From the NCBI GenBank assembly GCA_016794145.1, contig JAEUKP010000008.1, forward strand, positions 21,199 to 85,198: a stretch of 64,000 nucleotides of DNA. Reading direction: 5' to 3'. Source of the stretch: Alphaproteobacteria bacterium (GTDB lineage Bacteria > Pseudomonadota > Alphaproteobacteria > Micavibrionales > Micavibrionaceae). The position numbers and the translations under genes are program-made. Of the stretch, positions 1 to 64,000 are shown in pieces (within the stretch, counting starts at the first letter, position 1; every line of letters starts with the position of its first letter). Under the pieces are notes generated by a model. The model ran no database searches. It was not told the origin of the DNA and worked only from the letters and a program-made list of their open reading frames with translations.

Positions 1-366
1 CGGGCTATCCGATCCATGAACCGAATTTGCCTCGATGCTTTCCGCGAAATCTTTGCGGATGGTACCGGCATCGGCGTTTGCAGGATTGGTAGCCCCCATG
101 ATTTGGCGGTTTTTCGCGACAGCGTCTTCACCTTCCAGAACCTGAACAACCACTGGGCCAGAGGTCATGAATGTGACCAAATCTTTGTAAAAGGGACGCT
201 CTTTGTGAACTTCATAGAATTTTCCGGCTTGGGCTTCGGACATCCAGATACGTTTCTGGGCGACAATGCGCAGGCCATTTTCTTCAAAACGGGCGTTAAT
301 AGCACCGGTCAGGTTGCGGCGGGTTGCATCCGGCTTGATAATCGAAAAAGTACGTTGAACAGCCAT
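1..366 (-). CDS. ndk: nucleoside diphosphate kinase (C-terminus outside window)
   Basis: Absent from the ORF track because it runs off the window edge. The reverse complement from 366 reads [62 protein letters not shown]..., the canonical Ndk N-terminus. The 16..387 + ORF in the track is its antisense shadow. Confidence 0.9.
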
Positions 367-504
367 AATGTAGATCCTCTGTGTTAAAGTAATATATAAT
401 GTGGGTTTTGATGCAGAGCTTATACGGACTTCACCCCCAAAAGACAAGCCCCACCCCCACGAAAAACGGCGACCCAACCCTGTATTTTTCATTAGTCATG
501 CGCA

Positions 505-536
505 AATCGCATAACAAAAATGCAATAATCGCATAA
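505..536. promoter_or_regulatory. two direct copies of AATCGCATAA with starts 22 bp apart, in the ndk / orphan-gene intergenic region
   Basis: AATCGCATAA occurs at 505-514 and 527-536, about two helical turns apart, within an AT-rich divergent promoter region. This is a candidate operator only; no binding factor is known. Confidence 0.25.
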
Positions 537-689
537 TTTTGCTTGCACTCTGCAAAAAAATCAGGAAATATATAACCGTTAGTTTGTTTTTTACTTGATT
601 TCGATACAGCAATTCACTTATGCTGATGTAAGGAAATTGCAAATTAAGAGATAAAGACGACATTATAGAAGCAAAGGAGGATTGTCAGA

Positions 690-1706
690 ATGGCGGGTAT
701 TTCATTTTTACAAAAAGCATCTCAAGACGCACGCCAACTTCCCGAAATTATTTGCCCTACAAATCGCCTTACATTAGAAGAAGTCCTTATATCCCTCCAA
801 GAAGGAAAAACCGAACCACGCCAGCCTCATGATTTTATTGACGGTTTAGGATCAGAATCCCAAATCGCAAAAGCTGTATTCCGGTCAACCATCCTTCCTG
901 TTTTGAAAGATATTTTAGCCTCCCACATCATTAAAGATGGCCCGAAAAAAAATCCGGAACGAGTTGCAGATAAAGTTGCCGGAAAACTGGATTTAGATAT
1001 TGATCACATTCAAGAATACAAAGCCTCCGGTGATATTCACTATGGCCTCAATTGCGATTATATCCGCGATTCACAACTTGTTGGAGGAATGAACTTTATT
1101 AGAAGAGCCAGCGACTTGTTCCAAGGCCCCGGCGTATTGAGACTATCCAAAAATGGCGGCCAACCAGTTGATATTTTTATTCTGGACGTTGAAAACGGCT
1201 TTGTGGAAGAAGTCGCTCATAAACCAAAATTAAAACGCATAAACCTCAAGCTTGCCATTCCCATTTCCCTTGCGGATGGCACACGGACATTCCACGTTTT
1301 GGAACACAAAATCTACCTTAAAGCCTCGCAACAAAACGAGAGCGAGGGAACGAGAGCTTGGGGCGATCTGCGCACACTCCAAAAGCAAGAAAATTTACTA
1401 CAAGCTGCCTTTGATCAGGTTGCAGGAAATTCCCCAGAAGCGGCTAGTCTGTTGAATGAATTTATGGAAGTCGCAGCCCAAAAAGAGGCTATGGCCAAGT
1501 ATAGGAAAGAAATCAACGCCCGCGATGAGTCCATAAAAGGTATCCATGCCCTCACGGGATATAAACCGGAGACAACCGAAGGAAAAGTGCGCGATTTAAC
1601 ATGGGGCTTCACTCCACTGCAGACTGTTGTAGCTGATATTTTAGAAAAAAATTCAGCCCCCGAAACCATAAACCCTCCTTCTACATACGACCTTAAAATG
1701 GCTTAG
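690..1706 (+). CDS. hypothetical protein (orphan, no motif recognised)
   Basis: 338-aa ORF with a strong SD (AAAGGAGG, 673-680) upstream of the ATG. I recognise no family signature, signal peptide or TM segment. Confidence 0.6.
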   Translation: MAGISFLQKASQDARQLPEIICPTNRLTLEEVLISLQEGKTEPRQPHDFIDGLGSESQIAKAVFRSTILPVLKDILASHIIKDGPKKNPERVADKVAGKLDLDIDHIQEYKASGDIHYGLNCDYIRDSQLVGGMNFIRRASDLFQGPGVLRLSKNGGQPVDIFILDVENGFVEEVAHKPKLKRINLKLAIPISLADGTRTFHVLEHKIYLKASQQNESEGTRAWGDLRTLQKQENLLQAAFDQVAGNSPEAASLLNEFMEVAAQKEAMAKYRKEINARDESIKGIHALTGYKPETTEGKVRDLTWGFTPLQTVVADILEKNSAPETINPPSTYDLKMA

Positions 1707-1769
1707 CCAAGCCGTTCGGACATAAAATATCGGGTTTCTTTTTCTAAATACTCAGACTAAACTGCTGCC

Positions 1770-3401
1770 ATGACACATCCCATGGCGCAGGCCCCTCTCC
1801 TTTCTGTTCAGAATTTGACCGTGCGGTTTCAAACACCGGATGGGGTGTTTGATGCAGTCAAGGGCGTTAATTTCACCTTGGAAAAAGGCCAAACACTGGC
1901 CTTGGTCGGGGAGTCGGGATCGGGAAAATCGGTTACGGCCCTGTCTTTGTTGCAATTATTGCCCTACCCTTTGGCCTCGCACCCCACCGGATCCATCCTG
2001 TTCAACGGGCAGGAACTGGTCGGAGCCTCCCCCGCCACGCTGCAATCACTGCGTGGCGATAAAATCGGCATGATTTTTCAGGAACCTTTGTCGTCCCTCA
2101 ATCCGTTGCATACGATTGGCAAACAGATCGGCGAAGTCATTACCCTGCACAATCCCGCACTGAGCAAAGACCAGATCGACCAACGCGTTCTGGAATTAAT
2201 GGATATGGTCGGGCTGTCGTCTTTAAAATCCCGCCGGACAGCCTATCCGCATGAATTATCCGGAGGGCAACGCCAACGTGTGATGATTGCCATGGCGTTG
2301 GCCAACACACCGGATATCCTGATTGCCGATGAACCCACCACAGCACTGGATGTCACCGTCCAAGCCCAGATTCTGGAACTGTTGCAATCTCTGCGGGACA
2401 CATTGGGCATGGCTCTGATTCTGATCAGCCATGATTTGAATGTGGTTGAAAAAATGTGTGACCATATCTGCGTCATGAAACACGGAGAGATTGTCGAAAG
2501 TCGCAGCACGGCCGATCTGTTCCGGAATCCCCAGCACAGCTACACCCGACAATTATTGGCCTCTGCCCCGCGTCCGTCGCCCATTCCATCCAACCAGAAC
2601 GCGCCGGTTCTTCTCGATGCCCACGATATCTGCGTGTCATTTCCGACAAAGAAAACATTCTTCGGAAAAGTTATCGAACGTGTCACCGCCGTCGATCATA
2701 TCTCGTTCCAACTGCGCGAAAAGCAAACCTTGGGCGTGGTGGGGGAATCCGGATCGGGGAAAACAACTCTTGCTCTGGCCGTTTTAAAATTGATTGCCGC
2801 GACGGGGTCACTCACCTTCGAAGGACACGATATTACCGCGATAAAAGGCGCAGATCTCCGCGCTCTGCGTGCCCGTATGCAAGTCGTGTTTCAAGATCCG
2901 TTTGGATCCCTCTCTCCACGCATGAGCATTGCCCAGATTATCGGCGAAGGATTAACCGTTCATGCGCCCCACCTCACCGCCAGCGAGCGGGATGACCGCG
3001 TGGTACAGGCGTTGGATCGTGTGCGTCTGGATCCGGCTACACGTCACCGTTACCCGCATGAATTTTCGGGAGGCCAGCGCCAGAGAATCTCTATCGCCCG
3101 CGCCCTGATCCTCGAACCAAAATTGATCATTCTGGACGAACCCACATCGGCACTGGATGTCTCGGTACAGGCGCAAGTCGTCGAGTTATTGCAGGATTTA
3201 CAAGACCGCCTGAACCTGTCCTATATGTTTATCAGCCACGATTTGCGCGTGGTGCGCGCCATGGCGCATGATATTATTGTCATGAAGCATGGCCATGTTG
3301 TCGAGCACGGCCCTGCGGCACAAGTTTTTGATACACCGGCAGAGCCCTACACCCGCGCTTTGATGGATGCCGCCCTTCACCTGCGCACAGGTCACGCCTA
3401 A
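1770..3401 (+). CDS. yejF: ABC transporter ATP-binding protein with duplicated ATPase domains (YejF / oligopeptide-microcin C type)
   Basis: Two Walker A motifs (GESGSGKS, GESGSGKT), two LSGGQRQR signatures and two Walker B motifs (ILIADEPTTALD, LIILDEPTSALD). Length of 543 aa is typical of YejF. Confidence 0.8.
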   Translation: MTHPMAQAPLLSVQNLTVRFQTPDGVFDAVKGVNFTLEKGQTLALVGESGSGKSVTALSLLQLLPYPLASHPTGSILFNGQELVGASPATLQSLRGDKIGMIFQEPLSSLNPLHTIGKQIGEVITLHNPALSKDQIDQRVLELMDMVGLSSLKSRRTAYPHELSGGQRQRVMIAMALANTPDILIADEPTTALDVTVQAQILELLQSLRDTLGMALILISHDLNVVEKMCDHICVMKHGEIVESRSTADLFRNPQHSYTRQLLASAPRPSPIPSNQNAPVLLDAHDICVSFPTKKTFFGKVIERVTAVDHISFQLREKQTLGVVGESGSGKTTLALAVLKLIAATGSLTFEGHDITAIKGADLRALRARMQVVFQDPFGSLSPRMSIAQIIGEGLTVHAPHLTASERDDRVVQALDRVRLDPATRHRYPHEFSGGQRQRISIARALILEPKLIILDEPTSALDVSVQAQVVELLQDLQDRLNLSYMFISHDLRVVRAMAHDIIVMKHGHVVEHGPAAQVFDTPAEPYTRALMDAALHLRTGHA

Positions 3402-3484
3402 GCCACGTCATCACTTAAGCCAAATAAGAAAACCTGTTCATGATTTTTTATATACTTCGTTCGGTTAATGACCCGAAAAAAGAG

Positions 3485-3570
3485 CCCCCTCACCCCTCCC
3501 TCTCCCCGTGGGGGAGAGGGCAACGCAGGCTTAAGGCTGTAAGCCTTTAGCCGAAGTCGGGTGAGGGGGG
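3485..3570. repeat. palindromic repeat element, long variant (outer arms CCCCCTCACCC...GGGTGAGGGGG)
   Basis: Outer inverted arms enclose the hairpin CCCTCTCCCCGTGGGGGAGAGGG and a second AGGCTTA..TAAGCCT hairpin. It is the same family as 47583-47729 in the opposite orientation. It lies between the convergent genes yejF and traX-like. Confidence 0.8.
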
Positions 3571-3713
3571 CGAGTTCATAAAAATAAGCGCATTTTATTT
3601 GACGTAGGCTATAACAGTTTTCTTCGTGCGCTTTGTGGTGAAAAAAAGAATAGGTCACGCGAAGGTCGCAAAGAATTTTCCCTCTCGCACATCGGGGGAC
3701 GACACACCCTCAA

Positions 3714-4529
3714 CTACCCTTTTCCCGCCGGAAATAATGTCGGGGCGAAGGCGTGCACTCCTGCATCGGCATAAAGCAGATAGGCTTTGATCGCCAACAA
3801 ATGAAACACATAGATTTCCAAAGTATACCGCCCGCAAAAACGAATGATCCCGCTCACAGGGCGCGGGAAAAATTCTGTCAGCTTCGGGAATTCTGCAGGC
3901 CGGAACGTAAAAAACATGGCGCAACAAATAACCACAATCCCGATGCCAGTTACCAAAGATTGTGGCCTATTAAATCCGAAAAGAAAGACTTCTATTCCTG
4001 CCACAGCAAAAGATGCTACCACCGCATATAACGACAATCCCCATGCGGGGATGGGTATTCTCTCGCGCTGACGCATCCCGTAACCAATCAATCCCAATAA
4101 AATCGCCAGACTGCCATATTCAAACAAGGCGTTGGTGGGGATAGATAAAATCACCAACGCCACCACGGCATAAATCACTGGCTCGGCCCCTTTGAAGGTC
4201 ATCTCGCCAAAGCGCGGCATCGCCAAGCGGATCACAATAAACGACACCAACGCATTCAACGGCAAGGTATATTGCCCCAAAATCATATTTCCAACGATCA
4301 GTAACCCCGCACCGGCCCATAATTTTGGTTCGATAGAGTAGTTGCGGGCATATCCGGCCAGAATGAACCAGACCGGAAATCCAAAACGGCCAAACACGCG
4401 CCACCACGGCTCGTCCGGCAGGAAATACGCGCCCACATGGTCGATCAGCATAAAGACAAGTGTCGCCGCTTTCACCAGATCGTAACTGGTAATCACAGCG
4501 GGCAAATGATCGTTGCGTTTAAAAAACAT
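3714..4529 (-). CDS. TraX-family integral membrane protein
   Basis: 271-aa polytopic membrane protein. Its N-terminus (DLVKAATLVFMLIDHVGAYF) matches, as far as I recall, the TraX-family motif (K..A...M.iDH.g). Confidence 0.5.
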   Translation of the reverse strand: MFFKRNDHLPAVITSYDLVKAATLVFMLIDHVGAYFLPDEPWWRVFGRFGFPVWFILAGYARNYSIEPKLWAGAGLLIVGNMILGQYTLPLNALVSFIVIRLAMPRFGEMTFKGAEPVIYAVVALVILSIPTNALFEYGSLAILLGLIGYGMRQRERIPIPAWGLSLYAVVASFAVAGIEVFLFGFNRPQSLVTGIGIVVICCAMFFTFRPAEFPKLTEFFPRPVSGIIRFCGRYTLEIYVFHLLAIKAYLLYADAGVHAFAPTLFPAGKG

Positions 4530-4541
4530 CCTAGCCGATCC

Positions 4542-7394
4542 CTATAAAAAATTCTGCGGATCAATATCCACAATAACCCTGACGGCAGATGGAATTTTCA
4601 ATCCGCCCAACCATGCGGCAATCATTTTCTGGATATTCAAATTCTTTTCGGCGCGGATCAAAATCCGTTGACGATATTGTCCCCGTATCCGGTACATTTG
4701 CGCAGGCGCAGGCCCCAAGACCTGAACCCCTTCCACACGGGGAGCCGCCCGCCCGATCATCACCGCAATCTCTTTGGTGTGCGTTTCATCTTTTCCCGTA
4801 ATAACCAGCGCCGCCAAACGCGAAAAAGGTGGCATCCTGGCGATATGACGTTCGGCGGCTTCGGCTTCCAGAAACGCATCCCGATCATCCGCCGCAATCA
4901 TCTGCATCACACGTTGTTCGGCATTATAGGTTTGCAGGAAAACGCGCCCCTTTAAATGTTCACGCCCCGCGCGCCCCGCCACCTGATGCAACAATTGATA
5001 ACTCCGCTCTGTGGCGCGTAAATCTCCCCCGCTCAACCCCAAATCGGCATCTATAATACCGACACACGTAATCTGGGGAAAGTGATGCCCCTTGGCAATA
5101 ATTTGTGTGCCGATAATAATATCTACCTCGCCATTCTTGATGGCATCCAACGCCGCAATTAATTTGTCATGCGTATCTGTGATATCACTCGCCAAAATCA
5201 GGGAACGGGCTTCGGGGAAATATTCTTTAACCTCTTCGGCAATGCGCTCGACCCCCGGGCCACAGGCGACCAACGACTCCGGCTCGTGGCATTCGGGGCA
5301 CGCAACCGGAATGGGCATGGAAAATCCACAATGATGGCATTGTAAATGCGGCGGCGCATAATGGGTGCGCCGATGCTCGACCAACCATGCCGTACATTTG
5401 GGGCATTCCATGCGATGCCCGCAACTGCGGCAGAGCGTCAGCGGCGCAAAACCCCGCCGGTTCAAAAACAATAAAGCTTGCTGCTTGGCCGCCAATGTTT
5501 TCCGCACTTCCTCAATCACAACAGGAGATAAGAAATGTTGCCGTTCCGGTTTATCCACCCGTAAATCCACAATGCGAATATCGGGCTTGCTGGCGCCTCC
5601 GTAACGATCCGGCAATGACAGAAGGGTATACCGCCCTTCCCATACATTCTGCATGGTCTCGAGCGACGGGGTGGCCGATGCCAACACCACCGGAATTTTA
5701 CCCAGATGCGCCCGCACCACCGCCATATCGCGCGCGTTGTAAATCGTGCCCTCTTCTTGTTTGAACGCCGGATCATGCTCTTCATCCACCACGATCATGT
5801 GCAAATCGGCATAGGGCAAAAACAACGCGGATCGCGCCCCGACAACAACTTTGGTTTGACCCGTCACAATGCTCCGCCATGTCAGACGGCGTTGTGCCGG
5901 CGTCAAAGATGAATGCCACAGCGCAGGCTTGCCCCCGAAGCGCGCCGCAAAACGTTGAATAAATGCATTGGACAACGCAATTTCCGGCATCAGGATTAAA
6001 ACCTGCCCCCGTTTTTCGGCGATAATTTTGGCGATCGATTCAAAATAAACTTCGGTTTTTCCCGATCCCGTCACCCCATCCAACAAAAAGGCTTCAAATC
6101 CACCGGAATCAATCCGTGCATTGATTTTATCGGTCGCGGTTACTTGCTCCGACGTCAGCGATTTCGGAGCAAAATGCGGATCCGGATGCGCACACGGCGC
6201 GTTGGCGAAAATATCAATCGCTTGCAACACACCATGCTTGACAAACGTTTTTATTCGGGACGCACTCAGGCCCGTCGCCTGTGTAATCTCGGATAATCGC
6301 CGCGGAAGACCGTCTTCCAAAAGGGAGATAAGCTTCTCTGCATTCTCACAAAAAGCCCCCTCACCCAACCCTCTCCCCGTTGGGGCGAGGGCTATTCCTT
6401 CTTTAACTCCCTCTCCCCGTGGGGGAGAGGGTTGGGGTGAGGGGGAATCTTCTAAGGAAGACTTTTCCAAATACTCAACAATACGACTTAAAACACCCTC
6501 TTGATTTTCTAAAATCTCATTATTCCAGAAACGAAGAACGAAAAACCCCTGTGCCTCCAATGCCGCATCACGCTGGGCATCATAGGCCGCATTTTCTGCG
6601 TGCTGCCCACCATCCAGTTCCACAATCAATTTTTTTTCGATACAGACAAAATCAGCAATATACGGCGGGATCGGATGCTGCCTACGAAACTTGTACCCTG
6701 CCAAACGTCTATCTTTTAACACATGCCACAGTTTCTTTTCGACATCTGTCTGATTTTGCCGCAAATGAATGGCGTTCTGGATGCAATATGCCGGAGGTTT
6801 TGCATGAAATTCTTTGAGAGGATGAGAATCGCCCCCCTCACCCCTGCCCTCTCCCCCACGGGGAGAGGGAGTTAAAGAAGGAATAGCCCTCGCCCCCACG
6901 GGGAGAGGGTTGGGTGAGGGGGAATCTTGTGAGGGGGAATCTTGTGAGGGGGAATCTTGTGAATAGGAAGCCCTTTCCCCCAATATATACCCCGTCATTG
7001 GCTGGGCTGGCTCCAACGCCTGCGGCACGGATACCGCCATTTTCAGCACAGATCCCCGCCGTTCCATATTATATGTCGCAACCCAGTCGATAAATTGCCG
7101 CTGGACGGCCTCCATCGGCGGGAGATCATGCCTCACCAGAACAGATTTCAACTTAGAGGATGGAATAACATCCCCGCCAGACTCCCCGCCCTCTGCCACA
7201 GCCCAGACAACCCCATGCGCCACGCGCGGCCCCAAAGGAACGCTGACATAATCGCCCAGCGCCAATTCCATACCTTCGGGAATCAGGTAATCATAGGCTT
7301 TTTCAACCGGAGACGTGACCAAAATACTGCAAACGGACATCTTGCATTCCTGTAACGAGAAAGGCATGATGCCCTTATTCTTCATCTTTGACAA
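4542..7394 (-). CDS. priA: primosomal replication-restart helicase PriA carrying an in-frame ~200-aa insertion (DUF559 nuclease domain plus translated palindromic repeats)
   Basis: PriA N-terminus [21 protein letters not shown] (the likely true start is M19 at 7340). Walker A is GVTGSGKT and the DEEH box is VVDEEHD. The Cys-rich zinc region (CRSCGH..CPKC..CHHCG..CPEC) is intact. The ORF is 950 aa, and the residues from about 144 to 347 are foreign to PriA. Confidence 0.9.
6356..6445. repeat. palindromic repeat element, short variant (left flank of the DUF559 cassette)
   Basis: CCCCCTCACCCAA-CCCTCTCCCCGTTGGGGCGAGGG-C-TATTCCTTCTTTAAC-T-CCCTCTCCCCGTGGGGGAGAGGG-TTGGGGTGAGGGGG. This comprises outer arms plus two internal hairpins. 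It is translated within priA as ...[29 protein letters not shown]... Confidence 0.9.
6832..6922. repeat. palindromic repeat element, short variant, inverted copy (right flank of the DUF559 cassette)
   Basis: By hand alignment, its reverse complement differs from 6356-6445 by about three substitutions and one extra G. The central spacer GTTAAAGAAGGAATA is the exact reverse complement of TATTCCTTCTTTAAC. Confidence 0.9.
6916..6960. repeat. perfect 15-bp tandem repeat x3 (GAGGGGGAATCTTGT) at the outer edge of the cassette
   Basis: Units lie at 6916-6930, 6931-6945 and 6946-6960. The first unit overlaps the terminal arm of the palindromic element. On the minus strand it encodes (SQDSP)x3 in PriA. 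Confidence 0.95.
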
Positions 7395-7411
7395 TAAAAG
7401 GACGTAATACC

Positions 7412-8068
7412 ATGAAATTCTTTGTTGATACCGGCGACATTAACGAAATTAAAGATCTGGCTGCCACCGGTCTGATTGATGGTGTCACCACCAACCCATC
7501 GCTGATCCTGAAATCCGGAAAGTCCTTTATCCCTCTGATCGAAGAAATCTGCGCCGTAGTGTCTGGCCCTGTCAGCGCCGAAGTCGCCTCGACCGATTAT
7601 GATACGATGTGGAAAGAAGCCGATAAACTGCGCCAGATCGCGGATAACGTCGCGGTAAAAGTACCGCTCACCCCTGCGGGCCTCAAAGTTTGCAAACGCC
7701 TTTCGGATGAAGGCACCATGGTCAACGTGACCCTGTGTTTCTCGGCCGCCCAAGCTATTCTGGCTGCCAAAGCCGGAGCCGCATTTGTCTCTCCGTTCGT
7801 TGGCCGTCTGGATGATGTCGGGCAAGACGGATTAACCCTGATTCAAGAAATTGTTGGCATCTACGACAATTACCCCGATTTCCAGACCGAAGTTCTGGTC
7901 GCCTCCATCCGCAACCCGATGCACATTGTCGAATCGGCCAAAATCGGCGCCCATGTCGCCACCTGCCCTGCGTCCGTGATCAAACAATTGTATAACCACC
8001 CCTTGACCGACAAAGGTTTGGCTGCATTTGTAGAAGACTGGAAAAAAACAGGCCAATCTATTCTGTAA
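7412..8068 (+). CDS. tal: transaldolase, short (fructose-6-phosphate aldolase-like) type
   Basis: [32 protein letters not shown] is the canonical short-Tal N-terminus. I prefer the ATG at 7412 over the TTG at 7388 given in the track. Confidence 0.9.
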
Positions 8069-8092
8069 GGGCATTCTGTAAGGAGAAAGAAA

Positions 8093-8227
8093 ATGATTCG
8101 TACACTAGGACTTGTTTTTGTATTGGTTACAATTGCGATTGGACTGTCTTCCTGTACCAACACGGTTCGAGGCGTTGGTACGGATATTGAAAAAGTTGGC
8201 CAAGAGATCCAAAGGTCAACAAAGTAG
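8093..8227 (+). CDS. small lipoprotein, entericidin EcnA/B-like (44 aa)
   Basis: Too short for the ORF track. AGGAGA lies at 8081-8086 and the ATG at 8093. The product is MIRTLGLVFVLVTIAIGLSSCTNTVRGVGTDIEKVGQEIQRSTK, with a lipobox (GLSSC) and the NT.rG.G.D.e..G pattern typical of entericidins. Confidence 0.65.
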   Translation: MIRTLGLVFVLVTIAIGLSSCTNTVRGVGTDIEKVGQEIQRSTK

Positions 8228-8234
8228 ATCGTCA

Positions 8235-8933
8235 ATGATTGATATATTTACGTCCCTCAGTTTGTCGACCATCGCCACAGCCGCTGTGATCGGATATCTT
8301 TTTGGGTCTATCCCGTTCGGGTTGATCCTGACCAAGGTTTTCGGATATGGCGATATCCGGACCATTGGATCCGGCAATATCGGCGCCACCAACGTCCTGC
8401 GCACCGGAAACAAAAAGCTGGCCATTGCGACATTATTATTGGATGCCGCAAAAGGGGCTATTGCAACGATCCTTATTTCTCAATGGGTTGTGAATATACC
8501 GAATTGCGCGACCATTAATTGCTCCGGCCCCGGCCAGTGTAGCTGTGTGGGACCGGAAATATATAGCTACTACCAAATTCTGCCTCTTATCACCGCGTTT
8601 TTTGCCCTTCTTGGCCATATCTTTCCGGTGTGGTTAAAGTTCAAAGGCGGAAAAGGCGTTGCCACAGGACTGGGTATTTTGCTGACCTTGTCATGGCCGA
8701 CCGGATTGGCCGCCGCCGGTGTCTGGCTTGTCACAGCATTTCTCTCGCGCATATCCTCGTTATCAGCGTTAGTCGCCGTTGGAACCTCGCCTCTCTGGGC
8801 CTATCTGTTCGGAGATAGTCACCTGACATATTTATGTGGCGCAATGGCCGTTCTGATTATCGCCAAGCACCACAGCAACATCAAACGCCTGTTGCGTGGG
8901 GAAGAGCCAAAAATCGGTCAGAAAAAAGACTAA
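8235..8933 (+). CDS. plsY: glycerol-3-phosphate acyltransferase PlsY
   Basis: YLFGSIPFGLILTKVFGYGDIRTIGSGNIGATNVLRTG and HIFPVWLKFKGGKGVAT are PlsY signatures. The start is taken at the internal ATG at 8235; the track ORF begins upstream and overlaps the entericidin-like gene. Confidence 0.9.
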   Translation: MIDIFTSLSLSTIATAAVIGYLFGSIPFGLILTKVFGYGDIRTIGSGNIGATNVLRTGNKKLAIATLLLDAAKGAIATILISQWVVNIPNCATINCSGPGQCSCVGPEIYSYYQILPLITAFFALLGHIFPVWLKFKGGKGVATGLGILLTLSWPTGLAAAGVWLVTAFLSRISSLSALVAVGTSPLWAYLFGDSHLTYLCGAMAVLIIAKHHSNIKRLLRGEEPKIGQKKD

Positions 8934-8942
8934 CCGGAATCT

Positions 8943-8965
8943 CCCTCTCCCCCAAGGGGCGAGGG
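8943..8965. repeat. single hairpin of the palindromic repeat family (CCCTCTCCCC-CAA-GGGGCGAGGG)
   Basis: Lies between the plsY stop (8933) and the dprA ATG (8980). The dprA SD (AAGGAGA, 8967-8973) follows it directly. Confidence 0.7.
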
Positions 8966-8979
8966 AAAAGGAGAAGACA

Positions 8980-10095
8980 ATGACCGAGCAAGAAAAAATC
9001 GACTGGCTACGCCTTTTCCGTACGGACACGATCGGGCCGATCACCTTTCATCGTTTGCTTGCCAAATATGGAACGGCCGCCCGCGCCCTCGACGCCCTGC
9101 CCGTCCTGACCAAAAACAAACCCATCCGGATTTGCCCGCCCGATCTTGCCGAAAAAGAATTAAACGACTTGCATAAATTGGGGGGCCACATGGTGTTCGC
9201 AGGGGAGGATGACTACCCTTTGGCGTTGACCTCGCTCGAAGATGCCCCACCGGTACTCAGTGTTCTGGGGCGGATTGATTTGCTGCAGAAAACCTCGATT
9301 GCCTTGGTGGGGTCACGCAATGCATCCCTGAACGGGCGGAAACTGGCCCATAAAATGGCAATGGATTTGGGGCAAGCGGGACTGGTGGTGACATCCGGTC
9401 TGGCGCGCGGCATTGATACCGCCGCGCATGAAGGCGCGTTGGCCACAGGAACGATTGCCGTAGTGGCCGGTGGCGTCGATGTGATTTACCCCCGCGAGAA
9501 TACGGATTTGTATAAAAAAATCTGTGAAACCGGCGCAGTCATTTCGGAATGTGCCTTAGGCACCCAACCGATCGCCCAACATTTTCCCAAACGCAACCGC
9601 ATTGTATCGGGACTCTCCTCTGGAACCGTGGTGATCGAAGCCAATTTGCGGTCCGGATCCTTGATTACCGCCCGTATGGCCGCCGAACAAGGCCGCGATG
9701 TGATGGCCGTTCCCGGATTTCCGCTTGATCCACGTTCCGAAGGGACCAACGCCTTGATACGGGATGGCGTGGTTCTGGTGCGGGATGCGGCCGATATTCT
9801 GGAACAAACCAACTCTTTCCTGAAACCTGCCCCGCGAGGCTCCCAAATTTCATTTTCCGAAATTGTCGGATTTACCGAAGACGGCCTTTCGGAATCGGCC
9901 GCAAATGACGGATATTCTTCGGAAAACCTAATTACGTTAATTCTTCCGGAGCTATCGCCCACCCCTATCGAGGTTGACGAAATCGTCAGGGTATGCAATT
10001 TGAGAAGTGCAGACGTGCAAGGCACGCTTCTGGAAATGGAATTGGAAGGCCTTGTCCAACGCCTCCCGGGCAATCGGGTGTGCTTGGTGGGGTAG
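8980..10095 (+). CDS. dprA: DNA-processing protein DprA (Smf)
   Basis: LVGSRNAS...GLARGIDTAAHEGAL...IAVVAGGVDVIYPREN...HFPKRNRIVSGLS is the DprA Rossmann-like core. The start is taken at ATG 8980, after the SD. Confidence 0.9.
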   Translation: MTEQEKIDWLRLFRTDTIGPITFHRLLAKYGTAARALDALPVLTKNKPIRICPPDLAEKELNDLHKLGGHMVFAGEDDYPLALTSLEDAPPVLSVLGRIDLLQKTSIALVGSRNASLNGRKLAHKMAMDLGQAGLVVTSGLARGIDTAAHEGALATGTIAVVAGGVDVIYPRENTDLYKKICETGAVISECALGTQPIAQHFPKRNRIVSGLSSGTVVIEANLRSGSLITARMAAEQGRDVMAVPGFPLDPRSEGTNALIRDGVVLVRDAADILEQTNSFLKPAPRGSQISFSEIVGFTEDGLSESAANDGYSSENLITLILPELSPTPIEVDEIVRVCNLRSADVQGTLLEMELEGLVQRLPGNRVCLVG

Positions 10096-10129
10096 TTATA
10101 TTATAAGAAGAGTGAAGAACGACAACAAA

Positions 10130-10232
10130 GCCCTCGCCCCAACGGGGAGAGGGTTGGGTGAGGGGGGAATGCTATAAAATAAAAGCATAAAAAAACTTCA
10201 AGAACATCGTATTCTTCGTGGTTCAAAAAAGA
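10130..10232. repeat. composite repeat module upstream of topA (half palindromic element, A-rich spacer and a TTCTTCGTGGTT box)
   Basis: GCCCTCGCCCCAACGGGGAGAGGGTTGGGTGAGGGGGG (10130-10167) equals the right half of element 6832-6922. AAAAAACTTCAAGAACATCGTATTCTTCGTGGTT (ends at 10223) aligns with 18217-18250 upstream of murA. Confidence 0.75.
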
Positions 10233-10260
10233 AAACAAAACACAAATAGAAAGTAACCCT

Positions 10261-12807
10261 ATGTCTGCACCGAATGTTGTTATCGTTGAGTCTCCGGCCA
10301 AGGCAAAGACCATCAATAAGTATTTAGGCAAAGATTACACCGTTCTGGCCTCGTTCGGACATGTGCGGGACTTGCTGGCCAAAGATGGTGCGGTCAAACC
10401 CGATGATGATTTCAACATGACATGGGAATTGTCCGACCGCGCGGGCAAAACCATCAAAGATATTACCGCGGCGGTCAAATCGGCGGATACCGTTTATCTC
10501 TGCACTGACCCTGACCGTGAGGGAGAGGCCATTTCGTGGCATATCAAACAGGTCCTGGATGAAAAGAACCTGCTGAAAAACAAAGATCTGAAACGCGTTA
10601 CCTTTAACGAAATCACCAAAACCGCGATCAAAGCGGCCTTCGATCATCCACGCGACCTTGATATGCCCTTGGTTGATGCATATCTGGCACGGCGGGCTCT
10701 GGACTTTTTGGTGGGCTTCACCCTCTCCCCCGTTTTGTGGCGGAAACTTCCCGGGTCGAAATCGGCTGGCCGTGTGCAATCCGTGGCCTTGCGCCTGATC
10801 TGCGACCGCGAAACCGAAATCGAAGCCTTTAAAACCGATGAATTCTGGTCGATCCATGCCAAATTGCAAACGCCAGAGGGCGCAACCTTTATGGCGCGCC
10901 TGACCCACTTGGCAGGAAACAAGCTGGAAAAGCTGGATATTCCGAACGAAGAAGCTGCCACCGCCGCCGTAAAACGGATTTTGAACAAAGCCCTGTCCAT
11001 TCAAAAAGTGGAAAAGAAACAGGTGCGGCGCAATCCTTACCCTCCGTTTATTACCTCCAGCCTGCAAATGGAAGCCTCGCGCAAATTGCGCATTTCGGCG
11101 AGCCAGACCATGCGCCTTGCCCAACAACTCTACGAAGGCGTCGATATTGGCGGGGAAACCGTGGGTTTGATTACCTATATGCGTACCGATGGGATCACCT
11201 TGTCGGATGACGCCATTTTCCAATCCCGCGCCCAGATCGAAAAAGAGTTTGGCAAAAAATATCTGCCGGACTCGCCGCGCATGTATAAAAGCAAAGCCAA
11301 AAACGCTCAGGAAGCGCACGAAGCCATTCGCCCGACCGATTTAAGCCGCCGTCCGCAAGACATGCGGAAATATCTGGATGAAAAACAGGCCGCACTGTAT
11401 GAACTGATCTGGAAACGCACCATTGCCTGCCAGATGGAAAACGCCATTCTGGATCAGGTATCGGCAGATATTTCGGATGGCACGGACGATGTTGTCTTGC
11501 GCGCCACCGGATCCACCATTGCCTTTGACGGCTTCCTGACCTTATATAAAGAAGATACGGACGAACCCGAAGATGGCACTGCCGCAGACGATAATGACGA
11601 AAACCGTCGCCTGCCACCTTTGGAACAAGGCATGTCCTTGCGGACCAACGACGTCACACCGGAACAACATTTCACGCAACCTCCCCCCCGTTATTCCGAA
11701 GCCTCGCTGGTGAAAAAACTGGAAGAAATGGGGATTGGCCGCCCATCCACCTATGCGTCGATTATGCAAGTGCTTCAGGATCGGGACTACGTCATTCTGG
11801 ATAAACGCCGTTTTGTGCCCGAAGATCGGGGCCGTTTGGTGACCACCTTCCTCAAACGCTTTTTCGAAAAATATGTGGACTATGCCTTTACGGCGAATCT
11901 GGAAGATGAACTTGATGCGATTTCCTCGGGTCAGGTTTTTTGGAAAGAAGCATTGCGCCAGTTCTGGACAGGGTTCAAAGCCGCAATCGATGGCACCAAA
12001 GACCTGACCATTACCTTGGTTTTGGATGCGCTGGACGAAGAACTGGGCCCCCACTTCTTTCCGGTCACTCCGGAAAATCCGGATCCTCGCAAATGTCCAT
12101 CCTGCGCCGATGGCCGCCTGTCCTTAAAGGTCGGCAAATTCGGGGCCTTTATCGGCTGCTCGAATTATCCGGAATGCCGCCATACCCGTCCCTTGGTTGT
12201 CCAAAGTGGCGAAGCCTTGGACGATGCCAATGCCGGAGCCGGAATCGACAACCAACCGAAAGTTCTGGGGACAGATCCGGCGACAGGCCGCACCGTCACC
12301 GTCCGCAAAGGCCCTTATGGCCCTTATGTCCAGATTGATGTGCCCGAAGGAAGCGAAGACAAAAAAGAAAAACCGAAACGTCAGGGAATTCCGCGTGGAA
12401 CTCCGGTGGACTCGGTTACACTCGAATCCGCGCTGAAACTTCTGGAATTGCCACGCCTGATCGGGATGCATCCAGAAACCGGCGACAAAATCGAAGCCGG
12501 CATTGGACGTTTCGGGCCGTATGTGAAATATCAAAGCAAGTTCAAATCGATTCCCAAAGACGAAGACGTCTTGACCATCGGCATGAACCGCGCGGTCGAA
12601 TTATGCGCGTTGATGGGCGAGAAAAAAGCCTTTACCCGTAAGGCCAAAGCTGCTCCCGCAAAAAAAGCAACCGCAAAGAAAACGGCGGAGAAGAAAGAGC
12701 CCGCCGCAAAGAAAACTCCGGTCAAAAAATCGCCTGCAAAAAAAACAGCCGCAAAAAAAACAGCCGCGAAAAAAGCTCCGGCCAAGAAAGCGGCAACAAA
12801 AGGGTGA
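10261..12807 (+). CDS. topA: DNA topoisomerase I with a lysine/alanine-rich C-terminal tail
   Basis: Toprim N-terminus (VVIVESPAKAKTINKYLG) and one zinc ribbon (CPSCADGRLSLKVGKFGAFIGCSNYPEC). It also has Topo-C repeats (GPYGPYVQ, GRFGPYVKY) and the tail AKKATAKKTAEKK...AKKTAAKKTAAKKAPAKKAATKG. Confidence 0.95.
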   Translation: MSAPNVVIVESPAKAKTINKYLGKDYTVLASFGHVRDLLAKDGAVKPDDDFNMTWELSDRAGKTIKDITAAVKSADTVYLCTDPDREGEAISWHIKQVLDEKNLLKNKDLKRVTFNEITKTAIKAAFDHPRDLDMPLVDAYLARRALDFLVGFTLSPVLWRKLPGSKSAGRVQSVALRLICDRETEIEAFKTDEFWSIHAKLQTPEGATFMARLTHLAGNKLEKLDIPNEEAATAAVKRILNKALSIQKVEKKQVRRNPYPPFITSSLQMEASRKLRISASQTMRLAQQLYEGVDIGGETVGLITYMRTDGITLSDDAIFQSRAQIEKEFGKKYLPDSPRMYKSKAKNAQEAHEAIRPTDLSRRPQDMRKYLDEKQAALYELIWKRTIACQMENAILDQVSADISDGTDDVVLRATGSTIAFDGFLTLYKEDTDEPEDGTAADDNDENRRLPPLEQGMSLRTNDVTPEQHFTQPPPRYSEASLVKKLEEMGIGRPSTYASIMQVLQDRDYVILDKRRFVPEDRGRLVTTFLKRFFEKYVDYAFTANLEDELDAISSGQVFWKEALRQFWTGFKAAIDGTKDLTITLVLDALDEELGPHFFPVTPENPDPRKCPSCADGRLSLKVGKFGAFIGCSNYPECRHTRPLVVQSGEALDDANAGAGIDNQPKVLGTDPATGRTVTVRKGPYGPYVQIDVPEGSEDKKEKPKRQGIPRGTPVDSVTLESALKLLELPRLIGMHPETGDKIEAGIGRFGPYVKYQSKFKSIPKDEDVLTIGMNRAVELCALMGEKKAFTRKAKAAPAKKATAKKTAEKKEPAAKKTPVKKSPAKKTAAKKTAAKKAPAKKAATKG

Positions 12808-12947
12808 CAATAGAGGAAAGATTTCTTTCAAATAAATCGAATACGTGACTGTATAGCTTAGGCGAAATAAAATGAGCGAATCTTTGTGAAGCAAAGAGAT
12901 TGACTCAGAAAGCAGATCATTCCTATTTGGTTTAGCTATATTTTGAT

Positions 12948-13610
12948 TTATTCAGCCTGGGATACCGATTCACCTTCTAATTTTTGATTCTCTGAATCGC
13001 CGTAATATCCACGGGTCGATAAAACCCTTTCTGCACGACGCCCATCGCTGGTGATTGATCCACCTTGCGCCCCCATTAAATCAGATGGTCTGGCCACTTG
13101 TTTTGCAAGTAATGTTTCAATCGTACACCCATACCCGTAGGGAGGCTTTATATTCGTATCATTAGGAATATCCTGACTTGGATCCTTATATCCGGGCATT
13201 GTTCCACACGATGCAGGGGCAGATGCTGTCAATGCAGGGAACGATACAAGGGTTGTTGATATATCACCACTCCCCTTTACCGGGCTTGAAATGGCATTGA
13301 TATCTCGGACACCATTTTGAAAGAGTCCTTTACGAATGATATCAAGCGCCTTTTCTGCCTTTGAAACTGTATTGGTTTTGGACAAAGGATCATACGCAAC
13401 AACAACATTCATCGGACCATTACCAAAACGCTGGTAATAACTGCTGATGGACTGAAGTGTTGAAGGATTCAATTTAGATGTCTCAAGATAATCCGCGAAC
13501 TGATCCTCAGTGACTTGTGCACGGCCAGCCTGATTAACCCAAGTTTCAGACTGCACAGAACAACCAGATAATAAAACAACCGCTGTCAAAGCCAAAAAGA
13601 TTTTCTGCAT
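12948..13610 (-). CDS. cpaD: pilus assembly lipoprotein CpaD
   Basis: Lipobox LLSGC. It lies immediately downstream of cpaC. The motif GYGCTIETLLAKQVARPSDLMG resembles the CpaD motif fGCA..NLA..VA.P.DL. Confidence 0.65.
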   Translation of the reverse strand: MQKIFLALTAVVLLSGCSVQSETWVNQAGRAQVTEDQFADYLETSKLNPSTLQSISSYYQRFGNGPMNVVVAYDPLSKTNTVSKAEKALDIIRKGLFQNGVRDINAISSPVKGSGDISTTLVSFPALTASAPASCGTMPGYKDPSQDIPNDTNIKPPYGYGCTIETLLAKQVARPSDLMGAQGGSITSDGRRAERVLSTRGYYGDSENQKLEGESVSQAE

Positions 13611-13625
13611 TCTTTCTCTCTCCTC

Positions 13626-15251
13626 TTAATCAAGCATATATCCAAAGGCCTGATTGGAATCTGACGGAACATTTTTCAATCTTTCGCCATAAATTCTTTG
13701 CATATTTTTGGTAAAAACTTTTGACATTGATGGATTATTTTGGACACTCCCTTTCGGGATAGATGCTTCCTGGGCTATTTTTTTAGCATCCTTTTGTGAA
13801 TATAATGCTTTGGCACGTCCTTTATCGGGTGGAGTCATAGCGGCGGTTGGAGGGGGGGGTGGAAGAACCAACTCCCCTAGCTCATTTTCATCAATTGGTT
13901 GGGGTGATGCCGTTGCAGGATCTCCATAGGGTGATACAAGATAAGGTGTTACAATAACAACCAATTCCGTTTCTTCACGTTGGAAACTTTTTGAAGATAT
14001 AAGATCTCCAAGGACAGGCGTATTTTTAATCCCCGGCAATCCAGAAAGTCCTTTTGTATTCGCAGCCTTTAAAAGACCAGCCATCATCAAGGATCCACCG
14101 CTATTAATTTCAACAGTTGTCGAGGCACGACGAACATCAAGCCCCGGAATTTGGATATCAGAAAGAGTAATACCTTGAGCTTGATCAAGAGACGAAACCT
14201 CTGTGCTCAGTTGCAAACTAATCCGGTCATCGGACATCACAATCGGTTTAAAATTCAAGGAAACCCCAAATTTTTTGTAATCAATAATAATGTTTCCATT
14301 TTGGTCACGCCCTGCAGGAATTGGAAATTCTCCTCCTGCCAGAAAACCTGCCTCTTCACCGGATACGGCTGTCAGATTCGGCTCAGCCAGAATATTGGCA
14401 AGGCCATCAGATTCAAGCGCATCAATAAAAAGGCCTATATCGCCAATACTTTTAAACCCCGAACTGAATAATAAAGATGTTGCTGCCATTGGATCTTTTG
14501 TTAATCCTGTCCCTTTTGTATAATTGATATCAGGGCGGAAACCTGTACTGGATGAACCGCCACTTGTCGACGTGTTAATCCCCAATTCTTTTAAAACTGT
14601 TCTAGAAACTTCAAGAACACGCACACGCAATGTCACCTGTTGTTGCCCACGGACTTCTAAAAGATTTTCAATCAATGCATCTGGGTTTGCGACTTGTCCT
14701 ACTTTCCGGATTTCCGACATATGCGCTGCCACCAGTTTCGAAATCTTCTGAGCGACAACAGGTGTCGAAACGGTTCCCATCAGCGCGACCTGGCTCCCCA
14801 CGACATGAACACTAACACCTTTTTCATGTGGGAAGACAGTATGAATTAAATTTTCGATGATATTCACATCAATGCTCACATTAACGTTCAAATTCTGAAT
14901 CACGTTTCCAGTGCTATCTAGAATAATAATATTGGTATTCCCCAATGTGGTTCCGACAATATACAATTGATCCAATTGTAAGGCGGAAACATCTGCAATT
15001 TTAGGATCTGCAACCATGATGTCTGTAACAGAGGCTGGTAATTTAAAGACCTCGGCTTTCCCTAGGGTTAGTTTTAAGATTTCACGGGAAGATCGCTCTG
15101 GCGTCTGTGGAACAGCCCATGAAGGAGCAATATGAAGAAACAGAGCTGCTATAAAAAGACAAACACAAATCGCGATGACTCCACTTATTTTTTCGTGGAC
15201 TCTTTCTAAAAATATTCTTGTTACATTTCTTTCTTTCATTCTTCCAAACAC
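13626..15251 (-). CDS. cpaC: Tad/Flp pilus secretin CpaC (RcpA)
   Basis: 541 aa with an N-terminal signal/TM segment and a BON-like N-domain. The secretin C-domain reads LAEPNLTAVSGEEAGFLAGGEFPIP...GVSLNFKPIV...GGSLMMAGLL...PGIKNTPVLGDLISS. Confidence 0.9.
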   Translation of the reverse strand: MFGRMKERNVTRIFLERVHEKISGVIAICVCLFIAALFLHIAPSWAVPQTPERSSREILKLTLGKAEVFKLPASVTDIMVADPKIADVSALQLDQLYIVGTTLGNTNIIILDSTGNVIQNLNVNVSIDVNIIENLIHTVFPHEKGVSVHVVGSQVALMGTVSTPVVAQKISKLVAAHMSEIRKVGQVANPDALIENLLEVRGQQQVTLRVRVLEVSRTVLKELGINTSTSGGSSSTGFRPDINYTKGTGLTKDPMAATSLLFSSGFKSIGDIGLFIDALESDGLANILAEPNLTAVSGEEAGFLAGGEFPIPAGRDQNGNIIIDYKKFGVSLNFKPIVMSDDRISLQLSTEVSSLDQAQGITLSDIQIPGLDVRRASTTVEINSGGSLMMAGLLKAANTKGLSGLPGIKNTPVLGDLISSKSFQREETELVVIVTPYLVSPYGDPATASPQPIDENELGELVLPPPPPTAAMTPPDKGRAKALYSQKDAKKIAQEASIPKGSVQNNPSMSKVFTKNMQRIYGERLKNVPSDSNQAFGYMLD

Positions 15252-15276
15252 TTATTAAGATTAAAAACTGACTTAA

Positions 15277-16119
15277 CTAACGACGTACTGTTACATTCTC
15301 AATGTCTTGACCATTATAGACCCTGACGATATCTGACTTTCCTCCGGATGTTTTTTTCATTTTTCCCAATTCCTGCAAAAGATTGCTGACTTGAACATCT
15401 GTTGTAAAATTTCTTTTTCCTCTTTCTTTGTGGGTATCATCCCCAAGGGCACGAAGGCTCAGTGATAGATCTCCCATTTCACTTGCAAGCACCAATTTTT
15501 CGGCCCCCCCTGCATCAACCTCAAGTGTAACGGTGCGACCAACTTTTGCCTTGTCATCGGCTTTGCTTGAATTTTGGTCAATTGCCAATACATTGACATT
15601 TTCAAGAATGGTCTGGGATGCGTGACGATCAACTTTTCCTGCTGCATCTTGGGCGTCTTCTCCACTTAACCTGATTTGGTACGATAAGATGACATCAACA
15701 CGATCTCCTGGTGAAATGAAACCGCCTACCATTGATTCAGCCGAAACCTTAATAGCCATAGCCCTCATTCCAGGTTCCATGGCAGCGGCCAGAACATTTC
15801 CCTTTCCGGATGCTGTCAGCAATGATTTTAAAAGTGGTTCACCCTCAACCATATCTTTTCTCAATTTCCCCTGGAGTGTATCGGCAATCGATTTCTGACC
15901 TTCACGAATAATAGCCCCTGCAAAAAGAGACTCCTTTGGCCATTCTTGCCATTTGAAATTCATATCACTGACTGTTTCACCAACTTTGACAGCGTTCTTG
16001 GCAACAACAATTTCAACAAGGGTCGTATTCTTTTTTGAAAAACTGGATTGAACGATTAATGCAACAACAATCGCAATCAAAAATCCACCTGCCAGTACAA
16101 TGAAGATATTCTTGTTCAT
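15277..16119 (-). CDS. cpaB: Flp pilus assembly protein CpaB (RcpC)
   Basis: N-terminal TM segment and an SAF-like domain (VVAKNAVKVGETVSDMNFKWQEWP). It sits between cpaA and cpaC. Confidence 0.85.
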   Translation of the reverse strand: MNKNIFIVLAGGFLIAIVVALIVQSSFSKKNTTLVEIVVAKNAVKVGETVSDMNFKWQEWPKESLFAGAIIREGQKSIADTLQGKLRKDMVEGEPLLKSLLTASGKGNVLAAAMEPGMRAMAIKVSAESMVGGFISPGDRVDVILSYQIRLSGEDAQDAAGKVDRHASQTILENVNVLAIDQNSSKADDKAKVGRTVTLEVDAGGAEKLVLASEMGDLSLSLRALGDDTHKERGKRNFTTDVQVSNLLQELGKMKKTSGGKSDIVRVYNGQDIENVTVRR

Positions 16120-16180
16120 GTTTTCACTTTCACGTTCTCACTGTGCCCTAGAAGAATTAAGAATAACTAAAAGTCTTTTG

Positions 16181-16765
16181 TCAGAAGAAAGATTCCCATT
16201 TTGTCAGACTAAAAAAACCGGAATATAGAAAAGAGAAAAATGCCCCGATAGCGATCGCAATTCCATAAGGAACCTTGCTCCCACCTTTTTGTGCGGAATC
16301 AATCCACCCGCCTTCAGGTGGAGATAAGAATGGTTTCTTTTTTTGTAGATAAAGAGAAATCAACGCAATAAAACCACCCGCCAGAGACATATAAAAAAGG
16401 AAAGGAATAAGGCCCGATGTTCCAACCCATAAAGAAACTGCTGTTGCGAATTTTGAATCACCAGCACCCAATTTTTGTGTTGCATATAAAACGCTGGTCA
16501 TCATAAAAACAAGGAAAGCGGCCCCTAAATGCAATCCGATTGGTTTAAAGAAAACATCTTTCTGGCCTGTTACACTTAGGACCGCATAGGTCACAGCAAA
16601 CGCAAGAATAATCACAATTGATGTGATGTTGGGGATCTTAAATCCTTTGTAATCGGATTTCGCCGCAAGACCACACATACCAAGAGTCACAAAGACCCCA
16701 AATAAAAATACCAACAAACCAATCATTCTGATGTCATACCCATGAAGAGGGAAAAAGATTTTCAT
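16181..16765 (-). CDS. cpaA: A24-family prepilin peptidase CpaA (TadV)
   Basis: Polytopic 194-aa protein with the two aspartyl sites (AAKSDYKGFKIPN and KLGAGDSKF). It lies directly downstream of the flp pilin gene. Confidence 0.85.
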   Translation of the reverse strand: MKIFFPLHGYDIRMIGLLVFLFGVFVTLGMCGLAAKSDYKGFKIPNITSIVIILAFAVTYAVLSVTGQKDVFFKPIGLHLGAAFLVFMMTSVLYATQKLGAGDSKFATAVSLWVGTSGLIPFLFYMSLAGGFIALISLYLQKKKPFLSPPEGGWIDSAQKGGSKVPYGIAIAIGAFFSFLYSGFFSLTKWESFF

Positions 16766-16801
16766 TAAAAACCCGCCCTCTTGATAAAATGGGGGCGGGT
16801 C
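16766..16801 (-). terminator. Rho-independent terminator/attenuator between flp and cpaA
   Basis: The minus strand reads gACCCGCCC-ccattttatcaaga-GGGCGGGT-TTTTTAATG. This is an 8-bp GC stem and a T run that leads straight into the cpaA ATG. Confidence 0.75.
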
Positions 16802-16835
16802 TCCGAGTTTCTAAATCACGTAAGAATTCCCTCAA

Positions 16836-17033
16836 TTATGGTGTTGGGGCCGCTAGTTTAGATCCCATTCCATCAAACAGGGCTTTCAACTCACCTCCGA
16901 ATGTCCACACGGCACCAGAAATCGCAAGGGCAATCCCCGCCGCAATCAAACCATACTCAATGGCAGTTGCTCCATCTTCTTTTTTTCCAAAATCACTTGT
17001 ATAAGCTTGCACAAAAGCAATCAGTTTCAGCAT
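16836..17033 (-). CDS. flp: Flp-family type IVb pilin
   Basis: 65 aa. KKEDG|ATAIEYGLIAAGIALAI is the Flp processing motif (G/ATAIEYGLIAA). Confidence 0.9.
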   Translation of the reverse strand: MLKLIAFVQAYTSDFGKKEDGATAIEYGLIAAGIALAISGAVWTFGGELKALFDGMGSKLAAPTP

Positions 17034-17353
17034 ATTATGTCTCCTTCAATTTGTTTCCAGCAAGATTCTATTTTTTCCGTAAGGTCAAATGCCTACATCT
17101 TCAGAATAGCCCCCACCCCATTAAGCGCAGGTTAATATTATTTCGATTTCCATATAAATTATTCATAAATTACAGTCGCTTAGCATTATTTTTTGCTCTA
17201 CCTACTATCTACCCGATTGAAATATAACACTTTCTTATGTACCCAAAGGAGTTACAGCACCGTGGAAAAACCTTATTATTATCTGGAATCCAGCAGATGA
17301 ATTGTGTAATGTCTTTTGGCAAACACCCATAAAATTGATAAAGTGATGATTTA

Positions 17354-17524
17354 ATGACTCTGCCCGTTCAAAATGAACTCGTAAAGCAGCCAGGGCTTTC
17401 CTGCACTTCAAAAAGTAAAAGGGATATCTTGAACGATGCCCGGGCTGAGGCGTTACGACAGAATTTGAAAAAACGTAAAGATCAGGCATCTGCACGAAAA
17501 ACAAACGATCAAAACCAATTATAA
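17354..17524 (+). CDS. small basic hypothetical protein (56 aa)
   Basis: Hand-translated as MTLPVQNELVKQPGLSCTSKSKRDILNDARAEALRQNLKKRKDQASARKTNDQNQL. It ends 24 nt before dcd and is too short for the track. The overlapping minus-strand ORF 17235..17504 looks non-protein-like. Confidence 0.3.
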   Translation: MTLPVQNELVKQPGLSCTSKSKRDILNDARAEALRQNLKKRKDQASARKTNDQNQL

Positions 17525-17548
17525 AATAAATAAAGAGATGTCCTCAAA

Positions 17549-18160
17549 ATGACCACCACCGTTTTAAAACCCGACACCGCTCTTCAGGCCCTTCCCGGCA
17601 TTATGCCCGATCACTGGATCCGTGAACAAGCTTTGAACCACGGCATGATCGAGCCCTTTGCCGAAAAACAAAACCGCGAAGTCAATGGCCAGAAAATCAT
17701 TTCCTACGGCCTGTCATCCTATGGCTATGATGCGCGGTGTTCGAACGAATTTATGATCTTTACCAATGTGGATAACGCGATTGTCGATCCGAAAAACTTT
17801 TCCGATCAAAGTTTTGTCGAACGATCCGGCGATGTCTGTATCATCCCCCCGAATTCCTTTGTGTTGACCCGTACAGTCGAATATTTCCGCATCCCGAAAG
17901 ATGTTCTGGTGGTCTGTTTGGGGAAATCCACCTATGCGCGGTGCGGATTAATTGTGAATGTGACCCCGCTGGAACCCGGATGGGAAGGCCATGTCACCCT
18001 GGAATTATCCAACACCACGCCATTGCCTGCCAAAGTTTATGCCAATGAAGGCATCGCCCAGTTTCTGTTCTTTAAAGGATCCAGCCCCTGTGATGTGTCC
18101 TATGCCGATCGATCGGGCAAATATATGTCTCAACGTGGCGTGACCTTACCGAGGATATAG
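17549..18160 (+). CDS. dcd: dCTP deaminase
   Basis: [10 protein letters not shown]...[39 protein letters not shown]...EGIAQFLFF are Dcd motifs. Confidence 0.9.
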
Positions 18161-18166
18161 AGAAAT

Positions 18167-18255
18167 TTCCCTCGCCCTTTGCGGGAGAAGGATGACCAAA
18201 GAAAAAAGAAATAAAGAAAAAACTTCGGGAATTTCGTGTTCTTCGTGGTTAAAAC
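18167..18255. repeat. composite repeat module upstream of murA (degenerate palindrome, spacer and a TTCTTCGTGGTT box)
   Basis: TTCCCTCGCCCTTTGCGGGAGAAGGA is followed by GAAAAAACTTCGGGAATTTCGTGTTCTTCGTGGTT (the box is at 18239-18250). This aligns with the topA upstream module. Confidence 0.7.
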
Positions 18256-18277
18256 GGAATAACAAAGAAAGTGCACC

Positions 18278-19639
18278 ATGACCAACGCCGCTGCCAAACA
18301 ACACCCGCTGTTTCCCGATCAACCGGACTTTCTTTCCATTGATCCGCATGCCGTGATTAAGGCATCGGAATTGGATAAAATCCGTGTTCAGGGCGGCACG
18401 GTTCTGAACGGGAATATTCCCATCAGTGGCGCGAAAAATGCGGCTCTCAAACACCTGTGCGCCTCGATGCTCACCGGGGATCCCGTGCAATTCACCAACA
18501 TGCCGTGCAGCTTGCAAGATATTCGCACCCTTGCCGCCCTGATGAAAGAAATGGGGGTATCCATCGGGTTGCGCAGCGATGGCGTGGCCATTATCAACGC
18601 CAACAATATTACCTCGACCGAGGCTCCGTATGATTTGGTGCGCAAAATGCGCGCCAGCATTCTGGTGATGGGCCCGTTGCTGGGCCGCATGGGCGAAGCG
18701 ACTGTCTCGCTGCCGGGGGGATGTTCGATTGGCACACGTCCGATTGACCTGCATCTGGACGGCTTCCGTGCCATGGGCGCAGACATCACCTTGGACGAAG
18801 GCTATGTCAGGGCGAAAGCCCCGGCCGGAGGCCTACGCGGGGCGCGGATTTTATTCCCGAAAGTATCGGTCGGTGCCACGGAAAATGTGATGATGGCCGC
18901 CACGCTGGCCAAGGGCGAAACCGTTCTGGTCAATGCGGCCCGCGAACCGGAAATCGTGGATCAAGGCGAAGCTCTGATCAAAATGGGGGCCAAAATCTCG
19001 GGGCTTGGGACATCCGAAATCCGGATCGAAGGCGTACCTTACCTGCATGGCATGACGCATGACGTGATTGCCGATCGCATCGAAACCGGAACCTTTATGA
19101 TTGCGGTAGCACTGACAGGTGGAACAGTCCGTTTGCAAAAAACCCGCACCGATTTCCTGACGTCCCTCATTGCGCCACTCAACCGCGCTGGCGTGACCAT
19201 CGAAGAAGATGGACAGGATGTCATTGTTCACCGCAACGGAAAACCTTTGGTCGGTACCGATATTATGACCGAGCCATATCCTGGCTTTGCCACCGATCTG
19301 CAGGCCCAGTTTATGACGATGCTCACCATGTGCGAAGGCGCAGGGATGGTGACCGAGACAATCTTTGAAAACCGCTTTATGCACGTGCCGGAATTGCAAC
19401 GCATGGGCGCCAACATTACAGTTCATGGCAACACGGCGTTGGTGCGCGGTGTCAAGAAATTAAAAGGCGCCGAAGTGATGGCGACCGATCTCCGTGCATC
19501 CGTCTCCCTCATTCTGGCGGGTCTGGTGGCCGAAGGCGAAACGATTGTGGATCGCATCTACCACCTGGATCGGGGCTATGAGAACCTCACGGGCAAACTT
19601 GTATCTTGCGGTGCCAAAGTTGAACGGATAGAATCCTGA
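18278..19639 (+). CDS. murA: UDP-N-acetylglucosamine 1-carboxyvinyltransferase
   Basis: ISGAKNAALKHLCASML...LPGGCSIGTRPIDLHL contains the catalytic Cys loop. Length is 453 aa. Confidence 0.95.
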   Translation: MTNAAAKQHPLFPDQPDFLSIDPHAVIKASELDKIRVQGGTVLNGNIPISGAKNAALKHLCASMLTGDPVQFTNMPCSLQDIRTLAALMKEMGVSIGLRSDGVAIINANNITSTEAPYDLVRKMRASILVMGPLLGRMGEATVSLPGGCSIGTRPIDLHLDGFRAMGADITLDEGYVRAKAPAGGLRGARILFPKVSVGATENVMMAATLAKGETVLVNAAREPEIVDQGEALIKMGAKISGLGTSEIRIEGVPYLHGMTHDVIADRIETGTFMIAVALTGGTVRLQKTRTDFLTSLIAPLNRAGVTIEEDGQDVIVHRNGKPLVGTDIMTEPYPGFATDLQAQFMTMLTMCEGAGMVTETIFENRFMHVPELQRMGANITVHGNTALVRGVKKLKGAEVMATDLRASVSLILAGLVAEGETIVDRIYHLDRGYENLTGKLVSCGAKVERIES

Positions 19640-19647
19640 CATTTCAA

Positions 19648-20349
19648 ATGAATCAGAATATTGCCCAGTCTGTGCCTCCTCCGCCGCATCATAGCGGCCA
19701 TCGGGATCGTCTGCGCGAACGTTTTGTCAAAGGCGGGGTTGAGGCTTTGGCCGATTACGAGATTCTGGAACTGATCCTGTTTCTGGCGCTCCCCCGCCGC
19801 GATGTCAAACCTTTGGCAAAAAAACTGATCCAGTCTTTCGGGTCCCTGAATAAGGTTTTTCATGCGTCCATCCCCGATCTTATTTCTTTTGGGCTTTCTG
19901 AAAATACAGCCATTTCGATCAAGATGATCGAAGCAGCCTCTTTTCAGCTCATGAAAAAAGATATGATCGGACAAACAGTTCTCAACAGTTGGTCCAAATT
20001 AATCGACTACGTTCAGGCAACGATGGCCCATGAACAGAAAGAACATTTCAGGCTTCTGTTTTTGAATAAAAAAAATGAATTGATTGCGGATGAGGTTCAA
20101 CAAACCGGAACCGTGGACCACACACCGGCTTACCCGCGCGAGATTGTTAAACGCGCGCTGGAACTATCATCCACTGCTATCATTCTTGTTCACAACCACC
20201 CGAGCGGTGATTCAACACCAAGCAAAGGCGATATTGATATGACCCAAGCAATTATCGCGGCGGCCAAACCTTTGGGTATTGTAATTCATGATCATCTGGT
20301 TGTTTCAAAAAAGGGTGTCGCATCTTTAAAAAACAAGGGACTGATGTAA
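19648..20349 (+). CDS. radC: RadC-family JAB-domain protein
   Basis: GHRDRLRERF...LELILF (HhH region) and the C-terminal JAMM motif ILVHNHPSGDSTPSKGDIDMT. Confidence 0.9.
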   Translation: MNQNIAQSVPPPPHHSGHRDRLRERFVKGGVEALADYEILELILFLALPRRDVKPLAKKLIQSFGSLNKVFHASIPDLISFGLSENTAISIKMIEAASFQLMKKDMIGQTVLNSWSKLIDYVQATMAHEQKEHFRLLFLNKKNELIADEVQQTGTVDHTPAYPREIVKRALELSSTAIILVHNHPSGDSTPSKGDIDMTQAIIAAAKPLGIVIHDHLVVSKKGVASLKNKGLM

Positions 20350-20447
20350 TCCCTGATAAGGTCGTGTGTTCTTTTATTCAAATTGGTTATAGATTTAGGG
20401 CATATCATCAATAGGGGCTGTAGAAAACGCAGAGAGTTTTTACTCCA

Positions 20448-20526
20448 CCCGTCATTCCGGCGAAAGCCGGAATCTTGAATCTGTTGAAATCAAAGAGATA
20501 CCAGCTTTCGCTGGTATGACGATAAG
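20448..20526. repeat. second palindromic repeat family (double hairpin GTCATTCCGGCGAAAGCCGGAATC ... GATACCAGCTTTCGCTGGTATGAC)
   Basis: Nearly identical to the reverse complement of 53542-53620, with a few mismatches by hand alignment. An inverted pair of the TTCTTCGTGGTT-type box follows at 20554-20580. Confidence 0.85.
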
Positions 20527-20657
20527 TGTTTCCAGAGGTGGCGTATAAGATTGAACCACGAAAGAAACTTCTTCGTAGGTCAAAAAGCGCGAGTTTCCTG
20601 ACAAAATCTGTCAATTCATGACACGCCCTAACGCCTTCCTAAAATGCTCTCTCTTTT

Positions 20658-21221
20658 TTATGGTTTTGGTCCCGATGTTTTGTAACAATAAATTGACGTG
20701 TTACAAAAATATCGGGATAAGCGATCTTCAGAATCCGCAACCCATTCAGGTATTGGGAATGCACAAGAAATAATACATTTACCTGCCCCTAATGTTGAAA
20801 ATAAAGGAGCCAACTGTTTCATATGATTCGGTGAAAGATAACAAAAAACAATATCTGCATCGGATATATTTTGGTTCAAAAAATTCGTGCTATAGACTGT
20901 GATATTTTTCGATCTCATCCACCCTCTTATTTTGGATAGAATAAAAGGACAAGGTGAGATTTCGTATCCCACAACTTCGGAATTGGGAAACAAATTGGAC
21001 AATGCAATCAAAACGCCCCCCCATCCGGACCCTAAGTCAATGATCTTATACGAACCATTTCTGTCGAATGTGTCTGGAATAAGGCTCAGCGCTCTATTCC
21101 GCACATGCCTTAATGTCGGGGCGGGCACAACCTTTGTCTTCCTTTCGGCATGAAACGAAATCAAAACAGAGATCATAATAACCAAGAGCAGAACAACATA
21201 TATAAGTTCAAAAATAGACAT
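20658..21221 (-). CDS. membrane-anchored class I SAM-dependent methyltransferase
   Basis: N-terminal TM helix (IYVVLLLVIMISVLISF), motif I IIDLGSGWGG and post-I VVGYEISP. The short seven-beta-strand core ends in CAFPIPEW. Confidence 0.7.
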   Translation of the reverse strand: MSIFELIYVVLLLVIMISVLISFHAERKTKVVPAPTLRHVRNRALSLIPDTFDRNGSYKIIDLGSGWGGVLIALSNLFPNSEVVGYEISPCPFILSKIRGWMRSKNITVYSTNFLNQNISDADIVFCYLSPNHMKQLAPLFSTLGAGKCIISCAFPIPEWVADSEDRLSRYFCNTSIYCYKTSGPKP

Positions 21222-21546
21222 TTAGAATCTTTCCTAACCATGGGACTCTATCACATATATGCTGTTAATATCTTTCATTAAAAATGTGAGTGTTTCAGCC
21301 TCTTGATTCCCCTCGACAGATGAGAGAACTTGAAATTCCTTATCAGGTCATTTCAAAAATTTATAATGCAATGACATCAACACAATAACACCTTACAACA
21401 GCCATACAAAAACTGCATAACTTATATAAATAATAATTATATCTTGAATAAAAATGAATTTCGATACGCGCCGTCATGAATCTTTGACTCGTATCGCCAA
21501 AAGGCGTATATTCTTCATTATTCATTAGGATTTATTGGAGGCTATC

Positions 21547-22308
21547 ATGGCTTTATTTCAAAATGCGTCCAAAGCCCTTAGAAAATGGGGCCCAGCTGCT
21601 TTAACAACTTTCTTTATGGCAGCCAATGCCAATGCTGCTGATACAAACGTTCCCATTAAACTTACTTGTTACACAAAGCCTGAGGATATTGCTGCTGTTA
21701 AAAAAACAATTACTGAAGATCTCGGTATGATAGCAACCACATCGCATTTCACAAATGCTGGGACAAATGACACTCCGAACTGGGCCATGGCGACTCTTAT
21801 GCGGAATCCTGAGACTAGAAAAGGCTACGAGTGGATTCGCCGCGGAGATGGCCATGTCTGCATTTCAAAAAGCTACAGCAATATTGAGCTGTACCTCAAT
21901 ACTCAACTCAATAGTAAGGCATTCCTAGATAAAAAATCTGCCCCAAAAGCAGACGACGTTGGTAACGGCAAAGATATTTCTGAAAGTGGCATAAATGCGG
22001 TACTAATAGCTAGTGCCCAAAATGGTGAATTTCCAATGTATCGTGGCGATGTGAATGATATTATTGGCTCTCGTATTCGTGGCGTTGCTCAATCAAGGTC
22101 ACCTATACAATACACTGAATATCTAGTTGCAAACCCAAATACAGGAGAAGGTACTGTCCTAGCATCTAGGTTTAATGGTCTAGTGATTAAAGAGTATACA
22201 AGTGTCGTAGGAACACCAGAAAAAGATGGTGTCAAGTTTGGGGCTATTTTCACTCCTGCTGGTCAGCAGATTGTTGACCTAATGAGATCTCCTCTTGCCC
22301 TTAGATGA
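21547..22308 (+). CDS. hypothetical secreted protein (orphan)
   Basis: GGAG lies 6 nt before ATG 21547. The signal peptide is MALFQNASKALRKWGPAALTTFFMAANANA|AD. No family recognised. Confidence 0.6.
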   Translation: MALFQNASKALRKWGPAALTTFFMAANANAADTNVPIKLTCYTKPEDIAAVKKTITEDLGMIATTSHFTNAGTNDTPNWAMATLMRNPETRKGYEWIRRGDGHVCISKSYSNIELYLNTQLNSKAFLDKKSAPKADDVGNGKDISESGINAVLIASAQNGEFPMYRGDVNDIIGSRIRGVAQSRSPIQYTEYLVANPNTGEGTVLASRFNGLVIKEYTSVVGTPEKDGVKFGAIFTPAGQQIVDLMRSPLALR

Positions 22309-22315
22309 AAAATAA

Positions 22316-23287
22316 CTACATGAATGCTTGGGCACTGGCTTGAACTTTTGCGATGGTTGTTACACCCTCCATCTCTTTTTCTCGTTCTCGCCAGTTTTCT
22401 CTTTGATTTTCTGAGGTTCGTATTGCACTTGAATAGTTGTATACGGAAGTCAACCCTACAGTTTTGGGAAGATCGTCCCTTGCACTTGCAGCCACATAAG
22501 ACACACGGTTTTGGGAGGCTTCCTCTTCCTGAATTTTTTCTCTTATAGCCGTCACCGTCCCATTAGAAACCCCTTGCAGATTTCTAATTTTATCAGCCAT
22601 ATCCTGATTGTGTTTAACTGTTGCATCCAACCCTTTCTTATCAACATAATTTACGGCCTCTTGCGCCACAACTCGAAACTCTTGAGAACTCTGGATCTGA
22701 CGAAGACGGTGCTGCTCTTCTTCAGTTAGTTTTTTGCCATCCTGCTCTTTCTTTTTGAGTTCAATATATTCATTTAACTCTTTCATACCCTTGTCAATTT
22801 TCTCTTTGTCTTTGGGGTATTTACCTGTCAGCCGAGACCTTAATTCCTTTTGCTTTTCAGGATCACTGATGAAATCAATCATTCTTGCCAAATCATGCCC
22901 GGACATTCTGATACCACCAAAATCATGATCTGGCTTGTTTAACCACGCATCACGTCTTGCGGACTCAGCTTCACGATAACGATCCGCTTCCTCTCTTTTA
23001 TTTTCCTTCGCTTCTTCTCTGCGCTCGCGTCCTGCCGCCGTGACTATACGCCCATCATCCCCACCCCCTTTTCCGAGAGCGGCGCCATTTTCTTCAGCCA
23101 CTTGCTTGGCACTCTCCCTTTCTGCCGTTTCAACCCCCGGATCAGGAGAGAAAACCTGTGCGTCTAATGAAGGCTCTCCACCCTGAGCAGCGAGAGAATC
23201 CTCGGCTTGCGCGACGTCAACAGGAGCCTCGCCAAGCATCCCTATTTCTGTCTCGACAACCGAGATGTCTTCAAAATCGTCTGCCAC
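22316..23287 (-). CDS. hypothetical protein, highly charged with predicted coiled coil (orphan)
   Basis: 323 aa with an acidic N-terminus and Lys/Glu/Arg-rich helical stretches (REEAKENKREEADRYREAESARR; KELNEYIELKKKEQDGKKLTEEEQHRLRQ). No signal peptide. Confidence 0.55.
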   Translation of the reverse strand: MADDFEDISVVETEIGMLGEAPVDVAQAEDSLAAQGGEPSLDAQVFSPDPGVETAERESAKQVAEENGAALGKGGGDDGRIVTAAGRERREEAKENKREEADRYREAESARRDAWLNKPDHDFGGIRMSGHDLARMIDFISDPEKQKELRSRLTGKYPKDKEKIDKGMKELNEYIELKKKEQDGKKLTEEEQHRLRQIQSSQEFRVVAQEAVNYVDKKGLDATVKHNQDMADKIRNLQGVSNGTVTAIREKIQEEEASQNRVSYVAASARDDLPKTVGLTSVYNYSSAIRTSENQRENWREREKEMEGVTTIAKVQASAQAFM

Positions 23288-23536
23288 GTTCTATCCCCCT
23301 CAGAATAGACATAAAGTATTGGGATTCACCACCAAAAGACGTGATTCTTACCCACACCCTCAGTTTAACGCGCAAATGTTAAGAAATATTATGTTAATTG
23401 ATAAAATTTGAATAAAATTTGATAGACTATTCCACAAAAAGCAGAAAGCCATTGAATATCATAGTGTTAGCATATGTTAGAAAAAGATATCCTGAGGGGG
23501 ATATATGTGGACTTAAACCCTTTTTCTATACTTCCA

Positions 23537-23728
23537 TTATATCAAGTATACACAAAAAAACAAGTCTTTTTTACACATCCTATAGCTGAACCAAATAAGA
23601 ATGATTGAAAGATTTCCGAACCTCCGCAATCCCGTCGTATAAAAATATCCACGTGCGGATAAATGCCTCCCCCAAACAATCTGGTAGCGATAATAAACAA
23701 CCGCATAACTCCCAATGCGGGGGTTCAT
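23537..23728 (-). CDS. small hypothetical protein (63 aa), aromatic/Arg-rich with a hydrophobic tail
   Basis: Near-ideal SD: the minus strand reads AAGGAGAatagtctATG. The product is MNPRIGSYAVVYYRYQIVWGRHLSARGYFYTTGLRRFGNLSIILIWFSY... Confidence 0.35.
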   Translation of the reverse strand: MNPRIGSYAVVYYRYQIVWGRHLSARGYFYTTGLRRFGNLSIILIWFSYRMCKKDLFFCVYLI

Positions 23729-23971
23729 AGACTATTCTCCTTAAAATGGCCAAAGCCTCTTTCCAGCTAAAAACCAAGGTTTTTCTCGTCTAAAAAGAGA
23801 CAATAAAAATCTTGAACATTACTCAAAATCGACCTATTATCTTCCCATAAAAATTAAAAAGTTGGTTGAATACAAAAATTATGCTCAAAAAAAGTTGAAA
23901 GAAACCATCCAAAATTGGTTTGGCTATATTGGCTATATTAAGTTCTTATCATTATATACAGGGAACAAATT

Positions 23972-25003
23972 ATGACACTAAAAAAACCAAGCATTTATGC
24001 TCTTGCCTTTGCCCTTGCCTCTACACCTATACTACAGACCCAAAATGCATATGCACAAAACAGCCAGATAAATGTCCACGAAACTCATTGCATTCAAAAA
24101 AGTCCGAAAGATATTTATAGCTTCTCAACGTTGTCCGTATATTTAAGCTCATGCATGTATGCGTTCAACAGAACAAGATCCCCAGCTATCGCGTGGAATG
24201 CAGCATGGGGACAACTTCAAATGGCAGCACATTACCACTACTTTAAAAAACCATTCCCATCTAATTATAATTATATTAGAGAGGCAACCTTACTTACAAA
24301 CAAGCTTAGAGCTTCCCAATATTATAATGTGACTCCACTAGATGAAGCTATAGAAAGAATAACCGCAAATCATCGCCAATATCAACCTCTTAATTCCGCA
24401 TCTGGCACAGACACCTCTACAGAGGCAAAATGTGTTTATGGCGTAACAGATGACGAAGCAAGTTTTAGAAATTGGTTTTCTCAATGCGCTACAGCATATA
24501 ATCAGAACCAGAACCCTTATTTAGCCCAATTATACGGGACTGCACTCGCAATGAATGCCAACATTTTATATGAGCGCGGAAACCCAGGAGAGGCCAAAAA
24601 ATATTTCGAGACAAGCAAACGTTTTGAAGCTTATGCCGACAGCATGGGCTGGAGCACCCCACCATTCAAAGAGATAGTCGGAATGGTACAAAGAAAACTA
24701 GATCCTAACAGCCCCAATAATCCAGCCGTCGCTCAGCAAGAAAGTCAAAAATCTGGTCTAACGGCTGCTCAAAAAGGAGCCTTTGCGGTGGGCGCATTGG
24801 TTTTATTTGGCCTGCTGTTTGGAGGAAGCTCTGGATCAGAAAATACATCCTCTGGGCAGTATGGCGATCCAGGCGAATTCCAACGTGAACGCGAACAGAA
24901 TGAGGCAAGGGCTAGGAATGAACGAAGACATGAGCCCCAGGAACAACGCTCATATGGCCTACACGGCGACTGTCCAGGACCAGGCATGGGCTATAGGTGT
25001 TAG
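23972..25003 (+). CDS. hypothetical secreted/membrane-tethered protein (orphan)
   Basis: Signal peptide MTLKKPSIYALAFALASTPILQTQNAYA|Q. It has a C-terminal TM helix (GAFAVGALVLFGLLFGG) followed by a charged tail. Confidence 0.6.
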   Translation: MTLKKPSIYALAFALASTPILQTQNAYAQNSQINVHETHCIQKSPKDIYSFSTLSVYLSSCMYAFNRTRSPAIAWNAAWGQLQMAAHYHYFKKPFPSNYNYIREATLLTNKLRASQYYNVTPLDEAIERITANHRQYQPLNSASGTDTSTEAKCVYGVTDDEASFRNWFSQCATAYNQNQNPYLAQLYGTALAMNANILYERGNPGEAKKYFETSKRFEAYADSMGWSTPPFKEIVGMVQRKLDPNSPNNPAVAQQESQKSGLTAAQKGAFAVGALVLFGLLFGGSSGSENTSSGQYGDPGEFQREREQNEARARNERRHEPQEQRSYGLHGDCPGPGMGYRC

Positions 25004-25054
25004 ACCAAATCAAATTATTATGAGAGCATTATTGTTCTTCATTGGCCCGGTAAT

Positions 25055-25176
25055 CCTCCCTCACCCAACTCGGGCTGAAGGCTTAGAGCCTTAGGCCTCG
25101 GTTACCCTCTCTCCGGTGGAGCAAGGCGAGGAAGAAAAATTCCCGGCTAAAATTGAAATCATTTTATTTGAATTCT
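25055..25176. repeat. degenerate copy of the long palindromic element plus a shared tail
   Basis: CCTCCCTCACCCAACTCGGGCTGAAGGCTTAGAGCC... aligns with 47583-47680. The tail AAATTCCCGGCTAAAATTGAAATCATTTTATTTGAATTC aligns with 47682-47729. Confidence 0.65.
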
Positions 25177-25198
25177 CATATATCGGCTTGCGCCAAGA

Positions 25199-27067
25199 TT
25201 AAGACAATTGCTTTAGAATCATCAATGCACGATACATCACGTCATTTCCATCTTCGGACATAACTGATTCAGGATGAAATTGAAATCCAATCAATCGATC
25301 ACCTTGCATCACAATAATACGTCCATTTTCATCAAGATCATATCGGAGATCAACCCGCGCGCGCGCCTCATCCGTAAAGACAGGCGAAAACGAGTTATAA
25401 AAACCAAGCCGCCGCATTTGACCAAAGACCCTCACCTGGCGCTGTAATCCCTGCGTTGATTCATCTTGACGCTTAACAATTAAGCCCTCGTTGACCGCGA
25501 TTGCCTGGTGCCCCAGGCAAATACCCAATATTGGCTTGCCTGATTTTTTAAGATGCGTGATGATTCCCTGCAATTTTTTCATACGAGGATGATTCATATC
25601 TGTCGGATCTCCGGGCCCTGGGCCAAGAACAATAATATCGCTCTCATCCTTTTTGAAATCATACTCAAACGTATCGACAACCGTTACAATTGCACCAGAA
25701 ATTCTGATCATATGCCCAATCATATGCGCGAAATCATCCTCGTTATTGATGATCGTTACCTTAAATCCATTGAGATTATGCTGAGATGCGGCATAAGGAT
25801 TTTGTCGTTCCATCCAAAACGCCGATAATTTTTTATTTCTTTCTGCTAATAACGGCGCATATTTCCTACGTAGGTCGGATGATAAATATTCATCACTGGT
25901 GATTGTTGCCCCTGTCATCACCCCCATCATTCCCATAGCTTTGGCGCGGGATTCCTGGGCCTCTTCCTCTGGGACAGAATCACGCACCAATCCCCCACCC
26001 GCCTGAACATGAAATGTTCCGTCCCCAAACATTTCTGCGGTCCGAATAAGAATAGCCGTATCAATATCACCATACATATCCGACCGACGGGGGGCAAAAT
26101 AAACACCAATTTCTGCACCATAATAACGACGCGATGTTTTTTCATACTTGGCAATAATCCGCGCGGCACTTTGCAACGGCGACCCGACTACTGTCGGCGC
26201 ATGCATCGCCCTTCGCAAAGCATCAATCGAATTGGCAGACCGTCGCCCCACCAGTTCATATTCTGTATGAACAACGGCGCCTATCTCACGGAGATACGGG
26301 CCATAAACATCGCCACCCTCTGGCGCGATGACTCCCATAATCTTCATCTCCTCATCAACAACCTGGAACAACTCATTGATTTCTTTTGGATCTTTTAAAA
26401 ACCGCTCCAGTCGCCCTTCAAAACTGGCCTGATCCTCCTTGCGAAGAGTCCCCGCAATAGGAATCATAATCGTTTCATTTCCGGTTACTTCAATATGACG
26501 TTCAGGTGTTGCCCCGATCAAATATTGGCTTTTGAATGGATCAGATGGGTGCACATTTCCAAACAAAATGGTCATATACTGTCCACGCGATAGCAATAAT
26601 TTACGATAAATAGCCAATAGAACATCGATATCGAGCCCATTTACTTTGCCGAAAAATTTACGTGAAATTGTTGTTTGCGATGCATTCCCCCCCCCGATTT
26701 CATTGACCTGAAAATCTTTGATCAATTGAATATACTCTGGATCGGATATAGAGGGGGTCATCTCCCCTTCTAGACTGATCGGGATATCTTTAATTTGCGC
26801 GATCACATCCGCTTTATCCCATGTCATTGACCGTCGAACAGTCATCGCCAGAATAGGCTCATCCCCCAACGCATCAAACCCACGTTCACGCAGACATCGG
26901 TATGGAAGAGCAAAAACAACATCTCTGGTTTCTGCAACTGATAAAGCATGAATATCGTCCAAATATTCAAGAGAATGAAGATCCCCCTGATAAAAGGTCA
27001 CACGCCCTGCTTTTTCAATCACAGCAAATGGCGCCTGAAAATTGATAAAATCATGAAAACTTTTCAT
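25199..27067 (-). CDS. fused chorismate-utilising enzyme and class I glutamine amidotransferase (TrpE-TrpG / PhzE-type; anthranilate or 2-amino-2-deoxyisochorismate synthase)
   Basis: N-terminal chorismate-binding domain (GATPERH...IAGT.R...VVDEEMKIMG...HTEYELVG...APTVVGSPL...RRYYGAEIG...DTAILIRTA). C-terminal GATase (ILGICLGHQA...FQFHPES). Length of 622 aa, and I see no LLES-type Trp-feedback motif. Confidence 0.75.
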   Translation of the reverse strand: MKSFHDFINFQAPFAVIEKAGRVTFYQGDLHSLEYLDDIHALSVAETRDVVFALPYRCLRERGFDALGDEPILAMTVRRSMTWDKADVIAQIKDIPISLEGEMTPSISDPEYIQLIKDFQVNEIGGGNASQTTISRKFFGKVNGLDIDVLLAIYRKLLLSRGQYMTILFGNVHPSDPFKSQYLIGATPERHIEVTGNETIMIPIAGTLRKEDQASFEGRLERFLKDPKEINELFQVVDEEMKIMGVIAPEGGDVYGPYLREIGAVVHTEYELVGRRSANSIDALRRAMHAPTVVGSPLQSAARIIAKYEKTSRRYYGAEIGVYFAPRRSDMYGDIDTAILIRTAEMFGDGTFHVQAGGGLVRDSVPEEEAQESRAKAMGMMGVMTGATITSDEYLSSDLRRKYAPLLAERNKKLSAFWMERQNPYAASQHNLNGFKVTIINNEDDFAHMIGHMIRISGAIVTVVDTFEYDFKKDESDIIVLGPGPGDPTDMNHPRMKKLQGIITHLKKSGKPILGICLGHQAIAVNEGLIVKRQDESTQGLQRQVRVFGQMRRLGFYNSFSPVFTDEARARVDLRYDLDENGRIIVMQGDRLIGFQFHPESVMSEDGNDVMYRALMILKQLS

Positions 27068-27096
27068 TTTAAATCTCTATTCATATATTTAAGAAC

Positions 27097-28881
27097 CTAT
27101 CCGACAATTGCAGCATTATGCATGCGTGTATAAACCCCACCCTTCGGATACAATTCCTCATGAGTTCCAACTTCGACCACCTGACCTTTATCCATCACAA
27201 TGATTTTATCCGCATGCTGGATTGTTGATAAACGATGCGCAATCATTAATGTTGTTCGCCCCTTCTGAAGGCTTTCAAGCGTATGCTGAATGGTCCGTTC
27301 TGATTCATTATCAAGAGCCGATGTCGCCTCATCGAGAAACAAAATGGGGGCATTCCGTAAAATTGCGCGCGCAAGCGATATGCGTTGACGTTGTCCACCT
27401 GACAAAAGAACCCCGTTTTCGCCAACTTCCGTATCAAATCCTTTCGGCATTTTGAGAATAAAGTCTTCGGCAGCCGCCGCACGGGCCGCTGAACGAATTT
27501 GTTCAGGCGTTGCCTCCGGCAACCCGTATGCAATATTACCTGCAACTGTATCATCAAAAATCGTAATGTCCTGAGATACCAATGCAATATGACGGCGCAA
27601 GCTGGACAAAGTCAAATCCCGGATATCTGTTCCATCAATCAAAATTGTTCCCGATTGAGGGTCATAGAACCTAAGAAGGAGAGACAGAATAGTTGTCTTA
27701 CCAGAGCCAGAGGCCCCGACCAGAGCTGTTACTTTTCCTGATTCTATTTGTAAAGATACATCATTCAAGGCCTTTGTCGTATCAATCCCTTCATAAGAAA
27801 AAGAAACGTGATCCAAACGGATATCAGGGACATTAACATTGAGGTCTTTTGCGTTGATCTTGTCTGTTACGCTTGCTTGCCGGGACATCATATCCTGCAC
27901 ACGCTCAGCCGCACCCAACCCCAATTGCAAAGAATTGTTGAGTTTTGCCAACTTTTTCATCGGTTCATACGCCAACGCAAAAGCAGCAATAAAAGACATT
28001 AATCCACCAGGTGTTAACTCTCCCTCTGCGATCCTGTACCCACCATAAACAATGACACCAAAAACGACAGCCCCCACCAAAATTTCGTTAATTGGCGTTG
28101 ATAGATTGCTAATACGTGCTGCTTTAATATTCAGATGACGAACAGACAATACCGCATGACCGGCCCGTTCTTTTTCACGCTCTTCCATCCCATAAGCCTG
28201 CACTTGGCGAATCCCCTGAAAAATCTGACCCAAAACCCCCATCAGGTTCGCAGTTTCCCCCTGAATGGATTTAGAGATTTTTCGCAACCTCCGCCCCAAA
28301 TACGCAACAAGACCAGATGCTAAAGGAAAAATTGTCAATGCAATCAAGGATAAATGCCAATCCTGCATCACCATAACGACCAAAAGAAAAATAAGAGTTA
28401 GCACATTGCTGCCCACCCCTGTCAACGTATCGACAACTGCAATCCGCATTACATTGACATCGTTCGTCACACGGGAGACCAATTCACCACTCGGGTATTT
28501 GTGAAAAAATGTTAGATCCAGAGTCATAAAATGTGAAAAAACATCATTCTGGATATCTGCCACAACCGACTGACTGATTTTATTCATTTTTATTGTTTGC
28601 AGATACGTTGCAATACCACGAACGGCAAACGACAAAAAGATCATTCCACCCAAAGGAATAATAACATGAAGAGTCGATGGGTCGTTCTGGACCCCAATCA
28701 TCGCTTTATCAAGAACAGGTTGTAGCAATTTTGCAAACAACGCTGTTGCTGCTGCCGCAACAAGCATAAAAAAAAGGGCAAGGCAAAGCTGCCCGACATA
28801 AGGACTCATGTATTTTCTGACCAATGGCAAAAGAATATCAAGTGTCGATTTACTGATCTTTTTTGTATTTATATCCTGCAT
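27097..28881 (-). CDS. msbA: ABC exporter, fused permease and ATPase (MsbA-like lipid A/lipid flippase family)
   Basis: Six-TM domain followed by an NBD (GASGSGKTT, LSGGQRQRISLARA, ILFLDEATSALD). Length is 594 aa. The symbol is assigned by family resemblance only. Confidence 0.7.
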   Translation of the reverse strand: MQDINTKKISKSTLDILLPLVRKYMSPYVGQLCLALFFMLVAAAATALFAKLLQPVLDKAMIGVQNDPSTLHVIIPLGGMIFLSFAVRGIATYLQTIKMNKISQSVVADIQNDVFSHFMTLDLTFFHKYPSGELVSRVTNDVNVMRIAVVDTLTGVGSNVLTLIFLLVVMVMQDWHLSLIALTIFPLASGLVAYLGRRLRKISKSIQGETANLMGVLGQIFQGIRQVQAYGMEEREKERAGHAVLSVRHLNIKAARISNLSTPINEILVGAVVFGVIVYGGYRIAEGELTPGGLMSFIAAFALAYEPMKKLAKLNNSLQLGLGAAERVQDMMSRQASVTDKINAKDLNVNVPDIRLDHVSFSYEGIDTTKALNDVSLQIESGKVTALVGASGSGKTTILSLLLRFYDPQSGTILIDGTDIRDLTLSSLRRHIALVSQDITIFDDTVAGNIAYGLPEATPEQIRSAARAAAAEDFILKMPKGFDTEVGENGVLLSGGQRQRISLARAILRNAPILFLDEATSALDNESERTIQHTLESLQKGRTTLMIAHRLSTIQHADKIIVMDKGQVVEVGTHEELYPKGGVYTRMHNAAIVG

Positions 28882-29067
28882 AATATCTTTGTTTTATACG
28901 TGGTTATCCACGATTGTTGATAGATGTTATATTCTACTCTGCTTTTACCGTACAATAAAACTACAAATTGGCACGCCACAGCCCCCTCCCCCCGCGAGTG
29001 GGGACTATTTTAAAGCCGTTTTCTTATTACCCCACACACCTTATCAAATGACTTTCGGAGCATGGGA

Positions 29068-29847
29068 TTAAGTATCCCGCCATAATGTCAATGTCTCATG
29101 GCATGTCCAATTGGTTTTAACCGGCGTAATACTGACTCCACCGGCGGAAAGAATGTCCAGATCATGGCCTGCGTTATCGTGCGACACCTGCGACCGGAAA
29201 CGGATTTTTATATGATGACTGCCGTCCTCTTGGGGCGTGACATCAACCCCATGCACCATGGGGCGTGACTTCGATGGAACATGATGCGGGCGATCCAATT
29301 GATGATTGTCCACGGGCGGAAAATTCACATTCATGACCACATGATCCGGCCACGGAGCCGTTTGCAGAAAATTCATGACCTGTACGAAATACGTCTCTGC
29401 TACGGTGAAATCGGTTGATCCATCGGGTTGGCGCAACTGGCTGAACGATACGGCAGGCACACCGGCCAATCCGGCCTCTAATGCGCCGCCGAACGTGCCG
29501 GAATACGCAATCGCATTGCCCGCATTATCGCCATGGTTAATGCCGGACAGCACAATATCCGGAGGATTATCCTTCATCACCAGATTCAATCCGACAATGG
29601 TGCAATCGGCCGGAGTTCCCTCCACCGCATAATGCGTGTCATCTCGTTTGATGATCCTAAAGCTCTTTTTGTACGATATCGCGTGTGCCATGCCTGAATG
29701 TTCATGGGCGGGCGCCACCACAACGACTTCGCCAAACAGCCCCCGCGCCAACGCTTCCAAAGCCTTGATCCCGCGCGCATCAATCCCGTCATCATTCACA
29801 ATCAGGGCCCGACACTCCGACCAGGGTTTTAAGGCATAGAACTTCAT
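29068..29847 (-). CDS. surE: 5'/3'-nucleotidase SurE
   Basis: [17 protein letters not shown]...[22 protein letters not shown] are SurE motifs. There is a 4-nt overlap with serS. Confidence 0.9.
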
Positions 29848-31127
29848 GAAGACGCTTTCACAATCTTGCTTACTCCGCCCATATAGGGTTTCAGAACCTC
29901 TGGCACAAAAATGCCGCCATCGGTGGGATCATAGTAATTTTCCATGACCGCGACCAATGTCCGCCCGACGGCCAGACCGGATCCATTCAGGGTATGCACA
30001 AATTCGGTATCCTTGGCCCCCGGACGTTTAAAGCGCGCCTTCATCCGGCGGGATTGAATATCGCCGCAATTCGAACAGCTCGAAATTTCGCGGTATTTGT
30101 TCTGGGACGGCACCCATACCTCCAGATCATAGGTTTTGCGCGATGCAAACCCGATATCCCCGGCACAGAGGACGATGGTCCGGAACGGCAAATCCAGTTT
30201 TTTCAGGATATTTTCGGCGCAATTTACCATGCGTTGATGTTCGGCTTCGGACTCCTCGGGACGAACGATGCTCACCATTTCGACTTTGTAAAACTGGTGC
30301 TGGCGGATAATGCCACGTGTGTCGCGACCGGCCGATCCGGCCTCTTTGCGGAAACATGGGGTCATGGCCGTATATCGCAACGGCAAATCACTGTCGTCCA
30401 GAATCTGTTCCCGCACCAAATTGGTCAACACGACTTCGGCGGTAGGCACCAACCAACGTCCATCGGTCGTCTCGAATTGATCCTCGCGGAATTTCGGCAA
30501 TTGTGTCGTGCCATACATCACGTCGGTCGAAACCAATAACGGCGGATCCACCTCGGTATAGCCATGCTCTGTCGTATGGGTGTCGAGCATAAACTGCGCC
30601 AAAGCGCGTTGCAGGCGGGCAATTCCGGCTTTGTTGACGACAAACCGCGCTCCGGCCACTCTGGCCGCCGCTTCAAAGTCCATCATCCCCAGATTTTCGC
30701 CAATCGCCACATGGTCCACCGCAGCATTATTTCCCGTTTTTGGTTCCCCAAAGCGGCGGATTTCAACGTTGTCATTCTCATCCGCCCCGTCCGGCACATC
30801 ATCGGCGAGCATATTCGGCAAAGCGGATAATAGGTCGTTCAAGGCCGTTGCGGCATCCTGTTCCTGTGCCTCCAGATCGGCCATACGATCCTTCAAAGCC
30901 GCCACTTCTGCCATCAAATCGGCCGCATCGCCTCCTTTGGATTTGACGGATCCGATCTCCTTGGACGCTTCATTCCGGCGGTTTTGCGCCGTTTGCAATT
31001 CGGTTTGCAATTTACGGCGTTTTTCGTCCAATTCCAGAATGGCGGGGGTTTGCGGAGCCAAGCCACGGCGGGCCCAGTTTTGGTCATAAAAGGCGGGGTT
31101 TTCGCGAAGTGATTTAAGATCGTGCAT
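29844..31127 (-). CDS. serS: serine--tRNA ligase
   Basis: [11 protein letters not shown]... coiled-coil arm. Class II motifs are [21 protein letters not shown] and [20 protein letters not shown]. Confidence 0.95.
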
Positions 31128-31198
31128 AACTTGAATTCCTATACTGTAATATTCCCCGATAGCTTATATAGAATAAAGACCAGAAACAAGTTACCAGA

Positions 31199-32062
31199 AT
31201 GAAAATCCTACAAGAAATCGATAAAAATATTTGCGAATATGCTATATCCGACAAAGGGATAGGCTTTCCGCTGTTGGTGGATTTGCCGCATGGAGGGCGC
31301 ATTTACCCTGATGATTTTGGTTTTTCCTGCCCTCGCCGGGCACTTGAATTATGTGAAGAAAATTATGTAGATGAGCTGATCACTCGACCAAGTCTGATGA
31401 TTGGTGGAACGGTTCTAAAAGCAAATTTTCCAAGAACATATGTTGACCTCAACCGTTCAATGGATGATATCGACCAGCTTTTATTTGATGCCCCCTGGGA
31501 AAAGCCGATCACGCCGAAAGGACGATCTGTACATGGTCACGGGATTGTTATGAGGCTCATCCGGGCTGGTGAGCCGATTTATTCCCGCACCCTCTCACAC
31601 ACAGAGGTCCAAAACAGAATTGAGACATATTATGTTCCCTATCACAATGTCCTGGGGTATTTATCGGATCATATTCTCGACAAATTTGGTGTTGTCTATC
31701 ATTTGAACTGTCATTCAATGCCGTCCAGCATCGTTGCAAATAGCTTTCCTCAGATGCAACCTGATATTATCATTGGCGACCTGGATGGTCGAAGTTGTAA
31801 CCTTGATTTTAGAACTTATCTTGTGAATGGGTTCAAAGACATGGGATATCGTGTTGCCGTTAATCACCTTTATAAAGGTGCAGAAATTATCAATCGTTAT
31901 GGTCAGCCCGCCTGGAACCGCAATAGTCTCCAAATTGAGATCAACCGCGCTTTATTCCAAGACGAAAAAACAGGCCAAAAAAACAGAAATTTTTCTTACT
32001 TTGCCAGTGATATTGAAAAATTGGTGATCTCTATCAAAAACTATACGCCACAGAAACCATAA
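31199..32062 (+). CDS. N-formylglutamate amidohydrolase-family protein
   Basis: VDLPHGGRIYP...YVDLNR...VVYHLNCHSMPS matches FGase-family (PF05013-like) motifs as I recall them. Confidence 0.65.
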   Translation: MKILQEIDKNICEYAISDKGIGFPLLVDLPHGGRIYPDDFGFSCPRRALELCEENYVDELITRPSLMIGGTVLKANFPRTYVDLNRSMDDIDQLLFDAPWEKPITPKGRSVHGHGIVMRLIRAGEPIYSRTLSHTEVQNRIETYYVPYHNVLGYLSDHILDKFGVVYHLNCHSMPSSIVANSFPQMQPDIIIGDLDGRSCNLDFRTYLVNGFKDMGYRVAVNHLYKGAEIINRYGQPAWNRNSLQIEINRALFQDEKTGQKNRNFSYFASDIEKLVISIKNYTPQKP

Positions 32063-32069
32063 TGCGCAT

Positions 32070-32786
32070 CTACCGTTCAAATAAAACCGCATAATAAACG
32101 TAATTACCGCCAGATTGTTCGAAATAACACCCCTCGGCTTTGCCCACAAGACCGGCGTCATCTGCCCCTGCCCCTATCACTAATTCTGTAGACGGAAGAA
32201 CGTAATCATGATCCATATAATAGGACTGTAAATTGGTAATCATATTGGTTGAATAATCCTGATCGGTTATTTTAGGCAAAGGATTGGTTGAAATTCCCAA
32301 CCCTTTATTTACCCTCTCACACACATCTTTTCTGACCCCAACCATAAAAGCGATAAGATCATTTCCATCCAGATCGCTGGATACACTTGTTCCGATCCCT
32401 TGGATTTCAAAATTCATGGTGACAACCCATTGCCCTGTTGGATTTGTGCTTTGCTGGTCAACCAACGAGAAGGGCGCCAATTCATAAATAACACCGCCCC
32501 CAGAAGGGTGAAAGACTCCAACAGAAGGCGATGTCAAATTGCTAAAATCTGCGGGTGCGTTGAATTCAAGGGTCGTTAAATCATGATTGTCAGTTGTCAT
32601 CCGTTGTAAGCTGGCACGCAAAGACGCGGCATACTGCCCAAGAACAGCCGAATTGATTGCAGACGTTTCCTTGACCGTATTATCAGCCCCGCCGCGTGAA
32701 GATTGCGTTACGGCATAGCTTAGGGCTGCAAATAAGGCAACCGCAATCAGGATCAGAAAAAGCACATTCCCAGAATTGTTTTTCAA
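32070..32786 (-). CDS. hypothetical exported protein with a pilin-like N-terminal hydrophobic helix
   Basis: The TTG start overlaps the lipB stop (TTGA). The N-terminus is MKNNSG|[27 protein letters not shown], and the rest is Ser/Thr/Gly/Asn-rich. Confidence 0.55.
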
Positions 32787-33409
32787 AAGACGCTCCCAAA
32801 TTTTGAACGAAGAATAGAATCGACATTATGAATCGTCATATCTGAACATATATCCTGAATTTTGGTAACCCCGAATTCCTTAAGTCCACAGGGAATAATT
32901 CCTGAAAAATGCGATAAATCGGGATTCACATTGATGGCTATCCCATGATAGGTCACCCAATGTCGGACACGAACCCCGATAGCCGCGATTTTCTTTTCTT
33001 CCCCCCCCTGAATGACCCAAATTCCAATACGACCATCGCGACGCTCTCCCTTAATTCCAAGTTCAGACAGGGTCTGAATGATCCATTCCTCTAATTGCCA
33101 TACATATTTTCTGATATCCGGCTCTTTTTGTCGCTTTTTAAGATCCAACATAACATACGCAACGCGTTGCCCAGGACCATGATACGTATATTGTCCGCCA
33201 CGTCCGGTTTCGAAGACAGGAAAACGCGGATTGAGCAAATCTTGAGGATTGGCACTGCTTCCGGCTGTGTACAAAGGAGGATGCTCCACCAGCCAGACAG
33301 CCTCTTCGTCTGTACCCGCATGTATCCCCGCGACGCGGCGTTCCATTTCGGAAACAGCGGTTTCGTAGCCAACCAATTCATTTTGCGAAATCCAAAGCAT
33401 GTATTTCAA
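32783..33409 (-). CDS. lipB: octanoyltransferase LipB
   Basis: [16 protein letters not shown]...[21 protein letters not shown]...KIAAIGVRV are LipB motifs. Confidence 0.9.
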
Positions 33410-33484
33410 CTACCCCCTTGCCAAACCAAAATCAATCTGATAATCACTCAAAACCTCGTAAGTGAAGCAGTATTTTTATAAAGT

Positions 33485-33569
33485 GCGGCCATGGCGAAAT
33501 TGGTAGACGCGCAACGTTGAGGTCGTTGTGGGGCAACCCATGGAAGTTCGAGTCTTCTTGGCCGCACCA
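33485..33569 (+). tRNA. tRNA-Leu (anticodon GAG)
   Basis: Acceptor stem GCGGCCA/TGGCCGC and D-arm GCGAAATTGGTAGACGC. The anticodon stem-loop is CAACG-TTGAGGT-CGTTG. It has a long variable arm, T-arm GGTTCGAGTC-like and an encoded CCA. Confidence 0.9.
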
Positions 33570-33703
33570 TCCTTTGTTCCAAGCCTTTGTTCCAAGAAGA
33601 TCTATTGCTGCAGAACATCATATTACCCCCTTGAAAAATATTCTGTTCTCTGGTCATTTAAGCGCATTCAATTGAAACTGACGAATCTCTTAAGGAATGA
33701 ACC

Positions 33704-36046
33704 GTGACGATACCCCCCTCTTCTACCCCTCTCCCAGACGATAAGCCTAAAGATAATTTGCGCGAATCGGCACTTGAATACCATATGTATCCTCGGCCTG
33801 GTAAAATCTCGATCGTGCCAACAAAACCGATGATGACACAACGCGATTTGGCCCTGGCCTATTCACCCGGAGTTGCATTTGCATGTGAAGAAATTGAAAA
33901 AGATCCTTTAAAAGCACTTGATTACACCTCACGCGGGAATGTTGTTGCGGTGATATCGAACGGTACAGCTGTTCTGGGGTTAGGGGCTATCGGGGCGCTC
34001 GCATCCAAGCCGGTCATGGAAGGAAAATCTGTCCTTTTCAAGAAATTTGCAAATATTGATTCAATCGATATCGAGATTGATGAAACAGACCCGGCAAAAC
34101 TGATTGAAATTATTGCCTCGCTTGAACCCTCTTTTGGCGGGATTAATCTTGAGGATATCAAATCACCCGAATGTTTTGAAATTGAACGAACCTTGCGGGA
34201 ACGGATGAAAATTCCTGTCTTCCATGATGACCAACACGGAACAGCCATTATTTCTGGTGCCGCTATTCTGAACTGGTTAAAAATCACAGGCCGTGAATTC
34301 AAAGATACAAAACTGGTCGCCTCGGGTGCAGGTGCAGCAGCCATTGCCTGCTTAAATATGCTGGTTCAATTGGGCCTTCCCAAAGAAAATATTATTGTCT
34401 GTGACCGGACAGGTGTTGTTTATAAAGGTCGAAACGAAGGAATGGATCCAGAGAAAGAGGCCTTCGCAGTTGAAACATCCGCGCGGACTCTGGCGGAAGC
34501 GATTAAAGGAGCAAATATTTTCCTTGGGCTCTCTGCGGCAGGCGCATTAAAACCGGAAATGGTTGCAGATATGGCAGATGCCCCCCTGATTATGGCCCTT
34601 GCCAACCCAACACCGGAAATCATGCCGGAAGAGGCTTTGAAGGTAAAACCGGACGCAATCGTCTGTACCGGAAGGTCTGACTTCCCTAATCAGGTCAACA
34701 ACGTCTTATGCTTCCCGTATATTTTCCGTGGTGCGCTGGATGTTGGGGCAACGGCCATTAATGAAGAAATGAAAATGGCCTGTGTTCGCGCGATTGCTGA
34801 TTTAGCCCGAAAAGAAGTAACAGCAGAAGTCGCCACCATTTACGGGAATGAAAATCTGGAATTCGGGCCCCACTACATGATTCCGAAACCATTCGACCCA
34901 CGGCTCATTTTTGAATTGCCAATTGCAGTCGCCAAATCAGCAATGGCAACAGGTGTCGCCACACGTCCGATTACAGATTGGGATGCTTACAGGGCAAAGC
35001 TCACCCAGTTCTTCTATCGTTCGGATGCGGTTATGCGCCCGATGTTTGCAAAATCTAAAGCTGATCCGAAAAAGATTGTCTATTGTGAAGGCGAAGAAGA
35101 ACGCGTCTTACGTGCTGTTCAAACTGTTGTCGATGAACAATTGGCAAAACCAATTCTGATTGGTCGCCGCCATGTCGTTGAAACACGTATAAAACGTATG
35201 CGCTTGCGCATGGAAATTGATAAAGATTTCGAATTGGTCGATCCCGATTCTGATAAACGCTATACCGATTATTGGCAGAGTTATCACAAAATCATGGAAC
35301 GCAACGGCGTAACCCCCAGTCATTCGAAAACCATTGTTCGAACAGATACAACTGTTATTGGCTCGCTCCTTGTTGCAAAAGGCGAAGCCGATGGTTTAAT
35401 TTGTGGCGTCATTGGCGCGTATCGCGATCATTTAATGACAATTACTGATGTTATTGGTTTAAAACCAGGTGTTGAAGCGGCTGCGGCTATGCCTTGCCTC
35501 CTTCACCCGACACGTGGGCCTATCTTTATTTGTGATACCCATGTTAATCCAGATCCAACAGCCGCACAAATCTCTGAAATGACTTTGCTTGCAGCTGAAG
35601 AAATGCAAAAATTCGGGATCGTTCCGAAAATTGCATTAATTTCTCATTCCAACTTTGGATCACATCGTGGCGAGAGTGCTTTTAAAATGCGCGATGCGTA
35701 TTTCGATATCAAAACCCGCGCACCCGACCTGGAAATTGATGGTGAAATGCATGCGGATGCGGCATTGTCAGAAGAAATCAGAAATCTTGTGATGCCGAAT
35801 TCGACGCTGAAAGGATCTGCAAATTTGTTGGTGATGCCGAACGTGGATGCGGCCAACATCACTTATAACGCTGTCAAAATTCTTTCAGACTGCATTCCTA
35901 TTGGACCGATCCTTCTGGGCGCCCGTCACACTGCTCAAATTGTAACAAACGCGGCAACAACCCGCGGAATTGTTAATGTGACAGCGGTATCAACTGTCGG
36001 CGCACAGGTATTTGGAGAAAACAGCCCACATCAGCTTGTAAAATAA
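33704..36046 (+). CDS. maeB: NADP-dependent malic enzyme (malic enzyme plus phosphotransacetylase-like domain)
   Basis: LALAYSPGVA...VVAVISNGTAVLGLGAIG...FGGINLEDIKSPECF..., followed by a PTA-like C-terminal half. Length of 780 aa is typical of MaeB. Confidence 0.9.
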   Translation: MTIPPSSTPLPDDKPKDNLRESALEYHMYPRPGKISIVPTKPMMTQRDLALAYSPGVAFACEEIEKDPLKALDYTSRGNVVAVISNGTAVLGLGAIGALASKPVMEGKSVLFKKFANIDSIDIEIDETDPAKLIEIIASLEPSFGGINLEDIKSPECFEIERTLRERMKIPVFHDDQHGTAIISGAAILNWLKITGREFKDTKLVASGAGAAAIACLNMLVQLGLPKENIIVCDRTGVVYKGRNEGMDPEKEAFAVETSARTLAEAIKGANIFLGLSAAGALKPEMVADMADAPLIMALANPTPEIMPEEALKVKPDAIVCTGRSDFPNQVNNVLCFPYIFRGALDVGATAINEEMKMACVRAIADLARKEVTAEVATIYGNENLEFGPHYMIPKPFDPRLIFELPIAVAKSAMATGVATRPITDWDAYRAKLTQFFYRSDAVMRPMFAKSKADPKKIVYCEGEEERVLRAVQTVVDEQLAKPILIGRRHVVETRIKRMRLRMEIDKDFELVDPDSDKRYTDYWQSYHKIMERNGVTPSHSKTIVRTDTTVIGSLLVAKGEADGLICGVIGAYRDHLMTITDVIGLKPGVEAAAAMPCLLHPTRGPIFICDTHVNPDPTAAQISEMTLLAAEEMQKFGIVPKIALISHSNFGSHRGESAFKMRDAYFDIKTRAPDLEIDGEMHADAALSEEIRNLVMPNSTLKGSANLLVMPNVDAANITYNAVKILSDCIPIGPILLGARHTAQIVTNAATTRGIVNVTAVSTVGAQVFGENSPHQLVK

Positions 36047-36134
36047 AAGTCAGATAAAGATCTTTGCCTGGGTATTTTAATCAACAGGCCATATTCTAAA
36101 ATCTCTATCTTTTTTCATTTTTTTGTAATACAGC

Positions 36135-36169
36135 TTAAGGCGTACCGTTTCATCAATGGTACGCCTTAA
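36135..36169 (+). promoter_or_regulatory. perfect 12-bp-stem hairpin in the maeB-mgtE intergenic region
   Basis: TTAAGGCGTACC-gtttcatcaat-GGTACGCCTTAA. No T run follows on either strand. It lies about 40 nt upstream of the mgtE start. Confidence 0.5.
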
Positions 36170-36210
36170 AAATCCCGTAAATTCAACCTCTTACCTTGGA
36201 AGAGGCCTAT

Positions 36211-37638
36211 ATGACAGAGCATGACCTGAATGAAACAAAAGACGATAAAGTCATTGTTTCCGCAGAAGACGATGAGGAATCTCTTGCAACCGACTACCTT
36301 GGTTTGCGAGATGAGGAAATTCGTGAAATTTGTGAAGCGCTTGAAAACGAAAATGCTGAGCGGGTTCATGAAATCCTTCTTGACCTAAGTCCAAGCGATA
36401 AGGCCGAGCTGTTAGAAAAAATTACACTTGAACAACGACGGGCCTTTATGTCCGGTTTTTCAGTTGATTTTGAAGCCGAAGCGATTTCAAATTTGCAAGA
36501 AGATGTGCGTTGTCAGGTCCTAGAAGACATGACTGCCGACCAGATCGCGCATATTATTTCTGACCTTGAAAGTGATGATGCCCTTGATTTAATTCTTCCC
36601 CTTGATCCTGACTTCCAACGGGAGATTATGCGGCGACTCTCGGCTAAAACGCGGATCGCGATTGAGGAAGGTTTGGCCTTCCCTGAAAAATCAGCAGGCC
36701 GTCTTATGCAACGTGAATTCGTGGCTGTCCCCCAATTCTGGACCGTTGGAAAAACACTTGATTATATCAAGGCCGCAAAGGATACGCTTCCCGAGGATTT
36801 CTATGACTTGGTTGTTATTGACCCTTCCTATCATGTCGTTGGTGAAATTCCGTTAAACCGTCTTGTCCGTGCAAGTCGTGGCGATAAGATTGATGCGTTA
36901 TCCCTTAAAGAAACACACCCTATTCCCGCAACAATGGATCAGGAAGAAGTGGCCACAATCTTTCGTAATGAAGGCTTGGCCTCTGCACCGGTTGTAGATG
37001 ACGATGACCGTCTAATTGGTATTATTACCTATGATGACGTCATTTATGTTATCGACGAAGAAGCCGAAGAAGATATCTTAAAACTTGCAGGTGTTAAAGA
37101 GGATGACTTTTACAGTGGCATTTTCTCAACTGCTGGCGCGCGCATGCGATGGCTTTGCGTCAACTTATTGACTGCCTTTCTCGCAGCCTATGTCATTTCG
37201 TTATTTGATGCGACGATTGAAAAAATTGTCGCTCTTGCCGTCTTGATGCCGATCGTTGCCGGAATGGGTGGAAATGCAGGCACCCAAGCGATGACAGTTG
37301 CAGTGCGGGCGATTGCAACCAATGAACTATCAGGTGCAAACGCATGGCGCATTATTGGGAAAGAAGCAACTGTCGGGCTTTTAAATGGTATGTTATTTTC
37401 AGTATTGATTGGATTATCAGCAGGATTCTGGTTTCATAACCTTGGCATCGGGTGTGTGATTGCCGCCGCGATGATCATCAACCTATTTGTCGCTGGCTTT
37501 TTTGGAGCCTCTATTCCCGTCATTCTTGATAAAATTGGCGTCGACCCTGCCGTTGCATCGTCCGTATTTCTGACCACAATGACTGATGTTATCGGATTTT
37601 TTGCGTTTCTGGGCTTGGCAACCCTATTTTTGGTTTAA
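36211..37638 (+). CDS. mgtE: magnesium transporter MgtE
   Basis: N-domain, tandem CBS region and a TM domain with PIVAGMGGNAGTQA and TTMTDVIGFFAFLGLA. ATG 36211 is preferred over the track's TTG at 36196. Confidence 0.9.
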   Translation: MTEHDLNETKDDKVIVSAEDDEESLATDYLGLRDEEIREICEALENENAERVHEILLDLSPSDKAELLEKITLEQRRAFMSGFSVDFEAEAISNLQEDVRCQVLEDMTADQIAHIISDLESDDALDLILPLDPDFQREIMRRLSAKTRIAIEEGLAFPEKSAGRLMQREFVAVPQFWTVGKTLDYIKAAKDTLPEDFYDLVVIDPSYHVVGEIPLNRLVRASRGDKIDALSLKETHPIPATMDQEEVATIFRNEGLASAPVVDDDDRLIGIITYDDVIYVIDEEAEEDILKLAGVKEDDFYSGIFSTAGARMRWLCVNLLTAFLAAYVISLFDATIEKIVALAVLMPIVAGMGGNAGTQAMTVAVRAIATNELSGANAWRIIGKEATVGLLNGMLFSVLIGLSAGFWFHNLGIGCVIAAAMIINLFVAGFFGASIPVILDKIGVDPAVASSVFLTTMTDVIGFFAFLGLATLFLV

Positions 37639-38332
37639 TCTGACTCAAGAATCCTATCGCATCAATATCTTCATTTGTTAAGCATTTATGATTTAATAAA
37701 TGGGGCAGGAAGTGTCGACGAAACTCTTTTAAGAGAATATCCTGATCGTTGGTATAGGTATAACCGTACTCCTTCAAAGCGGCATAGAAATCATCAATTT
37801 CAAAAGATGCCGAATAATGAATATCAGGCATAACACCGATCCCGGCCTGCGCCAATTTTGTCCAGGGGAATTTTTCTCCGGGGTCCAATTTACGACCTGG
37901 AGCAACATCCGAGTGCCCCAAAATATTGTGGTGAGAAATATTCCAGCGCGTCCTGATATCCTTGATTAACCCAATAACGGACTCAATTTGTAAGGGCCTA
38001 AACTCTTCGTAATCAAACTCATGCCCAGTATTCCAGATTTCAATACCAATAGAAGCAGAATTGATATCCGTAACCCCTTCCCATGAAGCATGCCCGGCAT
38101 GCCACGCACGTTTGTCCTCTTCAACAAACTTATAAATTCCTCCATATCCATCTATCAAATAATGAGGTGAAATTCTGCCGACAGAATCTGTCGGAGATTC
38201 ATTACAGAAACGCTCACGCGCTTCCTCAGCTGTGATTGTCCCTGTATAATGCAAAATAATCATTGATGGCGACTGCCCACCCGCACGGTCATCAAAATTC
38301 GGCGATGGACAGGGAATAAAATTCATCCTCAT
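37589..38332 (-). CDS. ampD: N-acetylmuramoyl-L-alanine amidase (AmpD / Amidase_2 family)
   Basis: MIILHYTG...SPHYLIDGYGGIYKFV...RAWHAGHASW...SIGIEIWNTGH...ILGHSDVAPGRKLDPG. The start is taken at the internal ATG 38332, just after the ftsA stop. Confidence 0.8.
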   Translation of the reverse strand: MRMNFIPCPSPNFDDRAGGQSPSMIILHYTGTITAEEARERFCNESPTDSVGRISPHYLIDGYGGIYKFVEEDKRAWHAGHASWEGVTDINSASIGIEIWNTGHEFDYEEFRPLQIESVIGLIKDIRTRWNISHHNILGHSDVAPGRKLDPGEKFPWTKLAQAGIGVMPDIHYSASFEIDDFYAALKEYGYTYTNDQDILLKEFRRHFLPHLLNHKCLTNEDIDAIGFLSQIKPKIGLPSPETQKIR

Positions 38333-38333
38333 C

Positions 38334-39602
38334 CTACCAATTTTCACGCAACCAAAGTTTAGCACGTTGCCAGATTGTTCCGGCCTCAACCGTTGCCATA
38401 ATTTCTGCCGGCATTTCATTAAATCGTTCTGTGACGTAGTGAAGCAAGCCTGCTGTTGCAGAGAAAGCAGGACCGCTCACAGCATCTGGTAACCCTTGGA
38501 GCCTAATGGGGCGCCCTAGCCGAACTTGCTTTTCCAGATATTTTTGTGACAATTCTCTTAACCCGGGAATCTGGCTTGCGCCTCCTGTTAAGACAACGCG
38601 ACGACCAGCGATCGGTCCAAGACCACTGTCAATCAATCGGGACCGGACCATTTCCATTGTTTCTTCGATACGTGGGGCGATAATGCTAACCAAATAGGAT
38701 CGTGGGACATGGTTGGGTGTAAGACTATCTTCCTCGCCCAAAGGTGGAACATCAATTAAATCTTTTTCATCCGTTGCTGTTGCTATCGCGCTTCCATATA
38801 ATGTTTTCATACGCTCTGCCGCGTGAAGAGACGTTGTCAGCCCGCGTGCAATATCATTGGTAACGTGCTGTCCTCCGACAGGGATTGCATCTGTATAAAT
38901 CAATTCGCGGCCATAAAAGACGGCGATTGATGTTGTCCCCCCCCCCATATCAACGACGGTACACCCCATAGCCATGTCATCATCCACAAGACACGCAAGA
39001 CCGGCGGCAGAAGGGGTCGAACAAAGAGCCGTAATATCAAGATGCCAAGATTGAATACAACTGGCCCTATTGCGTAAAGGTTCTATATTCCCCATGACCA
39101 TATGAACATCAACATCCAGATGCTGACCATACAGACCTCGTGGTTCTTTAATCCCCTCATGTCCATCAATACGATATGCTGTTGGAATGGTGTGTATAAG
39201 TTCAACATCATTTCCAACAACCTGATCTTGTGCCTTTGCCAAAGCACGCCGAATATCATTCTCGGTTACTGCCGCCCCCAGAATCTGAACCCCCATATTC
39301 ATCAGCCGCGAATAAGAATGGGTTGCAGGCACATTTACAATAACCTCGCGCAAGGGATATCCTTTTGTAACATCTGCGGCCATATTCTCCGCAGCATGCA
39401 CAGCCTGACGAATGGCCCCTTCAGCCAGGTCAAGATCAATAACTGTCCCCGACTTAATGCCTTGGGACGCTTGATGGCCGATACCGATCAGGTCAATATT
39501 TCCGAGATCATCACGGATACGCGCGATAAAACAGGCAATCTTGGTTGACCCTATATCCAAGGCTGCAATTACTGATCCTTTTGGATGGAATTGTTTACTC
39601 AT
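38334..39602 (-). CDS. ftsA: cell division protein FtsA
   Basis: ALDIGSTKIACFI...VVDMGGGTTSIAVF...VLTGGASQIPGL are the actin-like ATPase motifs of FtsA. Confidence 0.95.
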   Translation of the reverse strand: MSKQFHPKGSVIAALDIGSTKIACFIARIRDDLGNIDLIGIGHQASQGIKSGTVIDLDLAEGAIRQAVHAAENMAADVTKGYPLREVIVNVPATHSYSRLMNMGVQILGAAVTENDIRRALAKAQDQVVGNDVELIHTIPTAYRIDGHEGIKEPRGLYGQHLDVDVHMVMGNIEPLRNRASCIQSWHLDITALCSTPSAAGLACLVDDDMAMGCTVVDMGGGTTSIAVFYGRELIYTDAIPVGGQHVTNDIARGLTTSLHAAERMKTLYGSAIATATDEKDLIDVPPLGEEDSLTPNHVPRSYLVSIIAPRIEETMEMVRSRLIDSGLGPIAGRRVVLTGGASQIPGLRELSQKYLEKQVRLGRPIRLQGLPDAVSGPAFSATAGLLHYVTERFNEMPAEIMATVEAGTIWQRAKLWLRENW

Positions 39603-39614
39603 ATCCCCCCGCCT

Positions 39615-40469
39615 TTAAATATTTTTCTGGGGATGATAAGAAGCCTGGTATTCCTCGACAGCACCCGGCTCAGTTTGAACAACGATTCTCATCGGATCAC
39701 GCAAATCAATAGATTGGATTTTGCGATCCATTAATTTTGCTTCGCCTTGTGCACTGGCCAACCGCCGGACAGCCTGACCTAAATCATCCTCGGGTAATTT
39801 CACAGAAACCCCGTTCTTTAAATACAAATCCCACCGTCTGCCCCCGATCCATTTTGCCGACTCAACACGGCTTTTTAAATCAGGTTCGACCATGATCATA
39901 GACACCAGATCTTTCGCCTGTTTCGGGGCTTCCTCACCGACCAAGATCATCAAATGCTTAAAGCGTCCCAAATTTCCATCTGACAAGACTTGTCCTTCTG
40001 TATCAATAATCGACAATTTACCTTGATGTTGCCAAAGAGCCATAGGCTGACGCTCCTCCAGACGAACAGCAATCGTATCGGGTAAATGTCGTTCAACAAT
40101 CGCTGACTTCACCCATGTGACATGCTGTACTCTCTCTTGAATCGCATCAATATCTGGCTCAAAGATAGATTGGCCTTTTTGAATATCGACAATATATTTC
40201 AAGGTCTGGAGATTGGCATTTTCACGGCCCTCGACAACAACATTTTGAACCTTGAATCCACTTTCAACCATTTGGGCATGAACAGATCTGACAATACGGC
40301 CTTCGACTTGATCGAAATACCCGGATGAGGATGCATAGATAAAACCACCAATGACTCCACCTAATATAACGGCACCAAGACCCACGCGCTTCACCCAGTA
40401 TTTTAACTGGGCATGCTGGCCTGCACGACGATTCATAATAGTTGTTCTACGCGTTCCTGTTTTTGACAT
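39615..40469 (-). CDS. ftsQ: cell division protein FtsQ
   Basis: N-terminal TM segment, POTRA region (FKVQNVVVEGRENANLQTL) and an FtsQ beta domain. It lies directly upstream of ftsA. Confidence 0.85.
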   Translation of the reverse strand: MSKTGTRRTTIMNRRAGQHAQLKYWVKRVGLGAVILGGVIGGFIYASSSGYFDQVEGRIVRSVHAQMVESGFKVQNVVVEGRENANLQTLKYIVDIQKGQSIFEPDIDAIQERVQHVTWVKSAIVERHLPDTIAVRLEERQPMALWQHQGKLSIIDTEGQVLSDGNLGRFKHLMILVGEEAPKQAKDLVSMIMVEPDLKSRVESAKWIGGRRWDLYLKNGVSVKLPEDDLGQAVRRLASAQGEAKLMDRKIQSIDLRDPMRIVVQTEPGAVEEYQASYHPQKNI

Positions 40470-40657
40470 GGCTTTATATGACAGAAAATTGTTATAAATG
40501 GGCGAAAGCCCCCGAAAGATTTCCTACATTATACATTGAAATCATGAATTCCAAGGTATTTATTTTGAACAGCTTGATTGGTGAAGCATCTACAACTCTT
40601 GTCATTCTTCAACACAAATGCTAGCGTTGTTGAAATACGTTAAACCATTGAGACAAA

Positions 40658-40948
40658 ATGACCAAAGAATCAGAAAATTGGGTCAAATGCCCGCATCCTG
40701 TTGAAGGCGACACCATCCGCTGGAAAGAGCCTATTTGGGCGGCCCCGAGCAAGCCGCGCGGAAAACCAGCCAAAATGGGGGACCAACAAATTACGGCTGA
40801 GGTTACCCATGCCGGTGAATTCTTTGAACTTCTGGTGTTGAATGTTGCGAAAATTGCAGGCGGCGGTACGATTAAGGTGAAAGCAGGGGATGAGATCCGC
40901 CGCAAATCATCAACAATTGCAATCGGTGATTGTTACAAGCGATCGTAA
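40658..40948 (+). CDS. hypothetical small protein (96 aa)
   Basis: MTKESENWVKCPHPVEGDTIRWKEPIWAAPSKPRGKPAKMGDQQITAEV... has a plausible globular composition. The competing minus-strand ORF 40621..40905 is Ser/Pro/Phe-rich and looks spurious. Confidence 0.4.
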   Translation: MTKESENWVKCPHPVEGDTIRWKEPIWAAPSKPRGKPAKMGDQQITAEVTHAGEFFELLVLNVAKIAGGGTIKVKAGDEIRRKSSTIAIGDCYKRS

Positions 40949-41146
40949 ATCCACTATCCCTTTTTCTTTTATAAAATTTGCGCTATGTAAATATTTCCCT
41001 CATATTCCTTAGCAGACTATCTCGATATTTTTTTATACCCCCGCTTTTGCCGACCAAGCTATTGATTGCCCTGATCTTTCTTTCTCGCTAGAATAAACAA
41101 AGTCGATCGAATCATCTGCGAATCATCTGAAAGTCTTTGTAATTCC

Positions 41147-43243
41147 ATGGCCAATGCCCCCTTTCCCAATATGACTTCAAAATCTGCCATGAACATTCTT
41201 CTTCGCGGAGACGTGGCCCTTGCAACCGGTATAGTCATCATTTTGATGTTTATGTTGGTGCCAATGCCTCCGTTTCTCGTCGATGCAGGGCTGTCAATTT
41301 CCATCACGCTTTCGATCATGATTCTGATGATCACATTATTTATCAAAAAGCCGCTGGAATTTTCAACCTTCCCGACGATTTTGCTGATTACAACAGCCCT
41401 GCGCTTGGGAATGAATATTGCGTCGACACGTTTGATTCTATCAAATGGAGACCAAGGCCACGAAGCCGCCGGAAAAATCATTGAAGCCTTCGGCGTATTT
41501 ATGATTCAAGGAAATTACGTCGTTGGCGGTATCGTGTTTGCAATTTTGGTGATTGTCAATTTTATTGTTATTACCAAAGGTTCGGGACGTATCGCCGAGG
41601 TTGCGGCACGTTTCAGTTTAGATGCCATGCCGGGAAAACAGATGGCGATTGACTCTGACCTATCGTCAGGGTTGATTTCAGAAGAAGAAGCCAAAATAAA
41701 ACGATCGGAGTTACAGCAGGAAAGTTCCTTTTTTGGAGCGATGGATGGGGCCGCCAAGTTTGTTCGCGGAGATGCCATTGCAGGGCTTTTGATTACATTC
41801 ATCAACTTGATCGGTGGAATTATTATCGGAACAACGGTCAAAGATTTATCTCTGGCGGAAGCGGCAGACTATTATACCCTTCTCTCTATCGGGGATGGTC
41901 TTGTTTCCCAAATTCCGGCCCTTATTGTGTCTGTTGCAGCAGGTCTCCTTGTCTCGAAAGCGGGGGTCGAAGGATCCGCAGATGTTGCCTTACTCGACCA
42001 ATTCGGGCGTTACCCGCGCGCAACTGCAATGACATCTTTTCTTATCATGTCAATCGGGCTTATTCCTGCAATGCCGTTTATGCCCTTCTTCCTTTTATCT
42101 GTGGTGACAGGAGGACTCTCTTATATGTCGTTCCAACGGCTTAAAAATATTGAGACGACCAAAGCGAATGATGAGGCCGTTAAACAAATTGCGGCGAAGC
42201 CTGCAGAAGACCCAATTTCAAAATCGCTGGCAATGGATATTATTCGTCTGGAATTGGGGTACGCCCTGCTTCCTCTTGTGCATGGAAGCGAACATTCGGT
42301 CAAATTGCCGGACCAAATCAAAGGCCTGCGTCGTCAATTGGCCGAAGAAATGGGCTATATCCTCCCTTCCGTTCGTATTCAGGACAATCTTCAGCTCCCC
42401 GCCGCAACCTATGCCGTTAAGATCAAAGAAATTGAAGCTGGCCGGGGAGAAGTGCGCCCCGGCATGTTGCTTTGCATGGACCCAACCGGCGAGCCAATCA
42501 CCCTCCCGGGGGAGGCAACAGTTGAACCGACCTTTGGCCTTCCCGCCATGTGGATTGACAATCGATACCGTGAAGAGGCTCATTTCAAAGGATATACTGT
42601 TGTCGATGCCACAACCGTTGTAACAACACACATCACCGAAATTATCAAAGAAAATATGGCAGATCTTCTGTCCTATACAGAAACACAACGGCTTTTGGAT
42701 GAACTCCCAAAAGACTATCAAAAACTCGTGGCCGATGTTATTCCATCCCAACTTTCTGTTGGGGGGTTGCAACGCATCCTCCAGAACCTTGTTAACGAAC
42801 GCGTGTCTATCCGTGATTTACCAACGATCCTGGAAGGCGTTGCTGAAGCAACAACATACACCAAGAATGTCATGGCCATTACAGAGCACGTCCGGTCTCG
42901 GCTTGCCCGTCAAATTTGTGAATCGAATATCAATGCCCACGGACATGTCCCTTTAATTACGCTGTCGCCAAAATGGGAAAAAAATTTCTCGGATGCCTTG
43001 ATTGGCGACCGTGATGATCGTCAGCTAGCGATGGCTCCAAGTGTTCTGCAAGAATTTATTTCTGCCGTGCGCCAGGTTTTCGATAAATTTGCCCAAAGCG
43101 GTGAAAATCCCGTACTGCTAACGTCTCCGATGATTCGTCCCTATGCTCGCTCCGTCGTAGAACGTTTTCGCCCGCAGACATCGGTCATGTCCCAGAACGA
43201 AATCCACCCGAAATCAAGAATTAAAACAGTTGGACAAATCTAG
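41147..43243 (+). CDS. flhA: type III export gate protein of the FlhA/SctV family (most likely flagellar FlhA)
   Basis: GSGRIAEVAARFSLDAMPGKQMAIDSDLSSGLISEEEAKIKRSELQQESSFFGAMDGAAKFVRGDAIAG is the FHIPEP signature. It has eight TM segments plus a cytoplasmic ring domain. Length is 698 aa. Confidence 0.85.
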   Translation: MANAPFPNMTSKSAMNILLRGDVALATGIVIILMFMLVPMPPFLVDAGLSISITLSIMILMITLFIKKPLEFSTFPTILLITTALRLGMNIASTRLILSNGDQGHEAAGKIIEAFGVFMIQGNYVVGGIVFAILVIVNFIVITKGSGRIAEVAARFSLDAMPGKQMAIDSDLSSGLISEEEAKIKRSELQQESSFFGAMDGAAKFVRGDAIAGLLITFINLIGGIIIGTTVKDLSLAEAADYYTLLSIGDGLVSQIPALIVSVAAGLLVSKAGVEGSADVALLDQFGRYPRATAMTSFLIMSIGLIPAMPFMPFFLLSVVTGGLSYMSFQRLKNIETTKANDEAVKQIAAKPAEDPISKSLAMDIIRLELGYALLPLVHGSEHSVKLPDQIKGLRRQLAEEMGYILPSVRIQDNLQLPAATYAVKIKEIEAGRGEVRPGMLLCMDPTGEPITLPGEATVEPTFGLPAMWIDNRYREEAHFKGYTVVDATTVVTTHITEIIKENMADLLSYTETQRLLDELPKDYQKLVADVIPSQLSVGGLQRILQNLVNERVSIRDLPTILEGVAEATTYTKNVMAITEHVRSRLARQICESNINAHGHVPLITLSPKWEKNFSDALIGDRDDRQLAMAPSVLQEFISAVRQVFDKFAQSGENPVLLTSPMIRPYARSVVERFRPQTSVMSQNEIHPKSRIKTVGQI

Positions 43244-43380
43244 TTAGACGATCATTTTATTTTTTTTCAATAAAAACAATGTGTTGAGTCTTTATATCAA
43301 CATCCCAAAAAGTTTGATTTTTATGCTTTTTTAAGCTATGATGAACTCATAAAGAATAGATAAAAAAAGGGTGTAATAGA

Positions 43381-44661
43381 ATGGCAATTGAGAGAAAAGA
43401 CAAAAAACTCGGTATATCTGCAGCTCCTGTTGCGATCGCAACGCCTGTTCTTCCGTCGAATGCTCACTCTCGTGTTACGCCGAGGGGTTCCGTTCACAAT
43501 AGAAAGGCTGCCCCTGAAACTTCTCCTGTTACAACACCAGAACCTGTTGCTGCTGACCGCGAACATGAACTTTTCTTCCAACGTTTCATCCGTCTAGAGC
43601 TAATGGATGCAAATACAGAAGATGTTACAGCCACGCCGATTGAAACATGGATCAAAGATAATCTGCTTTCTCTGGGAAAAGATTTTGATCCAAAAGACCC
43701 TATTGATAATGCCTATGCCCACTTTCAGCGGTCAAACTCGACCGATAGGCGCATCACAGCTGACTTCGAAAGCCGTGGCGAGTATACTCCTCATATTTAT
43801 AATCCCCTTACGGGCGGTCGTGTGGCCCCCTCACCGAATGTAATTATCGATGATGGGTTCAGAGCACCCGCTTTTAAATTATCTAAGTCCGAAGCTCGTG
43901 AAGCACTCGCGGCTGATATTAAAACCGTTTCTGGAATCTATGCTGCCGAGGCCGGTATGTCGCCCAAAGACTTTGCAAAAGTGATGGGCGGGATCGCAAC
44001 AATTGAAAGCAGCTTTGGTGTTATTCGTTCCGTCACGGGTACAAAATATAGCTCTTCTGCTGGTGGCGCTTTCCACTATCTGAATGACACTATTAGCGGT
44101 CAAGTCATACAACATATGAAAGACCCGCATATTGCAACCCGTCTAGAGCAATTGGGCGTACAGGTTGGAAACGGCCTTTCCAAATCCGAAGCGTGGACTA
44201 TGAAGGAAGATAATGTTCTGGCCGGGAGTATTCTTGCAAAACGCATCATCGAGACCGTGCGTAAAAGTCCTGAATTAAAAGATGACATCGTGGCCCTCGC
44301 AACACGTGTTTACCAATCTCACAATCTGGGCGATGCTGGCGCACGCGCCTTAGCTCAAGGTGGCCGGGCAGCGCTTGAGGCAAAAGATCATAGGGCAGAC
44401 GATAATAATCCGATGTTCTTCCGCGGCGCATCCTCTGACGCTGAAGTCAATCAGCGTTACACAAAATTCGTCACTAACGCCATTGCTTCTGCGAGCAAGC
44501 TTATCGACAACGCCTTCGATGGCCCTTCGACCACATTGACCCAAGCAAAGCCGAACACCAAACCGACTATTGTTGCGTCTGCCCATTTGCCAGAACGCGC
44601 CTCCCCCATTGTCGTCGCGGAAAACAAGAAGCATCGCCTTCCAGCGCCAGAGCCTTCGTAA
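43381..44661 (+). CDS. hypothetical protein with a lytic transglycosylase (SLT/lysozyme-like)-type motif set
   Basis: GIATIESSFG (candidate catalytic Glu-Ser), AGGAFHYL (GLMQ position) and VYQSHNLGDAG (AYN.G position) occur in the correct order. The N-terminal ~190 aa are Pro/Thr-rich or unassigned. Confidence 0.4.
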   Translation: MAIERKDKKLGISAAPVAIATPVLPSNAHSRVTPRGSVHNRKAAPETSPVTTPEPVAADREHELFFQRFIRLELMDANTEDVTATPIETWIKDNLLSLGKDFDPKDPIDNAYAHFQRSNSTDRRITADFESRGEYTPHIYNPLTGGRVAPSPNVIIDDGFRAPAFKLSKSEAREALAADIKTVSGIYAAEAGMSPKDFAKVMGGIATIESSFGVIRSVTGTKYSSSAGGAFHYLNDTISGQVIQHMKDPHIATRLEQLGVQVGNGLSKSEAWTMKEDNVLAGSILAKRIIETVRKSPELKDDIVALATRVYQSHNLGDAGARALAQGGRAALEAKDHRADDNNPMFFRGASSDAEVNQRYTKFVTNAIASASKLIDNAFDGPSTTLTQAKPNTKPTIVASAHLPERASPIVVAENKKHRLPAPEPS

Positions 44662-44683
44662 ATTTCTACATTTTTTAAATAAA

Positions 44684-44711
44684 GCACCCCTTTAAATCGG
44701 GGTGTTTTTTA
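44684..44711 (+). terminator. Rho-independent terminator
   Basis: GCACCCC-tttaaatc-GGGGTG followed by TTTTTTATT, 23 nt after the stop of 43381..44661. Confidence 0.8.
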
Positions 44712-44771
44712 TTGGTTAAAATACTATATGATACCGACATCATTGAACCATCAGAATAGAGGGCATATACG

Positions 44772-45098
44772 ATGACAAAAACAGCACTTATCTTGGGCAC
44801 TATTACTCTGGGACTCGTGAGTGGATTAACGGGATGCGTTGTCACTCCTGAAGCCGACCCCTATAAAAATATTAAAATTGTTGATATTTCAGAGGTCAGC
44901 AACTGCAAACTCATCGGAAACCTTTCTAGCAGCTCTATCGCGCCGTACGGCTTATTCTCTGGCACTGCACATGAATCAGTGATTGAGCTTGCGAAGAAAG
45001 AAGGGCACAAACTTGGGGCCACACATCTTGTTCTGAATGCCCCAATGACTGCAGGGGATACGGTTTCCTTGAACGGGAAAGCGTATATCTGCCAATAA
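44772..45098 (+). CDS. small lipoprotein (DUF4156-like)
   Basis: Lipobox GLTGC. The pattern ...VSNCKLIGNLS...G......A..EL.K.....GATHLVL is what I recall for DUF4156 lipoproteins. Confidence 0.55.
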   Translation: MTKTALILGTITLGLVSGLTGCVVTPEADPYKNIKIVDISEVSNCKLIGNLSSSSIAPYGLFSGTAHESVIELAKKEGHKLGATHLVLNAPMTAGDTVSLNGKAYICQ

Positions 45099-45106
45099 TT
45101 GAGAGA

Positions 45107-46459
45107 TTATCCCAGCGAAGGAATTGGCAACGCTCTGAGGTCGGGTAAACATAAATTTTTTTCATTTGTCTTGATGTCCCCAGCACATACTCTAGCAATC
45201 AATCTTATAAAAACCGGGGTTGATTCGTCTACCAAGACTGCCCGCACTAATTTCATATCCTGCTCATCGCCCTGATCGCGCAGATCTTGAGCCTTTAAGG
45301 CTATACGATACAGAGCCATAACCTCTTGTCCTTTCAGAGACCTAACGGCCTCAGAAATCCTCGCCCTCATCTCCTCCGAAAGTGGCGCAGTCCCTGTCGG
45401 CTCTGTCAACATCAAGCACAAAGAATCAGCCACTTCCAAAAGTGGTGGCCCATCATCCAGAGATTCATTTTCCCAAGTATCCGCAAGATCTTGCGCAGCC
45501 TTCCAAATATCGTCGGGAATGCCTTTTTTCAACCTGCCATAATCCCCAGAACGATCAACCTCAGGGGCGAACATGCGCCCCTCCAAATTTGGATCATATT
45601 GGCACAGCAATTTCAACAACGCCACATTCTGTACAGCCATCTCACGGCGATGCACAGCATGCTTCTCCCCGATATTCTCAAGCATATTGCGGGCAAAAAA
45701 CTCCAACTCCATCAAAACAGATGCGTGTTCTCCATAATTTGGTAAATCCCGAGAGAATTTTTCCCCTTCTGGATAGGCAATTTTTCCACCCATCAAACAT
45801 ACACCATACGCCAAACCTCGGAAGAGTCCCTCTGCTCCAATAAGCTGCATCCGGTCACAGGCTTGCGTCATCCGTGACATAAACGTTGCCCCATTCTGTC
45901 CGGAATGCACCAAAACAGCATAGAGATAATGATCTTTTAAGCGATTCGGCATCCCCTGATATTGGGGTGAGGCCAAAATCTTCTGGAACACCAGAAAACT
46001 TAACTGGGCATGCAGGATCCAATGATCATGTGGGTTTTTCGTGGGGTGATACCACGCCCCCTCGACGAAGCGACCCACATCATGAAAGGTGGCGGGAATG
46101 ACCCCAGTGGCTTTTAATCCCGTAAGCCCCTCCATCTGATAGAAGCGCAATGCTTCTGCCGCATCTTTGAACGAAATTTGCCGTTCATCATGCGCGGGCA
46201 AGGCTCTGTCCCGGGTTTTTGCCACAAAATCCTGTAAATCTCCCACAAATTCGGCCAACAGCTCTTGATTCTCCGAATTTTCCAGCCACGTCTCGACCTT
46301 CGCATCCGCCACCGCATCATTGGGCCGAAAATTCGGCAGAAAGAAGCCTGTTTGACTCTTGGCCTTTAGTCCTAGGACTTCATAGGCCTCGGCGTTATAT
46401 CCGTTGCCACATAACTCTGTGACCAACTGATCGATAAAATTTTCTTGGGTATTTGTCAT
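45107..46459 (-). CDS. hypothetical protein (450 aa, orphan)
   Basis: Long uninterrupted ORF with globular composition. I recognise no signal peptide, TM segment or family motif. Confidence 0.6.
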   Translation of the reverse strand: MTNTQENFIDQLVTELCGNGYNAEAYEVLGLKAKSQTGFFLPNFRPNDAVADAKVETWLENSENQELLAEFVGDLQDFVAKTRDRALPAHDERQISFKDAAEALRFYQMEGLTGLKATGVIPATFHDVGRFVEGAWYHPTKNPHDHWILHAQLSFLVFQKILASPQYQGMPNRLKDHYLYAVLVHSGQNGATFMSRMTQACDRMQLIGAEGLFRGLAYGVCLMGGKIAYPEGEKFSRDLPNYGEHASVLMELEFFARNMLENIGEKHAVHRREMAVQNVALLKLLCQYDPNLEGRMFAPEVDRSGDYGRLKKGIPDDIWKAAQDLADTWENESLDDGPPLLEVADSLCLMLTEPTGTAPLSEEMRARISEAVRSLKGQEVMALYRIALKAQDLRDQGDEQDMKLVRAVLVDESTPVFIRLIARVCAGDIKTNEKNLCLPDLRALPIPSLG

Positions 46460-46495
46460 GATAGGGAAAAGTATTATAGAAACAATAGCATGAAA

Positions 46496-47548
46496 TCAAT
46501 CTTTTCCTGAAGAAAGAGTTTCTTTTTCCTGAACATTTTCCTGGACACGTTCCTGAACATTGCGGGTCAGGCGCCAGTTAGCAACATTCTGGTTATGCTC
46601 GGCCAGAGTGCGCGCAAAGACATGCCCCCCTGTTCCATCGGCCACAAAATACAGGAAATCATGCGCTTCGGGATGCAAAACCGCCCGAACTGCGTCTTTT
46701 CCGGCATTGGCAATCGGGGCCGGAGGCAATCCCGGGTGCAGATAGGTATTATAGGGCGAATCGGTCTCCAAATCCTTGGACAATAACCGCCGCCCCAAAG
46801 GCCCCTGCCCGTCATTTTGCGGTTGCCCGTTGGTCAGGGCATAAATCACCGTGGGGTCGGATTGCAACGGCATCCCCTTGCGCAAACGATTGATAAAAAC
46901 TCCGGCAATCCGCGCCCGTTCCGAGGCCACCCCCGTTTCCTTTTCCACGATCGACGCCAAGGTCAAGGCCTCATTCTCTGTGGTAAAAGGAAGATCCGGA
47001 TTCCGGTTCGGCCATTCCTTCGCCATCACATCGCGCAAAGCGGCCTGCATCTGGTCTAACTTTGCTGCGGCCGTATCTCCCCCCGTGTATTGATACGTGT
47101 CGGGCAGCACACTGCCCTCGGCAGGCGGCACCGCATCCCCCATCACCAGATCAGGAACATGGCGCAATTTTTCCAAAATCTCGAAACTCGTCAACCCTTC
47201 GGGGATCGTGAACTGGCGTTTATAAATATCCCCGCTTTTGAGTTTGGCCAGCACATCCGCCATGCGGACATGTGGCGGGAATTGATATTCTCCGGCTTTC
47301 AATGTGGCAGACGGCGGCAATATCTTGGCGGCCACCACAAACACATACGGATCGGAAATCACTTGCGCGGCTTTTAAGCGTTCGGCAATCGCCTGACTTC
47401 CCGTCCCTTTGGGCAACATCACAATCTTTTCAACGGCATTCAGAGCCGGAGTTGTATAAGCCGAATAGCCGTAATAGCCGATCCCCGCCACCAACGCCGC
47501 GCAGAGAACCCCGACAGAGATCAGAAACTTGATAACAAATAATTTCAT
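46496..47548 (-). CDS. mltG: endolytic murein transglycosylase MltG (YceG-like)
   Basis: N-terminal TM segment. FTIPEGLTSFEI...LASIVEKETGV...RARIAGVFINRL...MPLQSDPTVIY...YNTYLHPGLPPAPIANAG are YceG motifs. Confidence 0.9.
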   Translation of the reverse strand: MKLFVIKFLISVGVLCAALVAGIGYYGYSAYTTPALNAVEKIVMLPKGTGSQAIAERLKAAQVISDPYVFVVAAKILPPSATLKAGEYQFPPHVRMADVLAKLKSGDIYKRQFTIPEGLTSFEILEKLRHVPDLVMGDAVPPAEGSVLPDTYQYTGGDTAAAKLDQMQAALRDVMAKEWPNRNPDLPFTTENEALTLASIVEKETGVASERARIAGVFINRLRKGMPLQSDPTVIYALTNGQPQNDGQGPLGRRLLSKDLETDSPYNTYLHPGLPPAPIANAGKDAVRAVLHPEAHDFLYFVADGTGGHVFARTLAEHNQNVANWRLTRNVQERVQENVQEKETLSSGKD

Positions 47549-47582
47549 GATTCACACGATCCGAAAGAGCTATAAGAGCGAT

Positions 47583-47729
47583 CCCCCTCTCACCCGACTC
47601 CGGCTAAAAGCCCTCAAAAACTCTGGGGCTTTAAGCCTACGTTGCCCTCTCCCCCACGGGGAGAGGGTGGGGTGAGGGGGCAAATTCCCGCCTAAAATTG
47701 AATCACTTCATTTGAGTTCGGCTATATAA
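47583..47729. repeat. long palindromic element plus shared tail (inverted relative to 3485-3570)
   Basis: The reverse complement reads CCCCCTCACCCCACCCTCTCCCCGTGGGGGAGAGGGCAACGTAGGCTTAAAGCC...GTCGGGTGAGAGGGGG. The tail CAAATTCCCGCCTAAAATTGAATCACTTCATTTGAGTTC is shared with 25135-25176. Confidence 0.8.
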
Positions 47730-47746
47730 AAAACTCTATATACGCC

Positions 47747-49018
47747 CTAAACCGATTTCAATACCAAAGACGCATTGGTTCCACCAAACCCGAAGGAGTT
47801 CGAGAGCGCAATCTTGACCTTTTTGTCTTTTGCGACTTTTGGCACCAGATCAATCCCTTTGCATGGCTCCGACACATTCTCCAGATTCAAGGTTGGCGGC
47901 AGAATGCTGGTTTGAATGGCTTTCACAGTATAAATAGCTTCCACAGCACCAGCAGCCCCCAACAAGTGGCCAATCGCCGATTTCGTGGATGACATGGATA
48001 CGGTCTCAATTGCCGGACCAAACAAACGTTTGACGGCACCACATTCAATCCCATCCCCCATAGGGGTCGATGTTCCATGCGCGTTGATATAATCGATTTG
48101 ATCCGGAGTCACGCCCGCACGTTGCAGAGCCGCCCGCATTGCACGGAACCCGCCATCTCCGTCTTCGGCAGGAGATGTCATGTGATACGCGTCTCCCGAC
48201 AGACCATAGCCGACAACCTCGGCATAGATTTTTGCCCCGCGTTTTTTGGCATGTTCGTATTCTTCCAGAATAACAACCCCGGCCCCTTCGGCAATCACAA
48301 AGCCATCACGGGCTTCATCAAACGGACGCGAGGCTGCTTCCGGATTGTCATTATAACCGGTCGACAAAGCACGGCACGCAGCAAAACTCGCCACGCCCAA
48401 ACGGTTAACGGCCGCTTCTGCACCACCCGCCACCATCACATCCGCGTCGCCAATCATAATCAGACGCGCCGCATCGCCAATCGCATGCGATCCGGTGGCA
48501 CAGGCTGTAACCACCGAATGATTGGGGCCTTTAAAACCGTGTTTAATCGACACATGTCCCGATGCCAAATTGATCAGCATAGCCGGAACCGAGAAAGGAG
48601 ACACGCGCCGTGGCCCTTTTTGAATGAGGGTTTCCGACGTTTCATAAATGCTTTGCAAACCACCGATCCCCGAGCCAATCATAACGCCTGTACGCTCTTG
48701 CTCTTCGACCGTTGCGGGTTTCCATCCGGAATCGGCCACAGCTTCATCCGCCGCCATCATGCCGTACAGAATAAACGTATCGACTTTTTTCTGCTCTTTC
48801 GGGGCCAGCGTGTCATCGGGATTAAAGCCATCGGGGACACCTTCATTTTGATACGGCACCATCCCCGCCACTTGCGAAGTCATATCCGAGGCATCAAAGC
48901 GCGTAATTTTACGAATTCCGCTTTGGCCGGACGTAATCGCAGCCCAGTTCTTATCAACCCCGACACCCAGCGGGGATACCATTCCCATACCCGTAATAAC
49001 AACGCGTCTCATGCTCAC
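47747..49018 (-). CDS. fabF: beta-ketoacyl-ACP synthase II
   Basis: VVTACATGSHAIGDA (active-site Cys), YINAHGTSTPMGD and SNSFGFGGTNASLV. It lies downstream of acpP. Confidence 0.95.
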   Translation of the reverse strand: MSMRRVVITGMGMVSPLGVGVDKNWAAITSGQSGIRKITRFDASDMTSQVAGMVPYQNEGVPDGFNPDDTLAPKEQKKVDTFILYGMMAADEAVADSGWKPATVEEQERTGVMIGSGIGGLQSIYETSETLIQKGPRRVSPFSVPAMLINLASGHVSIKHGFKGPNHSVVTACATGSHAIGDAARLIMIGDADVMVAGGAEAAVNRLGVASFAACRALSTGYNDNPEAASRPFDEARDGFVIAEGAGVVILEEYEHAKKRGAKIYAEVVGYGLSGDAYHMTSPAEDGDGGFRAMRAALQRAGVTPDQIDYINAHGTSTPMGDGIECGAVKRLFGPAIETVSMSSTKSAIGHLLGAAGAVEAIYTVKAIQTSILPPTLNLENVSEPCKGIDLVPKVAKDKKVKIALSNSFGFGGTNASLVLKSV

Positions 49019-49030
49019 TCACAAATTGAA

Positions 49031-49079
49031 TCAAAAATGAAAAAGGGCCACGTCCAGACAATCCGGAGAAGCGGCCCTT
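49031..49079 (-). terminator. Rho-independent terminator/attenuator between acpP and fabF
   Basis: The minus strand reads AAGGGCCGC-(20-nt loop)-GTGGCCCTT followed by TTTCATTTTT. Confidence 0.7.
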
Positions 49080-49107
49080 GTAATTCTTACCAGAAAGCTC
49101 CAGAAGC

Positions 49108-49344
49108 TTAGGCAGCTTTTGAGCTGATAAAGCTCACAGCATCACCGACTGTCTGAATTTTTTCAGCAGCATCATCTGGAATTTCGATATCAAAGGCTTC
49201 TTCGAAGGCCATAACCAATTCAACGGTATCCAAAGAATCAGCCCCCAGATCATCAATGAAGCTAGACGCTTCTGTTACTTTGGATTCATCAACACCAAGG
49301 TGTTCGACAACAATTTTTTTAACGCGGTCAGCAATATCGCTCAT
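49108..49344 (-). CDS. acpP: acyl carrier protein
   Basis: [21 protein letters not shown] contains the phosphopantetheine Ser motif. Length is 78 aa. Confidence 0.97.
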
Positions 49345-49434
49345 AACTTTTAATTCCTGTGTTTGTTAACTTAATTTTCAGAACGGATGAAACTTAAACG
49401 CCCTTATCAATTATTGCAAGAGGCAATTTATATC

Positions 49435-50154
49435 CTATCCACACCCCTCTATTGATTTTATATAATCAACAATCTCGCCCCAATTCGAAAAGATCGCAGG
49501 AACCCCTAACGCCTTCATATCATTGGCTGTTTTTTCGGGATGATGGGCGACGGCCGTTAAACCGATCACATGCATGCCTGCGGCCAATCCCGCCTGAACA
49601 CCGGTCAGGCTATCCTCGACCACCACACACGACTCGGGCGCTGCGCCCATTTTTTCGGCCGCAAACAGGAACAAATCAGGGTATGGCTTGCCACGTGCCA
49701 CCTGACTCTTGGTAAAGATTCGCTCTGCACCGAACAGAGGATATAATCCAATCGCCTGCACCGATTGGGTCACGCTTTCCGGCTCCCCATTCGATGCTAC
49801 ACAGGTTTTATAACGTGATGCCAAATACGCAACCGCCTCCGGAGCCCCTTTCACCGGCTCGATTTGCGTGGCCATCCGCTCCAGAAACAACCGCACATAA
49901 GACGGCACGAAATGATCCGGAAGAGTGACACCTTCTTGCGCCTCGATGGCGGCTACCACATTGTGCATCCCGCGCCCGGCAAAATGCGTCATACAATATT
50001 CGAAATCATAGTGCGGATATCCCAGATCGGCCAGAACATCGGCGACAGCACGATTGTGCACCGCTTCGGAATCAGTCAAGGTGCCATCACAATCAAAAAT
50101 AATCAGTTCCGGAGTGATGTGAGGGGGGATGTGAGGGGCGATGTGAACGGTCAT
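49435..50154 (-). CDS. HAD-superfamily hydrolase (beta-phosphoglucomutase/phosphatase-like)
   Basis: IIFDCDGTLTDSE (motif I), CVASNG (motif II) and VVVEDSLTGVQAGLAAGM (motif IV). Confidence 0.8.
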   Translation of the reverse strand: MTVHIAPHIPPHITPELIIFDCDGTLTDSEAVHNRAVADVLADLGYPHYDFEYCMTHFAGRGMHNVVAAIEAQEGVTLPDHFVPSYVRLFLERMATQIEPVKGAPEAVAYLASRYKTCVASNGEPESVTQSVQAIGLYPLFGAERIFTKSQVARGKPYPDLFLFAAEKMGAAPESCVVVEDSLTGVQAGLAAGMHVIGLTAVAHHPEKTANDMKALGVPAIFSNWGEIVDYIKSIEGCG

Positions 50155-51278
50155 TCGTCTATCCTTATAATAGGGGCTGGTTTCTGCGTGACCGATAATT
50201 CGGCCAGAACACGGGTTGCAATTGCCCGATATTCCTCTGCTTGCGGGCTATCTGGTTCGGCCACCACAATCGGCGTTCCGGCATCCGATAATTCACGGAT
50301 ACGGCGATGCAAGGGAATATCGCCCAAGACAGGCACGCCCAATTTTTCCGCTTCGGCTTTTGCGCCACCTGCCCCAAAAATATCCTCGCGGTGGCCACAA
50401 TTCGGACAGCAATAGGTCGACATATTCTCGATAATTCCCAAAATCGGAACAGACACTTTCTGGAACAAATCCAATCCCTTGCGCGCATCAATCAAGGCAA
50501 TATCCTGTGGGGTTGATACCACGACGCCCCCCGATAACGGGACGCGCTGAGCCAAAGTCAGATGAATGTCTCCCGTCCCGGGCGGCAAATCCATCACCAG
50601 AATATCCACCCCGCTCCAATTCACATCACGGATCATTTGTAACAAGGCCGATTGCACCATTGGCCCGCGCCAGATCATCGCGGCCTGTTCCTCTACCAAG
50701 AATCCCATCGACATGGATTTGATCCCCTGTGCCAAGATCGGTTCCAGTTTTCCGCCATTTTCGTCAGGGACAACTTTGCGATCGGGCACGCCCAATAAGC
50801 GCGGCACAGATGGCCCATAAATATCCGCATCCAGAAGCCCGACGCGTTTTCCCAAAGACGATAGCGCCAGAGCCAGATTGACCGCCACCGTTGACTTTCC
50901 GACCCCACCTTTGCCGGACGCCACCGCAATCACAACCGGAGGCAATCCCAAATCCTGAGGAGCTTTCGAAGGGGCAGTCGAGGGAGATTTTGGAGCAGTT
51001 TGAGAAGGACTATCCAACGAAGATGGACGCGTTTCGCCCGTTGGAATGACCATCACGTTGCGGATGCCCGCCACCGTGGCCGCCGCTTTTTCGATCTGGT
51101 GGAATCTCTCTGCAATATCCGGTGCATCGGCGGTGACCACCACGACAATCATCGCCTGCCCGTCTGCTGTGACTCGAATATCATCTATCCGCAACGAATT
51201 CCCTAGAAACGGCGCAATCCGTTGACGGAGAACAAGTGGGACATCCTCCGTATTTTTGCGCTTAAAAAACGAAAACAT
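50151..51278 (-). CDS. apbC: iron-sulfur cluster carrier ATPase Mrp/ApbC
   Basis: N-terminal DUF59-like domain, ASGKGGVGKSTVAVNLA, MDLPPGTGD and CPNCGH. There is a 4-nt overlap with the HAD gene. Confidence 0.9.
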   Translation of the reverse strand: MFSFFKRKNTEDVPLVLRQRIAPFLGNSLRIDDIRVTADGQAMIVVVVTADAPDIAERFHQIEKAAATVAGIRNVMVIPTGETRPSSLDSPSQTAPKSPSTAPSKAPQDLGLPPVVIAVASGKGGVGKSTVAVNLALALSSLGKRVGLLDADIYGPSVPRLLGVPDRKVVPDENGGKLEPILAQGIKSMSMGFLVEEQAAMIWRGPMVQSALLQMIRDVNWSGVDILVMDLPPGTGDIHLTLAQRVPLSGGVVVSTPQDIALIDARKGLDLFQKVSVPILGIIENMSTYCCPNCGHREDIFGAGGAKAEAEKLGVPVLGDIPLHRRIRELSDAGTPIVVAEPDSPQAEEYRAIATRVLAELSVTQKPAPIIRIDE

Positions 51279-51388
51279 GGCGTAACTCCACTTTTACTTT
51301 GGGTGTAACTTTAAAATTTTGGTTGGTTCTAGTTGTTTTTAGCCGGAAAAAAGCTAAAGTCTAGAGATAATAATTTTAAGGATCAAAA

Positions 51389-52534
51389 ATGACTTGGAAT
51401 AATGATAACGATCAACGCCCCAATCCTTGGGGAAAACCTCAGGGCCATCAAGACGGACATCAGGGAAGAGAAAGAAAACCATCACAGCGCCCATCGGGTG
51501 ATGATATGGATTTTGATGCCCTTTGGCGCAAAGTAAAGACTCTGTTTGACGATAATATTTCGTCCAGGGGATCTAGTGGATCAGGAGGCTCGGGGGGCCC
51601 GGCCCACCCGGGACGATATCTAGCAATGGGTGGCGTTGCGATTGCTGCTTTGTGGTTATTAAGTGGCCTTTATTTTGTCCAGCCAAACCAAAATGGCGTT
51701 GTTCTGACCTTTGGCAAATATACGCGAACAGACGAGATTCCCGGACCAAAATGGAAAATGCCTTGGCCTATTCAATCTGTTAATGTTGTCGATGTTACAA
51801 CTGAACGGCGCATCCAGATTGGCTATACCGCAGATGATTCAGGCTATAGCAACGCGAATAACAACTCTCATCAGGAAAGCCTGATGCTGACAGGAGATGA
51901 AAACATTGTTGATATCAACTTTGTTGTATTGTGGCGCGTGGGCAATGCGAAGGATTTTCTATACTCTGTCCGTGATCCGGAAGATACCATCGCAATGGTT
52001 GCCGCCAGCACAATGCGCGAGATTATTGGCCAAACCAATATCCAACCGGCCCTTACAGATGCGCGAACAAAGATCCAAAGCGATGCGCGGGCCCTGATGC
52101 AAAAATTGCTCGATGAATATCATACCGGTGTTATTATCAACAATGTTCAGTTACAGAAAGTTGACCCGCCTGCAGCTGTTGTTGATGCCTTTAACGATGT
52201 TCAGCGTGCCAGACAGAAAAAAGAAGAATTAAAGAATCTGGCCGAGGCCTATCGCAACGATATCATCCCCCGTGCCAAAGGGGAGGCAGAGAAAATGCGC
52301 CAGGCGGCAAGTGCTTATAAACAACAAATTGTAAGCCAGGCAACAGGGGATGCTAGCCGTTTCAATTCCATCTTTGCTGCCTATAAAAATGCCCCGGCAG
52401 TCACATCAGAACGGATGTACCTTGAAACCATGGAAGACATTCTTAAAAATACAAAGACGGTTATCCTTGGAAATAAAGACAGCAACGTCCTCCCTTATCT
52501 TCCCCTGAATGAATTAAAAAAGGAAAGCAAATAA
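51389..52534 (+). CDS. hflK: FtsH protease modulator HflK
   Basis: N-terminal Gly/Ser-rich region, TM segment and SPFH domain (VLTFGKY...LTGDENIVDINFVVLWRV). It is followed by hflC. Confidence 0.9.
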   Translation: MTWNNDNDQRPNPWGKPQGHQDGHQGRERKPSQRPSGDDMDFDALWRKVKTLFDDNISSRGSSGSGGSGGPAHPGRYLAMGGVAIAALWLLSGLYFVQPNQNGVVLTFGKYTRTDEIPGPKWKMPWPIQSVNVVDVTTERRIQIGYTADDSGYSNANNNSHQESLMLTGDENIVDINFVVLWRVGNAKDFLYSVRDPEDTIAMVAASTMREIIGQTNIQPALTDARTKIQSDARALMQKLLDEYHTGVIINNVQLQKVDPPAAVVDAFNDVQRARQKKEELKNLAEAYRNDIIPRAKGEAEKMRQAASAYKQQIVSQATGDASRFNSIFAAYKNAPAVTSERMYLETMEDILKNTKTVILGNKDSNVLPYLPLNELKKESK

Positions 52535-53400
52535 TGAACGAAGGTAAACTTGTCTCTTTGGCAATCACAGCAATTGTTGTTTTTATTTTCTTTTCAACAT
52601 CTGTCTTCACAGTCCAAGAAAATCAACAAGTTCTGGTTATGCGTTTTGGAAATCCAAAAGACCAGATTGCAGAACCCGGCCTGCATTTCAAACTGTCTGT
52701 CCTTGATCAAACACGCGTGTTTGAAAAACGAATTCTGAATGTTGACCCTCCATCGGAAGAAGTCCTCCTTGCAGACCAAAAACGTCTTCTGGTTGATTCC
52801 TTTGCCCGGTATAAGATTGTTGATATTCTGAAGTTTTTTCAAACTTTAAATACAGAAGCCGGAGCCCAAACCCGTCTCCACACAATTATCAACTCGGCTG
52901 TCCGGAGCGCGATGGGGAAAGCAACGCTGCAAAATATTCTTTCGACAAAACGTGATGCCCTGATGGAAGACATTCAGGAAACCGTCAATGTCGAAGCAAA
53001 ACGTTTTGGAATTGAAGTTGTTGACGTGCGCATTGTTCGGGCGGATTTACCCGAACAGGTTACACAAGCAACCTTTGACAGGATGAGATCTGAACGCGCG
53101 CGTGAGGCACAGGAAGCAAGGGCAGAAGGAGAACAGTTGTCCCTTGAGATTAAATCAAAAGCAGATAAAGAGCGCACAATTCTTTTGGCAGAAGCCCAGC
53201 GCGATGCTGAAACCCTTCGCGGAGAAGGGGATAAAACCGCCATCGAAATTTACGGTAAAGCCTTTAGCCAGGATCCAAAATTCTACGCCTTCTATCGCTC
53301 TCTTGAGGCGTACAAGAAATCGCTCGCGAATGGAGAGACCACCCTCCTTCTTTCACCCGATAGCGACTTCCTGGAATATTTTAAAACGAAACTAAAATAA
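52534..53400 (+). CDS. hflC: FtsH protease modulator HflC
   Basis: TM segment plus SPFH domain (VMRFGNP...LHFKL...). The TAATG junction overlaps the hflK stop. Confidence 0.9.
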   Translation: MNEGKLVSLAITAIVVFIFFSTSVFTVQENQQVLVMRFGNPKDQIAEPGLHFKLSVLDQTRVFEKRILNVDPPSEEVLLADQKRLLVDSFARYKIVDILKFFQTLNTEAGAQTRLHTIINSAVRSAMGKATLQNILSTKRDALMEDIQETVNVEAKRFGIEVVDVRIVRADLPEQVTQATFDRMRSERAREAQEARAEGEQLSLEIKSKADKERTILLAEAQRDAETLRGEGDKTAIEIYGKAFSQDPKFYAFYRSLEAYKKSLANGETTLLLSPDSDFLEYFKTKLK

Positions 53401-53541
53401 AAACGTCCAGGAATCTTTGGCACCAAGGGCCTGATTTTTTAATCTCTCACACAGATCATCTCTCTATTTATCGGAGAGATGATCAATTATAAACAATGTC
53501 TTGTTTTGAATTGGAATTGCTTTAGGCCACCTCTCAAAGCC

Positions 53542-53620
53542 CTTATCGTCATACCAGCGGAAGCTGGTATCTCTTTGATTTCAAAAGATTCAAGATTCCG
53601 GCTTTCGCCGGAATGACGGG
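53542..53620. repeat. second palindromic repeat family, inverted copy
   Basis: The reverse complement reads CCCGTCATTCCGGCGAAAGCCGGAATCTTGAATCTTTTGAAATCAAAGAGATACCAGCTTCCGCTGGTATGACGATAAG, matching 20448-20526. Confidence 0.85.
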
Positions 53621-53743
53621 TTTTTAGAAGTGACCTTTAATTGATGCAAAGCGAAAAGCTCTTGTCTCGTTCTCTTTCCGTTGCCTCTTTTTCAAACAAG
53701 TACGGCCCAAGAGAGAATAAATTAAGACAGAATAAATAAGGAA

Positions 53744-53828
53744 TGGTGCCCCTGGTCGGACTCGAACCAACACGAGTTTCCCCACTTGATTTTGAGTCAA
53801 GCGCGTCTACCAATTTCGCCACAGGGGC
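53744..53828 (-). tRNA. tRNA-Leu (anticodon CAA)
   Basis: The minus strand reads GCCCCTGTGGCGAAATTGGTAGACGCGCTTGACTCAAAATCAAGTGGGGAAACTCGTGTTGGTTCGAGTCCGACCAGGGGCACCA. The acceptor stem is GCCCCTG/CAGGGGC and the anticodon loop is CTCAAAA. It has a long variable arm. Confidence 0.9.
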
Positions 53829-53921
53829 ACACCAAAAAGTCATTTATGACTTGCCTTAGCGAATGAGAAGATACAGATTGTACAAAGATAATCAAGTCTT
53901 TTTTATACAGGTTTTTATAGG

Positions 53922-54446
53922 ATGACCGCTCCCCTCCTTCTCTCCCTTCGAAAATATATAATTTCAAGCTTTCCCACTGATAAAATTGCTTTATGCATTG
54001 CGCTTGTCTCGGTTTTATCGCTTGCGGCAGCGTTTACCGCCCAATATGGTTTTGGGCTGCGCCCGTGCGACCTATGTCTGCTGCAGCGAATTCCGTTCGG
54101 TGTTACTATCGCTTTAGGGGCAATTGGCTTTTTTGCAAAACAGACCAGTCGCCCGATGATTACTTTGGCTGGATTTTTCTTTCTAATCAACGCGATAATT
54201 GCCGCCTATCATTCCGGGGTTGAGCGCAAATGGTGGGCCGGACTCAGCGGCTGTTCGACGCCTGATATGTCTGGGTCTATCGAAGAATTAATGAAACGGA
54301 TTGAAGACACAGATGTTGTCCGTTGCGATGAAATTCCTTGGAGCCTTTTCGGACTGTCCATGGCAAATTACAATGTTTTTTTCTGCCTGGGCTTGGCCAT
54401 TGGATGCTGGGCATACATCATTCTCTTAAGAAAAAACAAATTATAA
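53922..54446 (+). CDS. dsbB: disulfide bond formation protein B family
   Basis: Four TM segments. The first Cys pair is in RPCDLCLLQRIPF and the second periplasmic Cys pair is (GCSTP...VVRCDE). Confidence 0.8.
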   Translation: MTAPLLLSLRKYIISSFPTDKIALCIALVSVLSLAAAFTAQYGFGLRPCDLCLLQRIPFGVTIALGAIGFFAKQTSRPMITLAGFFFLINAIIAAYHSGVERKWWAGLSGCSTPDMSGSIEELMKRIEDTDVVRCDEIPWSLFGLSMANYNVFFCLGLAIGCWAYIILLRKNKL

Positions 54447-54523
54447 GTAGATATTTTTAACAAAATATTGACATAATTAAAAAATAACTATACCCTCTCT
54501 TCAAGAAATAGAAAGAGGGGCAC

Positions 54524-55690
54524 ATGCAAAAAAAACGACAAATTGATAAGGGAGATATCATCACTGATCTTTTGGGATCAAAGGGTTATGCTGAGGTTAA
54601 CTCTCCTGATTCCTTGGCTGCAAATCTGGATGTGCTTCTTCGTATTCCAACTCTTACGGCCAAAGAGTTGGCTATCGCTCTTTATCATTCTACAAAAGGG
54701 GCCTTAAATGGTCGCTATGGTGAAAACCAGAAACCTGCACTTGATGTTATAAAAAGCCATGTGCAAACTTGGACTGATTGCGCTCTCAGGAAAAAAGAGT
54801 ATACGGGCTATACAATAGCGCACATGCTGGATGGATTTGCTCATTTAAACCTTCGCCCACCGGAACGATTTGTTTCGTTTGCTTTAGAAAAAGCCAAAAA
54901 CTTAATATCTGGTTTCAATGCAGATGACATAGTATTTTTTTCGCACGCTGTCGCGCATCTCGGTATTTTACCTGACAAAAAATTATTAATCGCAATGGGG
55001 GATAGGATTCGTAGTTCTCGGAGCTCTTTTTCCCCTCACCAATTGCACTCTCTTATGCGATCATTGGCGGTGCTTGATTGCTTATCTGTGCATCACCATG
55101 TCTCAAAACGATATTCTTTTGGTTCGTTATTTTCAGAGCTATTAAATGATGGCAGCATAAGAGCAAAAATTGCGTCCGTAACGGATGCTGATTGTAAAGC
55201 GATGTTATCAGATGCCATTTTGTGGTTCAAAGGAAGCACTCCATATGCGCGTCCTTCTGAGTCTGATACTTCATCACTTTTTGAAAGTGATATGGCTGAC
55301 GAATTAAGGGAATCTGGTGCTCGTGTAAACAATGGAGTTTCGATCCAAACCCCTAATCATATTGTAGATCTGTCTGCCACATTTGGACAGGCCACATTTT
55401 TTGTGGAGTGTGATGGTCCTACCCATTTTGTGCACGGGGCAGATGATCATAAAGTTTATTTAAATGGTTCCACAATTTTTCAAACGGCTCTTATCCGAAA
55501 AGGAAATCCCGATAAAAGCCTTGTGCGTATTCCAATAGATGTTTGTTATCCAAAACGTGGAGATCGAGATTTTTGGGATAGTTTCCTTCTGGCGGCAAGT
55601 GAAGCGCAGGTTGGGGCCTATTGCCTTAGTCCTAATGGAAAACTTCTTCCTGTCTGTGATGGTTATGCCCCTCCCGCAGGCTATGCTTGA
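54524..55690 (+). CDS. FASTK-like helical-repeat protein with a C-terminal RAP-type (Vsr-like PD-(D/E)XK) domain
   Basis: C-terminal HIVDLSATFGQATFFVECDGPTHFVHGADDHKVYLNGSTIFQTALIRKGNPDKSLVRIPIDV fits the RAP pattern (vD..{8-12}..iEvDGPsHF....L.G.T.lK.R.L...G..Vv.IP). Upstream are leucine-rich helical repeats of FAST_1/2 style (IAHMLDGFAHLNLRPPERFV; IVFFSHAVAHLGILPDKKLL; LHSLMRSLAVLDCLS). Confidence 0.55.
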   Translation: MQKKRQIDKGDIITDLLGSKGYAEVNSPDSLAANLDVLLRIPTLTAKELAIALYHSTKGALNGRYGENQKPALDVIKSHVQTWTDCALRKKEYTGYTIAHMLDGFAHLNLRPPERFVSFALEKAKNLISGFNADDIVFFSHAVAHLGILPDKKLLIAMGDRIRSSRSSFSPHQLHSLMRSLAVLDCLSVHHHVSKRYSFGSLFSELLNDGSIRAKIASVTDADCKAMLSDAILWFKGSTPYARPSESDTSSLFESDMADELRESGARVNNGVSIQTPNHIVDLSATFGQATFFVECDGPTHFVHGADDHKVYLNGSTIFQTALIRKGNPDKSLVRIPIDVCYPKRGDRDFWDSFLLAASEAQVGAYCLSPNGKLLPVCDGYAPPAGYA

Positions 55691-55737
55691 AATAGCCACA
55701 TCAGAATGCTAGAGATTCTGAAACAGGAGCAATTCAG

Positions 55738-56775
55738 GTGAGAATCTTATATGTCGGAAATTCGGGGGGATTGGAAAATACAGCAAGATTTTATCTCTTT
55801 CCACCCCGCCTCATCAACGGATTTATAAGGAACGGTCATCAGGTTCAAGTCTTTAACGACAAAGATGTTGCCAGGCTATCGAACCCCTTCCGATCCAGTC
55901 GCTTGGGGCTCGCCAAAACAAACGCATTGTTACTGAACCATTGCCGTGAGTATATGCCTGAATTGGTTATTTTGGCGCATTGCCAGTTCATAGAAAACGA
56001 GACTGTTTCGGAAATCAGAAAAATATGTCCCCATGTCAAAGTGATTCACCTCAATGTTGATCCGTTATCAGACAGAGAGAATTGTGCCCGCATTCAAAAC
56101 AGGGTCGGATCTGTGGACGGTATTTTCATCACAACAGCTGGTCAAGCTCTTCAACCATTTTCCAACACATTTACCTTCGCAGCTTTTATTCCAAACCTTG
56201 TAGATTTATCGATTGATACAGGGAAAGCCTTTGAAACAAAAGAATTTACCACAGATTTATTCTTTGCAGCCGGAGCGATGAGAGAAGACGACCATCGCAA
56301 AGATCTTGTTTTAAAACTCTTACAGAAAACATCTGGCTTATCCATCGATATTTATGGGGCCGGAATTAATGACCGAAAAATTTTCGGGATGGCTTATATC
56401 AATAAATTAGCCTCTGCAAAAATGGGGCTTGTTATTAACAAGACAGAAGATTATTACCTGTATGCATCGGATAGAATGTCCCAATATATGGCAAACGGAC
56501 TCCTTGTATTTGCACATACCAAACCACGGTATACGGACCTATTCCATGCAGATGAATTTATCAGTTATGAAACCGTCGATGATTTGATTGAAAAAGTGAA
56601 TTATTATCATACCCATGATGAAGAGCGGATTACGATCGCAAAAAAAGGGTATGAGAAAATTCATGAAATTTTTCACAACCAACTGGTCGCAGACTATGTC
56701 ATAGATACAGTTTTTCACCGTAAAACCAGATCCTATCCATGGCCGTCAGAGCAATATAAAGGCGGATACACATGA
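55738..56775 (+). CDS. glycosyltransferase (CgeB/DUF3880-like, GT1-type C-terminal domain)
   Basis: MRILYVGN... N-terminal Rossmann half. The C-terminal YLYASDRMSQYMANGLLVFAH...FISYETVDDLIEKVNYY..DEERITIAKKGYEKI resembles CgeB-type GT tails. GTG start. Confidence 0.6.
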   Translation: MRILYVGNSGGLENTARFYLFPPRLINGFIRNGHQVQVFNDKDVARLSNPFRSSRLGLAKTNALLLNHCREYMPELVILAHCQFIENETVSEIRKICPHVKVIHLNVDPLSDRENCARIQNRVGSVDGIFITTAGQALQPFSNTFTFAAFIPNLVDLSIDTGKAFETKEFTTDLFFAAGAMREDDHRKDLVLKLLQKTSGLSIDIYGAGINDRKIFGMAYINKLASAKMGLVINKTEDYYLYASDRMSQYMANGLLVFAHTKPRYTDLFHADEFISYETVDDLIEKVNYYHTHDEERITIAKKGYEKIHEIFHNQLVADYVIDTVFHRKTRSYPWPSEQYKGGYT

Positions 56776-57821
56776 GGAAAAACAGTTATAAGATAGCCTT
56801 AGTTGATTGTACAAAAAGCATTTATAACGAAGAAATATCTTCTGGAATGGCCCTTGGGGGGATTGAGCGATGTATTATTTCTCTGTCTCGGGCTCTATCT
56901 AACAAAGGTCATGACGTTCAAGTATTTGCACATGAACAATCCGAAAGTCATCATAACAATATCCGATGGGTTTCTAAATCACACCCAACCCCTTTCAAAG
57001 CAGATATTGTAATTGCCTGTAATGATCCAAAACTTTTTGATCTTTATGCTACAAACTCTAATCACTCCGGGTTTCAGGCATTTCTATGGCACCATAATCC
57101 CGTGGGTTTTTGGAAAACCCTCCGGAAAGGACGCCTTCTCCCTCTGTTAAAATGGAACCCAACGCATATTCTTTTAGGGACGGATCATCTTCTAACTTAT
57201 CCAAAGTGCCTGTCGTTTCAGAAGAAAATGATTATTGAACACGGGATTGAAGATAGTATTCTGGATTTTTCCCGGTCCTTGTCCGACTCTTCTCCACGAC
57301 CACCTCATGCGGCCTTTATCTCTCAAGCCTATAGAGGACTAGAAAATGTCATTGATCTTTGGAAGAAATATGTCTTTCCAGAATTTCCAAGCGCCAAATT
57401 ATTTATCTACAGCACCTATCCCGCTAAAGATAATAGTCTTGAATCATTTGGCATTACAATTCAAGGAAGATTGCCACGTCAGGATCTCCTCAACGAACTT
57501 TCAACAAAAAGAATAACACTTATCCCAGGACATGAAGATGAAACCTTTTGTTTATCGGCCATTGAAAGCCAATGTCTGGGGCTCCCTGTTATCTCATTCG
57601 GAATTGGGGCACTGAAAGAACGTATTCAAAATCAAGATGACGGTTTTTTGGTCAGCAGTGAAAAAGATTTTGCTGAAAAAATACTACTCCTCCTAAAAAA
57701 CGATGATGTCTGGTTAAGAATGAGTCAAAAAGCAAAAGAACATAACCTTACAGCCGCATGGTCTTATAAAGCAACACTCTGGGAATCTCTCTTTGAGGAT
57801 AATAATAATGATCAGGAATAG
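56772..57821 (+). CDS. glycosyltransferase family 4 (GT-B, E-x7-E)
   Basis: GGIERCIISLSRALSNKGHDVQVF is the N-terminal half. The C-terminal half is ETFCLSAIESQCLGLPVISFGIGALKERIQNQDDGFLV. An ATGA overlap links it to the upstream GT. Confidence 0.8.
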   Translation: MRKNSYKIALVDCTKSIYNEEISSGMALGGIERCIISLSRALSNKGHDVQVFAHEQSESHHNNIRWVSKSHPTPFKADIVIACNDPKLFDLYATNSNHSGFQAFLWHHNPVGFWKTLRKGRLLPLLKWNPTHILLGTDHLLTYPKCLSFQKKMIIEHGIEDSILDFSRSLSDSSPRPPHAAFISQAYRGLENVIDLWKKYVFPEFPSAKLFIYSTYPAKDNSLESFGITIQGRLPRQDLLNELSTKRITLIPGHEDETFCLSAIESQCLGLPVISFGIGALKERIQNQDDGFLVSSEKDFAEKILLLLKNDDVWLRMSQKAKEHNLTAAWSYKATLWESLFEDNNNDQE

Positions 57822-59043
57822 TCTTCTTACTCTCCAGATAGAACCTGTCCAAAAATTATATCAGGAAAATCGATCCTTATTCTTATCATCTCTTTTTATT
57901 CCTGTGATTGCACCATTATTTTTTTATTGTCCTACATCAATTTTACGCACACTATTCTATATCTCTATTCCATTTCTTGTTACATTAGTGATCAAGAACA
58001 AACAGGCCATTTGGGGCCTGTTGTCGCAGGATAAAATAACATGGGGGGTCTTGGCTTTATTTTCCGTGTACATGAGCACCTCTGTCCTCTGGTCATCGGA
58101 TGCCGAGATTTCTCGTTATTTTTCAAAAGGAAAATTATCTCTTATTCTCGGCCTGACGACGATTTCAACTTTTTATATCTCGTATCGATTTCCAAAATTT
58201 TCTGACATTCTAAAAAATTCCTATATTTTGGGGGCAACATCATCCGCTATTATCCTCATCATTCATTATCTTTTAACCCATGGATTTTCTCTCCCCACAG
58301 AGAGATTGGAAGGCCTTGGAAGAGCCACAAACCCTGTTCAGGCATCGCTCCTTTACGGGCTGGCAGTGATTGCAATCATTTTTGGGAAACTTCCATTCCA
58401 GCATACCCGTCGGCAAGTTTATATTCTAAAAATGGCAATGATACTGCCCTCTCTTGTTATTATTTTGATGACTCAATCAAGAGGTCCCTTTCTTGCTCTT
58501 CTCCTCACTCTTGTGATCATTTTTATTCTTCAATCGCGAAATAGGATTAAAGCTTTTTCATGCGGCCTGATTGCGATTATACTGGTGTCTGTTTCTGTTT
58601 ATGGGGCTTTTAAAAACACAGATATTCTAAACCGGAAAACGACAGGCCGTTTTCAAATCTGGCAAACAGCAATCAGCCAAATCAAAGAGCACCCAATCAT
58701 TGGCCATGGTCTTGCGACCAATAACCGTTACCATTATACAAAAGATGATGGAACTGTGATGGAGGCGAGCCATATCCACAGCCTATACCTTAGCACCGCC
58801 TTCCAAGGGGGCCTTATCGGCCTTGGGCTTTTGATCTGGATCTATTATTTATTCGCCATAAAATACATAGACCTTATTCGAAAGAAGGTGATGGATCACA
58901 TGTGGATTGGTGGCTGGGTTTTGATGGGCGCAGCATTCGGGATTGCGGACTTTGGGGGAATCGTGATCAACCTCAGCACTGAATGGCTGGTTTTCTGGTG
59001 GCCCATCGGACTTCTATGGGGGCAAATGGCACGCAGACCTTAA
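57808..59043 (+). CDS. O-antigen ligase/polymerase-family membrane protein (Wzy_C)
   Basis: About 10-12 TM segments, with LMTQSRGPFLALLLTL and a periplasmic loop GHGLATNN...ASHIHSLYLSTAFQGGLIG typical of the family. ATG 57808 follows GAGGA. Confidence 0.8.
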   Translation: MIRNSLLTLQIEPVQKLYQENRSLFLSSLFIPVIAPLFFYCPTSILRTLFYISIPFLVTLVIKNKQAIWGLLSQDKITWGVLALFSVYMSTSVLWSSDAEISRYFSKGKLSLILGLTTISTFYISYRFPKFSDILKNSYILGATSSAIILIIHYLLTHGFSLPTERLEGLGRATNPVQASLLYGLAVIAIIFGKLPFQHTRRQVYILKMAMILPSLVIILMTQSRGPFLALLLTLVIIFILQSRNRIKAFSCGLIAIILVSVSVYGAFKNTDILNRKTTGRFQIWQTAISQIKEHPIIGHGLATNNRYHYTKDDGTVMEASHIHSLYLSTAFQGGLIGLGLLIWIYYLFAIKYIDLIRKKVMDHMWIGGWVLMGAAFGIADFGGIVINLSTEWLVFWWPIGLLWGQMARRP

Positions 59044-59047
59044 GGCT

Positions 59048-60160
59048 TTAGGCGATACCACAGTGCCCCGAAAAATTCGGGCTCTGCGGCACAGTCGATT
59101 CCATTATGAAGGCCTGAGCACAGTTTTCTGTCCCCCTCCCTGCGCAATTGAACAGAGGAACAAGAACATAACGATTCCCCTTGTCTTTTTGTTCTTGAGC
59201 GGCAGAAGTGATGAGGCCCTCAATTTTTTCTTTCGCACCCTCATCTCCATCCAAGAAGACAAAGAGAGCTTGATACAATTCAGATTTTTGGGCTGCAAGC
59301 ATCTCGTTTATAAGAGCACGATCACGAGCTTCCGCCAATGAAACTATCTGCCCTGGATCCAATTTTTCAAGAATGACACCAAGAATAGAAGGAGCCTCAT
59401 CAAACTCAAAAATAGTCTCCCACTGACCTGCTTCAGACATCATTGAAATCCAGTTTTCCGGCTTAAGGTGCGCTGCCAGAGCCCCATTTAAAGGGGTGCT
59501 ATTGTCTAGAAGAAAATTCGTTAATAAATTTTGCTCTGATAGTTCCTGTGCAATATCCTCAGATGGCACCCCCTCTAAGAAAGCATTTATTCTATCATTG
59601 ATCGAACCATCCTCTTCTTTGATCCAAGGACTCCAGCAAATTACCGTGCGAAGAAGGGTCTTTTTAAAAACATCCAGATAGGCTCCCGCAGAAACGGCCT
59701 CAATATCCTTGCGTAAAATCGGAATCGCACCGAATTTACCATTTAGTATTGCCAACTGGATTAAAGATTCAAGATTTGCTTTTTTCTCAGCCTGATTATG
59801 GTGCGCCAAAACCTCATTTACACGGTCAGAAAGGGTTGGTAAATCAGAAAAGATGAGGGGATCTCTTATTTCATTTTCGAGTAACTCTTTATAATCATCA
59901 CCCAAAAAAACCCGCATATAACGGATATGTTCTGGGGTCAGGAAACTGATAATATGTTGAAAAGGAGTGATCCCACCTACCTCGTAGGAATAAAAAAATT
60001 CCATACGGTCTTCATCAGACCCAAGAGTCAGAAGAAAATCTCTTAAGTCCTGTGCACTACCAGGACCCTCTTTAGGAAACTTCTGATAAAAGGCTTTGTG
60101 AGCAGACAGCAATTTGCGTTCGGCCCAAAATTCGAAAACGCGCGCCAGGCCAAGAATCAT
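59048..60160 (-). CDS. hypothetical protein (370 aa, orphan)
   Basis: Long ORF with helical-looking composition. No signal peptide or TM segment, and no recognised motif. Confidence 0.55.
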   Translation of the reverse strand: MILGLARVFEFWAERKLLSAHKAFYQKFPKEGPGSAQDLRDFLLTLGSDEDRMEFFYSYEVGGITPFQHIISFLTPEHIRYMRVFLGDDYKELLENEIRDPLIFSDLPTLSDRVNEVLAHHNQAEKKANLESLIQLAILNGKFGAIPILRKDIEAVSAGAYLDVFKKTLLRTVICWSPWIKEEDGSINDRINAFLEGVPSEDIAQELSEQNLLTNFLLDNSTPLNGALAAHLKPENWISMMSEAGQWETIFEFDEAPSILGVILEKLDPGQIVSLAEARDRALINEMLAAQKSELYQALFVFLDGDEGAKEKIEGLITSAAQEQKDKGNRYVLVPLFNCAGRGTENCAQAFIMESTVPQSPNFSGHCGIA

Positions 60161-60280
60161 ATCATTCTCCTAACAATTATTAATTTGGGGATGGTTTAAC
60201 ATAGAAATGATTTAATTGTCAATAATTATGACTACTTTGTCTCATTCCTAATGAAAAACCAGGTTCGTACCTGGATACCC

Positions 60281-60853
60281 TCAATCAATAATATAACAGA
60301 TATCGATTACTTCAATTGACTCAACGCGCCCTTCCAGACGAACATCAACAACATCGCCAACCCGCGCTTTCATCAAAGCGCGCCCGACAGGGGACACCCA
60401 ATTGACCTTTCCTTTATCCATATCGGCCTCATCTACCCCGACCAGTTTTATCGTCAGTTCTGTACTATCTTCGCGAAGATAGGTCACTGTTGCTCCAAAA
60501 AAAACCTGTTCGATCCCCTGCTGTTGCCGTGGATCAACAACTTCTGCATCTTCTGTCCTCTTCATCAAATACCGAACACGGCGATCAATTTCGCGCAATT
60601 TCTTTTTGTTATAAAGATAATCTCCGTTTTCGGATCTATCCCCATTTCCAGCTGCCCAAGAGACAATCTCCACAATTTTAGGACGTTCGCGATGTAACAA
60701 ATGGAACAATTCATCCTGAAGGGATTTGAGCCCGACAGGAGTCATAAGGTTTTTTAATCCTGGCGGCAGGGGCAAAGGCTCATCCAAAAGATCTTCAAAA
60801 GAATCATTTTCTGGATCATTTCCATCTGTATCTTTGGTAAACGCTTTGCTCAT
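60281..60853 (-). CDS. greB: transcript cleavage factor GreB (with an acidic N-terminal extension)
   Basis: VSWAAGNGDRSENGDYLYNKKKLREIDRRVRYL and FFGATV...VNWVSPVGRALMKARVGDVV are GreB signatures. About 30 extra acidic residues lie at the N-terminus. Confidence 0.85.
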   Translation of the reverse strand: MSKAFTKDTDGNDPENDSFEDLLDEPLPLPPGLKNLMTPVGLKSLQDELFHLLHRERPKIVEIVSWAAGNGDRSENGDYLYNKKKLREIDRRVRYLMKRTEDAEVVDPRQQQGIEQVFFGATVTYLREDSTELTIKLVGVDEADMDKGKVNWVSPVGRALMKARVGDVVDVRLEGRVESIEVIDICYIID

Positions 60854-60912
60854 TTCTGTAGAATATTATAAATTTTCTGGCATTTCCAATGTTTTTCAGG
60901 CATTTTCGCCCC

Positions 60913-61149
60913 ATGGAACAAAACAGATTAACAGAAATTGAAATGGCCCTATCAAACCAGGCCAAAGAAATTCAGGATTTGAGTGATATTGTCTACCAAC
61001 AGGGGAAAGAAATAGCACGTCTTAACCGCCAATTGGAAACAACCAAACAGCAATTGATCGATATTGAATCAGGCACCAAAGACGCTAAATCAGAAATCGG
61101 TTTGTCTGGCTTGGAAATTGCGGTTCTTAATAAGCCGCCACACTATTAA
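60913..61149 (+). CDS. slyX: SlyX-family coiled-coil protein
   Basis: MEQNRLTEIEMALSNQAKEIQDLSDIVYQQGKEIARLNRQLE matches the SlyX pattern. The start is taken at the internal ATG 60913. Confidence 0.7.
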   Translation: MEQNRLTEIEMALSNQAKEIQDLSDIVYQQGKEIARLNRQLETTKQQLIDIESGTKDAKSEIGLSGLEIAVLNKPPHY

Positions 61150-61180
61150 ATACATGTAAATATATGGCACTGAACCCATA

Positions 61181-62143
61181 ATGCAGAGTGACCTTCCCTT
61201 CTCAACACCTGTTTTTCTGGCACCGATGTCAGGAGTGACAGACCTTCCAATGCGCCGTCTGGTGAAACGATACGGAGCAGGAATGGTTTTCTCCGAAATG
61301 ATTGCTTCACGTATGATGGTCAATGAAATGCGCCACGAACAACGCCATAGAACAAATTATGTTGATGAGTTCCCACTCGCTGCGCAAATTGCAGGATGTG
61401 AGCCCGATGTCATGGCAGAGGCCGCGCAATTAAATGAAGCGCGGGGAGCCTCGATGATCGATATTAATTTTGGTTGCCCTGTTAAAAAGGTTGTCAATGC
61501 GATGGCAGGATCTGCCTTGATGCGGAATATTCCACTTGCTGCACAAATTATGGAATCAGTTGTCAAAGCCGTTCAGATTCCTGTCAGTATCAAAATGAGA
61601 TTGGGATGGGACCATACATCAATCAATGCCCCGATCCTTGCCCGCATTGCCGAAGGTATCGGAATACGGATGATTACCGTCCATGGCCGGACACGGTGTC
61701 AATTATATGATGGCGAAGCGGATTGGGCCGCTGTCCGCGCGGTCAAAGAGGCTGTTCATATCCCTGTGATTGTAAATGGAGACATTAAAACCTATGAAGA
61801 TGCACAGATAGCCCGTGAAAAGTCAGGTGCAGATGGCGTCATGATCGGGCGGGCTGCCAATGGAAGACCATGGGCCCTTGGCCAGATTATACACAACATC
61901 CCACCCCCGCCAGAGGCTGAAATCAGGTCTGTTATCATTGAACACTATGATTCTCTCTTGAGCCATTACGGAGCCACTCAAGGTCTTAGAATTGCGCGGA
62001 AACATCTGAGATGGTATTTTGAAAATATTGGGTATCCCGCAGATTATTTAAGTCAAATTTATACCTCAACAGACCCAACCGAGGTTCATCAGCTTTTAGA
62101 CACCCTTCCTGTATTTTCAGAAAAACAATCTATTCAGCAATAG
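61181..62143 (+). CDS. dusB: tRNA-dihydrouridine synthase B (NifR3 family)
   Basis: [17 protein letters not shown]...[12 protein letters not shown]...TVHGRTR...NGDI are Dus motifs. Confidence 0.9.
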
Positions 62144-62188
62144 ACTTTCATCTAATAATCTTTAAGATATGGATGATTGGAGAAAAAA

Positions 62189-63394
62189 ATGGAATCAGTC
62201 GATATTCTTAAAAATGTTGTCGATCTTAGCATGAGCTCTGTTGAGGTCAGTGTTTCAACGGCAAATATCTTATCCGGAACACGAGATGTACAAAATGCCT
62301 CCAGCTCAATGGCCAGCGCGACAGAAGAACTTGCGGCCTCTATCAGCGAAATAGAAGTTTCAGCCAACAGAACGATGGATGCGGTTACATTATCCACCCA
62401 ACTGACAAATGATGGATTGGGCGAGGTTAGCGATTTAAAGATAAATATTGAAAACACAGGCCGCGAATTCGAAACCGTTGCGATCAAAACAATTGATCTC
62501 CAGAATGTTGTCAGCAATCTGGGGAAAGTTGTTGACCTGATTGCAAAAATTGCCGGACAAACAAATCTCCTTGCCCTTAATGCAACAATAGAGGCTGCAA
62601 GAGCCGGAGAGCAAGGTCGTGGCTTTGCTGTCGTCGCAAGCGAAGTCAAAAACCTTTCCAAACAAACCAGCGAAGCGACAGATACTATTCGTACACAAAT
62701 CGCGCAATTGAATGCGTCCTTTGCCGATGTTCTGGGGTCTGTTTCAAAATCAAAAGAAACCATACAAGGCGTTATCACGCGTGCAGAAAAAGTGAGCCAT
62801 GATTTCGAAAGGATAAACAGTAACTCTGTTTCAATTTCAGATCAGGTCAGTGAATTGGCTGATATCATTTCACAACAAAAAGTGGCGGTTCAATTACTTG
62901 CCGAAAACATGTCGATTGTAAAAGATAAAGGAGAACTTAATCTGAAATCTGTTGAGGTCCTAGCCGATCAAACAGATAAAAGTGTTCAGCTGATTGAAAA
63001 CTGGCGATCAAAACTTTCCGACGAGGATATTGAAAACAAAGTCATTTATCTTGCCCAGGCCGACCATCTTTTGTGGAAAAAAAGATTGCTGGATATGGCT
63101 GTTGGACGATCAAATCTCAAAGCGAAAGACTTGACAGATCATACTTTGTGCCGATTAGGAAAATGGTATTATCAGTTATCAGACGCCCGGATCAAAAATT
63201 CTGTCTCTTTTATAAACATTGAAGCCCCGCATCAAAAAGTTCACCAATATGGAATCGAGGCTGCAAAACTTTTTGAAGCCAACCAAATTGAAAAGGGAAT
63301 GGAATTCTACAAACAGCTGGATACTGCCTCTGCAGATGTTATCCGTTGTCTTGAGAGTGTCATCATTGAAATCAAAAAATCTTCTGAAACATAG
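62189..63394 (+). CDS. soluble methyl-accepting chemotaxis-type protein with a C-terminal CZB (zinc-binding) domain (TlpD-like)
   Basis: MCP signalling hairpin [37 protein letters not shown] find no TM or HAMP segment. The C-terminal motif is HLLWKKRL...CRLGKWYY...HQKVH, the CZB His/Cys motif. Confidence 0.8.
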
Positions 63395-63433
63395 GCTCCA
63401 GAATACAGGCTCCAGAAGGGATATAAATAAAAA

Positions 63434-64000
63434 ATGATCAAAATTACATATAGAAATGGTCATGAAACCGTCTCAGATGACTGGCAGATAACGGACCCTC
63501 TCCCTGATGGCTTGTTCTGGATGGACATGGTCGCACCAACAGCAGATGAACATCTCGCCGTCGAAAAAAGACTCAGTATTGAAATCCCATCCAAAACAGA
63601 GGTCTGGAAAAATAATGTTCTAAATCGCCTGTATGTCGAAGAAGATGTTGCCTATATGACAGCATCATTGATTTCAAAATCTGACAGCCCGTATCCAACA
63701 ACATCGGCTGTCACTTTTATCATGGCAAAACAATTTATGTTGACAGTCCATGACATTTCGCCAACCTCTTTCAAGAATTTTTCAAGCCGACTGCTGCGCC
63801 CTCACGAAAAATTTCATACATCAGCGCATCTTTTGACGGGCCTCTTCGAAGAAATCATCAGCCGCGTTGCGTTTAACTCTGAATTGGTTGTTTCTTCGCT
63901 CGATGAAGTTTCTCATGATGTTTTCGGCGTCAATGTTCTGGATAAGCGGGTTAAAAAATCGAGCGAGTTTTTAAAACGCGCGATTAAAAAACTGGGGGGC
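63434..64000 (+). CDS. corA: CorA-family divalent cation transporter (N-terminal part; runs off the window)
   Basis: Hand-translated as MIKITYRNGHETVSDDWQITDPLPDGLFWMDMVAPTADEHLAVEKRLSIEIPSK...FIMAKQFMLTVHD...LLTGLFEEIISR.... This fits the CorA cytoplasmic domain pattern. The ORF is open to position 64000. Confidence 0.7.
   Translation, partial: MIKITYRNGHETVSDDWQITDPLPDGLFWMDMVAPTADEHLAVEKRLSIEIPSKTEVWKNNVLNRLYVEEDVAYMTASLISKSDSPYPTTSAVTFIMAKQFMLTVHDISPTSFKNFSSRLLRPHEKFHTSAHLLTGLFEEIISRVAFNSELVVSSLDEVSHDVFGVNVLDKRVKKSSEFLKRAIKKLGG

Follow-up and report, generated by a model that had tools for sequence, protein, structure and literature searches.

A DUF559 nuclease cassette with inverted hairpin arms inside an alphaproteobacterial PriA, a probable selfish element

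The window, a 64,000-nucleotide stretch from a member of the Micavibrionaceae (Alphaproteobacteria), contains a priA gene whose insert is probably a selfish, recombination-spread DUF559 nuclease cassette tolerated by PriA. Cassettes of this kind are ~0.4-0.6 kb long and consist of a ~100-aa Vsr-like nuclease gene between inverted arms, with G-rich tails facing the gene. From their distribution alone, we infer that they are mobile. A preliminary description of this DNA had offered two readings, a selfish cassette or a useful nuclease acquired by PriA, and the former is favored by arms in many phyla, several host proteins, patchiness, and footprints. The range of phyla and the essential-gene hosts make the cassette look like a widespread kind of selfish DNA. 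No earlier description of a DUF559-plus-hairpin cassette was found in the literature, and it is apparently an undescribed kind of selfish DNA.

PriA and its embedded nuclease

The priA CDS (4542..7340, minus strand) contains the insert and is intact according to the ORF list, Pfam, NCBIfam, and AlphaFold. Its ORF (4542..7394, minus strand) has no stop over 950 codons; the ATG at 7340 is the likely start and gives a protein of 932 aa, with the frame open up to 7394. The full set of PriA domains is detected by Pfam in addition to DUF559, namely PriA_3primeBD, DEAD, Helicase_C, the Cys-rich zinc ribbon Zn_ribbon_PriA, and PriA_C. The NCBIfam PriA equivalog NF004070 matches with 987 bits (cut-off 921), and the best Foldseek match of the AlphaFold model is 4NL4 (target-normalized TM 0.80). 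In comparison with two related alleles (L001 and L003), the helicase part has 2 nonsynonymous and 29-35 synonymous changes (omega ~0.02), and priA is held under strong purifying selection. The 950-codon frame with intact motifs is therefore as first described, and the gene is not the pseudogene that had been considered.

The Vsr-like PD-(D/E)XK nuclease domain DUF559 (Pfam PF04480; PDB 3HRL) occupies aa 187-291 (6468..6782, minus strand; pLDDT ~88-96). It lies between the winged-helix domain and the 3'-DNA-binding domain, which precedes the insert (aa 6-103; 7032..7325, minus strand; PF17764, E=2e-15; pLDDT >90). The PF04480 match has 146.1 bits against a gathering cut-off of 20.6 (E=4.2e-43) and spans profile positions 4-108 of 109. 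The sequence match to 3HRL has E=5.4e-30 over 96 residues, and that to Vsr itself is weak (E=8e-4). In the 99-aa core, which contains YIADF...IVELDGGQH (D...ExD...H), the residues D38, E49, D51, and H55 are all kept. They are invariant or nearly so in a DUF559 alignment, and across 38 copies embedded in PriA these putative catalytic residues have a conservation of 97-100%. The AlphaFold model contains DUF559 as a separate folded lobe (pLDDT ~90), and the flanking residues 129-179 and 297-326 have pLDDT below 50. The translated palindromes would form two disordered linkers, rich in Pro, Ser, Gly, and Glu, which tether the nuclease lobe. No in-frame ATG is present in the DUF559 segment, and the sole in-frame alternative start is a TTG without a visible ribosome-binding site; in the window, DUF559 is translated solely as part of PriA. 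Three points of the preliminary description hold, namely the DUF559 assignment, the linker between the 3'-DNA-binding and winged-helix domains as insertion point, and the missing ATG, and the structure prediction that it had proposed gives an independent lobe.

Stand-alone DUF559 proteins have 110-120 aa and consist of the nuclease domain alone. To our knowledge, no member of the family has a published substrate. An intein was considered for the insert and rejected, since a Pfam scan of PriA at E<=0.01 found no Hint/intein family, and the junctions are translated hairpin repeats lacking splice-junction residues.

Palindromic elements and the history of the priA site

DUF559 is enclosed by a 101-nt inverted repeat (6345-6445 and 6833-6933) that is 94% complementary, with a spacer of 387 nt. 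The 90-nt cores (6356-6445 and 6833-6922) are 96.7% identical by BLASTN, and the asymmetric 17-nt center (CTATTCCTTCTTTAACT vs AGTTAAAGAAGGAATAG) indicates that the two copies are truly inverted, not direct. The insert from 6356 to 6922 has 567 nt, a multiple of three. The element on the N-terminal side (6833..6922) is translated and is composed of a C-tail, a hairpin, the 17-nt center, a second hairpin, and a G-tail; its single-strand DNA fold has -33.3 kcal/mol (z=-4.9). The C-terminal-side element (6356..6445), likewise translated and inverted relative to the former, folds with -36.9 kcal/mol (z=-7.1) and is found in L001 and L003 too. A 15-bp tandem repeat, GTGAGGGGGAATCTT x3.3 (6914..6962; Tandem Repeats Finder, 100% matches), adjoins the upstream element and encodes (SQDSP)3. 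Each unit is made up of that element's tail and 5 further nt, and the repeat is absent in the close relative L003.

The long inverted repeats of 90-101 nt are peculiar to the window strain. In L003, whose DUF559 is 97-98% identical, a single ~37-nt module is present on the N-terminal side. The reverse-complementary flanks and the in-frame 567-bp unit of the preliminary description are thus confirmed, whereas the 90-bp elements are not the conserved ends of the unit. The conserved cassette ends are arms of ~35-40 nt, each a hairpin with a G-rich tail. The 90-bp palindromes are a separate dispersed repeat family made of the same modules, and one of them lately remodeled the N-terminal flank in the window strain. 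These palindromes and the 15-bp tandem repeat would be recent, strain-specific elaborations from the same modules.

The hairpin module has 12 matches in the window vs 0 in 100 shuffles. A solo arm, a hairpin with a G-rich tail, is located between dprA and topA (10129..10166, plus strand) and is 97-100% identical to the priA elements over 38 nt (BLASTN). A composite intergenic element (3483..3570) with a C-tail, two hairpins, and a G-tail folds with -32.8 kcal/mol (z=-5.9) and has an orthologous copy in L003. An intergenic composite member of the same family in opposite orientation (47575..47681) folds with -31.9 kcal/mol (z=-6.2). The module search also located a solo hairpin without tail between plsY and dprA (8943..8965).

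Among the 120 closest PriA relatives, 36 contain DUF559, with hairpin-derived flanks in every case, and 84 are without it, including one strain that is 98% identical. Presence is patchy at every depth of the helicase tree, with DUF559-positive and DUF559-negative PriAs interleaved to the tips, and occupied and empty alleles were aligned, as had been proposed for PriA orthologues. An ancient domain fusion had been envisaged if distant orthologues carried the domain at the same position without palindromes. The same linker site is occupied in PriAs that are only 50-60% identical, yet palindromes always flank the domain and the distribution is patchy, so PriA-DUF559 is not a clean ancient fusion. 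Moreover, two other sites in PriA are used, one immediately before Walker A (P0077, P0083) and one past the Walker A helix (P0377).

DUF559 identity and helicase identity are uncorrelated (Mantel r=0.11, equaled or exceeded in 196 of 2000 permutations), with poor resolution of the Mantel tests and of the tree beyond close pairs because DUF559 is short and highly conserved, with identities that bottom out at ~55-60%. For instance, the helicase parts of P0046 and P0081 are 96% identical, their DUF559 domains only 56%, and the two cassettes have arms of different classes. Within PriA, evolution is also faster in the N-terminal and winged-helix domains than in the helicase part, and some of the apparent uncoupling could stem from such rate differences or from ordinary recombination among priA alleles.

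Arm footprints persist in ~12 of the 84 DUF559-negative PriAs, and in one (P0043) both arms and the DUF559 leader remain. An allelic series is seen at one priA site: empty in L085, a solo arm in L084, palindrome and cassette tail in L001, module-DUF559-palindrome in L003, and module-DUF559-module in L002. L001 is an L003-like allele from which an arm and DUF559 were deleted between GGAAAA microhomologies. To judge by these alleles, the cassette has repeatedly been lost from PriA by deletions that leave arm footprints behind. The DUF559 segments of the window and L003 are separated by 4 synonymous changes and 2 nonsynonymous ones, dS is close to that of the helicase part, and inheritance of the cassette was vertical between the two strains. 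Also against the selfish reading, the best-documented recent events in the window lineage are a loss (L001) and the flank remodeling, with no gain, and a 101-nt inverted repeat in an essential gene is a liability because its inversion would introduce 6 stop codons. The insert presumably stays in place because the linker can accommodate it and because a cell would survive its removal from an essential gene only if the deletion were exact and in frame.

The cassette across genomes and its likeness to known systems

Flanking repeats were surveyed at 82 DUF559 loci in 80 genomes of many phyla, with an inverted repeat score of at least 17. Such repeats flank 82% of these loci vs 0.6% of 703 other genes at the same loci (82-87% of DUF559 genes over the analyses made), and further DUF559 genes between inverted elements, which the preliminary description had suggested searching for, are thus common. 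No arms are detectable at ~13-18% of DUF559 genes, those of Serratia among them. An arm typically consists of a hairpin, CCCTCTCCC-N4-6-GGGAGAGGG, and a G-rich tail, GGGGTGAGGG, and the tails are always directed towards the DUF559 ORF. Most arms have 25-40 nt and are largely a self-complementary hairpin. The left and right arms of one locus are nearly identical, and the inverted orientation fits better than the direct one in 50 loci vs 12. Arm class and nuclease sequence co-vary weakly (Mantel r=0.15, 1/1000 permutations). One DUF559 subclade is accompanied by ATCACTCCCCCC arms in MAGs of Nitrospira (L004), Chloroflexota (L005), Candidatus Versatilivorator (L018), and Binatia (L067).

Solo arms are dispersed near the cassettes and number 81 in 1308 kb vs ~12 expected from shuffles, and ORF-less derivatives, which are arm pairs without DUF559, are present in L061. 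The cassettes are mainly intergenic and are rare in viral contigs. By Pfam, the in-frame hosts besides PriA include HsdS, class I aminoacyl-tRNA synthetases, BioA/BioF-like aminotransferases, and AroE-like and PrmC-like proteins, in which arm peptides are visible. The DUF559 family comprises ~20,000-40,000 clusters in public data, with a count of ~41,800 at 50% identity.

A test of 53 loci found no target-site duplication, the mean length of the best direct repeat at the flanks being 1.68 nt vs 1.58 nt in shuffled pairings. The term transposon-like, used at first, is therefore true of the inverted-repeat architecture only. An IS/DDE-type transposon or MITE, which would have such a duplication next to its terminal inverted repeats, does not fit.

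Cassette spread would be nuclease-initiated, recombination-dependent, and homing-like. The DUF559 nuclease may nick or cut arm-type palindromes or cassette-free alleles, and repair would then copy the cassette, with homology provided by the arms and/or the flanking host gene. Such copying would account for the absent target-site duplications and for whole-cassette replacement, arms included, at the same site. Tentatively, DUF559 cassettes might even be an unrecognized class of autonomous mobile element. In such a class, the nuclease would be the sole protein and recognize the hairpin/G-quadruplex arms, host repair would copy the cassette and ORF-less derivatives, REP-like families would be seeded across phyla, and essential genes would be colonized in frame without splicing.

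Vsr and DUF559 have been placed in one branch of the PD-(D/E)XK superfamily (PMC3424549), and Vsr-like (EDxHD) homing endonuclease genes include I-Bth0305I and the free-standing endonucleases of "fractured genes" (PMC3239194, PMC2677866). Like these, the cassette is a small, probably selfish nuclease gene in essential DNA-metabolism genes, with presence/absence polymorphism at one site (the 36 of 120 PriA relatives) and no target-site duplication. In contrast, the homing genes reside in introns, in inteins, or beside split inteins and the product is spliced, whereas the cassette has no intron or intein, is translated within the host protein, carries its own inverted hairpin arms, and also occupies many unrelated sites. 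Vsr-like homing enzymes also have extra DNA-binding (NUMOD-type) regions, and DUF559 proteins have the nuclease domain only. DUF559 is without the extra domains that give the homing endonucleases long target sites, a feature that counts against the selfish reading.

In REPtrons, a RAYT gene lies between inverted REP sequences, and further REP/REPIN copies are scattered over the genome (PMC3479197, PMC3733652, PMC6006769). The cassette resembles them in having one small nuclease-type gene between inverted GC-rich hairpin repeats, solo and paired hairpins scattered in intergenic DNA, co-variation of repeat class and enzyme, and no target-site duplications. On the other hand, the REPtron enzyme is an HUH Y1 transposase and that of the cassette a PD-(D/E)XK nuclease; REPs have a GTAG/CGTC tag and DUF559 arms a G-rich tail with G-quadruplex potential. 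RAYTs are usually single and stably inherited, whereas the cassette is patchy and found inside coding sequences.

In-frame insertion into genes is known from Rickettsia palindromic elements and Coxiella QMITEs (PMC1779305, PMC5896051, PMC10969869). Palindromic repeats are likewise tolerated here and translated as surface or linker peptides, and the solo arm of L084 and the 90-bp elements of the window act exactly like Rickettsia-type in-frame palindromes, a description that does not extend to the whole unit with its enzyme gene. The Rickettsia and Coxiella elements encode nothing, whereas the palindromes in priA stand on either side of a full-length conserved enzyme domain (~100 aa) and are specifically tied to one gene family. 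Inteins are also in-frame selfish inserts, often with a nuclease, that favor essential replication, repair, and translation proteins, and for both survivable loss must be precise; unlike inteins, the DUF559 insert has no splicing machinery and is predicted to stay in the mature protein. The ultra-small mobile elements of mycobacteriophages (MPME), of ~0.44 kb with short terminal inverted repeats and a single ORF of ~120 aa, are similar in design and differ in protein family, ends, and phage hosts.

Alternative explanations and significance

An unlikely alternative is that DUF559 is cargo. REP/REPIN-like arms would be mobilized in trans by a RAYT or IS200-type HUH transposase, or by replication slippage or gene conversion, and the priA insert would be a REPIN-like doublet that happens to hold a nuclease gene. 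Solo arms, ORF-less arm pairs, and composite palindromes do occur without DUF559 in the window and elsewhere, and arms match dispersed repeats of their own genome, as the 38-nt solo arm at 10129-10166 does the priA flanks. Furthermore, a whole 90-bp palindrome remodeled the N-terminal flank between near-identical strains with DUF559 unchanged, and target-site duplications are absent, as in HUH-type elements. Mere cargo, however, is at odds with the gene-specific association (82% of DUF559 genes vs 0.6% of neighbors), one arm design throughout many phyla, tails always facing the ORF, and arm classes, such as the ATCACTCCCCCC arms, that travel with nuclease subclades across phyla. No other candidate enzyme lies within 5 kb of priA, and the insert has no Y1_Tnp match.

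It is still less probable that a Vsr-like nuclease was fused to PriA in the ancestor of an alphaproteobacterial clade and now aids replication restart, where it might process forks or G-quadruplex/hairpin DNA, with patchiness due to repeated loss. The common linker site in distant PriAs, the conserved putative catalytic residues, the well-folded lobe on flexible tethers, the documented losses, and the lack of an own start codon, by which DUF559 would be made only as a PriA fusion, are all consistent with such domestication. Against it stand the many close relatives without the domain, the 98% identical strain included, the uncoupled insert and host phylogenies with swaps of whole cassettes bearing different arms, and the three separate PriA sites. 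The identical cassette is also seen in unrelated proteins, though in most cases it is intergenic, and its flanking DNA retains a hairpin structure that a protein linker does not need.

A programmed inversion switch, in which the inverted repeats flip the segment and turn the nuclease or PriA on or off, is very improbable. In a computational prediction of programmed-inversion targets (PMC9881135), "DUF559 domain-containing protein" was 14-fold enriched, and the window repeats are long and nearly perfect, but the arms described here would yield such enrichment anyway. Most arms are short, mainly self-complementary hairpins, the flipped state would put the 6 stop codons into essential priA, and no invertase or recombinase is found among the ORFs within ~5 kb. 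Mis-assembly or a dying priA is hardly credible: the priA of L003 is split into three called genes, but its dprA is split as well, which suggests sequencing errors in that contig, and the window ORF is open over 932-950 codons, the helicase part is under purifying selection, and independent assemblies from different samples (L002, L003, L048, and many further proteins) share the architecture.

For DUF559, a large family of unknown function, the selfish cassette points to selfish-element biology. The conserved hairpin-plus-G-tail arms supply a candidate substrate, which makes DUF559 function directly testable. DUF559 may also be a second enzyme family linked to REP-like repeats, where RAYTs have been alone until now, and this link bears on the origin of such repeats. 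Beside introns and inteins, plain translation would be a third lifestyle for a selfish nuclease gene in an essential gene, with the nuclease buffered by disordered linkers from its own terminal repeats. In annotation, the cassette accounts for odd architectures (PriA, IleRS, BioA, and HsdS with internal DUF559), for many low-complexity "GEGRGEG / SPSPQPSP" peptides at predicted protein ends, and for DUF559 among the predicted targets of programmed-inversion screens. For protein engineering, the sites occupied by the cassette show where essential enzymes can accept an insert of ~200 aa.

The nuclease domain of PriA and its palindromic flanks

The priA ORF (4542..7394, minus strand) is open for 950 codons, and its likely start, the ATG at 7340, gives a protein of 932 aa. 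Pfam detects PriA_3primeBD at aa 6-103 and DUF559 at aa 187-291, followed by DEAD, Helicase_C, the PriA zinc ribbon, and PriA_C. The DUF559 match (146 bits at a cut-off of 20.6; E=4.2e-43) confirms the view of the preliminary description that a complete DUF559 domain is embedded in PriA. Its further claim of an open frame with intact helicase and zinc-finger motifs agrees with the ORF list, Pfam, and the NCBIfam PriA equivalog NF004070, whose cut-off of 921 is exceeded by the window protein at 987 bits. The omega of ~0.02 between the helicase part of the window gene and its relatives shows that priA is functional and not a pseudogene. In the AlphaFold model, built from 85 aligned sequences (mean pLDDT 82.7), every PriA domain is modelled with confidence, and the protein resembles PriA structures, with 4NL4 as the top match. 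DUF559 (about aa 180-296) appears as a confidently folded lobe at pLDDT ~90, in line with the idea of an independent domain, and is flanked by two segments with pLDDT <50, namely aa 129-179 (tandem repeat and upstream palindrome) and aa 297-326 (downstream palindrome). The closest solved structure to this domain is 3HRL, an uncharacterised Neisseria protein, and surveys of PD-(D/E)XK enzymes put DUF559 with Vsr and I-Bth0305I (PMC3424549). The putative catalytic residues are retained in 97-100% of the PriA-embedded copies.

The flanks of DUF559, already described as reverse complements of each other, form inverted-repeat arms at 6345-6445 and 6833-6933 (101 nt, 94% complementary), with 96.7% identity between the 90-nt cores of their palindromic elements (6356-6445 and 6833-6922). 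Both 90-bp elements are palindromic in their own right and run from a C-rich tail through a hairpin, a 17-nt centre, and a second hairpin to a G-rich tail; because the centre is asymmetric, the two copies are truly inverted relative to each other. A perfect 15-bp tandem repeat (3.3 copies, 6914-6962) adjoins the upstream element; its translation is (SQDSP)3. In the sense RNA, the flanks are predicted to pair as a ~100-bp stem (-333 kcal/mol, z=-26) that RNase III might cleave, and recombination between the 101-nt repeats would flip the DUF559 segment and introduce 6 stop codons into priA. RNA stem and DNA inversion are both potential costs, and the configuration of the window strain looks costly and possibly unstable. 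An antisense ORF of 132 aa (6419-6817, plus strand; the window has 46% GC) spans the entire DUF559 segment with its one stop at the end, and would be out of frame with priA if the segment were inverted. Rfam returned only microRNA-hairpin matches in 6000-7400, all far below gathering scores, and thus no known RNA family.

The priA palindromes are members of a dispersed repeat family. Its module, present in the priA flanks and in intergenic DNA, comprises the hairpin CCCTC(T/G)CCCC-N3-4-GGGG(A/C)GAGGG and the tail GGTTGGGTGAGGGGG; the hairpin has 12 matches in the window versus none in shuffles. Intergenic members include two composite palindromic elements (3483-3570 and 47575-47681), a solo hairpin with tail (10129-10166) whose 38 nt are identical to the priA flanks, and a hairpin alone (8943-8965), and the same modules are found between genes in related contigs. 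A 23-mer taken from the middle of the 90-bp element had no exact match in a metagenome scan, and dispersal of this particular palindrome beyond priA was not found.

Alleles and insertion sites across the PriA family

Close relatives form an allelic series at the priA linker, between the 3'-DNA-binding domain (3'BD) and the winged-helix domain. The linker is empty in contig L085 (31 aa from PMTGY to DGLPRR) and holds a single solo arm in frame (SPRGRGLGEGG) in L084. L002, with a helicase part 86% identical to that of the window, has an arm, DUF559, and an inverted arm, at ~37 nt per arm. L003 has a single arm, DUF559 (97-98% identical to that of the window), 'EKSSLDVSPSDAP', and the 90-bp palindrome. 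L001, whose PriA is 98% identical to that of the window, is without DUF559 and retains 'EKSSLDVSPSDAP' and the 90-bp palindrome; it is therefore an in-frame deletion of arm and DUF559, and the deletion lies between GGAAAA microhomologies. Compared with L003, the N-terminal side of the window insert has an entire 90-bp palindrome and the tandem repeat instead of a single arm, and the 101-nt inverted repeat is therefore a recent, strain-specific elaboration. The DUF559 segments of the window and L003 differ by 4 synonymous and 2 nonsynonymous changes, with a dS of 0.07, close to the 0.09-0.11 of the helicase part. Given this similarity and the low helicase omega, the insert has been inherited vertically in a functional priA in this lineage; that it is an artefact is unlikely. 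In L003 (a JGI 3300056831 contig), the gene calls split priA into three and dprA into two (562-1098 and 2624-5407), and one frame shift falls in the C-run opening the palindromic element; these splits are probably homopolymer assembly errors rather than real pseudogenes. A 44-aa entericidin-like lipoprotein gene (8094-8228, plus strand), between the transaldolase gene and plsY, is kept in all five contigs.

DUF559 is present in 36 of the 120 best PriA relatives, from Micavibrio-like alphaproteobacteria, with hairpin-derived peptides on both sides in every carrier. Carriers and non-carriers are intermixed to the tips of the helicase-domain tree. On the earlier question of whether the insert is lineage-specific, its presence is patchy; it is also found at several sites, with palindromes in all carriers. 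Most carriers have it in the linker, P0077 and P0083 directly before the Walker A strand, and P0377 past the Walker A helix; P0090, a close relative of P0077, has its insert in the linker. Arm footprints occur at the linker in ~12 of the 84 non-carriers, among which P0087 still has the arm seen in its carrier sister P0023; P0043 has kept both arms and the DUF559 leader and lost the core.

Among 37 carriers, comparison of DUF559 and helicase identities gave a Mantel r of 0.11 (196 of 2000 permutations as high) and a Spearman coefficient of 0.02. DUF559 identity appears uncoupled from that of the PriA host, with only close pairs informative because DUF559 is short, family identities bottom out at ~55-60%, and the PriA N-terminal domains outpace the helicase part. 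In the closest pair, P0046 and P0081, the helicase part is 96% identical and DUF559 56%, and arm classes and leader lengths differ. The N-terminal part of the two proteins is divergent and was considered as a sign of co-conversion, but every close pair shows 3'BD and winged helix outpacing the helicase part, so the divergence speaks neither for nor against it. In a neighbour-joining tree of DUF559, about two thirds of the PriA-embedded copies fall in one loose group and the rest are scattered; with 99 residues, single versus multiple origin is beyond its resolution.

DUF559 cassettes in other genomes and genes

A representative library contains 41,793 DUF559 clusters at E<=1e-3. A profile scan of one genome per species yielded 80 loci spanning Alpha-, Beta- and Gammaproteobacteria, Desulfobacterota, Nitrospirota, Chloroflexota, Binatia, and Elusimicrobia. 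For the 220-nt flanks of DUF559 genes, the top inverted repeat scored a median of 25.5, versus 9 at shifted positions; 82% of DUF559 genes scored >=17, versus 0.6% of the 703 further genes in these loci. The inverted orientation outscored the direct one in 50 loci, and the reverse was seen in 12. The arms nearly always consist of a C-rich/G-rich hairpin and a G-rich tail turned to the ORF, and within a single locus the left and right arms are nearly identical. The main class reads CCCTCTCCC-N4-6-GGGAGAGGG-YW-GGGGTGAGGG, and variants include CCTTCCCCC...GGGGGAAGG-YTAGGATGGGGG and ATCACTCCCCCCTTGAGGGGGAGTCG. The second of these variants accompanies one DUF559 subclade in MAGs of Nitrospira (L004), Chloroflexota (L005), Candidatus Versatilivorator (L018), and Binatia (L067). 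The inverted arms of a DUF559 gene in Legionella anisa (L080, 9816-10478) are AT-rich and, at 147 nt, unusually long, with the usual CCCTCTCCC...GGGAGAGGG in their inner parts only. Of the transposon-like unit proposed earlier, the nuclease with inverted arms stands; no target-site duplication is present at DUF559 loci.

A G-quadruplex motif, made of the tail and the 3' half of the hairpin on the ORF-facing strand, occurs in 54-58% of flanks versus 1.2% of control windows. The canonical fit is GGGAGAGGG-TT-GGGGTGAGGGG, seen in arms of L004-L083 and in the window at 6409-6445, 6887-6922, and 10131-10166. Judged from these motifs, the alternative between hairpin and G-quadruplex may matter for recognition. 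Curiously, one host of the cassette, PriA, is a fork-restart helicase.

Solo arms number 81 in 1308 kb of DUF559 neighbourhoods versus ~12 expected. In L061, a 97-bp arm pair without the ORF occurs in two copies, which are deletion derivatives and still carry the cassette leader and the final 33 nt of the ORF. Region 3440-4560 of L061 contains two 98%-identical 129-nt units as direct repeats on either side of a small gene, each with the last 33 nt of a DUF559 ORF, an arm, a 29-nt spacer, and an inverted arm; the spacer retains a start codon and gives a 19-aa mini-ORF, MNPPCKHPLTLTLSRRERE.

Of the 80 DUF559 copies in the genome sample, 4 lie within a host gene. Pfam finds host domains on both sides of DUF559 in HsdS (L004, L067, and 11 representative proteins), an Eco57I-like enzyme (two copies), the class I aminoacyl-tRNA synthetases P0337, P0373, and P0379, a BioA-like class III aminotransferase (L015, 9062-10861), and the BioF-like class I/II aminotransferase P0375. 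The junctions of inspected host proteins are arm-type peptides. By their flanking motifs alone, P0347 looks AroE-like, P0371 PrmC-like, and P0256 aminoacyl-tRNA synthetase-like. One class I synthetase insert sits just before the WTTTPWTLP editing-domain motif. HsdS, the specificity subunit of type I restriction systems, in many cases with an N-terminal nucleotidyltransferase domain, is the commonest in-frame host among long representatives; where flanks were read, the insert is in the central conserved region (L004 8834-11161, L067 4689-6860, P0329, P0340). Pfam places a Methylase_S stretch on each side of DUF559 in L004, P0257, P0263, P0279, P0298, P0321, and P0363, and HsdS cassettes have arms of a distinct class (ATCACTCCCCCC...). 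P0241 (377 aa) has three DUF559 stretches, and the Eco57I-like methylase P0242 (1214 aa) two, with repeated 'LPSPREGVGEGSGVRAE' arm peptides between them; both suggest tandem or nested cassettes. The preference for essential genes among in-frame hosts, as in the synthetases, the aminotransferases, and the AroE- and PrmC-like proteins, is reminiscent of inteins.

Probable nature and proposed spread of the cassette

The insert looks like a selfish element rather than a host domain, as indicated by the conserved, gene-specific architecture of nuclease and inverted arms, the dispersed non-coding derivatives, the many unrelated insertion sites, some of them in frame, and the patchiness, replacement, and decay. 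The main rival, in which another agent moves the arms and DUF559 is cargo, is less likely, since the arms are specific to DUF559 genes, obey an orientation rule, and accompany nuclease subclades across phyla as classes. Domestication of DUF559 in PriA is unlikely. Of the two readings first proposed, the selfish cassette is favoured over a useful embedded nuclease by its generality, unrelated hosts, patchiness, and uncoupling from the host. An inversion switch, in which the segment would turn between orientations, is also unlikely. A screen for programmed inversions (PMC9881135) includes DUF559 proteins, without comment, with a 14-fold enrichment among its predicted targets; the arms of DUF559 cassettes explain this result. 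An intein or intron was rejected on the lack of a Hint domain in Pfam, the best PADLOC hit to a defence system was a 13-bit DpdF match only, and only ~15 close DUF559 relatives occur in 2.9 million viral contigs, against a phage vector.

Literature searches turned up no account of a cassette of DUF559 and palindromes, or of a PriA containing DUF559, with the enrichment table of PMC9881135 as the sole hint. The selfish cassette can be likened to homing-endonuclease genes and REPtrons, with a considerable probability of being a new class of mobile element. Its spread would be homing-like, begun by the nuclease and finished by host recombination, with the arms, the host flanks, or both serving as recognition sites and homology. 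Once in an essential gene, the insert would persist because only its precise in-frame loss is viable.

Follow-up and report, generated by a model that had tools for sequence, protein, structure and literature searches.

The window, meaning the whole 64,000-nucleotide stretch of DNA analyzed here, encodes a compact, previously unannotated relative of the mitochondrial and chloroplast FASTK/OPR-RAP RNA-processing proteins in a Micavibrio-like bacterium. The gene is a complete ATG-to-stop open reading frame on the + strand (positions 54524-55690), and its 388-aa product was identified by sequence, profile, and structure searches as a bacterial "type A" OPR/HPR-FAST-RAP-like protein. The protein is a true homologue of the eukaryotic FASTK and OPR-HPR-RAP proteins, with the same domain order, and its gene, rather than being an isolated import from eukaryotes, belongs to a large bacterial family with deep divergences. 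Judged from its sequence, the protein is probably a cytoplasmic, ~44 kDa member of the bacterial OPR/HPR-FAST-RAP superfamily with RAP-type nuclease homology. On a slight balance of probability, we favor a function as a nucleic-acid-guided endonuclease, acting probably on RNA and having a conflict-related role.

Gene and domain organization

The reading frame contains all of the peptides quoted in the first-pass annotation of this DNA, namely the HIVDLSATFGQATFFVECDGPTHF...NGSTIFQTALIRKG...LVRIPIDV stretch and three leucine-rich helical segments. Direct reading of the sequence 5' of the ATG revealed a purine-rich, Shine-Dalgarno-like AAGAGGGG (54513-54520, + strand). Promoter-like hexamer pairs are weakly indicated in the 77-bp spacer between dsbB and the gene (54448-54485, + strand); promoter-like sites in the region were no more numerous than in shuffled sequence, and at most they are compatible with the gene having its own promoter. 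Promoter and terminator scans around the gene stayed at chance level. The chromosomal setting is bacterial, between dsbB and glycosyltransferase genes. Composition deviates mildly (GC 0.42 and GC3 0.31, versus ~0.46 for the window), with a GC3 below that of most neighbors and similarly low values in the adjacent glycosyltransferase genes. Recent horizontal transfer was considered on the basis of composition, which was not decisive because the deviation is mild and is common to those glycosyltransferase genes.

The protein begins with a helical region (aa 1-92; 54524-54799, this and all following parts on the + strand) in which the first ~27 residues are variable and degenerate helical hairpins follow, with helices at residues 9-17, 28-40, 46-61, and 69-88 of the AlphaFold (AF2) model. 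Three in-register 38-aa repeats of the OPR/HPR type come next. Repeat 1 (aa 93-130; 54800-54913) was placed by repeat stacking and the family consensus and aligns to the repeats of RESC6; repeat 2 (aa 131-168; 54914-55027) overlaps the FAST_1 match at aa 142-191 and varies more among alleles than the other two; and repeat 3 (aa 169-206; 55028-55141) was placed by the Pfam search and repeat stacking. Their family consensus is F-x-p-x-x-l-x-x-x-L-x-A-F-a-x-L-g-x-x-P. Connecting helices with a family-wide W234-F235 (aa 207-250; 55142-55273; AF2 and family conservation) lead to the C-terminal PD-(D/E)XK domain (aa 251-376; 55274-55651), which was delimited by AF2, hhalign, and fold matches and comprises a FAST_2-equivalent half and the RAP motif, the Pfam RAP match starting at aa 294. 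The N-terminal domain, a basic solenoid, has a pI of 9.3, and the C-terminal domain a pI of 4.75.

The nuclease domain carries a set of residues (E254, D282, E295, D297, G298, and H301) each conserved in at least 90% of 80 family members. E254 (codon 55283-55285) is an acidic residue of the first nuclease helix, in S251-x-x-E254. D282 (codon 55367-55369) is a strand-2 aspartate that aligned with the canonical RAP/FAST_2 aspartate and would be equivalent to Vsr D51 and FASTKD4 D523, as those residues are assigned in PMC11879112. The sequence E295-C-D297-G-P-T-H301 (55406-55426) corresponds to the E-x-D-G-x-x-H hallmark of RAP and DUF559; this motif was seen in most family matches, and its DNA is identical in three alleles.

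Homology to FASTK and RAP proteins

As a single sequence, the protein matched Pfam FAST_1 (E=0.0063, aa 142-191) and RAP (PF08373; E=0.041, aa 294-326), but both matches fell below the gathering scores (16.8 bits versus 27.4 for FAST_1 and 14.3 bits versus 24.2 for RAP). Three PDB "RAP domain-containing proteins" pointed in the same direction (E=0.05-0.19), and a search of NCBIfam with the protein gave no matches. Despite the subthreshold Pfam scores, the homology is significant on the basis of family profiles. These matched Trypanosoma RESC6 at 4.1e-9, or at 5.4e-16 when a broader profile was used, together with RESC8, Chlamydomonas mL115, Polytomella mL123, five T. gondii RAP proteins (1e-5), and FASTKD4 (3e-3); in these HMM-to-sequence searches, the matches to organellar proteins span only the repeats and do not reach the RAP parts. 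Among the 80 family members, Pfam detected FAST_1 in 14 (best 2.5e-16), RAP at E<=0.01 in five, and the DUF1601 repeat in four, and the corresponding counts for 30 long proteins retrieved by the family profile were 28, 19 (best 5e-18), and 17. The leucine-rich helices had been read at first pass as FAST-style repeats, and the three 38-aa repeats, the RESC6 match, and the FAST_1 matches of family members agree with that reading. The FAST_2 model (PF08368) matched neither the protein, nor any of the 80 members, nor any of the 30 canonical long relatives and is thus uninformative here; in the alignment to canonical proteins, their pre-RAP region is paired with an equivalent alpha1-beta1-beta2 segment of the protein.

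The C-terminal domain was compared by hhalign with a canonical RAP alignment led by the Pfam-verified RAP protein P0065, yielding a probability of 98.6% (E=8e-16). The probabilities were 86-98% against single RAP sequences and 0.6-32% against DUF559 of the same genome. The 32% value, a weak match (E=5e-4, 51 columns), was obtained with the DUF559 domain inside priA of the window, which had been noted earlier, is confirmed here, and aligns over the E-x-D-G-x-x-H motif. Pfam DUF559/Vsr models matched neither the protein nor the 80 members. By profile comparison, canonical RAP is a closer relative of the C-terminal domain than is an ordinary DUF559 domain encoded in the same genome. The RAP hallmark claimed for the C terminus is thus upheld, its quoted motifs being present, and grouping of this region with DUF559/Vsr proteins was not observed. 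An HMM of the C-terminal region alone identified no solved relative among PDB sequences.

The AF2 model has a pLDDT of 81.3, and the loop that includes H301 was modeled poorly (pLDDT <50, residues 299-307). The top PDB matches of the full-length model in Foldseek were T. gondii mitoribosomal RAP proteins, RESC6, Chlamydomonas and Polytomella OPR proteins, and FASTKD4, with a probability of 1.00; the best E-value (9.6e-5) was that of the T. gondii mitoribosomal RAP protein 9i05_Xi. Full-length TM-scores were low (0.3-0.4), as expected with flexible solenoids. The model aligned with FASTKD4 through FAST1-FAST2-RAP over 365 columns. The C-terminal domain has an alpha-beta-beta-beta-alpha-beta topology and, with D282/E295/D297/G298/H301, the same core and D...E-x-D-G-x-x-H arrangement as the Vsr/DUF559/I-Bth0305I clade, whereas the N-terminal solenoid is absent from Vsr/DUF559. 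When the C-terminal model was searched in isolation, it matched PD-(D/E)XK nucleases only, none at E<=0.001, including the DNA nucleases AF1548, R2 RLE, McrC, Bax1, Hjc, and I-Ssp6803I; RAP/Vsr did not rank first, and Vsr, 3hrl, and 3r3p were absent from these matches. The domain-only structure search thus suggests a generic PD-(D/E)XK fold and cannot separate RAP from Vsr. Nothing significant was found in a viral structure library.

Comparison with the human FASTK family (FASTK, FASTKD1-5, including FASTKD4, PDB 9gek, and FASTKD5) reveals the same module order, in which helical HPR/FAST_1 repeats precede a Vsr-like PD-(D/E)XK fold that ends in the RAP motif. The bacterial protein differs in being about half the size, in having no mitochondrial presequence, in its FAST_2 region going undetected by Pfam, and in retaining the histidine for which FASTKD4 has N570. 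The RAP signatures also diverge, with NG-x-T-x-FQTAL...R-I-P in the bacterial family and G-x-T-x-LK-x-R-x-L...G-W-x-V-x-x-(V/I)-P-x-x-EW in the FASTK family. The best sequence and structure matches were trypanosome RESC6/RESC8 and apicomplexan or algal mitoribosomal RAP/HPR/OPR proteins (8fn4_6; 9i05_Xi, Xl; 9g6k_Ld; 7pkt_O, P; 8a22_Xd), which have in common with the 388-aa protein a 37-38-aa hairpin consensus, F-x-x-Q-x-x-x-N-x-L-W-A-x-A-x-L-x-x-x-P, but are nucleus-encoded organellar proteins, mostly structural or RNA-stabilizing, with more repeats. The protein analyzed here departs from the eukaryotic, nucleus-encoded, organelle-targeted pattern: it is encoded on a bacterial chromosome and has relatives in Micavibrio/Alphaproteobacteria MAGs.

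Family distribution and strain-level variation

The family contains at least 80 clusters of ~400-aa proteins with the same architecture and their own RAP signature, and this type A signature is present in 83 of the best 159 sequences. The type A and canonical groups were defined by motif and offer only ~100 alignable columns, so that a tree built from them to infer the direction of transfer would be circular. All taxon-named members are from Micavibrio, Alphaproteobacteria, or Pseudomonadota MAGs. Further loci were collected with a DNA motif built by hand, and the matches were then verified locally with an HMM. Several genomes contain tandem paralogues, copy number and location vary, and some members (including that at locus L004) lie within the rpmI-rplT / pheS-pheT translation cluster. 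We found no conserved partner gene across the family loci and no description of this compact ~400-aa family in the literature searched. None of the 80 members has a signal-peptide-like N terminus, no secretion-system genes adjoin the 388-aa gene, and the PADLOC defense-system models gave no matching families at E<=0.1.

Between strains, the 388-aa gene is 81-91% identical and mosaic (dN/dS 0.55-0.92), with neighbors that are mostly 98-100% identical. In the comparison of the window with locus L032, the gene was 83.7% identical (dN 0.097, dN/dS 0.59), whereas eight of nine neighboring genes were 97.7-100% identical (dN <=0.011), the exception being a hypervariable 370-aa ORF; the dN/dS against locus L039 was 0.92. 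All of these ratios are below 1. The polymorphism is mosaic and common to different alleles. Variability is greatest in the N terminus (highest at aa 1-27), in the repeats, and in the C-terminal tail, and no differences occur in the DNA of the nuclease core. A variable recognition half next to a nuclease core that does not change suggests that re-targeting occurs naturally. At greater depth, the dsbB neighborhood is kept at 60% gene identity, and there the gene (60%) has evolved no faster than dsbB (57%); the excess divergence between strains may therefore come from old alleles or paralogues recombining and not from continuing positive selection. A copy with 90% nucleotide identity occurs in a wholly unrelated neighborhood (PNPOx | gene | tig), with the similarity stopping at the ORF borders. 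A diversity-generating retroelement was rejected as the source of variability, the substitutions not being adenine-biased and the variation being spread along the gene; no reverse-transcriptase domain was detected in the nine neighboring ORFs scanned.

Proposed function and alternatives

Mitochondrial and plastid RNA processing depends centrally on FASTK, RAP, OPR, and HPR proteins, which are difficult to study, being large and aggregation-prone; many RAP proteins of eukaryotes serve as scaffolds without catalytic function, and RAP catalysis is debated. A 388-aa bacterial version, with just three clear repeats and what looks like an intact active site, would offer a tractable model for both the RNA-recognition code and the catalysis. 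In the mechanism that we propose, the basic alpha-solenoid, formed by these helical-hairpin repeats and the degenerate ones, would recognize nucleic acid, most probably single-stranded RNA by analogy with all characterized relatives, and would present it to the C-terminal Vsr-like PD-(D/E)XK domain. Its basic pI lends indirect support to a putative binding of specific RNAs. Because the full acidic/histidine set (E254, D282, E295, D297, and H301) is kept, an active, target-specific endonuclease is predicted. FASTKD5 is a true endoribonuclease, so the FASTK family can cleave RNA (PMC12242768), and FASTKD4 is inactive (PMC11879112). We infer, then, an RNA substrate, catalytic activity, and the following biological role. 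The combination of a mosaic, fast-diverging allele, an invariant core, and frequent tandem paralogues argues for participation in genetic conflict, directed at nucleic acids of prey, phage, or competitors, more than for a part in housekeeping RNA processing. Genetic conflict is the most likely role, for which the case is indirect given that PADLOC matches, a conserved partner gene, and a secretion signal were not found.

An alternative is a DNA-targeting enzyme whose solenoid reads DNA: a nicking or restriction-type nuclease resembling Vsr/DUF559, or else a selfish gene similar to a free-standing homing endonuclease. The mosaic alleles, the 90% identical copy delimited by its ORF borders, the DNA nucleases matched by the isolated C-terminal model, and the DUF559-type catalytic residues are consistent with this explanation, but we regard it as rather unlikely: the domain is much nearer to RAP by profile comparison, the repeats are of the OPR/HPR type, all characterized members of which bind RNA (PMC6212722, PMC8635915), and neither an adjacent methyltransferase nor an intron or intein context occurs at the gene, which also has no PADLOC match. 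Homing would moreover have co-converted the flanks, and such co-conversion around the mosaic alleles was not seen. A non-catalytic, RNA-binding protein that serves as an adaptor or scaffold, as FASTKD4 and the mitoribosomal RAP/HPR proteins do, and that stabilizes or organizes particular bacterial RNAs (rRNA or tRNA precursors, for instance) in a housekeeping capacity would accord with the many eukaryotic relatives that are structural ribosome components or RNA stabilizers (PMC11879112), with the members inside the translation cluster, and with conservation equal to that of dsbB at deep divergence. We judge it unlikely, since the family keeps almost unchanged the acidic/histidine residues that FASTKD4 has lost (N570 for the Vsr histidine), near-identical strains carry hypervariable, mosaic versions of the gene, and variable copy number and location are unusual for a housekeeping factor.

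The first-pass annotation had suggested a horizontally acquired or eukaryote-mimicking protein that could act on host organellar RNA, which we weighed as a recently acquired, secreted effector. All of the best sequence and structure matches are indeed eukaryotic organellar proteins, and GC3 is lower than in most neighbors. Bacterial look-alikes are also known, including the Orientia tsutsugamushi RAP-domain protein, a Parachlamydia RAP protein, Ralstonia RipS/SKWP, Xanthomonas and Mesorhizobium T3SS repeat effectors, and DUF1601 proteins (PMC7729196, PMC3424549, PMC8190603), several of them T3SS effectors or proteins of intracellular bacteria. Like the present family, these have OPR-like repeats, in some cases joined to FAST-like and RAP domains, but they are large, secreted or host-associated, and from pathogens or symbionts of eukaryotes, whereas the family described here is compact, has no recognizable secretion signal, and is concentrated in Micavibrio-like predators of bacteria. 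The suggestion is very improbable and is not supported by the family analysis: the family is large and bacterial, with its own RAP variant and multiple or tandem copies, the position beside dsbB is kept at 60% identity, and neither signal peptides in the 80 members nor adjoining secretion-system genes were found. Cultured Micavibrio prey on bacteria and are not known to attack eukaryotes, and nothing ties this organism to a eukaryotic host.

Compared with these explanations, we continue to favor a nucleic-acid-guided endonuclease. A broader and more speculative scenario, which we consider quite improbable, would have the compact Micavibrio/alphaproteobacterial OPR-FAST-RAP proteins represent both the prokaryotic stock of the eukaryotic organellar FASTK/RAP/OPR/HPR factors, passed on via the ancestor of mitochondria or by an early transfer out of predatory or parasitic alphaproteobacteria, and modular, rapidly re-targetable, repeat-guided endonucleases in inter-microbial conflict; if true, bacteria would possess a natural class of programmable nucleases. 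The broad alphaproteobacterial family bears on the origin of this "eukaryote-specific" toolkit, and a recognition half this variable between strains makes the protein relevant to conflict biology and perhaps to engineering.

Homology to the OPR/HPR-FAST-RAP superfamily

The ORF at 54524-55690 (+), exactly where the first-pass annotation had placed it, starts with an ATG immediately preceded by the purine-rich AAGAGGGG and encodes 388 aa, among which all peptides quoted in that annotation were found. Pfam FAST_1 (E = 0.0063, aa 142-191) and RAP (E = 0.041, from aa 294, on the E-x-D-G-x-x-H motif) gave hits, both sub-threshold, and significance was reached with family profiles. RAP domain-containing proteins were also the best three phmmer matches in the PDB; these single-sequence matches are coherent even though sub-threshold. 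No NCBIfam model matched the protein. A profile of its 12 close homologues, all unnamed (alignment A1), matched Trypanosoma RESC6, a RAP-domain protein, among PDB sequences (4.1e-9). When 1.84 billion representatives were searched exhaustively by profile, 1110 relatives passed E<=1e-3, 350 of them also E<=1e-10, and a profile of 80 ~400-aa relatives (alignment A2) yielded stronger PDB matches than A1: RESC6 (5.4e-16), RESC8 (8e-8), Chlamydomonas mL115 (2e-7), Polytomella mL123 (2e-6), five T. gondii RAP proteins (about 1e-5), and FASTKD4 (3e-3). FAST_1 was matched by 14 of the 80 A2 members (best 2.5e-16) and RAP by 5. Long multi-repeat relatives from the same search, one from the chlorarachniophyte Norrisiella, were assigned to the canonical RAP type (FAST_1 in 28/30, RAP in 19/30, best 5e-18, and DUF1601 repeats in 17/30). 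The 37-aa DUF1601 repeat, whose model was presumably built from Coxiella proteins, also matched 4 of the 80 compact members and is probably the OPR/HPR repeat under another name. We conclude that the 388-aa protein is a homologue of the OPR/HPR-FAST-RAP superfamily.

A repeat solenoid joined to a nuclease-type domain with conserved putative catalytic residues

The full-length AlphaFold2 model (pLDDT 81.3, pTM 0.75) comprises an alpha-solenoid whose helices span aa 9-236 and, C-terminal to it, an alpha-beta-beta-beta-alpha-beta-alpha-beta domain at aa 252-376. The two halves differ in charge, pI being 9.3 (basic) for the solenoid and 4.75 (acidic) for the nuclease, and a signal-peptide-like or transmembrane segment was found in none of the 80 A2 members. 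Stacked 38-aa repeats occupy aa 93-130, 131-168, and 169-206; the repeat (family consensus F-s/n-p-x-d-l-x-x-x-L-x-A-h-A-x-L-g-h-x-P) is identified by sequence as the OPR/HPR motif of the canonical relatives and the literature (PMC7729196). Nearly all Foldseek matches of the full-length model in the PDB were organellar helical-repeat/RAP proteins, including 9i05_Xi (9.6e-5) and 9i05_Xl of the T. gondii mitoribosome, RESC6, mitoribosomal proteins of Chlamydomonas, Polytomella, and Tetrahymena, and, at rank 14, the FAST1-FAST2-RAP region of human FASTKD4 (9gek), aligned over 365 columns.

Modelled separately, aa 245-388 (pLDDT 79) matched only generic PD-(D/E)XK nucleases (AF1548, splicing endonuclease, R2 RLE, McrC, Bax1, and Hjc), with no match at E<=0.001 and neither Vsr nor RAP structures at the top; the predicted fold confirms the PD-(D/E)XK class, and the specific RAP link therefore rests on sequence profiles. 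Searching PDB sequences with an HMM of the C-terminus alone gave no solved relative. When C-terminal domains of the compact bacterial type that includes this protein (type A, 84 sequences) were compared by hhalign with canonical RAP C-termini, in an alignment led by the Pfam-verified P0065, the match scored 98.6% (E = 8e-16, 98 columns), with S251-x-x-E254, D282, E295-x-D297-G-x-x-H301, G315-x-T317, and R335-I-P337 in register. Compared like for like, single canonical RAP sequences gave 86-98% (E 5e-6 to 1e-14) and the single DUF559 domain from the window's priA gave 32% (E = 5e-4). E254, D282, E295, D297, G298, H301, G315, T317, and R335 were at least 90% conserved in the 80 A2 members. The key pair of Vsr, D51/H69, corresponds to D523/N570 in FASTKD4, which lacks activity (PMC11879112); endoribonuclease activity is established for FASTKD5 (PMC12242768). 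Unlike FASTKD4, with N570 where Vsr has H69 (PMC11879112), the present family keeps the Asp, Glu, and His set, which argues for an active enzyme; it would be an endonuclease, with RNA as its likely substrate. The DUF559 domain reported within priA was confirmed: the 950-aa ORF at 4542-7394 (-) carries a full copy of this Vsr-like nuclease domain, which is inserted at aa 205-309 (E = 4e-43) and separates the 3'-DNA-binding domain from the helicase core.

A large bacterial family

Two RAP signatures split the family. The type-A signature, E-x-DGP-x-HF...NG-x-T-x-FQ[TS]AL...[IL]R[IL]P, was present in 83 of the top 159 sequences, mostly of ~400 aa, and the canonical one reads EVDGPSHF...G-x-T-x-LK-x-R-x-L...GW-x-V-x-x-[VI]P-x-x-EW. 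When 185,579 species-representative genomes were scanned with a degenerate DNA motif, 27 loci emerged, of which the family HMM confirmed 19, all in MAGs (Micavibrio 7, Alphaproteobacteria 7, Rhodospirillaceae 1, 'Pseudomonadota' 4); the other 8 (Paracoccus, Nitrospirota, and others) were unconfirmed by the HMM and were discarded as chance matches. Named cluster members were all hypothetical proteins from Micavibrio/Alphaproteobacteria/Pseudomonadota-type MAGs, one labelled Pseudobdellovibrionaceae, where NCBI files Micavibrio. The suggestion that the gene was recently imported from a eukaryote and that its product acts on host organelles is not supported, type A being a large bacterial family. 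The closest genome-collection match (91%) is from an uncultured Micavibrio, which places the window in a Micavibrio-like alphaproteobacterium; cultured Micavibrio-like alphaproteobacteria are epibiotic predators of bacteria. The protein may have a conflict-related role involving prey, phage, or competitors. A few bacterial and archaeal RAP matches (PMC8190603), a RAP/OPR-like protein of Parachlamydia (PMC3424549), and Orientia OtRAP and the RipS/SKWP T3SS effectors (PMC7729196) were noted earlier; by contrast, no such protein turned up when three bacterial genomes were surveyed for HPR (PMC6212722). Scattered bacterial RAP/OPR-like proteins are thus already known, but the compact type-A family appears undescribed so far, since we found no paper combining Micavibrio with RAP, FAST, or OPR.

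In several genomes, copies stand in tandem or are fused into double modules. One fused relative, P0042, contains two E-x-DG-x-x-H motifs; HMMER matched P0039 and P0042 each in two stretches, and P0055 was grouped with them. At locus L009, an ~880-aa ORF (1928-4573) adjoins a second family ORF (4671-6152), and other relatives form tandem arrays. Such arrangements indicate, from sequence, repeated local duplication.

The window holds one copy, among ordinary chromosomal genes: hflK, hflC, tRNA-Leu(CAA), and dsbB upstream, and two glycosyltransferase (GT) genes, a Wzy/O-antigen-ligase-like gene, an unannotated 370-aa ORF, and greA downstream. The order dsbB-gene-GT-GT-Wzy is kept in close relatives, and dsbB adjacency persists at 60% identity. 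Elsewhere, members are located between rplT/HAD and pheS/pheT or next to dnaX, and no partner gene was conserved across the loci compared. In two diverged genomes, the family members at L004 (5070-8146) and at L036/L037 (6824-9179; a tandem pair, with rpmI-rplT-YCII-HAD identified as the upstream genes) are inserted at the same site, flanked by a HAD-size ORF and pheS-pheT. At L034 (407-4224), genes for a phage capsid, a T7-type capsid, and a head-tail connector mark a prophage or a remnant of a phage, located 4-8 kb upstream of the P0008 homologue.

Hypervariable mosaic behaviour of the gene

Between the window and strain L032, 8 of 9 neighbouring genes were 97.7-100% identical (dN <=0.011), and the 388-aa gene was 83.7% identical (dN 0.097, dS 0.163, dN/dS 0.59). 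For this gene, identity was 91% with dN/dS 0.92 for window versus L039, and 81% with dN/dS 0.76 for L032 versus L039. Divergence is patchy, setting in just 5' of the start codon and ending before the stop, and the nuclease-core DNA (about 55350-55470) does not differ among the three alleles. Amino-acid variability peaks at the N-terminus, in repeats 1-2, and in the C-terminal tail; the nuclease core varies least. Four alleles share polymorphic patches in conflicting combinations, an indication of recombination. A diversity-generating retroelement-type DGR source was ruled out because the substitution spectrum lacked adenine bias. The allele at L038 (4983-6149, Logan SRR29782982), between a PNPOx gene and trigger factor, has unrelated flanks and 90% DNA identity to the window gene over the ORF only, with similarity stopping at its borders. 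Either this is a second locus, paralogous to the first, or only the ORF was transferred. Over deep divergence the gene evolves no faster than dsbB (60% vs 57% identity); the excess at strain level is therefore probably due to old alleles or paralogues being exchanged under diversifying or relaxed selection.

The adjoining GT/Wzy cluster (55738-59043) is itself moderately variable, because its second glycosyltransferase (56772-57821, +) shares only 92% identity in the comparison of the window with L039, versus 98% for dsbB; the 388-aa gene is thus beside an O-antigen/LPS-type glycosylation cluster, a typical recombination hotspot. The ninth neighbour, the 370-aa ORF (59048-60160, -), matched neither Pfam nor PADLOC and was hypervariable between the window and L032 (83% identical, dN/dS 1.18), with surrounding genes 98-100% identical; two fast-evolving genes thus lie 3.4 kb apart.
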